Source: Planctomycetota bacterium
GTDB lineage: Bacteria; Planctomycetota; UBA11346
Length of the DNA: 48,416 bases
NCBI GenBank assembly: GCA_043788625.1
Contig: JAYVTR010000246.1
Location: 1 to 48,416 of the forward strand
Direction: 5' to 3'
Shown piece after piece: positions 1 through 48,416 of the stretch (position 1 is the first letter of the stretch; each line of letters opens with the position of its first letter). The notes under the pieces are model-generated. The model did no database searches and had not been told where the DNA came from. It saw nothing but the letters and a program-made list of their open reading frames with translations. A program made the translations under genes and the position numbers.

Positions 1-378
1 TGGCAGCGCCTGGGCGCCCTGCCCGAAGCCCATCCGTTGACCTTGTGGACTTTCCGCCGCCGTCCGCGGCTGCGGGCGAGCGAGGTGCTGCACTTGTTGC
101 CTGGCACTTACGTCGCGTTCATCGCCATGGTGATCACCCGTAAAACCGTCAATGCGGTGTACGACGAGCCGGCCGGTCTGCGCACCGCCGATATGGCCTT
201 CGTGACCGTCGAAGACGAGACCGCCGTCGTCGAGACCACGTGGTTTCCCGAGACCTTCAAACGCTATGCGGTGCTGCTCGAACGCGGTGAGCCGTTGCTG
301 TTGAGCGGCACCGTCGAACACAGCTGGGAGGTTGCCAGCGTGGCGGTGCGCCACGCGGCGCTATGCCTGCGGGTTTAG
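1..378 (+). CDS. DnaE/DnaE2-type DNA polymerase III alpha subunit, C-terminal fragment (5' end outside window)
   Basis: Frame 1 is open from nt 1 to TAG at 376-378. The tail '...[23 protein letters not shown]...LLLSGTVE' resembles the C-terminal OB-fold region of DnaE-family polymerases. Confidence 0.5.
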
Positions 379-1163
379 CGTAACTCGGCGGCGAAATTTT
401 TGGATTTGACCAACCCCAGGTGTTGCACCGCCGAGGCGTGACCATCGAACCAGGCGATATTGCAGGTCTGTCCGGCGAAGCCTTTGCCGCCATGGCGATA
501 ACGCAGTACGCCAACGCTGGTATCAGGTGTATCGCTGAGCATCGCCGCATTCCACCCAACGTCGTTATCGTAAGGATTGGTATTGCCCTGCCAGTTATTG
601 TAGACGCTGAACACCCGTGATGAATTGCCCGAGACGTCGGTGGGGTCTTGCGTACCATCAGCGATGTCGGCGACCTCGCTGGGGTTGGTCACCTGCGAGC
701 TGAAAATGGTCTTCCACCCAGAGCCGACATCGAAATTGGGATGCAGGGCCTGGTTGAGGCCGTAATTCCACAGCCAGTCCCAACCGCCTTCGGCGGTGGT
801 CTTCATCGCCCGTCCGGCGGGACAGACGAACACGTTCTTCTTTTGTTTGTTGTCGGTGCGCGAATTCATCAGGATGTAAGGATAGAGGAAATCGAAGTAG
901 CTGGGGTTATTGCTGCCATCGGGATTGGTGCCGTAATTGGGCACCTGGCCACCGTCGTTCTCACTGCTGTAAGCAAGCGAAGCCAATGAGATCTGATGCA
1001 GATTGCTCAGGCATACCGAGCTCTTGGCGGCGCGTCGCACCAGATCGATCGCCACCAACAGCATCAGTGCTAAGATGGCAATGATCGAAATCACCACCAA
1101 CAGCTCGATGAGGGTGAAGCCGGAAAGGGATTTTTTTGAGCTTGGATATGAAGCAGGGTACAT
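375..1163 (-). CDS. Prepilin-type N-terminal cleavage/methylation domain protein, DUF1559 (H-X9-DG) family
   Basis: N-terminus '[18 protein letters not shown]' is a type IV pilin-like leader plus hydrophobic helix. C-terminus '[12 protein letters not shown]' matches the H-X9-DG-type tail. ATG at 1163 has GGAAG about 7 nt upstream; an alternative start lies at 1184. Confidence 0.85.
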
Positions 1164-1315
1164 AGCAGCTTCCACATCGAGCATACCTCGGGGAATTCAA
1201 AAGAGCAAATGCTCGCATGGCCATTTTTTATCCACCCACCTAGCTTGCAGGAGCCACATCATTCAAGGGTCAGCAATAAAATTAATAAATGGCGGAAGCG
1301 GCTTCGCCGCTCTCC

Positions 1316-1360
1316 AGAAAAAGAAAACGCCAGCCGTAGTTACGACTGGCGTTTTCTTTA
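1316..1360 (-). terminator. Rho-independent terminator downstream of the dienelactone hydrolase gene
   Basis: Perfect 11-bp stem GAAAACGCCAG (1323-1333) / CTGGCGTTTTC (1346-1356). It is flanked by an A-tract on the + strand, which reads as a T-tract on the - strand, 16 nt past the stop at 1376. Confidence 0.7.
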
Positions 1361-1375
1361 TCTGCAGGATCGGCT

Positions 1376-2209
1376 TTAGGGTGCGAAGGCTTCGGCCAAG
1401 GCGCGCCGCATCACTGTCAGGCTCGCGAGCTCGGCTTTGGCATCGTAATGCACGGCTTGGGCAAAGGGCACGTTGGCGGGGATATTGGTCACATCCAGGC
1501 CGGCATGCGGATTGGTAAAGCCATGCACCGCACCGGGAAAGCTATGCAATTCCCAAGTGGCGTTGGCGGCGAGCATTTCCTGGCTGAAAGCGGCGACCTC
1601 GGCAGGTGGGACAAAAGGATCAGCGCCACCGTGGCAGATGAGGATCTTCGCCTGCACGGCATCTTTGGCCGCCGGCGCGCTGGTGGCCAAACCGCCATGG
1701 AAGACGACCACGAGTTTCAGGTCAGCGCCGCCGCGGGCGAGTTGCAGAACGGCCGAGCCGCCAAAACAAAAACCAACTGCGGCTATGCGCTTGGCGTCGA
1801 CTTCAGGGCGTGCGCTCAAGGCGGCCAAGGCTGGTGCCAGGCGGGCTGCGAATAAAGATGGTTGGGCATAGAACGGTTTTGAACGTGCCACGGCAGTGGG
1901 AAAATCGTTGCTTGCCGGCTCGCCGTACACATCGGCTGCCAATGCTACATAGCCGAGGTCAGCAAGCTCACGTGCACGTTGTTCAGCATAGGCATTGAGC
2001 CCCCACCATTCCGGAACCACCAGCACCGCCGGATGTTTCCCCGGGGTGCCGGGTAGGGCGAGGCGGCCGGTATAGGTGTGCCCGGCGATGGTCACCGGCA
2101 AGTCGATGACCTCGACTGCCAGCAATGGCAAGGCCGTCAGCAGTGGTAAAGCCGTCAACAGCGCCAGGGCACAGCCACGGATGAACGAAGAGCAGGATGA
2201 AGAAAGCAT
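1376..2209 (-). CDS. Dienelactone hydrolase family protein (secreted)
   Basis: Signal-peptide-like N-terminus. 'HPAVLVVPEWWGLN' and the nucleophile-elbow-like 'GFCFGG' plus C-terminal 'HGF' are typical of the DLH alpha/beta hydrolase family. Confidence 0.8.
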   Translation of the reverse strand: MLSSSCSSFIRGCALALLTALPLLTALPLLAVEVIDLPVTIAGHTYTGRLALPGTPGKHPAVLVVPEWWGLNAYAEQRARELADLGYVALAADVYGEPASNDFPTAVARSKPFYAQPSLFAARLAPALAALSARPEVDAKRIAAVGFCFGGSAVLQLARGGADLKLVVVFHGGLATSAPAAKDAVQAKILICHGGADPFVPPAEVAAFSQEMLAANATWELHSFPGAVHGFTNPHAGLDVTNIPANVPFAQAVHYDAKAELASLTVMRRALAEAFAP

Positions 2210-2269
2210 GCACCCAGCTTAATCCACCACCCAGCCGGTACAGGGCCGAGCGCTGGACCAAGCAGGGAT

Positions 2270-4831
2270 TCAATAGCTCGCCCGTAAATGGCAGACGCTC
2301 AGTGCTTTGGCGAAGCTGGCGTGGGTCACTGGCAGCTGTTCGCCCGGGGTCACGCCAGCGGTAGACTTGGGCGTGAAGGTCAGCGTCCGCGGTTGGCCCG
2401 GCAGCAAGGTCAGCGAATTGTCATCGAACTCACCGGCCAGGTCATCGGCATTGACGTGCACGAACAGGGCCGGTTTATCGGTGGTCAAGGTGACGGTGAA
2501 GTCACGCACCTGCATGGTGATCTTGGCGTCAGCCAAGGTGCAGCGCTTGTACTCGGTGAAGACGTGGGTGTTCACATGCGTGAAGCTGCTGCCGCCGGCC
2601 TGGGCGCTGAGGGAGAGCTGCAGGAAGCGCGTACCGCGCTCGGCGACGGTGGCGGCGAAGGTCGACACCGGGCGTTTGGTGAGCAGCTGCGCGGAGCCGG
2701 CGGCGACAGTGATGGTCAGTTTTTCGCTGCCGATGATCGTGCCATCGAAGCCGATGACCTGCGCCGTCACCGTGGCGGTGGCGGGTTCGGGCCGATCGTT
2801 GGTGACCCACAGCTCGAGCTCATCGGTCTTGGTCTGGAAGGCACTGACGATGACCGGGGCGAAGAAGCGCCGCGCATGGTAGTGCAGCTGCTTCCACTTG
2901 CCGCTGTATTCCAGCGACGACCACGAGGCCACTGGCCAGTTGTCGTTGAGCTGCCAGTAGATGGTGCCCATGCAGGTGGGCTGCAGATGGCGCCAGTGTT
3001 CCACTGCAATCTTGATCGCCAGGGCCTGCTGCACCTGTGATAGATACAAGAACGCCGGAAAAGCCGAAGGCAGGCGGAAATAGCGCGAGAACATCTCGTT
3101 GATGCGCTGGTTGCCGCCATCATTGCGCTGATGCCATTCCATCACCGGCGAGGTGACATTGAATTCTTCCGGCGGGCAGTACTTCTTGACCGTGTCGAGC
3201 GAGGGGAAGCTCTGATAGCCGAACTCACTGCAGAAACGCGGTGTCACGTCGTAATAGCTATCGAACGGCTTACTGCCGTGCCACACTTCCCAGTAATGCA
3301 TGTCGCCGTTGCGGTCGTCATGCCAGCAATCGCTGAAGTCGCCCGGACCGGCGCACGGCGATGATGGCCAGAACATGCGCGTACCGTCGGCTTGCTCGAC
3401 GGCATCGCCCAGCACCTGTGATTGGCGGGCGTAATCGATGATGTAGCGATCGCGTGACGCTTTCGATTCCTTGAACCAGGTGAGCGCGCCGACCACTTCA
3501 TTGTCACCACACCACAGGGCGATGGAGCCATGATCACGTAGACGTTTGATCTGGTAGGTGACTTCCAGGCGGATCTCGGCCAGCCACGCCTTGTCGGCGG
3601 GGTACAGCGCGCACGAGAACATGAAATCGTGCCAGATCATCAGTCCGAGCTCGTCGCACATATCGTAGAAGGCATGGCGTTCAAACTGCCCGCCACCCCA
3701 CACGCGGATGATGTTCATGCCCACTGCGGCTGCCGAATCGAGGTGATCCCTGAAGCGTGCATCGGTTTGACGCGAAGGCATGGCATCGCTGGGAATCCAA
3801 TTGGCGCCCTTGGCAAAAATGGCCCGGCCATTGACCTGGATCACCATCGACGTGCCGCGCGCGTCCTTCTCGTTCAATACCACCAGATCGCGCAGGGCGA
3901 GGCGCTTGCGGCTGATCTCATCGCCGATGCTGACGGTCAGGTCATAAAGCGGCTGGGTGCCGTGCCCATTGGGCCACCATAGTTTCGGATTGCTGATGGT
4001 GATGCTACCGCTGACGGTGTTGGCGCCCTTGGTCAGCTGCACCGGCAGTGCTAGGCTCTGTTCGCCGAGCTGGATAGAGAACGTCGTCGCGCCAGCCGCG
4101 ACGGCCTCGACTTCGGCGGTAACCGTGACCGTGACTTGACCCGCGCTATGCGCCTGTGCGGTGTAGACGTGCTCGATGCGCGCCGCCGTGGTGCCACGCA
4201 GGCTGAGGTCGTCGTACACCCCACAGGTGAACAGGCTGATGCCCCAGTCCCAGCCGCCATGGCACTGGGCCTTGCGCAGCAGGTTGTAATGCGGGATGCG
4301 CGCGCCGACGGTATAACCGTTGGCGGGAATCGGATAAGGTTGACGGGCGGCGCGGGCGGCGCCTTCCTTGGCCGCCGAGCGGAAAAGGATGCGGACGGTG
4401 TTGCTGCCGACTTTCAGTGCCGACTTGACGTCGAAACGATGGCGGCGGAATTGGTTGGCGGTGCTGCCGACCATCGTGCCGTTGATGCTGATGTCGGTGA
4501 AGGTGTCGAGCGAATCGGCATTGAGATAAACGTTGGCGCTAGTCAGCAGGGCTGCGGAAACGTCGATAGTGCGCTCGATCGCCCAATCGCGTTCGATGAC
4601 CCACTGTACCAATTCTTCGTTCTTACCCCAGTATGGATCGGGAATGAGCTTGGCCGCCAGCAGAGCGCTGAACACATCACCAGGGGCAATGAACGGGCAG
4701 GTGTGGTTGCCGCCGATCTCGCTCAACGTCCACGTGCCAGCCAGGTCGAGGTGCTGCAATACCTGGCGCGGAAGGCCCGGCTGGGTAACGAAGGATGAGG
4801 TGGCAGGACGGGCAACAAGGGCAGTGCTCAT
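2270..4831 (-). CDS. Glycoside hydrolase family 2, beta-mannosidase-like
   Basis: 853 aa. 'WWPNGHG.QPLY', 'NWIPSDAMPSR', 'IRVWGGGQFE...FYDMCDELGLMIWHDFMFSCALYP', 'WCGDNE' and 'FCSEFGYQSFPS' are characteristic beta-mannosidase GH2 blocks. Confidence 0.85.
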   Translation of the reverse strand: MSTALVARPATSSFVTQPGLPRQVLQHLDLAGTWTLSEIGGNHTCPFIAPGDVFSALLAAKLIPDPYWGKNEELVQWVIERDWAIERTIDVSAALLTSANVYLNADSLDTFTDISINGTMVGSTANQFRRHRFDVKSALKVGSNTVRILFRSAAKEGAARAARQPYPIPANGYTVGARIPHYNLLRKAQCHGGWDWGISLFTCGVYDDLSLRGTTAARIEHVYTAQAHSAGQVTVTVTAEVEAVAAGATTFSIQLGEQSLALPVQLTKGANTVSGSITISNPKLWWPNGHGTQPLYDLTVSIGDEISRKRLALRDLVVLNEKDARGTSMVIQVNGRAIFAKGANWIPSDAMPSRQTDARFRDHLDSAAAVGMNIIRVWGGGQFERHAFYDMCDELGLMIWHDFMFSCALYPADKAWLAEIRLEVTYQIKRLRDHGSIALWCGDNEVVGALTWFKESKASRDRYIIDYARQSQVLGDAVEQADGTRMFWPSSPCAGPGDFSDCWHDDRNGDMHYWEVWHGSKPFDSYYDVTPRFCSEFGYQSFPSLDTVKKYCPPEEFNVTSPVMEWHQRNDGGNQRINEMFSRYFRLPSAFPAFLYLSQVQQALAIKIAVEHWRHLQPTCMGTIYWQLNDNWPVASWSSLEYSGKWKQLHYHARRFFAPVIVSAFQTKTDELELWVTNDRPEPATATVTAQVIGFDGTIIGSEKLTITVAAGSAQLLTKRPVSTFAATVAERGTRFLQLSLSAQAGGSSFTHVNTHVFTEYKRCTLADAKITMQVRDFTVTLTTDKPALFVHVNADDLAGEFDDNSLTLLPGQPRTLTFTPKSTAGVTPGEQLPVTHASFAKALSVCHLRASY

Positions 4832-4930
4832 GGACGCAGCCTAACCACACCCACCGGTCATGCTTCCCAAGGATTGACCAAAACTTGACACTGGTTGATC
4901 TGCCGTCGATAAGCTGAAACTCAGACAATC

Positions 4931-5785
4931 ATGCGTCTGCCACGTTCCCAAGTCTTGCGGCCAGGCGACGTCTATGTACTGCAATCGCTGGGGCCTTCCC
5001 AGCCGTGGCGCTTCCCGGCGCATCATCATGACGGCTGGAGCGAGTTGCAGTTCGTGGTCGAGGGAACGCTGCATCAGCAGGTCAATGGCCGTGAGGAGGA
5101 TCTGACCGCAGGTGATGTGCTCTTGGTGCGGCGTGATGATGAGCACGTGCTGCATGGGCGCAATTTCGTACTCTTCAATTTGGCGATTCCCGATCACGAG
5201 TGGCAGCGTCTCGCTGAGTATGTCGGTGATGCGACCCTGGTAAGCGGCTTGGTGGGCCAGTGCCGGCCCCCGCGCATGCGCGTAATCGGCACTGAACGGG
5301 TGCGCCTCGAAGCTGAATTCCGCCACCTCTTCACCGCTCAGCGCACCGCCCTCGCCCGGACCTTGATCGGGCGTTTGCTGCTGAACCTTTTACCGCGGAT
5401 GTCAGCGGTAAGCGACGCTTCAGCGGCGGCGGTCAGCGCGCCGGTCAACACCCCTGCGTGGTTGCGCCGATTGCTGGACGATCTGGATGGTCTGGTTGAT
5501 CAAGGTGCGGACCCGGCGACGTTGGCGGCACGGGCGCGTATCAGCCCCGAACATCTGGCGCGCAGTGTGCGACGCCATCTGGGGATGACGCCCACCGCCT
5601 TGCTCAATCAGCGGCGGCTTGAACGAGCGGCACTGCTGCTCAGCCACAGCGACCGCTCGGTGTTGCATATCGCACTCGATCTGGGCTTTGGTTCAGCCAG
5701 CGCATTCAGCCGGGCTTTTCGCGCGCATCACCGGCTGTCGCCACGCGATTGGCGCAAACGCCATGGGGTGGGCTGGAGCTCGTGA
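4931..5785 (+). CDS. AraC family transcriptional regulator (cupin sensor + HTH)
   Basis: The C-terminal 'PEHLARSVRRHLGMTPTALLNQRRLERAALLL...SVLHIALDLGFGSASAFSRAFRAHHRLSPRDWR' is a canonical AraC double HTH. The gene is divergent from the GH2 gene. Confidence 0.85.
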   Translation: MRLPRSQVLRPGDVYVLQSLGPSQPWRFPAHHHDGWSELQFVVEGTLHQQVNGREEDLTAGDVLLVRRDDEHVLHGRNFVLFNLAIPDHEWQRLAEYVGDATLVSGLVGQCRPPRMRVIGTERVRLEAEFRHLFTAQRTALARTLIGRLLLNLLPRMSAVSDASAAAVSAPVNTPAWLRRLLDDLDGLVDQGADPATLAARARISPEHLARSVRRHLGMTPTALLNQRRLERAALLLSHSDRSVLHIALDLGFGSASAFSRAFRAHHRLSPRDWRKRHGVGWSS

Positions 5786-5812
5786 CTCTTATCCCTCGTG
5801 ACTCTTATCCCT
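5781..5812. repeat. Perfect 16-bp tandem duplication (CGTGACTCTTATCCCT x2, followed by partial CGTG)
   Basis: Read directly: 5781-5796 equals 5797-5812. It spans the TGA stop of the first AraC gene and fills most of the 41-nt gap between the two convergent AraC genes. Confidence 0.9.
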
Positions 5813-5826
5813 CGTGGCCCTGAACC

Positions 5827-6636
5827 TCAGTCGCTATTGACGAAGGCCCGTGCGTGCAAGCTGCGGAAGGCACCTGGAGTACAGCCGTTGTGGCGGCGGA
5901 ACAGCCGACGGAAATGCACAGGGTCATTGAAGCCAACGCGGCGGGCGATGCTTTCAACGTCGGTCGTGGTGTTGATCAAGTGCGTCTTGGCCTCGGCGAG
6001 ACGGCGTTCATGGATGCTGGTGACAATGCTTTTGCCGGTGATGCGGCGATAGACCCGACCAAGATAATCGGCGTTGCAAGCGAGTGCCAAGGCGATGTCG
6101 CGGGTCGAGAGGCTATCCTGGTAGTGATGGCCGATCCACGCTTCAGCCCGTCCGACGAGGTGGGCCGCCGGATCATCGCCGGCGGCGCGCGGGGCGGCAG
6201 CGATTTCGGCGAGCATCAATTGCACCAGCAGGCCCGCCGTCGCCGGCGTTGCGGCGCCGCTTGACTGATCGTCGAGGTAGCGATGCATCCATGCCATGAG
6301 CAGGGTGGCGCGACGCGGGGTGCTATGCTGCGGTACGGACAGGGTCTCGCCACTGCTGGCCATGGCCTGGAAGTGCAGCCAATAAAATGACAGATCGGGA
6401 GGGTAGTCGACCAGCCCGCCATGCGGTCGACCGGCGACCAGCAGCAGTATCTCATTGGCGGCGACCGCAAAGGCCTTCCCGGATTCCTGCAGGTCAAGAC
6501 GCCCGCGGCGTACGAGGATTAATTCATGGCTGTCGATGATGCGCGTCGGGTGGCGAACACCCATGCCACGTCGGGCGATGAACAACCCGGCGTGCAGGCC
6601 GAGGACGGCGGTCGATTGCGGAAAAAGGAGATTCAT
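5827..6636 (-). CDS. AraC family transcriptional regulator
   Basis: 'TRDIALALACNADYLGRVYRRITGKSIVTSIHERRLAEAKTHL...VESIARRVGFNDPVHFRRLFRRHNGCTPGAFR' is an AraC HTH. ATG at 6636 gives a typical 269 aa; the ORF is open to 6720. The gene is divergent from the GH127 gene. Confidence 0.8.
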   Translation of the reverse strand: MNLLFPQSTAVLGLHAGLFIARRGMGVRHPTRIIDSHELILVRRGRLDLQESGKAFAVAANEILLLVAGRPHGGLVDYPPDLSFYWLHFQAMASSGETLSVPQHSTPRRATLLMAWMHRYLDDQSSGAATPATAGLLVQLMLAEIAAAPRAAGDDPAAHLVGRAEAWIGHHYQDSLSTRDIALALACNADYLGRVYRRITGKSIVTSIHERRLAEAKTHLINTTTDVESIARRVGFNDPVHFRRLFRRHNGCTPGAFRSLHARAFVNSD

Positions 6637-6810
6637 GCGCGAGACCGATTCAGCGTTGAGCGTGCAAGCGGCGCAGTTTAGACAACCTCGACTGACGCAT
6701 GATCGACGGTCCCTGGCCATGGCAAAGGGTATGAAAAGTCGGAAACGACCTCCTCAGCAACGTCCTTGGCCTCTCGTCGGCTACCGGTGTGGCATTACGC
6801 TGACTGGACC

Positions 6811-8712
6811 ATGCTGAAACCACGCCCTTGCTCCTTCACTGCCGACAAACTGCGTGCCGTGCCCTTCACTGCCGTCAGCTTCGAGGATGATTTCTGGGCG
6901 CCCAAACAGCTCAGCAATCGTACCCAGGCGATTCCCATGAATGAAGCCCAGTGCCGCAAGAGCGGACGCATCGATGCGTTTCGCCTGGCCTGGAAACCAG
7001 GCCAGCCGCATGAGCCGCATATCTTTTGGGATTCGGATGTGGCCAAATGGATCGAGGCCGCGAGTTATACATTGTCGAGCCATCCTGACCACGCACTGGA
7101 CGAGCGCTTAGATGCGGTCATCGCGCTGATCGCCGCGGCGCAACAGGCTGACGGTTATCTCAATACCCATTTTCAGGTGGTGCGTCCGGAGGCGCGGTGG
7201 AAGCATTTCAACGACCATGAACTGTACTGCATCGGTCATCTGATCGAGGCTGGCGTCGCGCATCATGCGGCAACCGGTAAGCGGTCCCTGTTTGATGTTT
7301 GCCTACGCCTGGCAGATTGCGTCGCTGCTGCATTCGGTCCGCAATCAGGGCAGCGGCCGGGCTATTGCGGTCACGAGGAAATCGAGTTGGCGCTGGTGAA
7401 GCTTGCCGATGCCAGCGGCGAAGAACGTTATCTCGCGCTGGCGCGTAACATGGTTGATGCGCGCGGTACGCAGCCACATTATTTCGATCAGCTCAAGGCG
7501 GAAGCCGGTGGCGATGGCATTTATAGCCAGGCGTTTTGCAAGGATAACTACCGGTATTTTCAGGCGCACGTGCCGGTGCGCGACCAGCGTGAAGTCGTCG
7601 GACACGCGGTGCGGGCGATGTACCTCTACTGTGCCATGGCTGATCTGGCCGCGGCCGATGGTGATCGCGAATTGGCGGCGGCGGGGCTCGCCCTGTGGCG
7701 CCACGCGACGTGCCGCCTGATGTATGTGACCGGCGGCATCGGTTCGTCGCATGCCAACGAAGGCTTCACCTTTGATCACGATCTGCCGAATGAGACGGCG
7801 TATTGCGAAACCTGCGCCTCAGTGGGCCTGATCATGTGGGCGCAGCGATTGTTCCTGCAAGAGCGCTCTTCCGAGTATATCGACGTCATGGAGCGGGTGC
7901 TCTACAATGCTGCCATCGCCGGTGTCAGCCTCGATGGCCAGCGCTTCTTCTATGTCAATCCGTTGGCGAGCCTCGGCGGCCACCATCGTCAGGAATGGTT
8001 CGATTGCGCCTGCTGTCCGCCGAATATTTCCCGTCTGTTGGCGAGTCTGGGCAGCTATGTTTATGCGCGGGACGAAAGCAGCCTGTACGTGAATCTTTAT
8101 GGAGGATCACAAGCACAGTTCATGTTGGGCAGCGTGACGGTAGCGATTACCCAGACCACCGATTACCCATGGAATGGGCGGGTTGCCTTGCACGTGGAGC
8201 CGCAGTCGCCGCACCGATTCCATCTGCGCCTGCGTCGCCCCGGTTGGTGCCGCTCTTGGCTGGTGAGTATCAATGGCCAACCAGTCCAAGCGATCGAAGA
8301 GGCAGGATACGTGGTTTTGGAACGTACCTGGAAGACCGGTGATCGCGTGGTGTTCGACCTCGCGATGCCGATGGAGCGCGTCCATGCCGATCCACGCATC
8401 CGCCATGATGCGGGGCGACTGGCCATGCAGCGTGGGCCAGTGGTCTATTGCTTTGAAAGTTGCGACAACGGCAGCGACCTGGATGCCTTGGTGATGTCCG
8501 CTACCGCCGAGGTGCAGGTGGAAGGTGATCCACATGCAATGGGCGGTGTCGTTCGTCTCAGCGTGCCGGGTTGGCGTGAGCAGCCGTTTGTCGACCAGCC
8601 CTATGCATTCGGCAAGCCGCTGCGCCAGCCGGTGACGCTGTCGGCAATTCCGTACTATGCGTGGGATAACCGCTCGCCAGGTGGCATGGCGGTGTGGATG
8701 AGATGGGCGTGA
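6811..8712 (+). CDS. Glycoside hydrolase family 127 (DUF1680, beta-L-arabinofuranosidase-like)
   Basis: 'GHEEIELALVKL', 'CETCASVGLIMW' and 'CACCPPNISRLLASLG' form the Cys-rich Zn/nucleophile region typical of HypBA1-type GH127. The start is ambiguous (6766 or 6811). Confidence 0.8.
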   Translation: MLKPRPCSFTADKLRAVPFTAVSFEDDFWAPKQLSNRTQAIPMNEAQCRKSGRIDAFRLAWKPGQPHEPHIFWDSDVAKWIEAASYTLSSHPDHALDERLDAVIALIAAAQQADGYLNTHFQVVRPEARWKHFNDHELYCIGHLIEAGVAHHAATGKRSLFDVCLRLADCVAAAFGPQSGQRPGYCGHEEIELALVKLADASGEERYLALARNMVDARGTQPHYFDQLKAEAGGDGIYSQAFCKDNYRYFQAHVPVRDQREVVGHAVRAMYLYCAMADLAAADGDRELAAAGLALWRHATCRLMYVTGGIGSSHANEGFTFDHDLPNETAYCETCASVGLIMWAQRLFLQERSSEYIDVMERVLYNAAIAGVSLDGQRFFYVNPLASLGGHHRQEWFDCACCPPNISRLLASLGSYVYARDESSLYVNLYGGSQAQFMLGSVTVAITQTTDYPWNGRVALHVEPQSPHRFHLRLRRPGWCRSWLVSINGQPVQAIEEAGYVVLERTWKTGDRVVFDLAMPMERVHADPRIRHDAGRLAMQRGPVVYCFESCDNGSDLDALVMSATAEVQVEGDPHAMGGVVRLSVPGWREQPFVDQPYAFGKPLRQPVTLSAIPYYAWDNRSPGGMAVWMRWA

Positions 8713-8746
8713 CTCCCGAGCGCTCAGCTTCGGTTTTCGCGCTCTG

Positions 8747-8932
8747 CTAGGCGACGCGCTGCACGCCAAGCGGGGTCAGCGTTTCGGCCGCCTTGCGCAT
8801 GCGTTCATTAATGCGCTCGACCAAGGCCAGGGCTTCTGTTGCGGGATCCTGGACGTCATCATCGTGCAGGTCATCGAAATCACTCAGCTCGGGCGCAATC
8901 GGGGCCGACGCAGATGGTTGGATGTAGGGCAT
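8747..8932 (-). CDS. Small acidic hypothetical protein (61 aa)
   Basis: ATG is preceded by GAGAAGG about 6 nt upstream. No recognisable family. Confidence 0.35.
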   Translation of the reverse strand: MPYIQPSASAPIAPELSDFDDLHDDDVQDPATEALALVERINERMRKAAETLTPLGVQRVA

Positions 8933-9127
8933 GGCAACCTTCTCGGCGCTATCGTGCAGAGAGACGCGGTAAGAGGGGAGTAAGAAGAGAGCTGTGAGGT
9001 AGAACGAAATCAGTCTACCACACGAATGTTCATCGTGGGGCGACTTTATTATCGCGATGCAGCGGCATCAGTGAAGGCTGTGCTAAGAGACTTTTTTTTG
9101 CTGCATCAGGGCAGCAAATAGAGGCGT

Positions 9128-9499
9128 TTAGCCTGAAACCGTTCCATACGTAGCGACTACGGTGTTGCGCGCATCCAGAACCAAGACTTTGGGCTCGTGG
9201 CCGATGACTTCGTTTTCATTGTATAGGGCATAGCCGGCAATGATGACGATGTCGCCGCGTTGGGCATGACGGGCGGCGGCGCCATTGACGATGATCTGCC
9301 CATGACCGCGTTCGCCGGCGATCAGATAGGTCTCTAAGCGATAGCCATTGTGACAGTTCAATAGCTGGATGCGCTGATGGACCAAGAGGCCGGCACGTTC
9401 GATGAGGTCAAGGTCAACCGTTAAACTGCCAGGATAGTCAATACGGCAGTCGGTGACCGTCGCATGATGAAGCTTACCTTGGAGCATTTCGCGGAGCAT
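9128..9499 (-). CDS. panD: Aspartate 1-decarboxylase
   Basis: 'MLREMLQGKLHHATVTDCRIDYPGSLTVDLDL' contains the self-processing Gly-Ser site. 'RLETYLIAGERG.G.I.VNGAAAR' is typical PanD. Confidence 0.9.
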   Translation of the reverse strand: MLREMLQGKLHHATVTDCRIDYPGSLTVDLDLIERAGLLVHQRIQLLNCHNGYRLETYLIAGERGHGQIIVNGAAARHAQRGDIVIIAGYALYNENEVIGHEPKVLVLDARNTVVATYGTVSG

Positions 9500-9550
9500 G
9501 CCTTAAATGCTGGGCATTCGGGCGTCAGTGCAACTGTCATCAGCAGGAGG

Positions 9551-10528
9551 TCAGGCCGCGGTCGGGGTTGGGCCAGGCGGAGGTGTCGGCGGCGGAATCA
9601 GCGGATCCTTTGACAGATAACAACTTGAGCTCGGATGACCGCCACCGCCACGGGCAGCGGCAATGGTGGCGCAATCGGCGGTGGGCATGCCGGCACGGGC
9701 CCCCGAGCGCAGCGAATGCACCCACATCGGCGCATTGCCCTTGCGATAGAACAGCACTGCCAGGTCGTAACCCAGGCCACCCTCGGTGAGCGGTTGGCAA
9801 ATGTATTCGCCAAGTTCGTTCTGATCCTTGAAGCAATTGACGGCCAAGGCGCGCAGGCCCTTCACGCCATACGCGTCATTGATGGCAACGCCGCTTTTGG
9901 CCGCTTCGACCACCCGCTGCCGTTGGGCTTCGATCAATGGCCGGCCACGGTCCGCCATGGCGCTCAGATCGGCTTCGAGCAGGCCGGCATAAAGGCTATT
10001 CGGATAAGCGTCAACTAATCCGGCGCAAATCACCCGGCTGTCGGGCAGCTGCCAGCGCCACAGATCTTTGTCGCGGATGTACTGCACCACCGGCGGCGGT
10101 GGCTGGCTGGGAAAAAGAGTTTTCCAGGTCAGGGAGGTGCCACATTCGTCGAGGTCGAAGACGCCCCAGCCGAGGGTGCGCCAGATGTCTTCGGCGCTGG
10201 CGTGGTGATCGATCCATAGCAGGTCGCTGGCCTGGGCTTTGAGTTGGCGCATGGCTTCCAAGGGGAAGCCAAAATCTACCAAGTAGACAGATCGGCCTTC
10301 AACTTTGGGCGGTGGGTTGCTGTATTGTACCGCTAGGAATTCGCAGTCAGGCATCTTGCGCGCCACGACCGCGGCGGCGCCACTGCCATCGAGGCAGTTT
10401 TTGTGGTAGATGCACAGGGGGCGGGGAGAAGGCACGCGAAGGGATGTATCGTCACTTGCCGCCGGGAAAGCGGCGCCTGCGATTTTGGGGATGTCTTCCA
10501 GCGCTATCCCGGCACCGTGGGGCGGCAT
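9551..10528 (-). CDS. DHH/DHHA1 phosphoesterase, NrnB-like nanoRNase family
   Basis: 'IYHKNCLDGSG', 'IDHHAS', 'DKDLWRW' and 'GGGGHPSSS' parallel the B. subtilis NrnB blocks (SHNDLDG, IDHH, DTWEW, GGGGHAKA). The start is uncertain: the ORF is open to 10609, with ATG at 10528 and GTG at 10435 as candidates. Pro-rich C-terminal tail. Confidence 0.7.
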   Translation of the reverse strand: MPPHGAGIALEDIPKIAGAAFPAASDDTSLRVPSPRPLCIYHKNCLDGSGAAAVVARKMPDCEFLAVQYSNPPPKVEGRSVYLVDFGFPLEAMRQLKAQASDLLWIDHHASAEDIWRTLGWGVFDLDECGTSLTWKTLFPSQPPPPVVQYIRDKDLWRWQLPDSRVICAGLVDAYPNSLYAGLLEADLSAMADRGRPLIEAQRQRVVEAAKSGVAINDAYGVKGLRALAVNCFKDQNELGEYICQPLTEGGLGYDLAVLFYRKGNAPMWVHSLRSGARAGMPTADCATIAAARGGGGHPSSSCYLSKDPLIPPPTPPPGPTPTAA

Positions 10529-11432
10529 GCGTGTTGCTGATGTTTTGTTGCCCGTGGCCGTGGCTTTGAATGTGACGGCCTTATTGCTGCCATTCGTCAC
10601 CGTCACCATCGGTGTGACCAGCGAAGATTACTCGCTGCTACATACCGTCAGTATGTTGTGGAAGGGCGGCTTCCCGGGGTTGGCGGCGCTGGTCGGGTTG
10701 TTTTCGGTGGCCTTCCCATTCGCCAAGCTGGTAGTGCTGGCGGGAGTCTGTTGGGGCGGGTGGTCGTCCCGTTGGGTGACCACCATCGGCAGCCTCGGCA
10801 AGTGGTCGATGCTCGATCTGTTCCTGGTGGTTTTGTTGCTCGCCGTGTCGTATGACCGGTTGCTGGTGGCGGCGACGCCCAAGTTGGGTCTTTTGGTATT
10901 TACCCTGGGGATTATCGCCTCGATGGTGGTCGGCGAATTGCTGCATCAGCCATTCGATCACCAGCCGGTGCTGGCCAAGAAATGGCGATGGATGGTGTTG
11001 TTCATGGCCATGATCGGCACCACCGCGTCGATGCTGCTGCCACTGTTTGCTACCGACGCCTGGTTCATGACCGATGTGGCTTATAGCCTACCCGGTATCG
11101 GACAGCGGTTGTTCGAGGTGGGTGCATGGGTGCCGGCGTGTGCGGTGGGATTGTTCCTCATCATCATGCCTGTGGTGCGCCTGGTGTTTTTGAGCCTGCT
11201 GGTGTTCGCCGGCCAGCGCTGGTCGCCGGCGGCACGTTTTGCCGGGCGATGGTCGATGTTGGAGCCTTTCGCCTTGGCGCTGGCCATTTTCATCATCGAA
11301 GGCAAGGCGACGCTGCCCTCGGCACTCGATCATGGTGGAATGGTTTTGATCGCTGCCATGGCAGTATCGGCGCTCTCGAGCACATATTTGACGCATCGTC
11401 GCGGCGGCTGGCAGATATCGACGGCAACCTAA
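10527..11432 (+). CDS. Paraquat-inducible protein A (PqiA) family integral membrane protein
   Basis: Two internal repeats each end in 'GKWSMLDLF' or 'GRWSMLEPF', with multiple TM helices. ATG at 10527; the ORF is open from 10410. Confidence 0.7.
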   Translation: MRVADVLLPVAVALNVTALLLPFVTVTIGVTSEDYSLLHTVSMLWKGGFPGLAALVGLFSVAFPFAKLVVLAGVCWGGWSSRWVTTIGSLGKWSMLDLFLVVLLLAVSYDRLLVAATPKLGLLVFTLGIIASMVVGELLHQPFDHQPVLAKKWRWMVLFMAMIGTTASMLLPLFATDAWFMTDVAYSLPGIGQRLFEVGAWVPACAVGLFLIIMPVVRLVFLSLLVFAGQRWSPAARFAGRWSMLEPFALALAIFIIEGKATLPSALDHGGMVLIAAMAVSALSSTYLTHRRGGWQISTAT

Positions 11433-11587
11433 CCGTTGGCAGGCCTGGAAATCACGTATAAAAGCAGGGTTACGTCGTCTGCGTGTGCATTTGTGCGGCA
11501 AACGCCGGCCACTGCCGTTCAGCGCTTGCCCATCGTAACCACAACCCATCATCTGCGCTCCATTTTCGCCAGTCAAGGACGCCAGCT

Positions 11588-13699
11588 ATGGCCATCAATC
11601 TCGCTAAGACACGCAATTTCGGCATCGTTGCCCATATCGACTCGGGCAAGACCACCGTGTCGGAGCGCATTCTCTACTACACCGGTAAAAAGCACAAGAT
11701 CGGTGAAGTGCACGACGGTGCAGCGTCAACCGACTGGATGAAGGAAGAGCAGGAGCGCGGCATCACCATCACCGCCGCCGCCGTCTTCGCCCAGTGGAAG
11801 CGCCATGGCGAAACCTACGACATCAATCTGATCGACACCCCTGGACACGTGGACTTCACCGCTGAAGTCGAACGCTCCTGCCGTGTGCTCGACGGTGCTG
11901 TGGTGGTGTTCTGTGCCGTAGCCGGTGTGCAGGCACAGTCGGAAACCGTATGGCGCCAAGCCAACAAGTACTCGGTGCCACGCTTGGTGTTCGTCAACAA
12001 GATGGACCGCATGGGCGCCAACTTCGATCGCGTAGTCGGTCAGGTGGAAGAGCGTTTAGGCGGCCATCCAGTGCCCATCCAAATGCCGATCGGTGCTGGC
12101 GACGATTTCCGCGCCATCATCAACCTGCTCGACATGAAGTACTACACCTTCGAAGGCGACAAGGGTGAAGATCAAATCGAGCACGAGATTCCCGCTGAAT
12201 TCCTCGAAGAAGCGAAGGCTCGTCGCGCCAAGCTGATCGACTCCGCCGCTTCAGGTTGCGGCGACGAAGAGATCGAGATGACCTATCTCGAAACCGGTGC
12301 GCTCAGCGATGAGCAGCTGCTCAAGGCCCTGTGCATCGGCACCATGACCTTCAAGTTGCAGCCGATGTTGTGCGGCGCGGCGCTGCGCAACAAGGGTGTG
12401 CAGTTGCTGCTCGACACCGTCGTCGACATCCTGCCCAACCCGCGGGATGCCCACTCGATCAAACAGTTCGAGCTGGAAGACGTGCTCAAGGCCAATCCGA
12501 TTCCGACCACGTGCGACAGCAAGGCGCCATTGCGCGCCATGGTCTTCAAGATCATGTCGATGCCGAACCTCGGCGACGTGTCATTCGTGCGCGTCTACCA
12601 GGGCATCATCAAGGAAGGCGACGCACTCACCTGCCAGCCTTCAGGCAAGGGCGAACGCGCCGCACGCATGGTCAAGCTGGTCGGCGTGGTGCCAACCAAG
12701 ATCGACGAAGCCCCAGCCGGCGACATCGTCGCCCTGGTCGGCCTCAAGAACACCCGCACCGGTGACACCCTGTGCATGGCTGACGATCAGCACCCGATGG
12801 CGCTCGAAGGCATCAGCTTCGCCAAGCCGGTGATCTCGATGGCCATCGAACCGGCGTCGAACAACGACAAGGAAAAGCTGGCCTATGCCCTGGCGCGTCT
12901 CGAACGCGAAGATCCGACCTTCAAGAAGTGGGTCGATCCAGAAACCAGCCAGGTCATCATCTCGGGTATGGGCGAGCTGCATCTCGAAGTGCTGCAGCAC
13001 CGCATCCGTGACGAATACAAGGTCGACGCCGTCATCGGCAAGCCCAAGGTCAGCTACCGCGAAACCATCACCAAGCAGATCCAGATCCGCGGCAAGCACG
13101 TCAAGCAGTCGGGTGGTCGTGGTCAGTACGGTGATTGTATCCTCATCATCCGTCCGCTCACCGACGAAGAGAAGGCTGCCGGCAACGAGTTCATCTGGGT
13201 CGACGGCACCAAGGGCGGCACGGTTCCCAAGGAATTCCGTCCAGCCGTCGAAGAAGGCGTGCGTTCGGAGTTGCAGCGCGGCTACCTCGCTGGCTTCCCG
13301 ACCATCAACGTCTACGCCGAGTTGATCGACGGTTCGTACCATGACGTCGACTCGTCGCAGGAAGCGTTCATCGCCGCCGGTCGCTTGGCCATCCGCGAAG
13401 CCTACCCCAAGCTCGGCTGCCAGCTGCTCGAGCCGTGGATGAAGGTCGAAGTCGAAAGCCCTGAGCAGTTCATCGGCTCGGTCATGGGCTCGTTGCAGTC
13501 CAAGCGCGCCATCATCACTGAAACCGTTGATCGCGGCACCAATAAGATCGTGCGCTGCGAAGTGCCGTTGGGCGAAATGTTCGGCTACACCACCGACCTG
13601 CGCTCGATGAGCCAGGGCCGTGCCGGCTACTCGATGGAGCCAAGCGAATACAAGCCAGTGCCGAACTCGATGGTCGAGAAGTTGGCGAAGAAAGCCTAA
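11588..13699 (+). CDS. fusA: Translation elongation factor G (stand-alone copy)
   Basis: '[15 protein letters not shown]', '[12 protein letters not shown]', '[11 protein letters not shown]', 'FVNKMDR' and a domain IV/V tail are all present. ATG at 11588 with AAGGA upstream. Confidence 0.9.
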
Positions 13700-13737
13700 T
13701 CAGCTTCATCGGCAACCGCTTCCTGTTCAGCGGGACG

Positions 13738-13778
13738 CAAAAAAATACCCCGCGCCGTTTGGCGCGGGGTATTTTTTT
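13738..13778. terminator. Bidirectional rho-independent terminator
   Basis: An 11-bp perfect stem TACCCCGCGCC (13746-13756) / GGCGCGGGGTA (13761-13771) with a GTTT loop. It has an A-run upstream and a T-run (13772-13778) downstream. It sits between convergent fusA and the HxlR gene. Confidence 0.85.
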
Positions 13779-13788
13779 AAACTTCGCT

Positions 13789-14181
13789 TCAGGGCGTTTG
13801 AACACCCGCAGTTGCGGAAGTGGCCAAGCAGGGCGCATTATTATCTTTTTGTGCGATCTCCAGGTACGTCAGTCCCCAGTCGCGGATGGCGAAAAGCAGC
13901 GGACACAGGGATCTGCCAGCGGTGGAAAGCGCATATTCGACGCGCAATGGTGTGGCGTCCGCGGACACTGAGCGATTGATCAGCTGAGCGGTTTCTAGCT
14001 CCCGTAATTGACGGGTGAGCATGCGTTGAGTCACAGCTGGCGTTAAACGGCGTAGATCACTGAAGCGCTTCGGTTGGTCGATCAAGTGGAAGAGGATGAC
14101 GCTTTTCCATTTTCCACCAATCACTTCAAGGCATGCCTCGACCGGGCAGCCAAGATTTTTTCCATAATGTTGATGTGCCAT
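13789..14181 (-). CDS. HxlR family transcriptional regulator
   Basis: 'CPVEACLEVIGGKWKSVILFHL...PKRFSDLRR..P.VTQRMLTRQLRELE...LI.R' is the canonical HxlR winged helix. Confidence 0.85.
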   Translation of the reverse strand: MAHQHYGKNLGCPVEACLEVIGGKWKSVILFHLIDQPKRFSDLRRLTPAVTQRMLTRQLRELETAQLINRSVSADATPLRVEYALSTAGRSLCPLLFAIRDWGLTYLEIAQKDNNAPCLATSATAGVQTP

Positions 14182-14299
14182 AAGTCGCGGCGCCTGTTTG
14201 CTGTAGGAGGTTTCAGGGAGTATACTAACAGCTAAAAATGTGCCTACTGGTAATACGTGCAGCTTTTATAAAACGACGTCCCCCAAAGAAAGGCCTACT

Positions 14300-14809
14300 A
14301 TGTACGCTGCCGTTGTAACATTTTCACTTCTCGGATTCATCTGGGGGCTCACCTCATGTGAGTTGGCGGCAGAAGATAGCCTCACCATATCAAAATCGCA
14401 ACTTTACAGTGCGACTCCTGAACAAGTGTGGGGTCTGATCAAGAATTTCGATGCCATCCAAAAGTGGCATCCGGCAATCGCAACGAGCGAAATCACCAAG
14501 AACGGTGCCAATAAGATCGGTACCGTGCGTGTCTTGACCACCAAAGACGGAGCGCAAATCACCGAAGAGCTGCTGAAGTACGAAGACAAGGGGATGTCGT
14601 ATCAATATACGATCAAGAAGTCGCCGATGCCGCTGACCGATTTCGTTGCCGACATCACCATTGAAAAAGTCACCGGTGGGGCGCTGTTGGTGTGGAATGT
14701 GACGTGTAAAGCGGCGGCAAATACGCCGGATGAGAACGTGCGCGCCATGGTGGGCGGCTTTCTCGATGCCGGGATGGCAAAGATCAAAACGCTGCTCCAA
14801 GACCATTAA
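14300..14809 (+). CDS. SRPBCC (START/Bet v1-like) family protein, probable lipoprotein
   Basis: 'QVWGLIKNFDAIQKWHPAI...' and 'YQYTIKKSPMPLTDFVADITIE' fit the SRPBCC pattern. The N-terminal 'LLGFIWGLTSC' is lipobox-like. ATG at 14300 with AAAGAAAGG upstream. The gene is divergent from the HxlR gene. Confidence 0.7.
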   Translation: MYAAVVTFSLLGFIWGLTSCELAAEDSLTISKSQLYSATPEQVWGLIKNFDAIQKWHPAIATSEITKNGANKIGTVRVLTTKDGAQITEELLKYEDKGMSYQYTIKKSPMPLTDFVADITIEKVTGGALLVWNVTCKAAANTPDENVRAMVGGFLDAGMAKIKTLLQDH

Positions 14810-14850
14810 AAAGCGTATGCGCCAGCCGCTGACACGGTCGGCGAACGGAA

Positions 14851-14866
14851 AAAACGTTTTCGAAAA
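14851..14866. promoter_or_regulatory. Two overlapping 10-bp palindromes (AAAACGTTTT / TTTTCGAAAA) upstream of the island operon
   Basis: Read directly: AAAACGTTTTCGAAAA lies 63 nt upstream of the AsnB-like ATG, in the 119-nt gap after the SRPBCC gene. The operator or promoter role is inferred only. Confidence 0.3.
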
Positions 14867-14928
14867 TTGCAGGCATGCAGGACCAGCATTTTCGGACCAA
14901 CTTCTCAACTGCGAAACTAAGGGTTTCT

Positions 14929-16932
14929 ATGTGCGGCGTCACGGCGATTTGGGATATCAATAGTATCGATCGGGATAAGCGCGAGCGCATCGTTAAGATG
15001 ACCAATGCGCTTGCCCATCGCGGACCCAACAGCAAAGGCGCCTATGTGTCGCCAACATGTGCCCTAGGGCATGCACGGTTATCGATCATCGATATAGCCA
15101 GTGGCCAGCAGCCGTTTTCAATTGCTGGCTATACGATGGTCTTTAATGGAGAAATTTACAATTATATTGAATTGAAAGACCAGCTGACAGCACGCGGCCA
15201 TGTATTCATGACTGCCAGCGACACGGAGGTAGCCCTGAGATGCTACATGGAATATGGTGCTGATTGTTTCGCAAAGTTTAATGGCGAATGGGCAATCATT
15301 ATCTATGACAAGGTACGCACCAGATTGATAGTGGCCCGCGACCGCTACGGCATCCGCCCATTGTTCACCACCCAAGATCATCACGGCGTCGCTTATTTTT
15401 CGTCTGAGATAAAGTCATTCGATTATATTGAAGGATTTTCCAGGCAGTACGATCAGCAGGCCTTGATCGAACATGGGATGTTGTGGAATACTATTGGTGA
15501 GACGACTGTTTATAAGGGGGTTCAGTCGCTTTCCGCAGGTCATTATCGGGTTTATGAGAACAGCGACCATTTCACAGACCATCTCTATTATGAAATTGGC
15601 GAATCACTCGGGATGCGGCCAGAGCCGTCGTTTTCAGACGCTAGCGAACTCACCAGAAGCTTATTAAAAGACGCTATACGCCTGCGTTTGCGCACTGAGG
15701 TGCCCTACGGGGTTTACCTCAGTGGTGGAATCGATTCCTGCATCATAGCTGGGTTGGTCAAGGAACTGGCGCCCAGCGGTTTCAGTACCTATTCGGTGGC
15801 CTTCGATAATAAATCATTTGATGAAAGCTCTTATCAATCGCTGATGGTCGATCGGTTGCAATCACATCACCATCAGGTGGTGATCGATAACTCAGCGATC
15901 GAAGATAATCTGCAGCGGGTGGTACGGCACGTCGAGCGGCCTTTGTTTCGTACGGCTCCAGTGCCAATGTACCATCTGGCGAGGGCGGCGGCGAGCGACG
16001 GCATAAAAGTCGTGCTGACTGGTGAAGCAGCGGATGAGATATTCTGTGGCTATGACACTTTTAAAGAGGCGAAACTGTTAGAGTTTTGGGGTAAAGACAT
16101 CGCTTCTGAAATACGCCCGCACCTCATCAAGCGACTGTACCCGCATTTGGCCCATTATGGCAGCGGCAAACAATATGGCATGATGAAGATGTATTATCAA
16201 GGAATGGTCAAGAAAGTTGACCCGCTCTTTGGTGCCATGGCCATTCGTATGCACAATAACGAAGCTGTATTGGGACTGATGAATGGCGATTTCATCGGTG
16301 GTTATAGCCTGGATGCCACCCGCGAGAAAATGAAGTCGGTTTTGCCGAAAAACTGGGAAAAATTCTCAATATTACAAAAAACATCTTTCCGCGAGATGAA
16401 GACCCTGCTGGAGGGCTATTTATTGTCGTCACAAGGCGATCGGATGACCATGGCCAATGGTGTAGAGGGGCGTTATCCGTTTCTGGACCACCGCGTGGTC
16501 GAGCATGCGATATCCTTGCCTGATCGCTATAAGATGCCTGGATTCAACCAGAAATATATCCTGAAAAAGGCGTTCTCAGACCTCGTTCCGCACGCGATCG
16601 TGAATCGGCCTAAGCAACCCTATCAAGCACCGGACATCTATCCATTCATCGACGCAGACGGAAAGGTGAAGGAGTCGGTGGCCGGGTTTCTTTCCAAAAC
16701 GGAGATAGAAAATGCCGGCGTATTTGAATATAAAATGGTCGAGCAGTTTCTTGAAAAGATCAAGAGCCGTCGCAATGCTCAGTACGGGTACCGCGACAAT
16801 ATGTTGTTTGTATTCATGTTGACGACGCAAATGGCAATTAAACAGCGTGAACCGATCTACTCTACTTTTGATGAAGCTGAATTCCCAATACACCAAGAAC
16901 CGGAGCTTAGTTTAACTATGAGGCATTCATGA
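14929..16932 (+). CDS. Asparagine synthetase B-like glutamine-dependent amidotransferase (667 aa)
   Basis: 'MCG' gives the N-terminal Cys nucleophile. 'HRGPN', 'NGEIYN' and 'SDTEV' are GATase class II blocks. 'VYLSGGIDS' is the PP-loop of the synthetase domain. Confidence 0.9.
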   Translation: MCGVTAIWDINSIDRDKRERIVKMTNALAHRGPNSKGAYVSPTCALGHARLSIIDIASGQQPFSIAGYTMVFNGEIYNYIELKDQLTARGHVFMTASDTEVALRCYMEYGADCFAKFNGEWAIIIYDKVRTRLIVARDRYGIRPLFTTQDHHGVAYFSSEIKSFDYIEGFSRQYDQQALIEHGMLWNTIGETTVYKGVQSLSAGHYRVYENSDHFTDHLYYEIGESLGMRPEPSFSDASELTRSLLKDAIRLRLRTEVPYGVYLSGGIDSCIIAGLVKELAPSGFSTYSVAFDNKSFDESSYQSLMVDRLQSHHHQVVIDNSAIEDNLQRVVRHVERPLFRTAPVPMYHLARAAASDGIKVVLTGEAADEIFCGYDTFKEAKLLEFWGKDIASEIRPHLIKRLYPHLAHYGSGKQYGMMKMYYQGMVKKVDPLFGAMAIRMHNNEAVLGLMNGDFIGGYSLDATREKMKSVLPKNWEKFSILQKTSFREMKTLLEGYLLSSQGDRMTMANGVEGRYPFLDHRVVEHAISLPDRYKMPGFNQKYILKKAFSDLVPHAIVNRPKQPYQAPDIYPFIDADGKVKESVAGFLSKTEIENAGVFEYKMVEQFLEKIKSRRNAQYGYRDNMLFVFMLTTQMAIKQREPIYSTFDEAEFPIHQEPELSLTMRHS

Positions 16933-17201
16933 ATAATCTAAAACTGACAGGCGAAGACATCGAAGGCATGGTTATCGAATTCATCTGCCGAAACTTCATG
17001 GTCTCAAATCCGGATTCCATATGCCGGTCGAAGTCGCTTATCGATCAGGGAATCATAGATTCCTTCGGCCTGATCGAGATTGCGGCGTTCATGGACTCCA
17101 AGTTTTCAGTTACAGTCGAGGATATGGACATGCACAGCGGTAACTTCGGATCTGTCATTTCCATGACTGATTTCATCGCCAAGAAACTCGGTTCATCATG
17201 A
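16929..17201 (+). CDS. Free-standing acyl/peptidyl carrier protein (phosphopantetheine-binding)
   Basis: 90 aa. 'LIDQGIIDSFGLIEIAAFM' contains the (D/I)DS-hydrophobic carrier-protein serine motif. ATGA overlaps occur at both ends (16929-16932 and 17198-17201). Confidence 0.75.
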   Translation: MNNLKLTGEDIEGMVIEFICRNFMVSNPDSICRSKSLIDQGIIDSFGLIEIAAFMDSKFSVTVEDMDMHSGNFGSVISMTDFIAKKLGSS

Positions 17202-18262
17202 CCCAAAGTACATTCCTGCGGTGCAGTTCATGCGCTCTGACAAGCGGATTTCCAGGTATTGAATTCGACGATCAGGGGGTCTGCTCGCTATGCCGTGAGA
17301 AAGCTTTTTATAGCGCCTCCGATGCAATGATCGACCAAGCGCGCGAGCGTATTGGACAGATGTTCTCGTTCGGCAGCGATCGTGGAGAGTATGATGCCAT
17401 CGTCTGCTACAGTGGCGGTAAAGACAGTTCGTATACGCTATCTTTGGCGGTAAATAAATACAAATTGCGAGTACTCGCATTCACCCTAGATAATGGCCAT
17501 CTGTCGTCATACGCGCTCGACAACATCAACCGTGTGGTCGACAGTTTAGGCATTGATCACATAATGGTCCGCCCAGCCCAGCCGCATATGAAGGCGATCA
17601 TCAAGGCCAGTGCCTTGTACCCCATCTACAATCAGAAGACGTTGATGCGCATCTCATCGATTTGCCAGTCTTGCATTTCGATCGTCAATATCACCGCCAT
17701 CAAGTTTGCTCTGGAAAAAAAGGTTCGCTTCATTCTCGCAGGATTCACCTTGGGGCAGATTCCAACCAATGCCGTGGTCTACCAGAACAACTACAATTTC
17801 TTTAAAGAGAGCCGTAAGAGTTCTTTGGATAAATTGCGCAGTCATACCGGTGATTATGTTGACCGCTACTTCTGTCTCGATGAATCACTATTAAAAGAGG
17901 TCAAGGAATTCCCGTATAATATAAATCTGTTGTGCCTGGAAGACATCAGTGAAGACCAGATCGTCGAAGAAGTAAAGAAAATGGGTTGGCGTTCGCCTAA
18001 GGACGTAGATGGCTGCTCATCCAATTGCCGTCTGAACACGTTCAACAATATCGTTCATAAAAAAATCCATGGCTACAATCCGTACGAGCTCGAGCTCAGT
18101 CATTTGATTAGAAAAGGCCAGATCGGACGTGATCAGGCGATTGAAAAACTGGAAGACCAGCACGACGGCATCTATAGGAAGATTCTTGGTCAACTGGATC
18201 TGAATGAGGGTGATATCGATCAGGCGATCATCCGTAATTCAGAGGAATTCAAGGTTTCATAA
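17198..18262 (+). CDS. PP-loop ATP-pyrophosphatase of the N-acetyl sugar amidotransferase (WbuX/WbpG/PseA-like) family
   Basis: N-terminal 'CSSC...FPGIEFDDQGVCSLC' is a Zn-ribbon. 'YDAIVCYSGGKDSS' is a PP-loop. The C-terminal 'YELELSHLIRKGQIGRDQAIEKLE' matches the conserved tail of this family. Confidence 0.75.
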   Translation: MTQSTFLRCSSCALTSGFPGIEFDDQGVCSLCREKAFYSASDAMIDQARERIGQMFSFGSDRGEYDAIVCYSGGKDSSYTLSLAVNKYKLRVLAFTLDNGHLSSYALDNINRVVDSLGIDHIMVRPAQPHMKAIIKASALYPIYNQKTLMRISSICQSCISIVNITAIKFALEKKVRFILAGFTLGQIPTNAVVYQNNYNFFKESRKSSLDKLRSHTGDYVDRYFCLDESLLKEVKEFPYNINLLCLEDISEDQIVEEVKKMGWRSPKDVDGCSSNCRLNTFNNIVHKKIHGYNPYELELSHLIRKGQIGRDQAIEKLEDQHDGIYRKILGQLDLNEGDIDQAIIRNSEEFKVS

Positions 18263-18263
18263 A

Positions 18264-18545
18264 ATGTATGTGATCATATCTGGGGACGGCATAAACCCGG
18301 GAAGTTTCACCGCCACCTTGCGCGGTGAAATTCCCACCATTGGCCAATATGGTGGACGAGTGTTGGCGAAAAATTGCCAGTTCAGTTGTGAGCTGGGTGA
18401 TGGGACTCCAGAAATTTTGGCTATTCAACAGTGGCCAGACAGAGGGGCATTCAGCGCCTGGTGTTCATCTACGGAATATCAGCGGTGGGCTCAGCTGCAT
18501 GCGGATGCCTGTGATGTAAGTATCCTGGTGATGGAAGAGACATGA
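18264..18545 (+). CDS. DUF1330 domain protein
   Basis: 93 aa. 'QYGGRVLA' and 'ILAIQQWPDRGAFSAWCSSTEYQRWAQLHADACDVSILVME' follow the DUF1330 (dimeric alpha/beta barrel) pattern. Confidence 0.7.
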   Translation: MYVIISGDGINPGSFTATLRGEIPTIGQYGGRVLAKNCQFSCELGDGTPEILAIQQWPDRGAFSAWCSSTEYQRWAQLHADACDVSILVMEET

Positions 18546-19699
18546 AGCGTATCGCCATAACCGGATCACTTGGTACCGGAAAAAGTACCCTCGCCAAAGA
18601 GCTGTCACGGCGTACGGGCAGGCCCCTGGACCACGCTCGGCAAATGCGTGAGATTTTACCTGAGATGTTTCCAGGCAAGCAGCTCATGGAATGCTCGCCC
18701 TGGCAAATATTCCAAATGTTCACGGCCCGCATGAGTGAAAGGGCCATGTCGGTTGCGGGCATGCCGTGTGAACTGGTTTCGGATGGATGCGCACTCAATG
18801 ATTGGGCATTCCTCTATGCACGCTGTTTTTCTGATCCGCATGGGAAAGGAAAATTGATTGCCGAGGTCGGCTACCGCGAGGCTGTCGAAAACCTGTTGCC
18901 GTCGATTAGGCGCGCCCTGAAGCAGCAATACAGCCACATGGTGCTCTGCGGCATCGATTTCGGCATCGTCGCCGACGGCCAACGGCCAACCTCGGAAAAG
19001 TTCAGGAAGATCGCCAATGATCTCATCGTGAAGGAGTTGGCAACGCTCGATGTGCATACCGTGACGGTCAATGGCGACATCGAAGGTCGGCTAAAATTAT
19101 GCCAGGCCGGCTTGGGAATCCACCTGTCCAAAACCTATACCGCTCTTTTATGCAATTGCCCAAGCGATGAGGGGCAATTGATGAATTATGATCAGATAGA
19201 CGACATCCTTGGTGAAAAAAGTTCGCGTTTTTTTTCAAATGGATTTCGCAAGGTGAACCACCATTTGCGCAATGTCGAAGTGAATAAGGTCGGTAAGTAC
19301 ATATCTGGCGTCATTGATATCGAAGCGCGTGACGATTGGTCAATTCGCAAGACCGGCCAAGAGCCCTATCACGTGACCAATATTGATGCCTTGCTTATCG
19401 CCGGTCAATTCGCCCAGGTGCTGATGTTTGCCATGGACGGGATTAGACGAGGAGAGAACGGCAACATGTGGGTGCGCCATGTCGAACTAGCGACTATCAA
19501 CAAAGTCGAGAGCCTCAGCGGCATCGATTTCCATATGCGCTGTGAAGACAGCAAGATCATCACCAAAGACGGTGAGAGATGGCATCTGGCGACACTGTCG
19601 TGCGAGATGGCGGGCGGGAAAATAAAGATGATCAATTACAAGGTCTGCTATCAACTGAAGCCGCAGGCTAATAAAGAGCTTTGCATCGCCAATGAATAA
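18542..19699 (+). CDS. P-loop NTPase (AAA_28/NadR-kinase-like N-terminal domain) fused to an unassigned ~190-aa C-terminal domain
   Basis: Walker A 'ITGSLGTGKSTLAKEL' lies at the N-terminus. The C-terminal half ('HVTNIDALLIAGQFAQVLMFAMDG...WVRHVELATINKVE...IDFHMRCED...') has a long helix followed by several beta-like segments, and I cannot assign a family. ATGA overlap with the DUF1330 gene. Confidence 0.6.
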   Translation: MKRIAITGSLGTGKSTLAKELSRRTGRPLDHARQMREILPEMFPGKQLMECSPWQIFQMFTARMSERAMSVAGMPCELVSDGCALNDWAFLYARCFSDPHGKGKLIAEVGYREAVENLLPSIRRALKQQYSHMVLCGIDFGIVADGQRPTSEKFRKIANDLIVKELATLDVHTVTVNGDIEGRLKLCQAGLGIHLSKTYTALLCNCPSDEGQLMNYDQIDDILGEKSSRFFSNGFRKVNHHLRNVEVNKVGKYISGVIDIEARDDWSIRKTGQEPYHVTNIDALLIAGQFAQVLMFAMDGIRRGENGNMWVRHVELATINKVESLSGIDFHMRCEDSKIITKDGERWHLATLSCEMAGGKIKMINYKVCYQLKPQANKELCIANE

Positions 19700-20906
19700 G
19701 TCGGTTATCTTCTCAATCATGGCCGAGGGGGTCCTCTCGCGCCTGAGCTTTGGCATGATCGGTCTGGCACTGCCTCTTTATGCCGAAAAAATCGGTATGG
19801 GGATTCAAGAGATTGGCATTCTCCTGTCGTTTCACTTCATCACCGAGATGTCCCTGAAGCGTTGGGTCAGTGCCAAAATCGATGTCATCGGCTTGCGTGC
19901 GGGCTTGTCGATCGCCTTATTTTTACGCTCGACCGTAGGCGCCCTGTTGCTGTTTTCGCTTACCTCGTGGCATCTGTTTGCGATCCGTGCTTTGCATGGC
20001 GCTTCAGAATCAGGACGTGAACCGGCGATCAACGCGCTCATGGCATCAACTGGCGGGATCAAGAAGTCCGGAGTCATCTTCGGTTGGTATAATTCATTGC
20101 GTGCCGCCGCCGGATCGCTCGGCAAGGCTCTGGCGAGTTTCCTGCTGATTTTACCGCTCAGCGGTTTCACCTCCATATTCTGTTTATCATTCATCGTCTC
20201 ATTCATCTGCGCCGTCGTAGTCACGGTCTTGTTGAAGAACAAGATCCCAGCAAGTAGTGCGGTAGACATTCCCAACTCACCAGCGCCGAAGGATGAAAAG
20301 CATGCGCTGGTGTTGCCGGCTTCACCGGCACCCACCATGAAAATGGTTTCCCTTTACGGTATCCTGATCAGTGCTTCGGGATCGATGCTCAATCTCTTGT
20401 TCCCGCTCATTGCGCTCAAATACGCGGGCATCAATGAGGCTGCACTCGGTACGATCTACCTGGCGGCGTCAGTCGTGGTGATGGTATCAGGACCATTCTT
20501 TGGCTGGCTTACAGATAACCTGAGTGGCAAGGCCGTCATGGCTACCAGAGGTGTATGCAATATCGCCTCGTCACTGACGATCATAAGTTATCCCTCATTT
20601 GCCGGCATGCTCGTCAGCGCCGTTTTGGATGATGCCGGCAAGGCCGCCTTCAGGTCTGCCTGGGGCAGTGTCTTGGCGAAGATAAGCGTCGGTAATCCCA
20701 GTGGGCGAGTGGCAACCGCCGGCAAGCTCGGGCTTTCCGAAAATGTCGGCGAGGTCTGCGGTCCGATCATCGGCGGTCTGATCTGGGGCTTATGGGGATT
20801 GCCGTTGGTGATGGTGGCACGTATCGCCTTGGCGTTCTCTTCCGAGATGGTGCTCGCGCAAATAGTCAAAAATGAGATGTCCATACGCGAAAGAAAAGCT
20901 GAGTAA
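19692..20906 (+). CDS. MFS transporter
   Basis: 404 aa with about 12 hydrophobic segments. The loop 'SLKRWVSAKIDVIGLR' resembles the MFS TM2-3 motif. 8-nt overlap with the upstream gene. Confidence 0.8.
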   Translation: MNKSVIFSIMAEGVLSRLSFGMIGLALPLYAEKIGMGIQEIGILLSFHFITEMSLKRWVSAKIDVIGLRAGLSIALFLRSTVGALLLFSLTSWHLFAIRALHGASESGREPAINALMASTGGIKKSGVIFGWYNSLRAAAGSLGKALASFLLILPLSGFTSIFCLSFIVSFICAVVVTVLLKNKIPASSAVDIPNSPAPKDEKHALVLPASPAPTMKMVSLYGILISASGSMLNLLFPLIALKYAGINEAALGTIYLAASVVVMVSGPFFGWLTDNLSGKAVMATRGVCNIASSLTIISYPSFAGMLVSAVLDDAGKAAFRSAWGSVLAKISVGNPSGRVATAGKLGLSENVGEVCGPIIGGLIWGLWGLPLVMVARIALAFSSEMVLAQIVKNEMSIRERKAE

Positions 20907-20907
20907 C

Positions 20908-22206
20908 ATGTTTAATTTTCGTAGCGTTGCACCACTGGTTGCGACGTTGTTTTTTCTTGCCTCTGGCTTCGCCGAGGAAGCTGCTTCTGAAAAATCTACT
21001 TCTGAAAAAGTCGCGTCTGAAAAACCTGCCTCTGAAAAACCTGCCTTTGAAAAAACAGGTACGGACATTCCACCGCCGAGCTTGCCGTCGACTCCCATAC
21101 CGAAGTTCTACGACAAGATCACGGTCACCCTGCAGGCTCGTATCGATTATGGCGGTTTAAATCCAGCTGCTGACGACACGCATTATCAAGATTCGCTCAA
21201 TTCTTATATCCGTCATTTCCGCATCGGAGTGCAAGGGGTATGCTACCTCAAGGATCTATTCTATGATGTGGCGCTCGAAGGCGATTACACCGACAAGGCG
21301 CCCAACAACACCGCTTACCAATCGAACGCCCCCAATGAGGATACCGATGTACCGGTTACGGTAAGCGAAGCGTTCATCAAATATAAGGTCAATAGTGCTT
21401 TTGAAATACGCTTCGGCAAAGCTAAGTTGCCATATTCCCGGGTCTACCTGACCAGCTCGAGCCTGCAGCTGATCATGGACCGGCCGTTGTTCACTACCGA
21501 CCTCCGTGATTTCTTTCACCGCTATGTGCATACCGGCGTTCAAGTCTCGGGTGGGGTGTATGATGACAGCATCGTGTATTACCTGAGCGTCAGCGATGGC
21601 TTCAAAAGCGGTAATCGCATTGGCGATACTGCGGGACAGATGAATCATCTCACCGTCAGTTCTGCGGGCCCTTTAACAGTGGCACGTATCGAGGTTTCGC
21701 CCAGTGGCTGGAACGAGAAAAAGCGCAACGATTCGCATCTCGGCGAAGGCCGGCATCTCACGCTGGGGGTCAATGACGGCTATCAAGGCGCTATCCGTTA
21801 TAATGAGACCGATGGCGAAGAGAGCCGCAACTTGCTGGGCGCCGATCTGTCTTTTCATTATGAAAGCCTGACTTTGCAAACTGAATATGACCTGTGGAAG
21901 AACCATACCACCGTCAACGACCAGATAGATGCGGCAGGTTTTTATGTGCAGGGCGGGTGGTTTTTCAAAACCATCAATGTCGAACCGGTGCTGCGTTATG
22001 AGATCTTCGAGGAAAACAAAAACCTTGCGGATGCGACCACCACGGTCCTTACCCCGGGGGTTAACTGGTATGTATCAGGGCATGACTTGAAAGTCGCCTT
22101 CAACTGGTCGCGCTATTTGTATTCGGCGGACTCGGCAGGCGGTTATGGCAGCTCATTGAATCGAAATGTTTTTGAGCTGGGAGTGCAGCTGAAGCGGTCG
22201 TTCTGA
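20908..22206 (+). CDS. Outer-membrane porin, phosphate-selective porin O/P (OprO/OprP)-like, with N-terminal SEK pentapeptide repeats
   Basis: Signal peptide 'MFNFRSVAPLVATLFFLASGFA'. Alternating beta-strand pattern with 'GFYVQGGWFF', 'VEPVLRYE' and 'NWYVSGHDLKVAFNWS', and a terminal aromatic residue. The start is 1 nt after the MFS stop. Confidence 0.7.
   Translation: MFNFRSVAPLVATLFFLASGFAEEAASEKSTSEKVASEKPASEKPAFEKTGTDIPPPSLPSTPIPKFYDKITVTLQARIDYGGLNPAADDTHYQDSLNSYIRHFRIGVQGVCYLKDLFYDVALEGDYTDKAPNNTAYQSNAPNEDTDVPVTVSEAFIKYKVNSAFEIRFGKAKLPYSRVYLTSSSLQLIMDRPLFTTDLRDFFHRYVHTGVQVSGGVYDDSIVYYLSVSDGFKSGNRIGDTAGQMNHLTVSSAGPLTVARIEVSPSGWNEKKRNDSHLGEGRHLTLGVNDGYQGAIRYNETDGEESRNLLGADLSFHYESLTLQTEYDLWKNHTTVNDQIDAAGFYVQGGWFFKTINVEPVLRYEIFEENKNLADATTTVLTPGVNWYVSGHDLKVAFNWSRYLYSADSAGGYGSSLNRNVFELGVQLKRSF
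20983..21057 (+). repeat. In-frame 15-nt tandem repeat x5 (consensus GCNTCTGAAAAANNN) encoding ASEKS-TSEKV-ASEKP-ASEKP-AFEKT
   Basis: Read directly. The units begin at 20983, 20998, 21013, 21028 and 21043, in frame with the porin ORF immediately after its signal peptide. Confidence 0.9.
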
Positions 22207-22260
22207 AAAGGTTCATTTATCCGCTGACTGTTTATTTGCGAACGGCTATTTATCCACGAG

Positions 22261-23229
22261 TTATTCACGAGCGAAGAAGAGCACACCCAGCACCAGCAGC
22301 AATGGCAGGGCAGTGGTCAGAGTGGCATAGCCGACCAAGCCCAGGACCACGCTGACGGCTATCGGTAAACGCAGATGCAGGCCATATTTCGACGGTTGTG
22401 GCCAGCGCCACGCCCACAGGCCGGCAGCGGCGGCGATGACAAGGCAGCCGGCCACTGCCGGCAGGAAACCAAATCGGATGAATTGCCCGCCTAGACCGTG
22501 TTCCAATACCGAGAGAGGGTCGCCGTGGAAAAAATCCATGGCCTTGCGTGCAAGAATGAAACAGACGGCGCTCAGCAGCAGGCCGCCGCCGATGACCAGC
22601 GGCAACACCAGGCGTTGCACCTGCGGCTCATGCCAGCGGGCATGGATAAAGGCCAGCCAGCTGCCGGCGACAGTAACTACCCCCACCGCAAAGGTACCGC
22701 TGGTGACTGACATCATGAGCAGACCCACGGTTTGCCCGGTGATGATCCACGCCAAATGCCGCCGGCAGCCGGCAGCTTGGTCGACGTGGATAGCAGTAAG
22801 CAGGGCCAAGCCGGCAAAAGCGGGAATGACCCGGCCATTCATGGTCAGCGTGGCCAATGCGAGGGGCAGCAGCAGCCATACGCGCAGGGCAGGCTCGCGG
22901 GCGGGCACCGCGGCCGCCAGCGCGCCGACCTTGGCCAGCAAGAGGGTGGTGGCCCACACCAGGCCAAAGCAAATGACGGTGAAGACCATATCCGGGTCGA
23001 CGTGCAGGTGGGTAAACGCCATGGCTGGTTGCATCACCAGCCAGCGCAGCGCGTGCGGATGCAGCGACGAAAAGACCGACCACGCACTGGCGTCTTCGAG
23101 GACGAGGATCTGATCCCACACCACAAAGCGCTTCAAGCCGAGAGCCAGGATCAGGGCATAGATCCCCAATCCACAGCGCCAAGCGGCAGGTGATTCAAGG
23201 TGGCGACGGAGGTCGGTGCAGGTCAGCAA
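22261..23229 (-). CDS. Polytopic integral membrane protein, unassigned family
   Basis: 322-aa ORF with about 9 hydrophobic helices and high GC. Only a TTG is available at the ORF start, so the true start is uncertain. Confidence 0.5.
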   Translation of the reverse strand: MLTCTDLRRHLESPAAWRCGLGIYALILALGLKRFVVWDQILVLEDASAWSVFSSLHPHALRWLVMQPAMAFTHLHVDPDMVFTVICFGLVWATTLLLAKVGALAAAVPAREPALRVWLLLPLALATLTMNGRVIPAFAGLALLTAIHVDQAAGCRRHLAWIITGQTVGLLMMSVTSGTFAVGVVTVAGSWLAFIHARWHEPQVQRLVLPLVIGGGLLLSAVCFILARKAMDFFHGDPLSVLEHGLGGQFIRFGFLPAVAGCLVIAAAAGLWAWRWPQPSKYGLHLRLPIAVSVVLGLVGYATLTTALPLLLVLGVLFFARE

Positions 23230-23299
23230 TGGGCCTCACTAAGGCTGCGTTGTACCTGTTGCTGTCATGCATACCATCAGCGCCCAGCGGAGGCGCACC

Positions 23300-24172
23300 A
23301 TGCAGCAGCAAGAAGTGTTCCCGGCGGTATGCTTGTCGATCGGCATGTCGGACTCGTCCGGCAGCGGCGGCACCCAGGCCGATCTGAAGACGTTCACGGC
23401 CTTGAGCTGTTATGGCGTGTCGATCGTCACCGGTGTGGCCGCCCACAGTCTCGGCCGCCTCTACGAGCTGTTTCCCTTACCTGAATCGGTAGTTCGCTCG
23501 CAGCTTGAAGCGGCCGGCGAAGATCTGCCGATCACCTCGGTCAAAGTCGGTTTTTGTCCGTCGATTGCCACCATGCGCGTAGTTGCCCGCTGGTTGCGTG
23601 AGCGACCCAAGGTAGCGGTGGTGGTCGACCCGGTGGCCCGCGACAGCCGCGGCATCCCCTTGCTGTCGCCCGAGCAGGTCGCGTGTCTGAAGGATGAGCT
23701 GCTGCCACGCGCCACGGTGTCGACGCCCAACCGACATGAGGCCGCCCTGCTCACGGGCATGGAAGAGGTCTTGGCGAAATCGGATATGGAAGACGCCGCC
23801 AAAGAGATGCTCAAGCGGTATGGCTGTCCGACCCTCGTCACCGGTGGCGGCTTGCAGGGCATGAGCCTGGATGTGTTGGCCGGCCTCGACGGTTTGCGTC
23901 ACTTCTCATTCCCGACTGTGCAACGCGCCAAGATCCATGGCACGGGTGCGACCTTTTCGGCGGCGGTGGCTGCTGGCTTGTCCAAGGGCGATAGCCTGCG
24001 CGAGGCCATCTTGGCCGCCAAGTTGTATGTATCGGCGGCTATTTCGGCTGCCCCGCGGCTCGAAAATGGACGCAGCGCACTATGGCATTCAGTGACGGTG
24101 CGCGAACAAGTGATCGCCACCCAGTCGGACTCATGGCCGGCGGTACATGTGCATCGGCCTTCGAGCGGCTGA
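23300..24172 (+). CDS. thiD: Hydroxymethylpyrimidine/phosphomethylpyrimidine kinase
   Basis: 'LSIGMSDSSGSGGTQADLKTF' and 'IHGTGATFSAAVAAGLSKG' match the ThiD/PdxK ribokinase-fold blocks. ATG at 23300 has GGAGG 7 nt upstream; the ORF is open from 23267. Confidence 0.85.
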   Translation: MQQQEVFPAVCLSIGMSDSSGSGGTQADLKTFTALSCYGVSIVTGVAAHSLGRLYELFPLPESVVRSQLEAAGEDLPITSVKVGFCPSIATMRVVARWLRERPKVAVVVDPVARDSRGIPLLSPEQVACLKDELLPRATVSTPNRHEAALLTGMEEVLAKSDMEDAAKEMLKRYGCPTLVTGGGLQGMSLDVLAGLDGLRHFSFPTVQRAKIHGTGATFSAAVAAGLSKGDSLREAILAAKLYVSAAISAAPRLENGRSALWHSVTVREQVIATQSDSWPAVHVHRPSSG

Positions 24173-24313
24173 GACGAACATGTTGATACGGCGTTTTGTC
24201 CTTTTTCGAAGCGACAGAAGGCAATAACAACGACGTTTTCATAGTTCCGGTGCCAACTGGTTGAAGTTACCATCGGCGAATCACCTAGCCACGGTTCGCC
24301 AAAGGTTTCCCAC

Positions 24314-26755
24314 ATGACCATCGCCCTGTTGCCGCTGCCTGTTTCCTGCGTCGTGGGTGCGGGGGCAGGCTTTCGGCTGCTGCCGAGCACGCGCATCATC
24401 GTCGGCGCCGGTGCACGACCAGAAGCCGAATTGTTGGTGGAATTGCTGACCCCACAGGTGGGCTTCGTCCTCGAAATCATCGATGACGGCGCGCCGCCGG
24501 CGGTTGCTGACCAGCCGCAGATCCGCATCATGCGTTCGGCAGCCAGCGAAGCTGGCCAGCCGGAAACTGGTCAGCAGGAAGCTTATCAGCTGACGGTGGC
24601 GGCCAGCGGCGTCGAGTTGCGCGCCGCGGCGCCGGCGGGCTTGGCGTGGGCAGCGCAGACGCTGCTGCAGCTGCTGTCGGTCGAGGCCGGCGGAGCGTGC
24701 CTGGCCGCGGTCGAGATTGATGATGCGCCGCGCTTCAGCTGGCGCGGAGCGATGCTGGATCCAGCGCGGCATTTCTGGACGGTCGCCGAAGTCCTGCGGT
24801 TCATCGACGTCATGGCCCGGCAGCGCCTCAACCGCCTGCATCTGCATCTCACCGACGATCAGGGATGGCGCATTGAAATCCGCCGGTATCCGCGCCTGAC
24901 CTCGGTAGGAGCCTGGCGCACGACCACGATCGAGGGCCATGCCATGTTGCAGCCACCCCGGTTCGACGGCATCGCACACGGCGGTTTCTACAGCCAGGAT
25001 GAGATCAGGACCATCGTCGCCTATGCCGCACGCCGGCACATTACCGTGGTGCCCGAGATCGATCTACCGGGACACATGCAGGCGGCGATTGCCGCCTATC
25101 CATGGCTGGGCGACGACGGCCAACCGTGCGACGTATTCCCCTGCTGGGGCGTGAATCCGCACATCCTCAATGTCGAAGAGCGCACGCTGCGTTTTCTCGA
25201 GGACGTGCTCGCCGAAGTCGTCGAGCTGTTCCCTTCGCCGTGGATTCACGTCGGTGGTGATGAAGCGGTGAAGAACGAATGGCAAGCGAGCCCACGCGTA
25301 CAGGCGCGCATCGCCGCCCTGGGCGTCACGGACGAGCACGGCATGCAGAGCCATATCATCAAGCGCATGGACACGTTCCTCAGCGCGCGGGGTCGGCGTC
25401 TGCTGGGCTGGGACGAAATCCTCGAAGGCGGCCTGTCGCCCAATGCAACGGTGGTGTCATGGCGTGGTGTTACAGGTGGCATCGAGGCGGCCCGGCAAGG
25501 TCACGACGTGATCATGGCGCCGCAGTCGCACACCTATTTCGACCATTACCAGCATGTCGATTATACGGCTCAGCCATTGGCCATCGGCGGCATGCTGCCA
25601 TTGGAGAAGGTCTATGCTTTCGAGCCCATACCGCCTGAACTCAGCGCTGAGGAAGGCCGCCATGTGCTGGGGGCCCAGGGCCAGTTGTGGTCGGAATACA
25701 TTACTTCGTACGCCCAGCTTGAAGCCATGGCTTTTCCGCGTTTGTGTGCCCTGGCCGAAGTCCTGTGGTCGCCGAAGGCGACACGTGATTGGCCGGCCTT
25801 CCAAGACCGCCTGGCGGTGCATCTGCAGCGCTTGGCTGCCCTGGGCGTGAATTATTTCAAGCCGCCGGCGGCTGGCCCGAGGCAGACCGCCATCACCTGG
25901 CGGCCGCGTGAGAATGATCGCCCGGCTCTGGTGGTCTTGGCGGCGGGCTCGCGCCTGGGCGGTGAGCGGCACCTGGCGCAGGTCGGGCCGCATGCCGAGA
26001 CCATCCTCGACTTCACCGCCTATGACGCCAAGCGCTGCGGCTTTGTAGAAATCATTTTAATTGTGCGCCCCGACAACCAGGCATTGGTCGCCCAAACCGT
26101 CGGCAATCGCCTGGCCCGGCAGCTGCCGGTGCGCTATGTGCTGCAGGACATGCACGAGCCCTTGCCGGGAGTGCAGACGCCAGGGCGCAGCAAGCCGTGG
26201 GGTACCGCGCACGCCGTAGCCTGTGGCCTCCGCGGTTTGCAACGCCCGTGCGGCGTGGTCAGTGCCGACGAGTGGTATTCGGGCGCGGGCATGCGCTCTT
26301 TGGCGCAGGTGCTGGCGCGCGGCGATCGTTCATCGGTGCAAGTGGCTTACACCCTGGCGCGCACCGTGAATCAACATGGGCCGGTCAGCCGCGCCTTGTG
26401 CACCATCAATGAGCATGGCGAATTACAGACCATCACCGAGACCGCCGACATCGTCAGCGGCGCCCTCGCACCCGAAACGGCGCTATCATTGGATCTGTGG
26501 GGCTTCCAGCCCAATTGCTATGCGCCTTTCATCGCTGACGTCGAAACATGGATCCGCCAGGCGCAGACTTCTGCCGACGAGTGCCAGCTGACGGCGATGG
26601 TGATGGCGAGTAGTGCACGCCACGGCTGGAAGACGCGCGCTGTGGTGACCGGCGGCGACTGGGCGGGTCTGGCCCATCACGCGGATCATGCGGCAGTGCA
26701 GGCGCGCCTGGCTCAGGCCACCGAAGCCGGTGATTATCCGCAGCCGTTGTGGTGA
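24314..26755 (+). CDS. Fusion protein: GH20 beta-N-acetylhexosaminidase (aa ~1-520) + sugar-phosphate nucleotidyltransferase-like domain (aa ~535-813)
   Basis: GH20 blocks: 'RFSWRGAMLDPARHF', 'LNRLHLHLTDDQGWRIEI' and 'HVGGDEA' (catalytic D-E). C-terminal blocks: 'LVVLAAGSRLGGERHLAQVGP', 'ILDFTAYDAKRCGF.EIILIVRP' and 'KPWGTAHAV' are typical of an uncharacterised NTP-transferase family. It is one uninterrupted ORF. Confidence 0.8.
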   Translation: MTIALLPLPVSCVVGAGAGFRLLPSTRIIVGAGARPEAELLVELLTPQVGFVLEIIDDGAPPAVADQPQIRIMRSAASEAGQPETGQQEAYQLTVAASGVELRAAAPAGLAWAAQTLLQLLSVEAGGACLAAVEIDDAPRFSWRGAMLDPARHFWTVAEVLRFIDVMARQRLNRLHLHLTDDQGWRIEIRRYPRLTSVGAWRTTTIEGHAMLQPPRFDGIAHGGFYSQDEIRTIVAYAARRHITVVPEIDLPGHMQAAIAAYPWLGDDGQPCDVFPCWGVNPHILNVEERTLRFLEDVLAEVVELFPSPWIHVGGDEAVKNEWQASPRVQARIAALGVTDEHGMQSHIIKRMDTFLSARGRRLLGWDEILEGGLSPNATVVSWRGVTGGIEAARQGHDVIMAPQSHTYFDHYQHVDYTAQPLAIGGMLPLEKVYAFEPIPPELSAEEGRHVLGAQGQLWSEYITSYAQLEAMAFPRLCALAEVLWSPKATRDWPAFQDRLAVHLQRLAALGVNYFKPPAAGPRQTAITWRPRENDRPALVVLAAGSRLGGERHLAQVGPHAETILDFTAYDAKRCGFVEIILIVRPDNQALVAQTVGNRLARQLPVRYVLQDMHEPLPGVQTPGRSKPWGTAHAVACGLRGLQRPCGVVSADEWYSGAGMRSLAQVLARGDRSSVQVAYTLARTVNQHGPVSRALCTINEHGELQTITETADIVSGALAPETALSLDLWGFQPNCYAPFIADVETWIRQAQTSADECQLTAMVMASSARHGWKTRAVVTGGDWAGLAHHADHAAVQARLAQATEAGDYPQPLW

Positions 26756-26770
26756 TTCCGCTTTGCCGAT

Positions 26771-27100
26771 TTACTTGCCGATGAAAGCCGTCGGGTGGCC
26801 GAACAGATAGGCGGCCACGCCCCAGGCGACCATCCAGGTGACGAACTTGAAGATGACGAAGGACCAAAACAAACCGTGGTTGGCGAAATCCAGGCGCGGA
26901 TCAGGGCCGCCATGCGCCACCTGTTTGAGGAGGGCGACCTTGATGAGTCCGACGCAACCTTTGCCGAAGCCGAAGACAATGAGGAATAAAGCCACCCACG
27001 CGGCCAGGGGCGGGCCGATCTTGGCCACATGGCCGATCACACCGCTGACGGCGATGAGCAGGGCTAGCAGCAGACAGATGTAGGGAAGGCGTTGCAGCAT
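26771..27100 (-). CDS. Small membrane protein (109 aa, 3-4 TM), unassigned
   Basis: ATG start and strongly hydrophobic helices. The gene is convergent with the GH20 fusion gene. Confidence 0.45.
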   Translation of the reverse strand: MLQRLPYICLLLALLIAVSGVIGHVAKIGPPLAAWVALFLIVFGFGKGCVGLIKVALLKQVAHGGPDPRLDFANHGLFWSFVIFKFVTWMVAWGVAAYLFGHPTAFIGK

Positions 27101-27188
27101 GGGCGGGCAGGGTGCGGACCGATCAGCCGAACAAAAGGCGGAAAGCAGCTAGGCGAACGCTAGGTGACCACTTCTGAGACGTTGTGGT

Positions 27189-28346
27189 CTATTTGGCTGC
27201 CTGGACGAGGTACGCATCAGCCACCATGACGTGGTCGCCAATGTCGAAACGTTCGCCAAGAGCGATCTCGAGTCGCAGGCTGGTGATGCCATGCAGATCC
27301 AGGTCGAGTATCGCTGGCGCTTCGCCACCGCGTACACGGTCGCTATGCCACAGGGTTTTACCATCGCCCGATAGTGTCACCGGGCAATCGCCTTCGGGGG
27401 CGACCGCATCAGCAATACCGAGCAGGCCGCGCAGGCGCACAAAGTGTTGATTTACATTCCACGTCAGGGTCGCAGCGCTGTGCACGGTGATGCCCTTGCT
27501 GTAGCGGACGCCACCCAGCAGCAGCGGGCCGCCATCCAAGGCGTGGTCGCGTTGCCACGGCCACACCACGTCGAAAGCGCCTTTTTCCACCACCGCTGCC
27601 GGTACTAGGTCAGCGAGCCAGGTGCGTCGCCCGCCATCGATACGGATGCGTCGTCCGCCCAGCACGGTAGCGTCGATTGCCTGGTGGCTGGCGGCCAATT
27701 GCAGGCCGTTGGCAGTAGCCAGCAGGCGCACCGGTGGGCGGTTGGCATCGACGCTGACCAACAGCGCCATGCCGTTGGGGCGAGTGCTGTCCTGTGCCAG
27801 GCGGACACCTTGGATATCGTTGAAAGCCAAGGCCAGGGGTTCGGGGTCGAGCGACGTCGCCAACAGCAATTTGCCATCGCGCAGACCTTGCACCCGACCG
27901 TCCAGCGGACCGCTGGCGACCAGCACCCGATCGAGCCCGGCGCTGGCAGCGGCGGTTTCATTGATGCCCCAGCCGCTCACGGCCGACAAGGGCAGGTCAT
28001 GGGTGCCGAAGGGCGAAACGATGTGCAGGGAATCGTGAGCCCCGGCGTTGACGCTGGTAACCGGCAGCCAGCTGCCATCGGTAAGCCACAGGCCCAGACC
28101 GGCGGCGGGGACTTCGGGTTCGCCCTCACCTTTGGCGGTGGTTCCCAGCTCGAGCCAGTCGGTATCGCGCAATGGCAGCAGGGCCTTACCATCGCCGAGC
28201 ACGGTATCGGCGGTAAGAGTCACCGTGGTGGCGGTCAGCGGCGCGCCTTCGAGGGGTGCGACGGTGGCGGCATGGGCGGCGGAGGCACCCACCGACAGCA
28301 AGAGGGCGCCCGCCAGGCTCAGGCAGTTAAACGGAAATGGCGACAT
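27189..28346 (-). CDS. Secreted protein with C-terminal NPCBM-like (carbohydrate-binding) domain
   Basis: Signal peptide '...LSLAGALLLSVGASAAHA'. The C-terminal 'YSKGITVHSAATLTWNVN..FVRLRGLLGIAD......CPVTLSGDGKTLWHSD.....EAPAILDLDLHGITSLRLEI' follows the NPCBM/NEW2 pattern. ATG at 28346; GTG at 28352 is also possible. Confidence 0.6.
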   Translation of the reverse strand: MSPFPFNCLSLAGALLLSVGASAAHAATVAPLEGAPLTATTVTLTADTVLGDGKALLPLRDTDWLELGTTAKGEGEPEVPAAGLGLWLTDGSWLPVTSVNAGAHDSLHIVSPFGTHDLPLSAVSGWGINETAAASAGLDRVLVASGPLDGRVQGLRDGKLLLATSLDPEPLALAFNDIQGVRLAQDSTRPNGMALLVSVDANRPPVRLLATANGLQLAASHQAIDATVLGGRRIRIDGGRRTWLADLVPAAVVEKGAFDVVWPWQRDHALDGGPLLLGGVRYSKGITVHSAATLTWNVNQHFVRLRGLLGIADAVAPEGDCPVTLSGDGKTLWHSDRVRGGEAPAILDLDLHGITSLRLEIALGERFDIGDHVMVADAYLVQAAK

Positions 28347-28379
28347 CAGCACACAGCTCGTATGGAGGCCTAGTTCGGC

Positions 28380-28742
28380 TTAGGTAGCAAGAGCGGCGAT
28401 GGCTTCGCTGCGCGTTTTGTAAAACGGAAAGACTTTGTCAAAACGTGTCAGTGAAAAGATTTCCTCAAGCGCAGGCGAATCAACGCCACACAGCACCAAC
28501 CGGCCGTGTTGCTCCTGGGTCTGACGCAGGCGTTGCACCAGCGGACCGAGGCACGCCGAATCGAGGGTGGCGACTCCCGCAAGATCGATGATCAGGTGCG
28601 TGAAGCCACCGGTCTCCTCGAGAAAGCGCTGGGCAAAATAATGACGCACCTGATCGAGATTGGCATTGCCCTGTTCGTCGCGTCGAAACGACAGGACGTG
28701 TACACCATGGTCTTCAATGAGGCTGGGCTGATAGAGATCCAT
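28380..28742 (-). CDS. STAS domain protein (anti-sigma factor antagonist-like)
   Basis: The 120-aa C-terminal part of a longer spurious ORF. 'THLIIDLAGVATLDSACLGPLVQ...GRLVLCGVDSPALEEIFSLTRFDKVFPFY' is the STAS pattern. Alternative ATG at 28817. Confidence 0.75.
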   Translation of the reverse strand: MDLYQPSLIEDHGVHVLSFRRDEQGNANLDQVRHYFAQRFLEETGGFTHLIIDLAGVATLDSACLGPLVQRLRQTQEQHGRLVLCGVDSPALEEIFSLTRFDKVFPFYKTRSEAIAALAT

Positions 28743-28893
28743 CACAGTTTCCAAGACGAGTTCCCTAGGAGGCTGTGCGACCGTATTGCGAACGCAACGT
28801 GTTTCGTGGTAATTCATGCGCGGTGTGTGCAAATTTCTAAAACCTTGCAGCTGCGCACTTGGCAGTCTGGCCGCAGCGGTGATACTGCCGGCG

Positions 28894-29406
28894 ATGGCCA
28901 AAACCGTGGATGTACAATTAGTAAACCCGTTTCTGGTCGCTACCTTGGAATGCATGACGGTGATGGCTGGGTTGCAACCCACGCGGCAGCGGCTGTTTTT
29001 GAAGTCCAGTCCGCTGATGCATGGCGATATCGCCGGTATCATCGGTTTATCGCAGGCGGGCAGTAAAAACGGTATTACGGGCAGCGTGGTGGTGAGTTTC
29101 CCTGATTCCTTGGCGCGGCGCATCGTTTCCCGGCTGATGGGTGAGGATCCCGATACGTTGGCTAAAGACCTGCTGATGGATGGTATCGGTGAGGTCGCCA
29201 ACATGGTCGGCGGCGGCGCTAAACGTTTGCTGGCCGGCACCGCTTATCGCTTTGATATTTCGACTCCCACCGTTTTGGCGGGGCATGCGGTCAATCTCTA
29301 CAATCCCCCCGACACGGTGTCGATCGCCTGCGAATTCCTCGCCCACCCGCAATGGCCAGAGACGTTTATGATCGAGCTCGCGACCAGGCCGGTGGAGCGC
29401 GTCTAA
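28894..29406 (+). CDS. CheX-family chemotaxis phosphatase-like protein
   Basis: 'VQLVNPFLVATLECMTVMAGL', 'GDIAGIIGLSQ...GSVVVSFP...A..I.S.L.G' and 'DGIGEVANMVGGGAK' match CheX/CheC-like blocks. The gene is divergent from the STAS gene. Confidence 0.75.
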   Translation: MAKTVDVQLVNPFLVATLECMTVMAGLQPTRQRLFLKSSPLMHGDIAGIIGLSQAGSKNGITGSVVVSFPDSLARRIVSRLMGEDPDTLAKDLLMDGIGEVANMVGGGAKRLLAGTAYRFDISTPTVLAGHAVNLYNPPDTVSIACEFLAHPQWPETFMIELATRPVERV

Positions 29407-29458
29407 GAAGCGAAAGAGCGCTGCTTGCGCCTGAGAGCGCCGACCTTGAATCCTGCCC

Positions 29459-30148
29459 ATGCATTGCCTGTATCTGCACGGTTTCGGTTCAGGTCCCAAA
29501 ACGGCCAAGGGGATGGCGTTGGGGAAGCGCCTCGGCACGTCTGTCACCTCGTACGCCATTCCTGATCTCGAAGGCGGCTCATTCACTGACTTGACCATGG
29601 ATGGCATTTTCAGCCGGGTCGAGGCGGCTTTACACGCCTTGCCGGCCGACGGCTTGCCGGTGCTGGTGATCGGCTCGTCGTTGGGTGGCTATGTGGCGGC
29701 GCAGATGGCCGCTGTCGGCCGCTTGCCGCGTGTCGCCGGCTTGCTGCTGATTGCGCCTGCATTCGGTTTCACCGCTTATTGGGCCGAGCGCCTGGGTAGT
29801 GCCGGCGTCGCCAAGTGGCGCAGCCAGGGTAGTCTGCCGTTCTACCATTTTGCAGCTGAGCGCGAGCTGCCATTGGGCGTCGGTTTTTACGAATCCTGTT
29901 TGGTCTTGCCGGAAATCCCCGGCCAAGCAGCGATTCCGGTCAGCATCGTGCATGGCCTGCATGATGAGACAGTCGATCACCGCCGTTCGGCGCGCTATGC
30001 CGCCGAACGGACGCAAGTCGAACTGCACCTGGTCGCGGGCGATCATCGCCTGACCGAGCCGCGTCACGAACAGCTGATCGCCTGGTGTGCCGAGGATCTG
30101 CTGACGCGTCTGAGCTTGCCGGCGACCGCAGCAGGCTCCGCGACTTAA
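29459..30148 (+). CDS. YqiA-like alpha/beta hydrolase (esterase, UPF0227-type)
   Basis: 'CLYLHGFGSGPKT', 'IGSSLGGYVAA' and 'VHGLHDETV' give a Ser-Asp-His hydrolase pattern. Confidence 0.7.
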   Translation: MHCLYLHGFGSGPKTAKGMALGKRLGTSVTSYAIPDLEGGSFTDLTMDGIFSRVEAALHALPADGLPVLVIGSSLGGYVAAQMAAVGRLPRVAGLLLIAPAFGFTAYWAERLGSAGVAKWRSQGSLPFYHFAAERELPLGVGFYESCLVLPEIPGQAAIPVSIVHGLHDETVDHRRSARYAAERTQVELHLVAGDHRLTEPRHEQLIAWCAEDLLTRLSLPATAAGSAT

Positions 30149-31906
30149 ATGGCGGAAGTGAGCCGTTTCGCGCCTAGCGCCACCGGTCGAGCACATCCCG
30201 GGACGTTGCTCGCAGCGTTGCTGTGCTGGTTGGATATCCGCCAACGCGGCGGACGTCTGGTGCTACGTCTTGAGGATTTGGATCCCGAACGTTGCACGCC
30301 GGCGCTGGTCGGCGGTCTTATCGACGACCTGACGTGGTTCGGCCTCGATTGGGAGGTGGTCGAGACGCAAAGCGCCAACGCCCACCGTCATGAAGCGGCC
30401 CTCGATGAGCTGGCCGCAGCCGGAGTTTTATATCCGTGCTCGTTATCGCGTAGTGAGCTGCGGGCGATCGGTCGGGTCGGCCCAGAAGGCGCGTGGATGA
30501 GTGATAATCGCCACCGTGGCGTGCCCTTGCCCATCGGTGGCTGGCGGACCTGCCCTGAACCCTTACGCGTCCGCATGCCGGGCGACCTGGCCGACCCCGT
30601 GGTGCGCCGCCGCGATGGCGCGGTGGCCTATCATTTGGCAGCCGTGGTCGACGACGCGGCGGTGGGAGTGACGCGCATCGTGCGCGGTCGTGACCTGGCT
30701 TCGAGCACCGCCACACAGGTCGCGCTGCAGGAACTGCTGGGCCTGGCCACTCCCACCTATCACCACCATGCTCTGCTGCTTGAGGCGGACGATGGCGGGA
30801 AATTAGCGAAATTCCACGGCGCCGTGGCGGTGCCCGAACTCAAGAAAACCATGACTGCCGAGGCCCTATGCGGATTTTTGGCGGCAGCGGTGGGCTTGCG
30901 CCCTCATCCGCAGCCGGTGGCACCGCGTGAGCTGCTCGCCGATTTCACCTGGGACGCTGTCACCACGCGCGACGTGCCGCTGCGTTGGACCGGCACCAGT
31001 TTGCACCTGGAATCTCCGCCCATCAACGTGCCGCTCGCCGCCATGCCGCACAGCGCGTATGCCTGGCTGACCCCCGCCGCCCCGGCGGCGATCGCCGTTG
31101 CCGTCATGCCGGCGCTGGCGGCAGCGTTTGATCGGCCGTTGCCACCTCTTGATCAGGCGCGCTTCATGCGCCTGATCAGCCCCAGTGGTGCGATGGTCGA
31201 CGAGTTGGTGGTCGAGCGGGTGGCTGCCGACCGCCTCCACCTCATGCCGCACGGTGGTCCGGGGGTGCGGCAAGCGGTGGACGCATGTCTGCAAGCGCAT
31301 GGCTTGCAGCTGACGAGCGCTATCAGCGGCGATCAGGCATGGACTGCCCTGGCCCAGGCACCGTCATCGGCGGCGAGTGCATGGCTGCTGGCGCATCCCG
31401 ATACGTCACCGCCGTTTGCACGTGACTTTCTACATCGTTCGCCGCTCATTCTCATCACCGGCCCGGCGAATGCCGGCAAATCGACCTTGCTCAACCACTG
31501 GTGTGGACGTCGACGGGCCTTGGTTTCAGATATTCCCGGCACCACCCGCGATCTGCTGGCCGCCGAGACTCTGGTTGATGGGTGGCGCATGCGGCTGCTC
31601 GATTCGGCCGGCTTGCGTAACACGAACGATCCCCTTGAACAGGCCGGTCAAGCCTTGGTCGCGGCCGCCCGTCAGCGCGCCGATGTGGTAATTTCGCTGC
31701 GTCCGCCGGGTGATGATCAGCCGCAAGACGCCCATGATCTAGTGGTCTTGGGCAAGGCTGACCTGCGACCGTTGGCCTCGCTCAGCGACGCTGGCGAGGG
31801 GCAGCACGTGCTGACCTGGTCGGCCAACGATGCCGCTGCGGGGCTGGCGCGCCTTGGGCGCGCGGTGCGCGAGCGCCTGGGGTTGCCCGCAGGGCCGAGC
31901 GGGTAA
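30149..31906 (+). CDS. Fusion protein: glutamyl-Q tRNA(Asp) synthetase (GluQRS/YadB-like, aa ~1-280) + truncated MnmE-like GTPase (aa ~300-585)
   Basis: N-terminal blocks: '[20 protein letters not shown]', '[10 protein letters not shown]', '[28 protein letters not shown]' and 'KLAKFHG'. C-terminal blocks: '[11 protein letters not shown]' (compare MnmE 'LELQGHGGP'), G1 'GPANAGKST', G2 'GTTRD', G3 'DSAG' and G4-like 'GKAD'. There is no C-terminal CIGK. It is a single ORF. Confidence 0.75.
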
Positions 31907-31920
31907 GCTGTCTCCCCTCC

Positions 31921-33210
31921 ATGATTGATCTCGCCGCCCTTCGTGCCGACCCCGCTTTCTTTACCCAGGCTTGGGCCAATCGCGGCCTGACCGTCGATGT
32001 CGCGAACTTGTTGCAGGCCGATGAAGCGATCCGCCAACAGAAGTTCGCCGCCGAACAGAAAAAGGCCGAACAGAATCAGGCGTCGAAAGCCATCGCCGTG
32101 ATCGCCAAGGCCGCTGGCGATGTCGCCAGCGCCAAGGACGCCGCCCGGGCTCTCGGTGACGAGGTCGCCGCCATCGACCGCGCCCGAGAACAGGCTGAGG
32201 CCGCCTTGCATCAGCATCTGCTGGTGCTGCCGAACCCGTGCCTGCCGAGCGTACCTTTGGGCAAGGATGCCAGCGACAATCGCGTGGCCGGCGAATGGGG
32301 CAGCAAGCCGACCTTCGCCTTCACCGCCAAGGCCCACTGGGATCTCGGCCCGGCTTTGGGCATCATGGATTTCGAACGTGCGACGAAGATCTCGGGCTCG
32401 GGCTTCGTGGTCCTGGCCGGTGCCGGCGCCCGCCTGGCGCGCGGCCTGGTGCAGTGGTTCCTCGACACCCACGTCGACCGTCACGGCTATACCGAGTTGG
32501 CGGTGCCGTACCTGGTCAATGCCCAGGCCATGCTGGGCACCGGTCAATTGCCGAAGTTCGCCGATCAGCTCTTTGCCTGCAAAGACGATCCGTTGCTGCT
32601 GATCCCCACCGCCGAAGTGCCAGTGACCAACCTGCACAGCGGCGAGATCCTCGAAGCCAAGGATCTGCCGCGTAAATACACCGCGCATACGCCGTGTTTC
32701 CGCCGCGAGGCCGGCGCCGCCGGCATCGGCACGCGCGGCATGACCCGCGTGCACCAGTTCGACAAAGTCGAAGTAGTGTGGCTGACGCGCCCGGAAAACA
32801 GCGAGGCTGACTTGCTCACCCTGCGCGGTCACGCCGAGTCGCTGCTGCAGCAGCTCGGCCTGCATTACCGCATCCTCGAACTGTGCACCGGCGACACCGG
32901 TTTTGGCAGCGCCAAGACCTATGACCTGGAAGTGTGGAGCCCCGGCACCAACGGCTGGCTGGAAGTCAGCTCGTGCTCGACCTTCACCGATTTCCAGGCG
33001 CGCCGTGCCAGTCTTCGCTTCCGCGCCCCCAGCGCCGACGGCAAACCTGGCAAGCCGCAGTTCTTGCACACGCTGAACGGTTCGGGCCTCGCCTTGCCGC
33101 GCTGTTTGATTGCCGTGATGGAAACCTATCAGCAAGCCGACGGCAGCATCATCGTGCCGCCGGTACTGCGTCCGTATGTTGGCGGACTCGAACGACTCAC
33201 CGCACGTTGA
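31921..33210 (+). CDS. serS: Seryl-tRNA synthetase
   Basis: N-terminal coiled coil. 'TAEVPVTNLH', 'FRREAGAAG..TRGM.RVHQFDKVE' and 'NGSGLA.PR.LIAVMETYQ..DGSI.VP' are class II motifs 1-3. Confidence 0.92.
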   Translation: MIDLAALRADPAFFTQAWANRGLTVDVANLLQADEAIRQQKFAAEQKKAEQNQASKAIAVIAKAAGDVASAKDAARALGDEVAAIDRAREQAEAALHQHLLVLPNPCLPSVPLGKDASDNRVAGEWGSKPTFAFTAKAHWDLGPALGIMDFERATKISGSGFVVLAGAGARLARGLVQWFLDTHVDRHGYTELAVPYLVNAQAMLGTGQLPKFADQLFACKDDPLLLIPTAEVPVTNLHSGEILEAKDLPRKYTAHTPCFRREAGAAGIGTRGMTRVHQFDKVEVVWLTRPENSEADLLTLRGHAESLLQQLGLHYRILELCTGDTGFGSAKTYDLEVWSPGTNGWLEVSSCSTFTDFQARRASLRFRAPSADGKPGKPQFLHTLNGSGLALPRCLIAVMETYQQADGSIIVPPVLRPYVGGLERLTAR

Positions 33211-33216
33211 TACCGG

Positions 33217-33256
33217 GATGGGCCGGGCGAGAAGCTCGTGCGGCCCATCTTTCTTG
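33217..33256 (+). terminator. Rho-independent terminator after serS
   Basis: A 9-bp stem GATGGGCCG (33217-33225) / CGGCCCATC (33241-33249) with inner CGAG/CTCG pairing, followed by TTTCTT. Confidence 0.75.
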
Positions 33257-33397
33257 ATGACCATGTACGCCGAACGACCCAGGGGGTGACCGGATGTTTC
33301 AGATGACCACTATGCCAACGCTGCTTATGCGCAGCCGTTTTATCCACCGCCTACGTGTGCAGATGGTAAACAGTCAGTCTGTGCCGTCGGTGAGCGC

Positions 33398-35350
33398 ATG
33401 AGCGACCCCATCAATCACGAATGTGGACTCGCCATCGTCCGCCTGAAGCACCCGCTGGCGTACTACCGTGAAAAACACGGCTCGGCACTGTGGGGCCTGA
33501 AGAAGCTCTACCTGCTCATGGAAAAGCAGCGCAACCGTGGCCAGGACGGCGCCGGCATCGGCGTGCTCAAGCAGGGCGTCGATTACGGCCAAGCGTATTT
33601 CAACCGTCATCGCGAGGCTGGTGCCTCGTGTCTCGACAAGGTGTGGAAGCACGTGCACGGCGAGATGGAACGCCTCAGCAAAGAGCGCCACCTGGATCCC
33701 ACTGACGACGCCGCCTTGTTTCGCCATTACCCGTTTGTCGGCCAGGTCTACCTCGGCCATCTGCGCTATGGCACCTATGGCGGTCAGACCACCGAAGCCT
33801 GCCATCCGTTTGTGCGCGCCTCGAATTGGCCGACGCGCTACCTCACCGTTGCTGGCAATTTCAACCTGACCAATCACTCCGAGATCTTCGACCTGCTGGT
33901 GCGTCTCGGCCAGCATCCCATCGGCTCGGCCGACACCTCGACGGTGATGGAAAAGATCGGCCACTTCCTGGATGTCGCCAACGAAGCCCTGCTGCGCAAG
34001 CTGACCGCGCAGGGGCTGCATGGCGCTGAGCTGGTGGCCAAGATCGGCGATGAACTCGACGTACCACGCATCCTCAACAAGGCCGCCCGCACCTGGGACG
34101 GCGGTTATTTCATGGCCGGCGTCATCGGTCATGGTGCGACTTTCGCGTTGCGTGATCCCAACGGCATCCGCCCCGGCTTCTGGTACGAAGATGACGAAGT
34201 CATCGCCATTGCCAGCGAACGCGCGGCCCTGGCCACCTGCTTCAATCTGCATCCCGAACAAGTCCGCGAAGTGACGCCCGGCGCGGCGATCATCATCGCC
34301 CATCGGGCCTCAGCCACCGGGCAATGGGCACGCGAAGTGGAAATCCTGCCCCCGGCCGAGCCGCGTCATTGCACGTTTGAACGCATCTATTTTTCGCGCG
34401 GCAACGATGCCGACATCTATCGCGAACGGAAAGCCCTCGGCCGCGAGCTGGTGCCGGCGTTGCTGAAGGCCATCGACCACGATCTCGAACACTCGGTGAT
34501 CAGCTATATCCCCAACACCGCCGAAAGCGCCTTCATCGGTTTGCTCGAAGGTCTTGAAGCGCATCTGGCGGAATGGAAAGAGCAAGAGATCCTGCGTCTG
34601 CAGAGCCTTGACCAGCTGACCCCGGATGCCTTGCGGCGCATCCTGGCAGTGCGTCCGTGGCAAGAAAAGGCGATCCTCAAAGATGCCAAGCTGCGCACTT
34701 TCATCGCTGATGATTCGGGTCGCGATGAATTGGTCAGCCACGTCTATGATATCACCCGCGGGGTGCTGCGAGCTGGCGTCGATAATCTGGTCGTCATCGA
34801 CGACTCGATCGTGCGTGGCACGACCCTGCGCCAAAGCATCCTGCGCATGATCTCGCGTCTCGAACCCAAGCGCATTGTGGTGCTGTCATCGGCGCCGCAG
34901 ATCCGCTATCCCGATTGCTATGGTATCGACATGAGCGAACTCGGGCGCTTTGTCGCATTCGAGGCCGCGGTATCGCTGCTGCGTGAAAGCGGTCGAGGCC
35001 ATATCCTCGATGAGGTCTACGCTGCTTGCCGCGGAGAAGAAACCAAGGCCGCTGCCGGCCTCGGTGCAACGCCAGTCAACCATGTGAAGCGGGTGTACGC
35101 GCCATTTTCCGACACGGAGATCAGCGCTCGCATCTGCAGCCTGGTCACTCCACAAGAGCTGGTCGGCAAAGTCGAAGTCGTCTATCAAACGGTGGCCGGC
35201 CTGCGCTGGGCGATCCCCGGCTGTACCGGTGACTGGTATTTCACCGGCGACTACCCGACTCCGGGCGGCTTTCGCGTGGTCAATCGCGCCTTCATCAATT
35301 ACATGGAAAAACGCCAAGGGCGTTCATACGAGGCGAAAGCGGGAGCTTAG
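33398..35350 (+). CDS. purF: Amidophosphoribosyltransferase, long form (class II GATase + PRTase)
   Basis: 'MSDPINHECGLA' gives a short propeptide before the nucleophile Cys. 'NRGQDGAGIG' and 'GHLRYGT.G' are Ntn blocks. 'VVIDDSIVRGTT' is the PRPP-binding motif. The length is 650 aa. Confidence 0.8.
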   Translation: MSDPINHECGLAIVRLKHPLAYYREKHGSALWGLKKLYLLMEKQRNRGQDGAGIGVLKQGVDYGQAYFNRHREAGASCLDKVWKHVHGEMERLSKERHLDPTDDAALFRHYPFVGQVYLGHLRYGTYGGQTTEACHPFVRASNWPTRYLTVAGNFNLTNHSEIFDLLVRLGQHPIGSADTSTVMEKIGHFLDVANEALLRKLTAQGLHGAELVAKIGDELDVPRILNKAARTWDGGYFMAGVIGHGATFALRDPNGIRPGFWYEDDEVIAIASERAALATCFNLHPEQVREVTPGAAIIIAHRASATGQWAREVEILPPAEPRHCTFERIYFSRGNDADIYRERKALGRELVPALLKAIDHDLEHSVISYIPNTAESAFIGLLEGLEAHLAEWKEQEILRLQSLDQLTPDALRRILAVRPWQEKAILKDAKLRTFIADDSGRDELVSHVYDITRGVLRAGVDNLVVIDDSIVRGTTLRQSILRMISRLEPKRIVVLSSAPQIRYPDCYGIDMSELGRFVAFEAAVSLLRESGRGHILDEVYAACRGEETKAAAGLGATPVNHVKRVYAPFSDTEISARICSLVTPQELVGKVEVVYQTVAGLRWAIPGCTGDWYFTGDYPTPGGFRVVNRAFINYMEKRQGRSYEAKAGA

Positions 35351-35440
35351 GTTTCCTTGAGCTTTTAGGGCCAGGCTGCGAGCTTCGGGCTCGCGGCTCT
35401 GGGGCTGCGAAAGCTGGTCTCTACGTACCAGTCACGGTTT

Positions 35441-37762
35441 TTAATCAGCGCTGTTTTGGGCTTGTCGCACCGGCGGCCGTGCCGGCAGTCGCACCGCCAG
35501 GCGCGCCGCCAATCGCACCGCCTTGGCTGCCAGCAGCAGGCGCTGGCACACATCATGCCGCGCTCGTCCCGGTACCCCATAGCGGACATCCAGCCACCCA
35601 TTCACGCCATCGCTGAGCGCCTCAGCGGCAGCTGGCAAACGTCGGGCGACGCGACCGGCGTGGGCTTGCGGTCCTTCAGTGGATAAGCGCGGCATACCGG
35701 CGCGGGCGCAGCTGGCCAACAGGCGATGATAGGCGCGTTCTTCACGTGAACGGTTGAGGGTTTCAAGCAGACGCGGCGACAGCCAGGTGGTCAGGGCGAT
35801 GCTGAAGATGACTACCAGCCCGCCGCTGGCGAGGCCGATGACGTGGGCCCAGCCACCGAATCCGTCCAGGCCCAGCCAGCTCAGGAATTGGTCCTGGAGT
35901 TCGCTGTTGTAACCCACCGCCCAGCGATCCCAGCGTGACTCGATGTATTCATAGGTGGTGCGCGTTCTGAAGGCCATCTGCTCGAGCCATGGCCGCTTTG
36001 CCCGCTGCTGCGCACGCGAGGTGGCGTTGGTGGCCTGGGCGGCGGTGGTGGCGGTGGCCTGACCGGTAAGTGGGTCGCTGGCGGGAATGACGCTGGTCAG
36101 GTCAACGCGTTGCCAGCCGGTGAGGCGATCGCCCGTCCATACTTCGGCCCAGGCATGCGCATTGTTTTGCCTGACCACCAGGAAGCCGCCTTGTGGATTG
36201 ATCTCACCCCCACGATAGCCCATGACGACACGTGCGGGGATACCGGCGGTGCGCATCAGGGTGCTGAAAGCGGCGGCGTAGTGGCCGCAGAAACCTTTGC
36301 GTTTTTCGAAAAGGAACGTGGCGGTGGCATTGTTGCCCATCTCGCCGGGTTCCAGGGTGTAAACGAAATGTTGCTGGATGAACCACTGCACGGTGCGCTC
36401 AACGACCTCGTCGACTGTGGTAGCACCCTGCTTCAGCTCGCTGGCCAATTGCTGGATGCGTGGATCGACATACAGCGGCATTTGCAGGCCGTAACGCCGC
36501 GCATAGGGGCTCCAGTCAGCTGGCCGTAGAGCTGGGTTGGAAAGCACGCGATAGGTGCTGGTGCCAGTGGGGCCGTCTCGCCATTCGCTGACCAGTCCGG
36601 GCAGCAGCATGGCATCGCCGATTTGCGCGACCGGCGTATCGAGGGTGTACAGCCATGGATTGGGGCTTGCCGGTTGGGTGATGTCCTGCACCACGCCATG
36701 GGTCGATATGTGCTCGCTGACGCGCCCTGAGGCGGTGGTATCAGACAGGGCCTGGGTGACCCAGCCGGTGGGGCTGGGAACGGCCTCAGGCCCCCGTTGC
36801 CAGGCATTGCCATCGGTCTGCCATAGGACCACGCCGCGCCAATACAGGTCGTCTATATTGGGCATGTCGTGGTTGGGGAATTCGGCGCGGAAAGCCACCT
36901 GCTCGTTCTTGGTGTTGGCAGCGAACTTTCCCGGGTCGAGGTGGTCGCTGATGCCGGCCATGGCATTGCGCGAATTGATCGACAGCTGGATCACCGGTCG
37001 CGGCGTGAACAGGAACAGTAAAATCGCGAACGGCAGTGCCTGGGCCAACAGCAGCAGGATCTTTCCAAGCACCCGCCAGGCTTCGCGCAGCGGCGATTTC
37101 AGGCGGGGAATGACCGGCGGCGGCAGTGCCGCACCGCTGGCGATACCGATCAGTGCCGTCCCGCCGAGGTGCGGTGAATTATACCACCAGATGCCGGTCA
37201 ACAGCATGATCGCCGCACTCAGGGCCTGCATGGTCAAGATCAGGCTTTGGCCAGTGAGCAGTACGCCGGTGATCAGGAAGAAGCCAAGGAAGGACGCCAT
37301 CAAGACGTCACGCTCGCCGTCGAGCTCAAATAATTTGATCCATAGGAAAACTACAAACAGCGGCGCGGCGGCGTCGAGGCCAAAGCCGACATTGCCGGTG
37401 ACCCACAGCCCGACGAGTGCGCCCAGGGACATGACATGGCGGATCGCGCTGGAAGGCGAGGGGCGCGCGTACCAGGCCAGGTACATCCGCCACATCCCGA
37501 GCATGATGACAAAGGCCAGCAGCCACCACGGGATCCGCCCGACAAAAGGCAGGGTGGCGAAGGCCATGCCGGCCGCCAACCACGCTACGGTTGAAAAGGT
37601 CGGTACGCCGCCAGACGGGGCATCTTCGGCAAATATGCTCGGCACACGCCACCACCACGGACGGGGAGGGCTGGTGGTCAGCCCGCCACGAACTGCGGCC
37701 CGCGTCGCCGAACCGGCGCCGAAATGGATCCCCGAACCAGTTCCCGCGAACGGAATCTTCAC
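35441..37762 (-). CDS. Transglutaminase-like membrane protein (TgpA-type: N-terminal multi-TM domain + transglutaminase core)
   Basis: 'GFCGHYAAAFSTLMRTAGIPARVV.GY' (Cys) and 'NAHAWAEVW' (His) form the transglutaminase core. About 6 N-terminal TM helices. The GTG start overlaps the DUF58 stop (GTGA, 37759-37762). Confidence 0.8.
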   Translation of the reverse strand: MKIPFAGTGSGIHFGAGSATRAAVRGGLTTSPPRPWWWRVPSIFAEDAPSGGVPTFSTVAWLAAGMAFATLPFVGRIPWWLLAFVIMLGMWRMYLAWYARPSPSSAIRHVMSLGALVGLWVTGNVGFGLDAAAPLFVVFLWIKLFELDGERDVLMASFLGFFLITGVLLTGQSLILTMQALSAAIMLLTGIWWYNSPHLGGTALIGIASGAALPPPVIPRLKSPLREAWRVLGKILLLLAQALPFAILLFLFTPRPVIQLSINSRNAMAGISDHLDPGKFAANTKNEQVAFRAEFPNHDMPNIDDLYWRGVVLWQTDGNAWQRGPEAVPSPTGWVTQALSDTTASGRVSEHISTHGVVQDITQPASPNPWLYTLDTPVAQIGDAMLLPGLVSEWRDGPTGTSTYRVLSNPALRPADWSPYARRYGLQMPLYVDPRIQQLASELKQGATTVDEVVERTVQWFIQQHFVYTLEPGEMGNNATATFLFEKRKGFCGHYAAAFSTLMRTAGIPARVVMGYRGGEINPQGGFLVVRQNNAHAWAEVWTGDRLTGWQRVDLTSVIPASDPLTGQATATTAAQATNATSRAQQRAKRPWLEQMAFRTRTTYEYIESRWDRWAVGYNSELQDQFLSWLGLDGFGGWAHVIGLASGGLVVIFSIALTTWLSPRLLETLNRSREERAYHRLLASCARAGMPRLSTEGPQAHAGRVARRLPAAAEALSDGVNGWLDVRYGVPGRARHDVCQRLLLAAKAVRLAARLAVRLPARPPVRQAQNSAD

Positions 37763-38796
37763 GAGAGCGGCACTTTCGGCAGCATGCCCGGCGGTATGCG
37801 ATGAATGCCGGAGACGCTGGCGGTTGAACCAGGACGTGGGCCAGAGCCCAGCGCCAGGCGCGAAGCCGACGAACGCGCTTCACCGTTGAAGGCGGCGAGG
37901 GCGCGCAGGCAGGCCTGCTGGTGCACGCCACCAGTGCGTGGTTCGATGGTGATCCCGGGCAGGCGCAGGCCGTAGCACAGCGCAGAGTGGTGGGCTTCGA
38001 TGACCCACTTCGCCAGCTGCGACAGACGCACCTCGTCATCGCCACTGGTCGTCGACCATGACAGCCACGTCACCCCATGGCCGCCGCCGGCCCACTCCTT
38101 GATCAGCAATGGACCGGTGCTGCGGGCGGCGGCCTTCCAATCGATGTGGCGTGGCGAATCGCCGGATTGCCACGGTTTGAGACCGCGGAAGTCCTCGTGT
38201 TCACGGACGACGCTACTGATGCCAGCACCGACCTCGGCGGCAGGGTCGGCTGGCGCCGAGGTCAGCGACACGCCGCGCGGCTGCGGATGGACGAAGAGTT
38301 CGACGGTCACCGGCAGGCGGCGGAATATCCGCCACAGGCCGAGCGGATATTGGGTCGACAGGCGCAGGGCATCGAGGCGATGCACACCACGCGCGAATGA
38401 CGGCAACAGCAGCTCGACGCGCACGCTGCCCAGCTTGGGGAGATGCGGCACCAGCAGATGATGCCGTTCGGCGGCGCGTTGCGCCTCGCTGACATCGGTG
38501 GGCGTCTGATCGTGCGGTAGTTCAATGAGCAGGGCTTCGAGCTCACGCGTCGCTCGCGAGGCGACGGTGAGCGTGAGTCGGGCGCGATCACCGGCTTCGA
38601 CCAGCGGCGCGTCGGCGACGGCGATGCTCACCGGCGAGAGGTTGCGCATGCCGTGCAGGGCCGACATGCCGCCGGTGGTGAAGACCACGAACACCATCAG
38701 CCAAGCGGCATTGGACTGATAGTTGATCGAAGCGAGAAACATCGCCCCAAGGATGAGGAAGAAGATCGTCGCGTGACGGGTCGGACGGACCTTCAT
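37759..38796 (-). CDS. DUF58 domain protein
   Basis: Two N-terminal TM helices. 'FRGLKPWQSGDSPRHIDWKAAARSTGPLLIKEW' is the signature DUF58 block. Its position between moxR and the transglutaminase gene is the conserved arrangement. Confidence 0.85.
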   Translation of the reverse strand: MKVRPTRHATIFFLILGAMFLASINYQSNAAWLMVFVVFTTGGMSALHGMRNLSPVSIAVADAPLVEAGDRARLTLTVASRATRELEALLIELPHDQTPTDVSEAQRAAERHHLLVPHLPKLGSVRVELLLPSFARGVHRLDALRLSTQYPLGLWRIFRRLPVTVELFVHPQPRGVSLTSAPADPAAEVGAGISSVVREHEDFRGLKPWQSGDSPRHIDWKAAARSTGPLLIKEWAGGGHGVTWLSWSTTSGDDEVRLSQLAKWVIEAHHSALCYGLRLPGITIEPRTGGVHQQACLRALAAFNGEARSSASRLALGSGPRPGSTASVSGIHRIPPGMLPKVPLS

Positions 38797-38833
38797 GGTG
38801 CCGTGGCCGTCGGAAGATGGTGAGCCGGCTTTT

Positions 38834-38907
38834 GGCTAATCGGCTTTAGGTTAATCGGCGGGTGGCTAATTGGCGGGTGGCTAATCGGCGCGTGGCTACC
38901 GGGCGCC
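38834..38907. repeat. Intergenic 15-nt tandem repeat x5 (GGCTAATCGGCGGGT-like)
   Basis: Read directly. The units begin at 38834, 38849, 38864, 38879 and 38894 (last unit degenerate). They occupy most of the 118-nt gap between the moxR stop (38915) and the DUF58 start (38796). Confidence 0.85.
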
Positions 38908-38914
38908 GGACATC

Positions 38915-39823
38915 TCACGGCACCGATACCGAATTGAGGATCTCGCCAGCCTGCGCCAGGCCGTCATGGCCATTGGCATCGCCCCAGGTCCCCAGGCGAT
39001 GGCCCATGATCGACGGAGCTACCGCCTGGACGTCTTCGGGGATCACCATGTTGCGTCCATTCATCAGCGCCCACGCCTGGCTGGCACGACGCATCGCCAA
39101 GGCGGCACGCGGACTCAGCCCGCGTCCCCGTTCGCGTGAACGCGCGAGCAGATCGAGCAGGTAGTCGAGCAACGGCTCGGCGACGTGGACGCGTTCGACT
39201 TCCGCCTGCAGATCGACCAGCTCGATCAGGGTGAGCATGGGTTTCAACTCTTCGACCAGCAGACGGCGGTTCGGCCCGCGCAGCATCTCACGTTCAGCGT
39301 CTCGCTCGGGATAACCCAGCTCGATGCGCATCAGGAAGCGGTCGAGCTGTGATTCAGGTAACGGGAAGGTACCGATCTGGTGCGATGGGTTCTGCGTGGC
39401 GATGACGAAGAAGGGCAGCGGCAGCGGATGCGTGCGACCATCGACCGAGACGTGGTTCTCTTCCATGGCTTCGAGCAGGGCGCTCTGCGTCTTGGGCGTG
39501 GCGCGATTGACCTCATCCGCCAGCACCAGGTTGGTGAATACCGGCCCTGGGTGAAAAGTGAATTCGTGGCGATCGCGATTGAAAATCGAATTGCCGATGA
39601 TGTCGGCGGGCAGCAGATCGCTGGTGAACTGCACGCGCCGCAGATCGAGCCCAAGAGTGCGCGCCAAGGCATTGGCGAGGGTGGTCTTGCCAACCCCGGG
39701 TATGTCCTCGATCAGCAGGTGGCCCTTGGCCAACAGGCAGCACAGAGCCAAACGAACAGCATGCGGTTTGCCGAGAATCACGCCATCGAGCTGGGCAGTG
39801 ATGCGCGAAATGAGATCGGACAT
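38915..39823 (-). CDS. MoxR-family AAA+ ATPase
   Basis: 'LLIEDIPGVGKTTLANALA' is Walker A. 'VLADEVNRATPKTQSALLEAMEE' is Walker B/sensor. 'FFVIATQNP' is also present. 302 aa. Confidence 0.9.
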   Translation of the reverse strand: MSDLISRITAQLDGVILGKPHAVRLALCCLLAKGHLLIEDIPGVGKTTLANALARTLGLDLRRVQFTSDLLPADIIGNSIFNRDRHEFTFHPGPVFTNLVLADEVNRATPKTQSALLEAMEENHVSVDGRTHPLPLPFFVIATQNPSHQIGTFPLPESQLDRFLMRIELGYPERDAEREMLRGPNRRLLVEELKPMLTLIELVDLQAEVERVHVAEPLLDYLLDLLARSRERGRGLSPRAALAMRRASQAWALMNGRNMVIPEDVQAVAPSIMGHRLGTWGDANGHDGLAQAGEILNSVSVP

Positions 39824-39934
39824 GGGCGCGGGGTGCCAGGGGTGAAGCCGGGACGCAAGTTATTGCATAAAATGCAGCGACTGGCAGGCGAAGAAGGCCG
39901 CATGCTAGCGAAGCGGCGCCGCCGATGAAAGACC

Positions 39935-39967
39935 GAAGGCCGGACGAGGTGTGCTCGTCCGGCCTTC
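39935..39967 (-). terminator. Strong hairpin (candidate terminator) between the upstream membrane gene and moxR
   Basis: Perfect 14-bp stem GAAGGCCGGACGAG / CTCGTCCGGCCTTC with a 5-nt loop. On the - strand it is followed only by a short GGTCTTTC tract, so termination efficiency is uncertain. Confidence 0.5.
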
Positions 39968-39992
39968 TATGGCGTACCTATCAGGCGGATTC

Positions 39993-41249
39993 TTATTCAG
40001 CGACGGTCGACTGCGTTTGTCCGCGCGCGTCTTCGCGCTTGGCTTCCTCTTCAAGCTCCTTGGCGAGCTGGTCGAGATCCTGCAGGTCTTCGTCATCCCA
40101 GTAGTCATCTTCACGCACCCATAAGTAGGTCAGCATGCCGCCCGACAGGGCCAGGTTCATGCAATAGCCGACCAACAGGGCGACGATCAAGGTCTGCCAG
40201 ATGGCGACAATCAGGCCCGGGCCCCACTTGATGAAGTTGGTGTAGGAATTGGCTTCGTCCTTTTCAACGAGGTGCTCGATCGAGTTGATGCCGCCACGGC
40301 GCGTGGGATCCAACACCGGCATGGCGGTGAGCTCGAGCGGGCGTAGCCATTCTATACGGCGTGCACTACCTGCCTTATCGACCTGCTGCACCTGATTGCC
40401 GGTGGCAAAGGCAGGCAGGCTGCCGGCGACGTTGGACAGGCCATCGATGGCTCCCATGCCGACGCCGAAGGCGACCCGCACCAGCACATAGGTCAAGAGG
40501 ATGCTGGCGACCAGCAGATGCGGTTTGGTGCCGACGGCTTCGATGGTGTCGACGACATTGTCGAACCAGCCATGACGACGGACGGCGACGATGCCGGGAA
40601 AGAGGAAGGCGCTGAGGACGACGGCGATGGCGATCAGCACGCCAAGGACGGCGGCGCCGAAGGCCAGCGGCCACAGCAGGGCATACAGCGAACTGCCGGC
40701 ATAAGGAATGCTGCACGCCAGCGAGCCCAGCCAGATCGCGCCCCAGATGCCGGTCACCAGCACCAGCAGGAACAGCGGCACCAGCACGGCCGGCAACATG
40801 CGCGGTACGAACTGCGCCCACGCTTCCTTGAACGAAAGGAATTCATCATCGAGCAAATCGGCTTTGAGGAACACCGACACCAGGGTCGCGCCCAGTGAAA
40901 AGATGCCGAGCCCCACCGCCAACCACAGCCAGCTGACGATATACAACCAGGCCGGTGATTCGAAGCCGTACTTCAGCTGCGCCTGCAGCGAACGGCCGCC
41001 CGTGCCCAACGGCTCGATGAAGGCCATCGCCCACAGACCGACCAGGATCAGGGTAACCGCCGAAACCAGCATGCACTTGGGCTTGAAGGCCAGCATCGGG
41101 GTGGTGAACAGATCCTTCCAGCTCCACTGGCGCGGCTCTGGCTTCCACGTCGGTGGCGGATCGCTGGGCGCCGTATGCGCGGCGGCGGCGGCAGCGGCCG
41201 GCGCAGCGGCAGCGTTCGGCGGGGTGGATTGAGGGTCGGCATCGGACAT
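39993..41249 (-). CDS. Polytopic membrane protein with Ala/Pro-rich N-terminus and acidic C-terminal tail, unassigned
   Basis: ATG at 41249 ('MSDADPQSTPPNAAAAPAAAAAAAH...'). About 8 TM helices. The C-terminus is 'YWDDEDLQDLDQLAKELEEEAKRED'. The ORF is open to 41393. Confidence 0.6.
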   Translation of the reverse strand: MSDADPQSTPPNAAAAPAAAAAAAHTAPSDPPPTWKPEPRQWSWKDLFTTPMLAFKPKCMLVSAVTLILVGLWAMAFIEPLGTGGRSLQAQLKYGFESPAWLYIVSWLWLAVGLGIFSLGATLVSVFLKADLLDDEFLSFKEAWAQFVPRMLPAVLVPLFLLVLVTGIWGAIWLGSLACSIPYAGSSLYALLWPLAFGAAVLGVLIAIAVVLSAFLFPGIVAVRRHGWFDNVVDTIEAVGTKPHLLVASILLTYVLVRVAFGVGMGAIDGLSNVAGSLPAFATGNQVQQVDKAGSARRIEWLRPLELTAMPVLDPTRRGGINSIEHLVEKDEANSYTNFIKWGPGLIVAIWQTLIVALLVGYCMNLALSGGMLTYLWVREDDYWDDEDLQDLDQLAKELEEEAKREDARGQTQSTVAE

Positions 41250-41347
41250 GGGGTCACCTGAGGGCGGCGATGGTAGATCAGCGCGCCACGAGGCAAACCC
41301 CGGTCCCGGGGGTTCCCCCAGCTGCCGCGGTGAGCAGGCTGAGGGGC

Positions 41348-41647
41348 ATGGATCCCGATTATGACCCGCTTGCGCGACGTTATGAACAGGCAAAAGCGCT
41401 GTCGGCGGGGGCTTTGGCAGTATTATTGGTTGGGTTTGTCATCGGTATCCACCTCATCACCGGTGCTGCTCTGGTAGGCTTCATCATTTTCGTCGGGCGT
41501 TGGATCCAGCTCGGCAACCGCCTGCGCGAGCGCGATAGCGAGCCGGAATCGGTGGCAGCCGACCCACCTGCGAGCAATATCATTCAATTTCGGCGTCCGG
41601 CTGAACCTGGTGAACTGGCTGAAGCGGACACTGAGGATGAAAAATAG
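41348..41647 (+). CDS. Small membrane protein (99 aa, 2 TM), hypothetical
   Basis: ATG at 41348. 'LSAGALAVLLVGFVIGIHLITGAALVGFIIFVG' is a TM hairpin, followed by an acidic tail. No family assigned. Confidence 0.4.
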   Translation: MDPDYDPLARRYEQAKALSAGALAVLLVGFVIGIHLITGAALVGFIIFVGRWIQLGNRLRERDSEPESVAADPPASNIIQFRRPAEPGELAEADTEDEK

Positions 41648-41720
41648 TCGCACGTCTTGAAGGGGGTCGTCCGGGGTGCGGTAGTGCCCGGGGCTTGGGC
41701 GCGGTGGCGGGCGCGGCACC

Positions 41721-42077
41721 ATGGTCGGCATGAACACGGTTTTGTTGCTGCTCGCCTCGAATGTCTTCATGACCGTGGCGTGGTACTGGCATCTGACGTC
41801 GCACCGGTTTGCGCTGTGGATCATCATCCTGGTGAGCTGGATGATCGCATTGCCTGAATACGCGCTGGCAGTGCCGGCCAATCGCATCGGCCATGTTTCC
41901 AACGGCGGATCGTTCACCGCCCCGCAGCTCAAAATACTGCAAGAGGGCATCGCCTTGATGGTCTTCCTGGCCTTCTCGATCATGTATCTGAAGGAGATGC
42001 CGCGGTGGACGGACTTCGCGGGCATGGGGCTGATCATGGCGGGTCTCGCCGTCGCCTTGCTGGGGCGAGGGGGATAG
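41721..42077 (+). CDS. DMT-superfamily small membrane protein (DUF486 family)
   Basis: 118 aa. 'LLLASNVFMTVAWYWHL...', 'EY.LAVPANRIG' and 'FTAPQLKILQEGIAL.VF..FS..YLKE' match the DUF486 pattern. Confidence 0.75.
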   Translation: MVGMNTVLLLLASNVFMTVAWYWHLTSHRFALWIIILVSWMIALPEYALAVPANRIGHVSNGGSFTAPQLKILQEGIALMVFLAFSIMYLKEMPRWTDFAGMGLIMAGLAVALLGRGG

Positions 42078-42364
42078 GAGGCCAGCTATCGGTACGATGA
42101 CCATCGTATCGGTAGCCGGCGTGTGCGCCGCGGTTGAGCGCGGCGTAGGCGTTCCGCACCGCATCGACCAGGCGAGACGGCGCTGGTGTGTTCATGCGTA
42201 GCTCCCCGTGGTTTGAGGCGCATCGGTCAGGGTGAGCCGGCAGCGGAAAAATGACATGCATGGCCTGCCCGCAGGTCCGGTTGTCACCACGGTCGTCCCA
42301 GCCCGGCGGTGATCCGTGGCCGCTGACCACTGGACATTGGCGTCCTTCCCCCGAAGCACTGTGT

Positions 42365-43642
42365 ATGGCCTTCTTCAAGACGATCTCCGGCGGACTGCAG
42401 ACCGCGCGCATCGTTGCCGCGATGATCCCGGCGCTGCGCGCTCCGCCGGGGGAGGAAGGCGAGCGTGCCCGGCGCCGGCTGGCCCAGGTGCTGGGGCGGA
42501 TGCGCGGGCTGCCGACCAAGGTCGGGCAGTGGCTGGCGGGCGGCGCGCATGGCGACGATTTCGCGGAGTGCACCGAGGAGCTCGCGCCGTTACCGTGGTC
42601 GCGCATGCGCCCGGTGCTGGCCGCGGCCTGGGGGTTCCCCACCGAGCAAGCGCTGGCCCGCGTCGAGGAGACCGGTCGTGCCGCGTCGATCGGACAGGTG
42701 CACCGGGCCACGCTGACCGACGGCCGCGAGGTGGCGATCAAGATCCAATACCCAGGGATCCGCGGCGATATCGAGTCGACCCTGGCGGCGCTGGAACTGA
42801 TCCCGCAGCTCGGGCCGGTGCGCCGGCACGGCATCGACCTCGACGCCCATCGCCAGCAGCTGCGCGCGACGCTCGATCATGAGCTCGACTACCGCAGCGA
42901 AGCTGCCGCCCAGGAGCGGGCCGCGGCGGCGGCATCGTCGGAGGTGCTGGTGCCGCGGGTGTACGCCGAGCTGTCGCGCGAGACCATCCTGGTGCAGGAC
43001 TGGGTGGAGGGCATCGCGCTGGGCGAGGCCGCCGCCTGGCCGGTGGCCGACCGCGATGCCGCGGGCGGCGCGCTGGTCCGGCGCCTCCTGCGGCAGGTGC
43101 TGGTCGAAGGCCTGCTGCATGCGGATCCGCATCCGGGCAACCTGCGGCTGCGTCGTCCGGGCGCGGGTGCGTTGATCGTGCAGTACGATCACGGCTGCAT
43201 GGTCGACATTCCGCGGCCATTGGCAGAAGCCTTGCGCGCCCTGGTGGTGTGCGCCCGCAGCGGAGCAGGCGATCCGCTCGTGCATCTTGCCGCCGCCGGC
43301 TTCGCCGCCGACAAGCTGGCGCCCATCGCTGCGCGGCTGCCCCAGGTGCTGGCGATCCTCCTCCAGCCGCTGGTCGTCGCCGGCCCGTGCCGCGCTGCTG
43401 AGTGGCATCCGGCGACCACGATCGCCGCCGCCCTGGGCGCCGACCGCTGGTGGTTCCGCGCCGCCGGCCGGCCGGAGCTGTTCCTTTTGACCCGCGCCTT
43501 CGGCGGCCTCATCCGCCAGCTGCAGCGGCTCGACGCGACGGTGGATTGGGGCGAGTGCTGGACCCGCGTGGTCGGCGTGCCGCTGCCCCCGCCAGCCAGC
43601 CATCAGCCAGCCGTCCGTCCTGGTCTTGAGGCTCGGGCGTAA
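42365..43642 (+). CDS. ABC1/UbiB-family atypical protein kinase
   Basis: 'GLPTKVGQWLA', 'AASIGQVHRATLTDGREVAIKIQYPGI' and 'HADPHPGNL' are ABC1 (AarF) blocks. GC is very high (about 80% in one 60-nt sample). ATG at 42365; the ORF is open from 42251. Confidence 0.8.
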   Translation: MAFFKTISGGLQTARIVAAMIPALRAPPGEEGERARRRLAQVLGRMRGLPTKVGQWLAGGAHGDDFAECTEELAPLPWSRMRPVLAAAWGFPTEQALARVEETGRAASIGQVHRATLTDGREVAIKIQYPGIRGDIESTLAALELIPQLGPVRRHGIDLDAHRQQLRATLDHELDYRSEAAAQERAAAAASSEVLVPRVYAELSRETILVQDWVEGIALGEAAAWPVADRDAAGGALVRRLLRQVLVEGLLHADPHPGNLRLRRPGAGALIVQYDHGCMVDIPRPLAEALRALVVCARSGAGDPLVHLAAAGFAADKLAPIAARLPQVLAILLQPLVVAGPCRAAEWHPATTIAAALGADRWWFRAAGRPELFLLTRAFGGLIRQLQRLDATVDWGECWTRVVGVPLPPPASHQPAVRPGLEARA

Positions 43643-43727
43643 GCGTCCGTGCGGGGTCGGTCGCCGAGCGCTGGCCCCGCTGCCATCAGGCGCTTCATCG
43701 CGCGCGCTTCAGCTGCACAGGCGAAGC

Positions 43728-44058
43728 ATGCCTGTTATCGCGTCGAACCTGTTCATGACGGTCGCGTGATACTGGCATCTGACCTCACACCGCTTCGCGT
43801 TATGAATCATTATCCTGATGAGCTGGATGATCGCATTCCGAGTACGTCATGGCGGTGCCGGCCAACCGCATCGGCATATCTCAAATGGGGGATCGTTCAC
43901 CCCTCCGCAGTTGAAGATCCTCCAGGAGGGCATCGCCCTGATGGTGTTCGTCGCCTTCTCGATCCTGTATTTGAAGGAGAGCCGCGGTAGACGGATTTCG
44001 CGGGGATGGAGTTGATCCTGGCGGGGTTGGCGGTGGCGCTGTTGGAGCGCGGGCGTAA
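43728..44058 (+). pseudogene. Decayed paralogue of the DUF486 gene at 41721-42077
   Basis: It aligns along its length to the intact copy, by eye at roughly three-quarters nucleotide identity. TGG->TGA in-frame stops occur at 'VA*YWHL' (43764-43766) and 'AL*IIIL', plus a frameshift around 43830-43850. 'NGGSFTPPQLKILQEGIALMVFVAFSILYLKE' is still readable. Confidence 0.8.
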
Positions 44059-44228
44059 CGGTAAGATTGATCATCTTATTAATGCAATCACGGTCATTAC
44101 CGATACGACCTAACGGGAAGTAGTGGTAAGTGGGGGGTGCAGTACCTTACTTCCTTACTGCCAGAAGTTCCTAACCCAAATTCTTAGGGTAGTTCGTTTG
44201 CCCTTCATAAGTAGGTTGCCAGTCTATT

Positions 44229-44795
44229 ATGAAAACGCGAGATAGCGGCATGCCCGAAGAGGACTATTGGAGTACCTTCTTCGACGCTGAGGTCATCCTC
44301 AAGGCGCTGGGACTCAACGTGGCGACCGGCCCCGTGATCGATGTTGGATGCGGCTATGGGACGTTCACGTTGCCTGCCGCACGGCTGACCGGCCAGCGAG
44401 TTTATGGTATCGATATCGAGGCTGATCTTGTGCGGCAACTCGACGCCAAGGCTTGTTCCCTCGGTCTGAGCGTAGACGGCATGGTGCGCGATGTGGCCCA
44501 TGATGGCTTGGGCATGCCTGCTGGCATAGCGGACATCGTGCTGCTATTCAATCTTCTGCACTGCGAAGAGCCGGTGGCCCTCTTGCGCGAGGCGCATCGC
44601 GTGTTGACCCCGGGTGGGCGTGTCGGCGTCATCCATTGGCGCAGTGATGTACCTACGCCACGAGGGCCACACCTGTCGATTCGGCCCCAGCCCGCAACAT
44701 GCCGGGGATGGCTGATTGAGTCGGGATTTACCGTACATCAGGAGTCCATGACGTTGGAGCCTTACCACTTTGGTCTCGTGGGGCGGCGCTCTTGA
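44229..44795 (+). CDS. Class I SAM-dependent methyltransferase
   Basis: 'VIDVGCGYGTFTL' is motif I. 'VYGIDIE' is motif II. 'LREAHRVLTPGGRVGVIHW' is post-III. GC is lower than the surroundings, and the gene is preceded by an AT-rich gap at 44059-44228. Confidence 0.8.
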   Translation: MKTRDSGMPEEDYWSTFFDAEVILKALGLNVATGPVIDVGCGYGTFTLPAARLTGQRVYGIDIEADLVRQLDAKACSLGLSVDGMVRDVAHDGLGMPAGIADIVLLFNLLHCEEPVALLREAHRVLTPGGRVGVIHWRSDVPTPRGPHLSIRPQPATCRGWLIESGFTVHQESMTLEPYHFGLVGRRS

Positions 44796-45036
44796 GGAGC
44801 TTTCTTTTCATCAGCGCAAGAACGATCTTTGGCTCAAGCGCCAGAGCTACCAAGACAGTCAAAAGCCATTGAACAATTTTTACGATCGACGTGGTTCGAC
44901 GAAGGTCAGTTGGTCGACCTCATCTTGATCTGTCCTGGGATTTGATCGATTCTGCAGCCCCATCCCTACATCGCCAATCACTGCGCCGCAGTTGAAGATT
45001 CTCACCGCAGACATTGGCAATGACGGTCTCCTAACC

Positions 45037-45702
45037 TCACTGCCAATCCATCGCCCACCAATAGTACGCGTTGTTGGGATCCCTGTACCAATTGGTCCAC
45101 GTCCCGCTGCTGCCGCGCCAGGTCACGTGCCCGTCGCCGTAGACCTCATTCATTCCCGACGGGGCGCCATTGGCGCTGTGGTTCCACACCAAGTTGATCG
45201 CGCGGCCGGAGTCGAGTGTGGCGTAGAAGTCCGAGCCGACGATGGTGTTCACCGAGGGCTGCGGGGTGTATGACGGCACCGGCACCATGAAGGAGGTATT
45301 CCTGCACCACGGCATCAGGCCATAGGTCATGCAGTACGCCGAGAGGCCGGCATTCGGCCAGTTATTGGCGGCCGAGCGTTTCTGCGCATTAGCTGGACAA
45401 TAGAAGATCGAGATCGCGCCGCTGGCGTAGTCGGAGAAGATCCCGGGCAGGACCGGAGCGACGGTGCCGGCCAGTACGTGCGGGTACACCCCGGGGGTGA
45501 GACCTTCTGACGCGGGAAACTGCCCGTAATCGTTGGTATAGGCCATCACCACCGTGCCGACCTGCCGCAGGTTGCTGGCGCATTGCGTACGCTTCGCCTG
45601 GTTACGCACCATGCCGACCGTGGGCATCAATATCGCCAGCAGGATCATCAGAATCGTGATCACGACCAGCAACTCGAACAAGGTGAAGGCGTGGCGCTTC
45701 AT
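45037..45702 (-). CDS. Prepilin-type N-terminal cleavage/methylation domain protein, DUF1559 (H-X9-DG) family
   Basis: 'MKRHAFTLFELLVVITILMILLAIL' leader plus helix. 'CASNLRQVG.....Y.ND' and the C-terminal 'NEVYGDGHVTW' are also present. ATG at 45702; the upstream ORF extension to 46095 is Arg/Gly/Pro-rich and looks non-coding. Confidence 0.85.
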   Translation of the reverse strand: MKRHAFTLFELLVVITILMILLAILMPTVGMVRNQAKRTQCASNLRQVGTVVMAYTNDYGQFPASEGLTPGVYPHVLAGTVAPVLPGIFSDYASGAISIFYCPANAQKRSAANNWPNAGLSAYCMTYGLMPWCRNTSFMVPVPSYTPQPSVNTIVGSDFYATLDSGRAINLVWNHSANGAPSGMNEVYGDGHVTWRGSSGTWTNWYRDPNNAYYWWAMDWQ

Positions 45703-46356
45703 GCCGCCGCGCGCCGCGGAGCCGGTACGGCCACCGCCGATGCGCCCCCGACGACCTGCCGCGGAGGAGCCGTTTGCCGGCGGGCCTGGAAGAATGCGAG
45801 ATACATATCGGCATTGTACCATACGGCCGCCGCCTGTGCCATGACAGCCCGGCTTCTTCTGCCTATTGATGAAATATCCTGCGCATGGCCGAGTTGCGCG
45901 TCGACGTCGTGATCGCATAAATGAGCCAGCCGCCGGCCACCGGGCGAGCGGGTTCGACGGTGCCGTATTTACTAATGACGTAATAAATGCTCTCGGGCGA
46001 GCTAAGGGTCGAGCGCGGGCACCGCCGTTGGGAGGTCGTAACTGGCGGGAAGCGGGCGGGGAAGGGGGCTCATCAGGCCCGCGCATGGGCACCACCGTGC
46101 ATGGCGAACGCGATGGACTGGTGCTTGCCCGCGTCCGCCACCTGCTCGCTGATTCAGCGCGTAATCTCGCCGGCCTCGCGCAAGACGTGCGGGCGAGCTG
46201 AACCAGCCACTACGTGCGCGGGTTCAGCTGCCATGCCGGGCATACCCGGGGATGGAGTCCACCGCAGGGGTGATGAGGGCCGGTTGGGATCCGGCCTATG
46301 GGTGTGCGCAGTGGGGATTATCCTCGCGGCACGCGCCCCTAACCTTCGAGAACATC

Positions 46357-46790
46357 ATGCCCAAGCTGCGTGTTGAAAGTTTCACCATCTCGCTGATGGA
46401 TTCGGCGCCGGCCCGGATCAGGACCTCGACAACCCACTCGGCGTGGGCGGGACCTTGCTGCATAGCTGGGCCTTTTCGACGCGGACGTTTCAGAAGCATC
46501 TGTTCGGTAGCGATGGCGGAGCAACGGGCATCGATGAGGACTTTGCCGCACGCGGTTTTCACAAGCTCGGCGCTGGCAACTCATGTGATCATCACCCGGC
46601 AATAAGCGGTGGTATGGATCTCTGCCGTCGCACCCGTTGAGCTTCTAGGGCATAGACCAGTGACCAGTCGCGGATTTTCGAGCTTCGAACTCGCAACTTC
46701 GCATCTGGTCCTGATCGCTTCTCAGTCGCTCCCCCGCTCTCTTCATTGCCTGCTCGGTAAAACACCCAGCAGCAGGAATCGGGGGGCGAT
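46357..46790 (+). pseudogene. Frameshifted, internally deleted dihydrofolate reductase-family (RibD C-terminal domain, YwjB/YyaP-like) gene
   Basis: 'MPKLRVESFTISL' continues in the +1 frame as 'DGFGAGPDQDLDNPLGVGGTLLHSWAFSTRTFQKHLFGSDGGATGIDEDF', consistent with loss of one G near 46394-46396. The later part ('...CDHHPAI...') is truncated and shifts frame again. The 3' limit is approximate. Confidence 0.55.
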
Positions 46791-46822
46791 GCTCTCATTC
46801 ATTTTCATGTGCTTTTGTGGAT

Positions 46823-47062
46823 TCTCATCGATTTTGAATAAATCTCATCGATTTTAAAGTGGCCAGTTTGAGATTGAAGGCAGCTGGGCTTCATCTGTTT
46901 TAAATAAATATTTGTCATTTGCACTTGTTTTCAATAAAGTGCATCAATGCTTAAATCCATAGTCAAACGGCTTGGAATAAAGCAAATCATTGCAATACAT
47001 ATGATTACGAGTAAATTTCGACGACTGCAGCTATCATATAACCACGACGTCGCATCGATTTT
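46823..47062 (+). promoter_or_regulatory. AT-rich leader upstream of the Fic gene containing three CATCGATTTT sites
   Basis: TCTCATCGATTTT occurs at 46823-46835 and 46843-46855, exactly 20 nt apart. A third CATCGATTTT lies at 47053-47062, 31 nt upstream of the Fic ATG. The region is clearly AT-rich by eye. Confidence 0.4.
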
Positions 47063-47092
47063 CAAAGCCGTCAGACCATGACGGAGGCATCT

Positions 47093-48416
47093 ATGCGGCT
47101 TCTCGGTTATGCCGCCCTCATCCAGCGCTTTGATCTGCGGGTGATGCCTCATTGGCATGCCTCATTTGCGACCAGTGGCGTTCGCCGCCATGAAGCGGTC
47201 GATGGGGTGGTCAAAGAGCACTATCCGATTTCCTACGACCCGGGCGATGACCTGGGCGATCAGTTGGAATTCGCGCTCAAGTATGATGGGGTTAACCTGG
47301 CGGTCTTGAGCCAGGTGTTCATGCGTATGGGCGACGAAGCCATCCGGCAACTCATCCTGGCCAAGCCGACGGGCATCTATCGGCGGCGGCTGTGGTACTA
47401 CGCTGAGCTCCTCGTGGGCCGGCAGCTGGACCTGCCGGATACCGCCGCCGGTAGCTACACCACCCTGCTCGATCCTGAGCAATATCTGGTGGCGACACCG
47501 CGCTACAGCCGGCGTCATCGGGTAGTCGACAATCTCTTGGGCGATGCGCGTTTCTGTCCGCTGGTGCGGCGGACGAAAACCCTGGATGGCTTTGCGGGCT
47601 TGCAGTTGCAGGCGGCGATTGCGGCTGCGGTTGGCGCAGTTGATCCGCATCTGCTGCGTCGCGCGGTGAGCTGGCTGTACAGCAAAGAGACCATGTCCTC
47701 ATTTGCGATCGAGCGCGAGACGCCCTCGGCCTCGCGAGCCGAACGCTTTATGGAGGCCCTGCGTCAAGCCGGCGGAAAAGACGATCTGAACCACCAGGCA
47801 TTGGTCGCGCTGCAGAATGCCATCGTCGATCCCCGCTTTGCCGATCCCGGATACCGGACCTCGCAGAATTACGTCGGCTCGCTTCCCGATCTGAGTCGCC
47901 AAGTGGTGCACTACATCAGTCCCAAGCCCGATGATGTCCCGGCGATGATGGAGGGTCTTTTCGCATGTGTGCGGCGCAGCTGCACCCACGACGCCGTCAT
48001 CGATCCGGTGGCTGCGGCTGCCGCCGTGGCTTTCGGCTTCGTCTTCATCCATCCCTTCGAAGACGGCAATGGCCGGCTCCATCGTTACCTGATCCACCAC
48101 GTGCTGGCCCGGCGGGGCTTCACTCCGCCGGATCTGGTGATGCCGGTCTCGGCAGCCATCCTCGCCGACTTGGCTGCCTACGACCGCTGCCTCGAACGTT
48201 TCTCCAAGCCCATCATGCGCTTGGTCGATTTCAAACTCGACGACCACGGACACATGACCGTGGCGCAGGAAACCAAGGATCTGTACCGCTATCCGGATCT
48301 GACGGTGATGGCGGAGTACCTCTACGGCTGCGTTGAGACCAGCATCCGCAAAGACCTGGTCGACGAGTTGAATTTCCTGGTGCGTTACGACCGGACGAAA
48401 ACCGCGATTCAGGCCC
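47093..48416 (+). CDS. Fic family protein (3' end outside window)
   Basis: Frame 2 is open from ATG 47093 (GGAGG 7 nt upstream) to the window end. The canonical Fic motif 'HPFEDGNGRLHR' lies at about 48050-48085. The N-terminal 'MSSFAIERE' resembles the Fic_N inhibitory-helix region. This ORF is not in the supplied track because it has no stop in the window. Confidence 0.85.
   Translation, partial: MRLLGYAALIQRFDLRVMPHWHASFATSGVRRHEAVDGVVKEHYPISYDPGDDLGDQLEFALKYDGVNLAVLSQVFMRMGDEAIRQLILAKPTGIYRRRLWYYAELLVGRQLDLPDTAAGSYTTLLDPEQYLVATPRYSRRHRVVDNLLGDARFCPLVRRTKTLDGFAGLQLQAAIAAAVGAVDPHLLRRAVSWLYSKETMSSFAIERETPSASRAERFMEALRQAGGKDDLNHQALVALQNAIVDPRFADPGYRTSQNYVGSLPDLSRQVVHYISPKPDDVPAMMEGLFACVRRSCTHDAVIDPVAAAAAVAFGFVFIHPFEDGNGRLHRYLIHHVLARRGFTPPDLVMPVSAAILADLAAYDRCLERFSKPIMRLVDFKLDDHGHMTVAQETKDLYRYPDLTVMAEYLYGCVETSIRKDLVDELNFLVRYDRTKTAIQA

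Follow-up and report, generated by a model that had tools for sequence, protein, structure and literature searches.

The early methylenomycin pathway of Streptomyces coelicolor (SCP1) comprises the acyl carrier protein (ACP) MmyA, the KASIII MmyC, the AvrD-like MmyD, the kinases MmyX and MmyK and the phosphatase MmyP, with an adjacent MFS gene that we take to be the exporter mmr. The AvrD/MmyD family joins beta-keto thioesters to ketoses or DHAP: AvrD, the syringolide synthase of Pseudomonas syringae, condenses xylulose with beta-ketoacyl thioesters, and MmyD is proposed to act on a pentulose and acetoacetyl-ACP (PMC12593393). AvrD and the AfsA-type phosphorylated butenolide synthases (A-factor; the PBS domain of gladiostatin) share a hotdog fold and form butenolides by moving a 3-keto acyl thioester onto a hydroxy-ketone (xylulose or DHAP). 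Salinipostin-type clusters of actinomycetes make long-chain acyl products that keep their phosphate; in that of Dietzia timorensis a phosphotransfer enzyme is fused to the butenolide-synthase hotdog (Spt6 NDK - Spt9 AfsA).

Amidation of carrier-bound acids is known from GbnC of gladiolin, which with glutamine amidates succinyl-GbnA (bioRxiv 10.64898/2026.04.24.720606), and glutarimide pathways contain malonamyl-ACP triads (PMC7756379); the gladiostatin pathway also opens with an AT/ACP/AsnB triad of this kind. CtaC of closthioamide biosynthesis, an Fe-S enzyme of the AANH type, is a thioamide synthetase that thio-amidates substrates bound to the PCP CtaE and needs C154, C157 and C284.

The window analysed here, 48,416 nucleotides of contig JAYVTR010000246.1 from a Planctomycetota bacterium, contains a seven-gene operon that can be compared with each of these systems (Table 1). 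Judged from its sequence, the reading that we tentatively prefer is that of an acquired, coupled operon which would provide an NRPS/PKS-free, carrier-protein-templated route to a small polar metabolite.

Operon anatomy and the low-GC island

The ORF listing and translation place seven plus-strand genes between 14929 and 22206, as originally predicted, and every detail of the predicted overlaps and gaps is correct when the junctions are read from the sequence. Start/stop ATGA overlaps occur at 16929, 17198 and 18542, an 8-nt overlap (ATGAATAA) lies at 19692-19699, and gaps of 1 nt are found at 18263 (TAA-A-ATG) and 20907 (TAA-C-ATG). Since no gap at the six successive junctions exceeds 1 nt, and a search within the operon found no convincing internal terminator, the block has the look of a translationally coupled operon, the single unit that had been proposed, and not of a chance arrangement. 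Pfam and NCBIfam searches agree with the family label of every operon gene.

GC content drops sharply across the block, a trough that was overlooked in the original prediction and that also covers the upstream SRPBCC gene. The GC content of this island is about 0.50, compared with about 0.62 in the flanks (profile ranges 0.42-0.55 and 0.60-0.66). The island was probably acquired horizontally; searches around it turned up neither a tRNA nor an integrase nor flanking direct repeats, and an identical arrangement is present in two other read sets. It contains no NRPS, PKS, glycosyltransferase, adenylation domain or PPTase, in agreement with the prediction, and also no acyltransferase or KAS. The SRPBCC gene is possibly the first gene of the operon unit, and on two independent contigs (L145 and L146) the HxlR/MarR-type regulator is likewise linked to SRPBCC and AsnB genes. 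tblastn found no SRPBCC homologue in the related loci described below, the Thiomargarita version included.

Table 1. Features of the operon, its island and its upstream neighbours in the window
Feature	Coordinates	Strand	Assignment and evidence
HxlR/MarR-type regulator	13789..14181	-	Divergent; candidate local regulator; PF01638, 102.5 bits
Low-GC island	14150..22250 (approx.)	.	Holds SRPBCC gene and seven-gene operon; composition profiles
SRPBCC (Polyketide_cyc2) protein	14300..14809	+	Secreted ligand-binding protein; PF10604, 95.9 bits; hydrophobic N-terminal signal-like segment in translation
Gene 1	14929..16932	+	Glutamine-dependent AsnB-type amidotransferase; TIGR01536, 461.6 bits; GATase_7 and Asn_synthase
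Gene 2	16929..17201	+	Stand-alone ACP, 90 aa; ACP-like NCBIfam matches only (AmcB, OlsHI ACP)
Gene 3	17198..18262	+	CtaC-like/NASAT-like PP-loop ATP pyrophosphatase; TIGR03573, 121 bits, below cut-off
Gene 4	18264..18545	+	DUF1330 accessory, 93 aa; PF07045, 37.9 bits; weak ABM match
Gene 5, N-terminal domain	18542..19090	+	MmyX-like AAA_28 small-molecule kinase; PF13521, 41.9 bits
Gene 5, C-terminal domain	19160..19624	+	Single AvrD/MmyD-type hotdog repeat; PF05655, 72.4 bits
Gene 6	19692..20906	+	MFS transporter, inner-membrane passage; PF07690, 88.6 bits
Gene 7	20908..22206	+	OprO/P-family anion-selective porin, outer-membrane passage; PF07396 (Porin_O_P), 100.6 bits

The conserved three-gene cassette

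Genes 1 to 3 form a conserved cassette, found in loci that span at least eight phyla. By tblastn the trio is complete in all of the approximately 50 loci with enough flanking DNA; its genes are adjacent, with identities of 43-49% for AsnB, 39-53% for the ACP and 48-58% for the PP-loop protein. Homologues of gene 3 number more than 620, and species-level trio loci 56. With no incomplete trio in any such locus, sequence conservation supports the original proposal that AsnB, carrier and PP-loop enzyme would act together on a tethered intermediate. The PP-loops of both enzymes are invariant across the cassette homologues.

Gene 1 starts with ATG TGC GGC, which places a Cys at position 2, as an Ntn amidotransferase requires; an identical 667-residue product is already on record. 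Among the cassette homologues Cys2 is kept in 52 of 54 and SGG[IV]DS in all 54. For gene 2, every NCBIfam ACP match scores below its cut-off and homologues give weak PF00550 matches, while the motif I-D-S-[F/M]-G, with Ser45, is invariant (45/45). Gene 1 would amidate an ACP-bound dicarboxyl unit. The same arrangement, by description, is seen in GbnC and in GdsD, SmdH and ChxD of the glutarimides, where a glutamine-dependent AsnB homologue is encoded beside a stand-alone ACP and converts the carboxylate of its succinyl or malonyl group to an amide. Unlike the operon, these systems have a dedicated loading acyltransferase, feed a trans-AT PKS and lack a PP-loop partner.

NRPS or PKS genes lie within about 10 kb of the trio in 56 of 57 loci, and in most trio loci a C-domain protein is encoded directly 3' of the PP-loop gene. 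A kinase-hotdog fusion, an MFS gene and a porin gene occupy that position, in this order, only in the window and in Candidatus Thiomargarita nelsonii (L010), the sole other known genome with this architecture, where six of the operon's seven genes keep their order. The operon had been called an orphan, a term that fits neither the widespread trio nor this synteny. Gene order is conserved in Thiomargarita with the exception of DUF1330: tblastn found gene 4 in none of the related loci, L010 included, and it is known only from this version of the operon. The arrangement appears to represent an off-loading swap, in which the kinase-hotdog fusion, MFS and porin stand where NRPS/PKS genes usually sit.

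In 23 of the 57 genomes, the trio and its NRPS/PKS genes are embedded in polysaccharide loci (Wzz, Wza, Wzx, Bac_transf, GT4), which hints at a glycan substituent as a possible trio product; one variant of the trio is accompanied by a stand-alone C domain, DegT and FemAB-like genes. These contexts, and the O-antigen sugars that are the substrates of NASAT relatives of gene 3, would suit an operon that decorates the cell envelope by esterifying the ACP-bound unit to a sugar or lipid precursor of LPS, capsule or periplasmic glycan, the MFS and porin serving precursor traffic. Such a role is improbable, since neither the island nor the Thiomargarita locus has a glycosyltransferase, flippase, polymerase or sugar-nucleotide gene, the butenolides and syringolides with which AvrD-family enzymes are associated are diffusible, and an MFS with an anion porin would be an unusual route for envelope polymers.

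Chemistry of the PP-loop enzyme

Gene 3 had been described as a WbuX-type PP-loop enzyme. The PP-loop assignment holds, while WbuX (TIGR03573) is only the nearest curated model, with a family cut-off of 203 bits that gene 3 does not reach, and relatives of gene 3 are listed as CtaC homologues. The protein has an N-terminal tetracysteine motif and SGGKDS at residues 72-77, and its family has further invariant cysteines at C156, C159, C246, C273 and C277. Among solved structures the N-acetyl-sugar amidotransferase LpNASAT (8wex) is both the best sequence match (E=4.4e-13) and the nearest fold (TMq 0.66, full length), followed in fold by [4Fe-4S] thiolases; the profile alignment to LpNASAT leaves the region of the five further cysteines unaligned. 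With the Fe-S enzyme TtcA, hhalign aligns the PP-loop region alone.

The PP-loop proteins of two loci (L029 and L031; WP_095366310.1 and WP_044618538.1) are 54% identical to gene 3, and both appear in Table S5, which gives the top-100 homologues of CtaC, as CtaC homologues adjoining NRPS/PKS genes (PMC6772006). Since these relatives are listed CtaC homologues, thio-amidation by gene 3 seems no less likely than amidine formation. The link to CtaC runs through listed relatives, and the nearest solved relative by fold and profile is the amidine-forming NASAT. CtaC and gene 3 would both be PP-loop enzymes for carrier-tethered amides, and C156xxC159 of gene 3, accompanied by C273/C277, lies about 80 residues past the PP-loop, just as the CxxC of CtaC does. 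However, CtaC thionates secondary backbone amides of a beta-alanine oligomer, whereas the substrate here would be a primary amide made by AsnB. The available part of the CtaC account mentions no AsnB, and Fe-S binding by the gene 3 family is putative. Replacement of the amide oxygen by sulfur, giving a primary thioamide, is tentatively favoured as the gene 3 step.

Entry of NH to give an amidine is a somewhat unlikely outcome of this step. As a WbuX/NASAT-type amidotransferase, gene 3 would convert the ACP-amide to 3-amino-3-iminopropanoyl-ACP with ammonia from the AsnB glutaminase domain, the rest of the pathway being unchanged. The enzyme resembles the NASAT/WbuX/WbpG/PseA group in overall fold, in SGGKDS and in the tetracysteine (CxxC..[GN]xCxxC), which binds Zn in that group; TIGR03573 is its best curated model and LpNASAT its closest structure, the neighbouring gene always encodes a glutaminase, and no recurring sulfur-donor gene is found near the trio loci. 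It differs in its sub-cut-off score, in the five extra invariant cysteines, which lie where the profile alignment to LpNASAT breaks off, and in its constant association with a carrier protein, near NRPS rather than sugar-nucleotide genes, with no glycan context in the window. WbuX loci typically encode a HisH/HisF-like partner; none was seen here, and close relatives of gene 3 are retrieved as homologues of a proven thioamide synthetase. The amidine variant of the pathway is rather unlikely.

Elimination to a nitrile, with gene 3 dehydrating the AsnB-made amide to cyanoacetyl-ACP via an AMP-imidate as in QueC, ArtA/NitB, CalN and PesC, is doubtful to a greater degree, both as the gene 3 step and as an account of the operon. 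ATP-dependent amide-to-nitrile enzymes, PP-loop families among them, are established (PMC13060819), and cyanoacetyl would serve an AvrD-type domain very well as a Knoevenagel donor. The division between AsnB amidation and PP-loop dehydration matches ArtA and CalN, which catalyse just the second step, but no direct evidence of homology links these two to gene 3, and they are not among its top folds. Weak QueC matches in Pfam, NCBIfam and PDB are confined to the PP-loop region and far below cut-off, and the extra cysteine set is not reported as needed by known nitrile synthetases. Some other reaction of gene 3 is unlikely.

The kinase-hotdog fusion and transport

The original prediction recognized gene 5 (18542-19699) as a P-loop fusion, which is right for its AAA_28 part, but missed the AvrD-family hotdog that makes up its C-terminal half. 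The kinase domain carries a Walker A motif (GSLGTGKST). It shares 31% identity with the AAA ATPase MmyX of the methylenomycin cluster (E=5e-29) and has a fold like those of deoxynucleoside kinases, NadR ribosylnicotinamide kinase and TMP kinases. The hotdog domain aligns with the first repeat of MmyD (hhalign probability 98.5%, E=1.8e-15), folds like the acyl-ACP hotdogs FabZ/FabA/HadBD, and matches the Pfam AvrD model and not the AfsA model. It would be an acyl-ACP transferase or butenolide-synthase-like off-loading domain, and gene 5 as a whole would be the key coupling enzyme of the operon.

Elsewhere kinase and AvrD are encoded by neighbouring, unfused genes: in the methylenomycin cluster (locus L144), in Stigmatella, in Ralstonia (with a HAD phosphatase) and in metagenomic clusters with KASIII, ACP and HAD. 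Further kinase-hotdog fusions stand alone among housekeeping genes, one of them in an archaeon without ACP, so the fusion is not intrinsically ACP-dependent. The salinipostin-type fusion is similar in plan, and the phosphate kept in its product recalls the product proposed here; a nitroreductase gene found in some of those clusters also lies upstream of the Thiomargarita operon. In gene 5, however, the kinase has a different fold (P-loop AAA_28, not NDK), and the hotdog is AvrD rather than AfsA.

Genes 6 and 7 have orthologues at the same positions in L010 (43% and 36% identical, respectively). The gene 7 product has a signal peptide and, in its N-terminal part, a SEK-type repeat; 15-nt tandem repeats lie at 20978-21069. 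It is plausible, as predicted, that the product of the operon is phosphorylated and has its own route through MFS and porin. The classic role of OprO/P porins and of the PgtP/UhpT-like MFS family is uptake, and the pair might instead import an organophosphate or ketose that the kinase-hotdog fusion and cassette modify in salvage, detoxification or signalling, a role in keeping with the fusions among housekeeping genes elsewhere. Import is nevertheless very improbable: the PgtP organophosphate family, although the best NCBIfam match of gene 6, scores only 35 of the 408 bits that its cut-off demands, the characterised carrier-protein cassettes cited above (GbnC, CtaC, glutarimide) are all biosynthetic, and the methylenomycin cluster has the same enzyme types together with an MFS gene.

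Proposed pathway

The observed operon anatomy, domain identities, cassette conservation and Thiomargarita synteny can be arranged into the preferred, biosynthetic route. Host enzymes would phosphopantetheinylate the ACP and then charge it with a dicarboxyl unit; loading is assumed, malonyl from the host malonyl-CoA:ACP transacylase being the most economical guess. With glutamine and ATP, the AsnB homologue would convert the free carboxylate to a primary amide, giving malonamyl-ACP. The CtaC-like enzyme would adenylate the amide oxygen and exchange it, preferably for sulfur, to yield 3-amino-3-thioxopropanoyl-ACP, a mimic of a beta-keto thioester with an acidic alpha-CH2. The hotdog domain would move the acyl group onto a ketose or triose (phosphate) at one of its hydroxyls, possibly followed by a Knoevenagel-type ring closure, and the MmyX-like domain would phosphorylate the acceptor or product. 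Since a HAD phosphatase is absent, the product probably remains anionic; the MFS transporter would carry it over the inner membrane, and the porin would let it out through the outer one. The secreted SRPBCC protein and DUF1330 would be accessories. The product is probably small, nitrogen- and possibly sulfur-bearing, and exported.

This route shares with methylenomycin a stand-alone ACP carrying an activated 3-oxo-type acyl group, an AvrD-type hotdog, an adjacent MmyX-type AAA_28 kinase, an MFS protein and ACP malonylation borrowed from primary metabolism. In contrast, the operon fuses the kinase to a single hotdog repeat, lacks KASIII, HAD phosphatase, a second kinase and redox tailoring, would form its acyl unit with AsnB and a CtaC-like enzyme instead of a Claisen condensation, and belongs to a diderm host with a dedicated porin. 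Relative to the AvrD/AfsA enzymes, no PKS intervenes between amidation and release. Several points weigh against the pathway: AvrD, MmyD and AfsA have two hotdog repeats, a malonamyl-type donor probably falls short of a true beta-keto thioester, sequence does not reveal the direction of transport, the island has no loading genes, and a sulfur donor does not recur near the trio.

Through gene 5 the operon is connected with the chemistry of butenolides, syringolides and methylenomycin, a link that the original prediction had left aside. The operon is an undescribed combination made from known enzyme kinds, a widespread, uncharacterised cassette joined to a butenolide-synthase-like enzyme, and as such is a good lead for genome mining.

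Organization of the operon and its surroundings

The seven co-directional genes of the operon are all present exactly where the original prediction placed them, and its closely packed junctions are borne out by direct reading of the sequence (see the table). Profile-HMM annotation assigns a family label to each of the seven proteins, and no internal terminator was found in the operon. The operon lies in a sharp trough of GC content, 0.42-0.55 against 0.60-0.66 in the flanks, which also takes in the secreted SRPBCC gene upstream. The same arrangement is found in two other sequencing runs (read sets). There is no tRNA, integrase or flanking direct repeat at the borders of this island, and a search for an 'empty site' contig turned up none. 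An Rfam search of the window for RNA elements or riboswitches gave 0 matches, and a defence-system role is excluded, PADLOC giving 0 matches among the eight proteins. A perfect inverted repeat between the HxlR gene and a convergent EF-G-like gene resembles an intrinsic terminator acting in both directions.

In the flanks are genes for EF-G, PqiA, ThiD and many glycoside hydrolases, and every window protein tested, flanks included, is either a singleton at 90% identity or absent from the collection. On this evidence the host, with about 62% GC, seems to be a diderm that degrades glycans and has been little sampled. Further downstream, a single 585-residue ORF matches both a class I tRNA-synthetase catalytic domain (residues 5-106) and an MMR_HSR1 GTPase (residues 434-519), and is either an unusual fusion or an artefact of ORF calling.

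Positions of features in the window and, in the last three rows, in loci compared with it
Feature	Position	Strand	Remarks
Glycoside hydrolase genes	2270-8712 and 24314-28352		GH2 mannosidase-like, GH127, GH20, NPCBM protein
Inverted repeat	13739-13778		18 nt, AAAAAAATACCCCGCGCC / GGCGCGGGGTATTTTTTT
HxlR regulator gene	13789-14181		divergent; adjoins SRPBCC gene
GC trough	~14150-22250
SRPBCC gene	14300-14809
Seven-gene operon	14929-22206	+
Gene 1, AsnB-type amidotransferase	from 14929	+	starts ATG TGC GGC
Junction, genes 1 and 2 (ACP)	16929	+	ATGA overlap
Junction, genes 2 and 3 (PP-loop enzyme)	17198	+	ATGA overlap
Junction, genes 3 and 4 (DUF1330)	18263	+	1-nt gap, TAA-A-ATG
Junction, genes 4 and 5	18542	+	ATGA overlap
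Gene 5, AAA_28-AvrD hotdog fusion	18542-19699	+
Junction, genes 5 and 6 (MFS_1)	19692-19699	+	8-nt overlap, ATGAATAA
Junction, genes 6 and 7 (Porin_O_P)	20907	+	1-nt gap, TAA-C-ATG
Tandem repeats in gene 7	20978-21069	+	five 15-nt units
tRNA synthetase/GTPase-like ORF	30149-31906
Nitroreductase gene, L010 (Candidatus Thiomargarita nelsonii)	738-1340
Stand-alone fusion, L066 (archaeal contig)	9974-11152
AAA_28, AvrD and HAD phosphatase genes, L143 (Ralstonia solanacearum)	8926-11319

The AsnB-ACP-PP-loop cassette

Gene 1 encodes a protein beginning Met-Cys-Gly, and a Cys directly after Met1 is the obligatory nucleophile of Ntn amidotransferases; this Cys2 is kept in 52 of 54 cassette AsnB homologues. 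The protein matches GATase_7 (PF13537, 133 bits), Asn_synthase (PF00733, 290.6 bits) and TIGR01536 (461.6 bits, cut-off 267.1), which places it among the class II (Ntn) amidotransferases of the AsnB type. Its PP-loop, SGGIDS, occupies residues 265-270, and SGG[IV]DS is found in all 54 homologues. Gene 2 encodes a 90-residue ACP-like protein with an I-D-S-[F/M]-G motif in which Ser45 is invariant (45/45). It has no Pfam match and only NCBIfam matches below their cut-offs (37 and 31 bits), and its homologues match PF00550 weakly.

More than 620 homologues of the PP-loop enzyme encoded by gene 3 occur in many phyla, at about 50-62% identity, all of them annotated as hypothetical or misnamed. A locus scan with one genome per species gave 56 loci. 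Searched by tblastn with the window proteins as queries, every locus whose flanks are long enough has the AsnB (43-49% identity), ACP (39-53%) and PP-loop (48-58%) genes side by side. Of 57 non-redundant loci, 56 have NRPS/PKS genes at most about 10 kb away from the trio. In most, the PP-loop gene is immediately followed by a gene for an NRPS C-A-T module or for a condensation domain on its own. Other genes recur as accessories: an alpha/beta-hydrolase gene in 25 loci, a methyltransferase gene in 15 and a PPTase gene in 9.

There are precedents for an AsnB-type enzyme acting on a carrier protein. GbnC converts succinyl-GbnA to succinamyl-GbnA with glutamine (bioRxiv 10.64898/2026.04.24.720606), and for glutarimide pathways it has been proposed that AT/ACP/AsnB triads supply malonamyl-ACP (PMC7756379). 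Gene 1 adjoins a stand-alone ACP gene, as its homologues do in all loci, and may amidate a dicarboxyl thioester on that carrier in the manner of the GbnC/GdsD type. Those systems include a loading acyltransferase (GbnB/GdsB), whereas the window has none; no Acyl_transf_1 domain is found in the island or in L010, the Thiomargarita locus. Neither paper mentions a PP-loop partner for AsnB. Since the three genes are strictly co-conserved, it is suggested that gene 1 makes the amide on which the gene 3 enzyme then acts. In the literature searched, no description of the cassette was found; the PP-loop member is known there only as 'CtaC homologues near NRPS/PKS', with no mention of the invariant AsnB partner.

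The PP-loop enzyme

The label 'WbuX-type' first given to gene 3 is correct in that WbuX (TIGR03573) is its best model, but the score of 121.1 bits falls below the curated cut-off of 203.2. NASATs are defined by a tetracysteine motif, CxxC-Xn-[GN]xCxxC, and an SGGxDS PP-loop (PMC10607449). Both are present in gene 3, as C9, C12, G27-V-C29 and C32 and as SGGKDS at residues 72-77, and all are invariant in the family; C156, C159, C246, C273 and C277 are further members of the conserved set. [quoted passage not shown]

A NASAT would be expected in a sugar or glycan biosynthetic setting. In 23 of 57 genomes the trio and its NRPS/PKS genes are surrounded by polysaccharide-assembly genes (Wzz, Wza, Wzx, Bac_transf, GT4), for example in L033, L034, L038, L051, L014 and L015 of the trio loci L009-L064. 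Because they sit inside polysaccharide export loci, a hybrid peptide/polyketide substituent or anchor attached to surface glycans is suggested for those genomes, and the same context suggests envelope-glycan decoration as an alternative, though improbable, role of the window operon. The island and L010 hold no glycan genes, and the constant partners of gene 3 are ACP and AsnB, not glycan genes.

The other enzyme to be considered is CtaC, a PP-loop Fe-S enzyme shown by Dunbar et al. to thio-amidate substrates tethered to the PCP CtaE (PMC6772006). Table S5 of that paper gives the top-100 CtaC BLAST homologues, among which WP_095366310.1 (Pseudoalteromonas sp. NBT06-2), WP_044618538.1 (Gynuella sunshinyii) and an Alteromonadaceae Bs31 protein are flagged 'NRPS/PKS'. 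By look-up of the exact sequence, WP_095366310.1 is the PP-loop protein of the trio locus L029, and the corresponding protein of locus L031 clusters with WP_044618538.1; gene 3 is 54% identical to each of the two locus proteins. The evidence for a putative relationship between gene 3 and CtaC, drawn through these listed relatives, is indirect but specific.

In CtaC the PP-loop is at D77/S78, and C154, C157 and C284, which form the three-Cys [4Fe-4S] site, are essential (PMC6772006). The PP-loop D76/S77 and C156xxC159 of gene 3 match this spacing, and the order of PP-loop, CxxC-helix, strand, strand and Cys pair (C273/C277) parallels that of E. coli TtcA, in which the site positions compared are C122, C125 and C213. 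Since hhalign aligned only the PP-loop region of gene 3 with TtcA (55% probability), the alignment is uninformative on the putative Fe-S ligands and the case for them is one of spacing. A stand-alone ACP gene adjoins the gene 3 homologue in essentially all loci, consistent with a carrier-tethered substrate. Thioamide formation ranks first among the reactions considered, as a tentative assignment from sequence. Amidine formation ranks second and is doubtful, while nitrile formation, for which ATP-dependent precedents exist (PMC13060819), comes third and is improbable.

The kinase-hotdog fusion

Gene 5 was first read as a P-loop fusion. The AAA_28 domain (residues 3-183) bears this out; the part that had been missed is an AvrD domain at residues 207-361. 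The latter matches PF05655 with 72.4 bits (cut-off 25), and hhalign pairs the hotdog with the first repeat of MmyD, from methylenomycin biosynthesis, at 98.5% probability. Residues 4-185 are 31% identical over 190 residues to the methylenomycin AAA ATPase MmyX (E=5e-29), with an intact Walker A motif; the domain is thus an AAA_28 kinase of the MmyX type, both in homology and in genetic linkage to an AvrD-type enzyme. AvrD and MmyD have two tandem hotdog repeats, the fusion only one. The AF2 model (pLDDT 81) has a single hotdog, resembling FabZ, FabA, HadBD and thioesterases, and a second part resembling deoxynucleoside kinases, NadR-RNK and TMP kinases. The window domain matches positions 163-322 of the AvrD profile, its second half, whereas those of Thiomargarita and of the homologous protein P0002 match positions 3-149, the first half.

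Full-length fusions are rare: among 1.84 billion representatives scanned with HMMER there are only about eight, the remaining matches being two-repeat AvrD/AfsA-like proteins or AAA_28-only proteins. Those of L002, L065, L066 and L140 are solitary, lacking the trio, MFS and porin genes, and therefore the fusion by itself does not predict the operon. These solitary fusions, one of them on an archaeal contig, also imply that the fusion family is not intrinsically dependent on an ACP. The archaeal gene, in L066, is next to the genes for Rpb7 and ribosomal protein S24e. Another homologue, P0139, carries Trp at every position where its relatives all carry Gly, as in GTYWTWKST, a pattern which suggests systematic mistranslation or recoding in the source assembly.

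Elsewhere the two domains are often encoded by separate, adjacent genes. Such pairs occur in many loci, including metagenomic clusters with MCAT, PPTase, KASIII, ACP and HAD genes, Stigmatella aurantiaca, and Bacillus and Streptomyces plasmids. The megaplasmid of R. solanacearum PSI07 (L143) carries, in this order, AAA_28, AvrD and HAD phosphatase genes between transposases. There a single stop separates the AAA_28 ORF from the AvrD ORF, with which it shares its frame, an arrangement that looks like a recently broken fusion or one still to form. Salinipostin-like clusters offer a precedent for fusing a kinase to a hotdog enzyme, namely Spt6-Spt9 (PMC8209734). The window operon bears no relation to the genes reported downstream of avrD in the classical P. 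syringae operon (phosphoglycerate mutase, sulfotransferase and others).

The methylenomycin cluster of Streptomyces (L144) contains, in this order, AvrD/MmyD, the AAA ATPase, KASIII/MmyC, ACP/MmyA, HAD, an ATP-binding protein and MFS. MmyX and MmyK are annotated there as kinases and MmyP as a phosphatase (Table S1, PMC12593393). AvrD condenses beta-ketoacyl thioesters with xylulose, and MmyD is proposed to condense acetoacetyl-MmyA with a pentulose, malonylation being borrowed from primary metabolism (PMC12593393). Unlike mmy-like clusters, which carry both KAS and HAD, the island has neither, and thus no beta-ketoacyl supply or phosphatase partner of its own.

The Thiomargarita counterpart

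The operon was originally considered an orphan. It is rare rather than unique, since L010 of Candidatus Thiomargarita nelsonii, the one trio locus without NRPS/PKS genes, has the same order of AsnB, ACP, PP-loop enzyme, a 388-residue AAA_28-AvrD fusion (34% identity), MFS (43%) and Porin_O_P (36%). The conservation of this gene order in a second, unrelated genome argues against an accidental arrangement. L010 differs from the window in having no DUF1330 and no SRPBCC gene, and its GC content, in contrast to the trough in the window, matches that of the surrounding genome. The Thiomargarita operon is immediately preceded by a nitroreductase gene, and some salinipostin-like AfsA clusters are also reported to contain one (PMC8209734).

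Proposed pathway

The operon's anatomy, its domain identities, the conservation of the cassette, the shared gene order in Thiomargarita and the homology of gene 5 to MmyX and MmyD are observed; the pathway drawn from them is inferred. In the pathway proposed for the operon, host enzymes would prime and malonylate the ACP, and the AsnB-type enzyme would convert the product to malonamyl-ACP. The CtaC-like gene 3 enzyme would then turn the amide into a thioamide (or an amidine or nitrile), a mimic of a beta-keto group with an acidic methylene. Amidine chemistry at this step is an unlikely alternative for the pathway, the NASAT motifs of gene 3 notwithstanding. The position after the cassette appears to be an off-loading slot, occupied in other genomes by a condensation domain and in the window operon by the AvrD-type hotdog domain. 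The former forms an amide bond to an amine; the latter would instead join the acyl unit to a hydroxy-ketone as an ester, and Knoevenagel closure may follow. A phosphate would be supplied or retained by the kinase part of the fusion.

Gene 7 matches PF07396 along its full length (profile positions 2-367 of 370) with 100.6 bits (cut-off 20.9), and is by this match a porin of the OprO/P phosphate-selective family. Immediately behind the signal peptide, its tandem units specify a pentapeptide repeat of the (A/P)SEK type. The product is expected to be anionic because there is no HAD phosphatase, and would leave through the MFS transporter and the OprO/P-type porin. A rival but very unlikely reading of these two genes is that they serve uptake rather than export.

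The operon and its Thiomargarita counterpart might thus represent a new minimal thiotemplated class, a speculative proposal when taken as a whole. In it, an 'amidate then thio-amidate on ACP' cassette would yield a primary-thioamide beta-keto-mimic, which the fused kinase/half-AvrD would off-load onto a phospho-ketose. The products would be a hitherto unseen family of small, phosphorylated thioamides (or amidines or nitriles), resembling butenolides or being sugar esters, and would be released through a dedicated anion porin.

Significance

The operon is real and, as an operon, ordinary. Its parts are known kinds of enzyme, while their combination is undescribed in the literature searched. The trio is widespread and strictly co-conserved (more than 620 gene 3 homologues; 56 species-level genomes in many phyla) and has no characterised product. 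The window provides its simplest natural context, with no megasynthase, for reconstituting the chemistry of the AsnB-ACP-CtaC-like cassette; the locus itself, at about 8 kb, is compact enough to express heterologously. The kinase/single-hotdog fusion bears on the role of MmyX alongside MmyD, a question flagged for methylenomycin biosynthesis. If thio-amidation is the true reaction, the cassette would provide a way to make a primary thioamide building block and would add to the very few non-ribosomal thioamide pathways known.

Follow-up and report, generated by a model that had tools for sequence, protein, structure and literature searches.

The described systems closest to the locus reported here pair an AsnB homologue with a dedicated acyl carrier protein (ACP). 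Amidation of malonyl or succinyl on such an ACP has been proposed for MgsD/MgsC in the pathways of iso-migrastatin and other glutarimides, and for GbnC/GbnA of gladiolin the same model draws support from genetics, labelling, and assays of loading (bioRxiv 10.64898/2026.04.24.720606). In vitro, the acyltransferase (AT) GbnB puts succinyl or malonyl on the ACP GbnA, and labelling traces the amide nitrogen to glutamine; because succinamyl-CoA is not loaded, and given the glutamine labelling, amidation by GbnC is placed after loading. The same mode is proposed for EtnC/EtnA and SorQ/SorV, with a shared transacylase in sorangicin (bioRxiv 10.64898/2026.04.24.720606). Carrier-bound amides are in turn the substrates of CtaC, the thioamide synthetase of closthioamide, with proposed Fe-S ligands C154, C157, and C284 (PMC6772006), and of the AMDH domain of CysH/AlbIV, which is about 38 kDa in size and has an SGGKD motif (PMC7966384). 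The AvrD homologue MmyD of methylenomycin is proposed to use a 3-oxoacyl-ACP, the ACP being malonylated by a transacylase of primary metabolism (PMC12593393).

We analyzed a stretch of 48,416 nucleotides from a Planctomycetota bacterium (contig JAYVTR010000246.1 of assembly GCA_043788625.1), hereafter called the window. It holds a low-GC island of eight operon genes and a divergent regulator, without a megasynthase (Table 1). GC content in the composition profile is 44-56% within the island versus 60-65% in the flanks. In G003, a congeneric genome, only 165 bp separate the flanks and the island is absent (window positions 11506-13779 match 8706-10977 of locus L193, and 22262-24174 match 11142-13051), which makes the island an insertion relative to that genome; it is horizontally acquired. 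The AsnB stop TGA (16930-16932) overlaps the carrier ATG at 16929 in an ATGA, an overlap already seen in an earlier note on this DNA, and the PP-loop gene, with its ATG at 17198, likewise runs into the carrier stop (17199-17201). Farther along, the DUF1330 gene has an in-frame ATG at 18264, two bases past the preceding stop, and its own stop overlaps the next ATG. Pfam and NCBIfam profiles find no AMP-binding, acyltransferase, or PPTase gene in the island, nor does it encode a condensation domain, a KS, or a thioesterase. As the island is minimal and free of a megasynthase, it is convenient for in vitro chemistry.

Table 1. The gene island and its genes, in window coordinates
Feature	Position	Strand	Remarks
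Low-GC island	13780..22261	.	8.48 kb; between EF-G paralogue and core membrane gene
HxlR-type regulator	13789..14181	-	Pfam HxlR 1.1e-29; divergent from operon, within island
SRPBCC/polyketide-cyclase-like protein	14240..14809	+	Pfam Polyketide_cyc2 3.5e-27; first operon-strand gene
AsnB-like glutamine-dependent amide synthetase, 667 aa	14929..16932	+	Pfam, TIGR01536, motifs
Free-standing carrier protein, 90 aa	16929..17201	+	Ser45 in GIIDSFGL; ATGA overlap at both ends
Zinc-ribbon PP-loop ATP pyrophosphatase, 354 aa	17198..18262	+	SGGKDS; NASAT-like fold plus Cys triad C156, C159, C277
DUF1330 protein, dimeric alpha-beta-barrel type, ~93 aa	18264..18545	+	Pfam DUF1330 3.2e-9
AAA_28 (NadR/nicotinamide-riboside-kinase-like) P-loop plus AvrD-like C-terminal half	18542..19699	+	Pfam
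MFS transporter	19692..20906	+	Pfam MFS_1 5e-25
OprO/OprP-like anion porin	20872..22206	+	Pfam Porin_O_P 1.6e-28; last island gene

By its motifs the AsnB-like enzyme has its catalytic apparatus intact, much as it had looked in the earlier note. It begins with ATG TGC GGC (Met-Cys-Gly) at 14929, placing the Cys nucleophile directly after Met1. Among 24 aligned homologues this C2 is nearly invariant, while the glutaminase blocks (R50 L51 S52 I53 D55; N73 G74 E75; D98 T99 E100) and the PP-loop (S265-G266-G267-I268-D269-S270) are invariant. Profile matches to GATase_7 (PF13537; 6.9e-39), Asn_synthase (PF00733; 3.2e-86, 290.6 bits), and TIGR01536 (461.6 bits, above the cut-off of 267.1) assign it to the class II (Ntn) glutamine amidotransferase/asparagine synthase family. 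The closest solved structures are 7ylz, a hydroxyamidotransferase as deposited (1.4e-56), and then E. coli AsnB (1.4e-48). Two more specific identities were rejected. Beta-lactam and carbapenam synthetases combine the AsnB-like fold with an N-terminal domain that is inactive and lacks the Cys nucleophile; the window enzyme keeps this Cys and matches 1jgt at 9.8e-11 and 1q15 at 1.6e-6, versus 1.4e-48 for AsnB. Against the XrtA/PEP-CTERM amidotransferase model TIGR03108 it scores 379.8 bits versus a cut-off of 816.9. In human ASNS, an acidic cluster (E364, D367, and E368) binds the amino group of aspartate, and the window enzyme retains the equivalents E366, D369, and E370. The alignment places the same motif in 7ylz, whose substrate we take not to be an amino acid, so the cluster is uninformative as to substrate.

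The 90-aa carrier had been called from its IDSFGL motif. Ser45 of this motif, together with the pair D44-S45, is invariant in 37 homologues, but as a single sequence the protein falls below the Pfam PP-binding threshold (PF00550; 13.4 bits against a gathering score of 20.8, E = 0.098), and its matches to NCBIfam ACP models (2.5e-9 and 2.9e-7) are both under the cut-offs. The earlier note had named the lack of a PP-binding match, together with clustering of the enzyme among housekeeping asparagine synthetases, as evidence against its reading. Taken strictly, the first is what we find, though other tests identify the protein as a carrier; the second is not. Among the 72 carrier homologues, many with 44-56% identity do match PF00550, and the family profile matches solved carrier proteins at 1e-11. 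The AlphaFold (AF2) model predicts an ACP fold (pLDDT 89.3; helices 8-22, 45-59, 70-73, and 76-88) in which helix 2 begins with Ser45, and the top fold matches are all ACPs or PCPs, including T. maritima ACP (TM 0.80/0.91). Judged by homologues, family profile, and predicted fold, the 90-aa ORF does encode a carrier protein, though a divergent one. The protein is not AcpP-like, every ACP model scoring under its cut-off.

Of 80 related loci, which come from many phyla, 47 have a carrier homologue within 5 kb of the AsnB-like gene; the two genes share a strand in every case, and the carrier is downstream in 42 and at a distance of 400 nt or less in 33. The identities of AsnB and carrier to their window counterparts co-vary (r = 0.81, n = 47, for related loci that are not independent). 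The pairing is not due to chance. A tree of the relatives at hand places the window AsnB in a clade with L010-L015 (100% local support), and the trio of AsnB-like enzyme, carrier, and PP-loop enzyme recurs in L010, L012, L013, and L014. Trio loci come from Bacteroidota, Desulfobacterota, Myxococcota, and Gammaproteobacteria, where the trio usually heads small NRPS-PKS clusters, and the family of the PP-loop enzyme occurs in at least dozens of the metagenomic and genomic loci covered. Metagenome loci with a PP-loop homologue of at least 50% identity usually show the order AsnB, carrier, PP-loop enzyme, then C-A-T NRPS, hydrolase, and PKS; PKS genes lie 3' of the trio in L013, L106, L108, L109, L113, and L115. 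L012 has a free-standing condensation domain after the trio, L010 has an Sfp-type PPTase next to it, and in L014 other genes stand between the AsnB and carrier genes. Complex prediction for the AsnB-like enzyme and the carrier, run with their own alignments and without controls, gave scores of 0.01, 0.53, and 0.05, the median being below the mark; this weighs neither for nor against binding.

The AsnB-like enzyme and the carrier are a widely conserved pair and, by analogy with the described amide synthetases, probably serve to convert an acid on the carrier into its amide. We lean, by a modest degree of belief, toward a five-step pathway in which the AsnB-like enzyme amidates the free carboxylate of an acyl thioester on the 90-aa carrier. 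First, a host AcpS-type PPTase would prime the carrier, and a host FabD-like transacylase would load it from an acyl-CoA, most simply malonyl-CoA. Second, the AsnB-like enzyme would adenylate the distal carboxylate and supply ammonia derived from its glutaminase, giving a carrier-bound primary amide such as malonamyl-S-carrier. Third, the NASAT-like PP-loop enzyme would activate the amide oxygen with ATP, yielding a thioamide, nitrile, or amidine that remains attached to the carrier. Fourth, the recipient of this product would be a condensation domain or PKS in the relatives and the AvrD-like domain in this island, the AvrD family being one that condenses 3-oxoacyl thioesters with pentuloses. 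Fifth, the MFS transporter and the anion porin would move the polar product or a precursor. Amidation of a carrier-bound dicarboxylate was one of two options in the earlier note and is now the better supported of them, with precedents (MgsD/MgsC and GbnC/GbnA) that the note did not name.

The resemblance to the GbnC/MgsD type is twofold. First, an AsnB homologue with a working glutaminase stands beside a dedicated ACP, without an adenylating loader. Second, in the proposed pathway, as in those systems, a transacylase would transfer the acyl group from a CoA ester to the ACP, where ATP and glutamine would then be used to form the amide. An AsnB-carrier pair without a loader is therefore less surprising, since the question it raises already has a published answer. 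In contrast to those systems, this island has no PKS or transacylase gene; the Cys-triad PP-loop enzyme is an obligate neighbor in the window clade and is absent from those pathway descriptions; and the downstream partner is an AvrD-like fusion here and a C-A-T NRPS module in relatives. The phylogenetic placement that had been suggested was carried out with the relatives at hand, HMM cut-offs, and solved structures, and it sets the enzyme apart from housekeeping synthetases; kinship to the characterized carrier-dependent amide synthetases is drawn by analogy.

Both the acyl group and its loader are what we infer from such precedents. Because published ACPs of this kind are loaded by acyltransferases, the loader would most simply be a host FabD-like enzyme acting with AcpS, and the source genome (G000, 78% complete) has one FabD-like gene (on contig C415) and one AcpS-like PPTase gene (on C327) outside the window. 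The earlier note had looked for loading either to a PP-loop enzyme or to the host; host candidates have thus been found, and the PP-loop route is not needed. Its observation that the island has no loader also extends to the close clade, where ten well-flanked loci yielded a single match of at least 30% identity to the cassette-type ligase; this match adjoins the carrier in L174, a locus whose PP-loop gene is truncated.

A different loader is the strongest competing explanation, and we consider it unlikely. Here, an unlinked acyl-ACP ligase or adenylation domain would load another acid (a longer dicarboxylate, aspartate, or glutamate), which the AsnB-like enzyme would then amidate on the carrier. 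An AMP-binding gene lies within 5 kb in 40 of the 47 carrier-bearing loci of the wider family, and the stand-alone ligase there, a fatty-acyl-CoA ligase by score, is similar to the exosortase-associated ligase TIGR03098. In distant superfamily members (L019, L021, L023, and others) a fatty-acyl-CoA-ligase-like gene adjoins the carrier, and an unlinked ligase could therefore load the window carrier too; other contigs of the incomplete source genome carry five or more AMP-binding genes. These distant relatives recall the exosortase A (PEP-CTERM) cassette (TIGR03108, TIGR03098, and an ACP), in which an AsnB-like enzyme, a carrier, and a fatty-acyl-ligase-like enzyme occur in surface-polysaccharide loci. 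The window locus differs from that cassette in having no ligase or exosortase context, and all its scores are under the family cut-offs. Against an unlinked ligase stand the close clade, which is without such a stand-alone enzyme save for the L174 match, and the assembled genome, whose best match to the cassette-type ligase has 31% identity over part of the ligase length.

We give less credence to the possibility that the AsnB-like enzyme amidates a free small molecule, product or precursor, and that the carrier serves the PP-loop or AvrD-like enzymes only; the two genes would then be neighbors because they belong to one pathway and not because their products share a substrate. Many AsnB paralogues do use free substrates, the nearest solved relative (7ylz) was deposited as a hydroxyamidotransferase, and the two genes are apart in L014. 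However, the AsnB-then-carrier order is tight across phyla, the two proteins co-diverge, and the same pairing is found in the published carrier-dependent amide synthetases. It is quite improbable that the carrier is self-loading, with a PP-loop enzyme adenylating a free acid and the phosphopantetheine thiol capturing the adenylate, an option that the earlier note had entertained. Such a route would fit the lack of a stand-alone loader in the island and in most close-clade loci. Once it has adenylated its substrate, the PP-loop enzyme LarE (by name an ATP-dependent sacrificial sulfur transferase) makes a thioester through a cysteine of its own. To our knowledge, though, no PP-loop enzyme has been shown to acylate a carrier protein. 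We disfavor adenylate capture because the invariance of the glutaminase site throughout the clade implies that the AsnB-like enzyme makes ammonia for an amide, and because distant cassettes keep a separate acyl ligase alongside the AsnB-like and PP-loop enzymes, so that the two PP-loop enzymes are not the loaders there. Finally, it is scarcely credible that an ordinary housekeeping asparagine synthetase adjoins a fatty-acid ACP by chance, for although the broad TIGR01536 model is passed, the gene sits in an inserted low-GC island, has no orthologue in five congeners or other family members searched (the five share a different AsnB paralogue of ~34% identity, on C367 in G000), and reaches only 314.5 bits against the E. 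coli-type AsnB model (NF006949/PRK09431; cut-off 499), beside a carrier that is not AcpP-like.

The proposed pathway continues with the third enzyme, which shares an N-terminal zinc ribbon, an SGGKDS PP-loop, and its overall fold with the N-acetyl sugar amidotransferases (NASATs; TIGR03573: WbuX and WbpG; 8wex, PMC10607449). By both profile (6.6e-15) and fold (Foldseek E = 6e-13, TM 0.66; AF2 pLDDT 91.8), 8wex is the best match; TtuA, NcsA, YcfA, and LarE make up the second tier of fold matches. Identity as a NASAT was rejected, as the score of 121.1 bits is below the TIGR03573 cut-off of 203.2 and the island lacks both sugar genes and HisH/HisF-like partners. In 37 homologues of the PP-loop enzyme, the SGGKDS motif and six cysteines (C9, C29, C32, C156, C159, and C277) are invariant, while conservation of C12 is 90% or higher. 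The triad C156/C159/C277 is a point of difference from the NASATs: all three Cys are absent from eight of the ten bona fide members compared, and the other two have Cys at both CxxC columns and a Cys one column off C277. Matches in the protein atlas are to unnamed PP-loop clusters only.

By description, the third enzyme may be likened to CtaC and the AMDH domain, all being of the ATP-pyrophosphatase type (here 354 aa, with SGGKDS and C156/C159/C277). The window enzyme differs in being free-standing and not embedded in an A domain, and the AsnB-like enzyme would provide its amide in situ, in place of asparagine being loaded. AMDH-like relatives in long open frames from the phylum (L183-L185) belong to a different subfamily, with 24-25% identity and without the Cys triad. 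By this analogy, the third enzyme probably converts the carrier-bound amide further. We tentatively raise the possibility, doubtful as it is at present, that the trio is an unrecognized, widespread route to an N- or S-modified C3 (or similar) starter unit built wholly on the carrier, in which a host transacylase would give malonyl-carrier, the AsnB-like enzyme malonamyl-carrier, and the Cys-triad PP-loop enzyme a thioamide, nitrile, or amidine. If so, its PP-loop enzymes would represent a new family of tailoring enzymes, free-standing and carrier-dependent. Should the third enzyme convert the amide in this way, the trio would be a compact, portable route to unusual starter units and a marker to use in the search for new natural products. 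The literature searched gave no account of the trio, nor of a carrier-bound malonamyl-to-nitrile step. New here are the third enzyme, NASAT-like with an invariant Cys triad, and its coupling to a rare kinase-AvrD fusion.

This fusion matches AAA_28 (1.6e-10) and AvrD (PF05655; 5.8e-20, 72.4 bits against a gathering score of 25), the AvrD match spanning only profile positions 163-322 of 331, that is, the C-terminal half. One other fused kinase-AvrD homologue was found (P0195, 34% identity), and the AvrD half has no match by sequence among solved structures. As with MmyD, an AvrD-like domain is encoded together with a free-standing ACP and no dedicated transacylase. Here, in contrast, only the C-terminal AvrD half is matched, in fusion with a NadR-like kinase domain, and there is no KSIII to make a 3-oxoacyl chain; the AsnB-like enzyme would instead provide the 3-amino-3-oxo analogue. 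By analogy, the fusion is a candidate off-loading enzyme, a step that we infer from the AvrD family as a whole. Were the carrier-bound starter-unit route correct, the fusion would join the unit to a sugar in this island, giving a small anionic metabolite not yet described. Among NCBIfam models, the sub-threshold matches of the MFS transporter are to organic-anion transporters (PgtP and D-galactonate).

The composition profile places GC at 44-56% between roughly 13.8 and 22.3 kb versus about 60-65% in the remaining window, and the genes of this island are listed in the table. As the EF-G paralogue and the downstream membrane gene that flank it are 165 bp apart in congener G003 versus 8.48 kb in the window, the entire low-GC stretch 13780-22261, HxlR and SRPBCC genes included, is an insertion. 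We saw no integrase, transposase or tRNA gene. The earlier note describes the locus accurately: the TGA of the AsnB-like gene overlaps the ATG of the 90-aa ORF. Two more such overlaps follow, one between the TGA of this ORF and the PP-loop start codon and one between the DUF1330 stop and the first codon of the AAA_28-AvrD fusion. The longest DUF1330 ORF (18204-18545) overlaps the PP-loop gene by 59 nt, while an in-frame ATG at 18264, two bases past the PP-loop stop, gives a better Pfam fit and a protein of ~93 aa.

Genes of the inserted low-GC island
Gene	Position	Strand	Remark
HxlR regulator	13789-14181	-	divergent from operon
SRPBCC protein	14240-14809	+	
AsnB-like enzyme	14929-16932	+	
90-aa ORF, carrier protein	16929-17201	+	
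zinc-ribbon PP-loop enzyme	17198-18262	+	
DUF1330	18264-18545	+	
AAA_28-AvrD fusion	18542-19699	+	
MFS transporter	19692-20906	+	
OprO/P-like porin	20872-22206	+	

The AsnB-like enzyme is catalytically complete, as proposed from its Cys1, glutaminase blocks and SGGIDS motif. Because the gene starts ATG TGC GGC, a Cys directly follows Met1, as an Ntn amidotransferase requires, and GATase_7, Asn_synthase and TIGR01536 all score above threshold. Among 24 homologues, the glutaminase blocks, the SGGIDS PP-loop and T364-G365-E366...D369-E370, which aligns with the catalytic Ser-Gly-Glu of AsnB and human ASNS, are all invariant. Also kept is the acidic cluster with which human ASNS binds the amino group of aspartate; as hydroxyamidotransferase 7ylz has it too, it does not discriminate between substrates. 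The earlier note would have counted clustering with housekeeping asparagine synthetases against its view; the enzyme is not the housekeeping one, as judged by model cut-offs, congeners and its place in an inserted island. It scores under the cut-off of the E. coli-type AsnB model and has no orthologue in five congeneric genomes, which share another AsnB paralogue (~34% identity), found on contig C367 in the window's genome. The enzyme also falls under the cut-offs of the exosortase, NAGGN and lasso-cyclase models and is distant from both beta-lactam and carbapenam synthetases.

Failure of the 90-aa ORF to match a PP-binding model had been named as evidence against a carrier. The Pfam PP-binding score is indeed below threshold (13.4 bits versus a gathering score of 20.8), but by every other test the ORF is a predicted carrier protein. 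The NCBIfam ACP models AmcB (2.5e-9) and OlsHI ACP (2.9e-7) match it, both under cut-off, and many of its 72 homologues (44-56% identity) carry PF00550. In an alignment of 37 homologues, G41, I43, D44, S45, F46, G47 and L48 are invariant, and the derived profile matches solved peptidyl, D-alanyl and acyl carrier proteins (best 1e-11). The AlphaFold model (pLDDT 89.3) is a four-helix bundle in which helix 2 begins at Ser45, and its top fold matches are all ACPs or PCPs.

To place the pair among its relatives, one genome per species was scanned with a profile of the AsnB-like enzyme, giving at least 80 loci in many phyla. Among the 80 loci listed, a carrier homologue lies within 5 kb of the AsnB-like gene in 47 and within 400 nt in 33; it is on the same strand in all 47 and downstream in 42 of them. 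In a FastTree phylogeny of 78 enzymes, the window protein belongs to a clade (local support 100%, branch length 0.75) that it shares with L010 and L012 (Saccharicrinis), L011 (Desulfobulbaceae), L013 (Gynuella), L014 (Myxococcales) and L015 (Fibrobacter). Since the PP-loop gene is also present in L010, L012, L013 and L014, with 51-55% identity by alignment and 52-58% by tblastn, the unit is a trio.

The third member resembles N-acetyl sugar amidotransferases (NASATs). It scores 121 bits with TIGR03573 (NASAT), below the cut-off of 203, and its closest solved relative is Legionella NASAT 8wex (profile 6.6e-15), also the best fold match of its model (pLDDT 91.8; Foldseek E = 6e-13, TM 0.66). Seven cysteines are conserved, four in the zinc ribbon and three in a triad. 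Among 37 homologues, the triad (C156, C159, C277) is invariant down to 31% identity, as are C9, C29 and C32 of the ribbon, with C12 at least 90% conserved; the pattern covers the window enzyme and loci L010, L012-L014 and L103-L171. In contrast, 8 of 10 NASATs passing the TIGR03573 cut-off are without all three triad cysteines. The other two, L097 and L098, have Cys at both CxxC columns, where each carries CWHC, and a Cys one column off C277, sequences that hint at a second Cys-bearing NASAT subgroup. Three further loci, L183 (G117:C52), L184 (G028:C41) and L185 (G087:C91), encode 657-1044-aa frames with a C-terminal zinc-ribbon/SGGRDS PP-loop domain at 24-25% identity that lacks the triad, a subfamily apart from NASATs and the trio enzyme.

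Second-tier fold matches of the PP-loop model are TtuA, NcsA, YcfA and LarE. These PP-loop enzymes transfer sulfur or form thioamides, and for several the deposited structure contains an Fe-S cluster. The closthioamide thioamide synthetase CtaC acts on a carrier-bound amide and has proposed cluster ligands C154, C157 and C284 (PMC6772006), while the 38-kDa AMDH domain of CysH/AlbIV, with an SGGKD motif, turns asparagine bound to a T domain into cyanoalanine or isoasparagine (PMC7966384). Going by these published descriptions, the PP-loop protein is like AMDH in size and motif and like CtaC in cysteine spacing, a kinship of analogy rather than demonstrated homology.

The surroundings of the trio vary. 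After it, L013 encodes a C-A-T NRPS module, an alpha/beta hydrolase and a KS-AT PKS, and L012 a condensation domain that stands alone, a DegT aminotransferase and a pair of FemAB-like proteins. L010, from a Saccharicrinis MAG, has a divergent Sfp-type PPTase upstream (6765-7532, minus strand) and, downstream, a convergent block (12104-15343, minus strand) of an MBOAT O-acyltransferase, an alpha/beta hydrolase and two unknown proteins, recalling the Dlt-type, carrier-dependent route by which surface polymers are acylated. Scanning metagenomes with the PP-loop profile added at least 80 loci. Sixteen, at 50% identity or more, keep the order AsnB, carrier, PP-loop, then C-A-T NRPS, hydrolase and PKS; among the ten of this identity with at least 2.5 kb of flank, an AsnB gene is found in eight, a condensation domain in six, a PKS in five and a ligase match of at least 30% identity in one (L174), where it adjoins the carrier and the PP-loop gene is truncated. 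Among the other 64, which are more distant, a fatty-acyl-CoA-ligase-like gene occurs in 18 of the 37 with enough flank, and some have a NadE-like second PP-loop enzyme that passes NF002048. By score this ligase is of the long-chain acyl-CoA type, and it is similar to TIGR03098, the ligase associated with exosortase. The claim that the island has no dedicated loading enzyme thus holds and extends to most of the AsnB-like enzyme's close clade.

AsnB-like enzyme, carrier, ligase and NadE-like enzyme together form a four-gene cassette (L019, L021, L023, L027, L029, L031, L035 and many others) in Rhizobiales, Thiodiazotropha symbionts, Acidobacteriota and other hosts, adjoining sugar-modifying genes in places, e.g., L019 and L021. 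It resembles the exosortase-associated cassette, yet scores fall below the exosortase cut-offs, and it seems to be uncharacterised.

Existing knowledge largely explains the missing loader. According to a 2026 preprint on gladiolin biosynthesis, the acyltransferase GbnB transfers succinyl, or alternatively malonyl, from CoA to the free-standing ACP GbnA in vitro, succinamyl-CoA does not serve as a donor, and glutamine provides the amide nitrogen; from these findings the preprint concludes that the asparagine-synthetase homologue GbnC amidates the unit once it is on GbnA (10.64898/2026.04.24.720606). The same logic was proposed earlier for MgsD/MgsC in glutarimides and extended to etnangien and sorangicin, whose ACP SorV would be malonylated by a PKS-shared transacylase (10.64898/2026.04.24.720606). 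With these precedents, the AsnB-carrier pair is of an already published kind, and the interpretation of the earlier note is partly supported: its first alternative, amidation of a carrier-bound dicarboxylate, matches this kind, except that the known loader is a transacylase rather than an adenylating enzyme. The window's genome, 78% complete, encodes a single FabD-like transacylase (on C415) and a single AcpS-like PPTase (on C327). It also has a second carrier-dependent locus (contig C292, about 7900-17700) with three PP-binding matches and two AMP-binding genes, one with an internal TGA; no AsnB-like gene is found in that locus.

From the genes, motifs, folds and synteny we infer a chemistry in five steps, which as a whole we modestly favor. 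Host AcpS would prime Ser45 and host FabD load a malonyl or other dicarboxylyl unit; the AsnB-like enzyme would adenylate its free carboxylate and amidate it with ammonia from its own glutaminase; and the Cys-triad PP-loop enzyme would activate the new amide with ATP and turn it, still carrier-bound, into a thioamide, nitrile or amidine. Off-loading would differ, with a condensation domain or PKS taking the unit as starter in relatives, and the AvrD-like domain joining it to a sugar, perhaps phosphorylated by the fused NadR-like kinase domain, in the island. The MFS transporter and anion porin would then move product or precursor.

The same chemistry served by an unlinked ligase is unlikely; distant loci do carry such a gene, and no close copy of the cassette-type ligase is found in the 78% complete assembly. 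That the AsnB-like enzyme acts on a free molecule is quite improbable; AsnB and carrier identities to the window copies correlate with r = 0.81, a descriptive value only, as the loci are related. Loading by one of the two PP-loop enzymes itself, a route the earlier note had allowed, is very improbable because the glutaminase site of the AsnB-like enzyme is invariant and distant cassettes keep a ligase alongside both PP-loop enzymes.

New here, beyond the published kind of AsnB-carrier pair, are the recurrence of a trio whose third member is a Cys-rich NASAT-like enzyme and, in this inserted island, the link of that trio to a rare kinase-AvrD fusion; neither is described in the literature searched. 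The DUF1330, AvrD fusion, MFS and porin genes are absent from all scanned trio and AsnB-like loci listed. The fusion consists of a P-loop domain of NadR/nicotinamide-riboside-kinase-like type and the C-terminal half of an AvrD-like domain. Among 5.8 billion proteins it has one other fused homologue (P0195, 34% identity, encoded on a 10.7-kb contig), the remaining matches covering the kinase half alone. A published model ties the AvrD family, through its homologue MmyD, to a free-standing ACP that a primary-metabolism transacylase would malonylate (PMC12593393), and a malonamyl thioester would be the 3-amino-3-oxo analogue of the 3-oxoacyl thioesters that the family is thought to use. The cargo of the MFS transporter may be an organic anion, as hinted by matches below threshold to PgtP and galactonate transporters.
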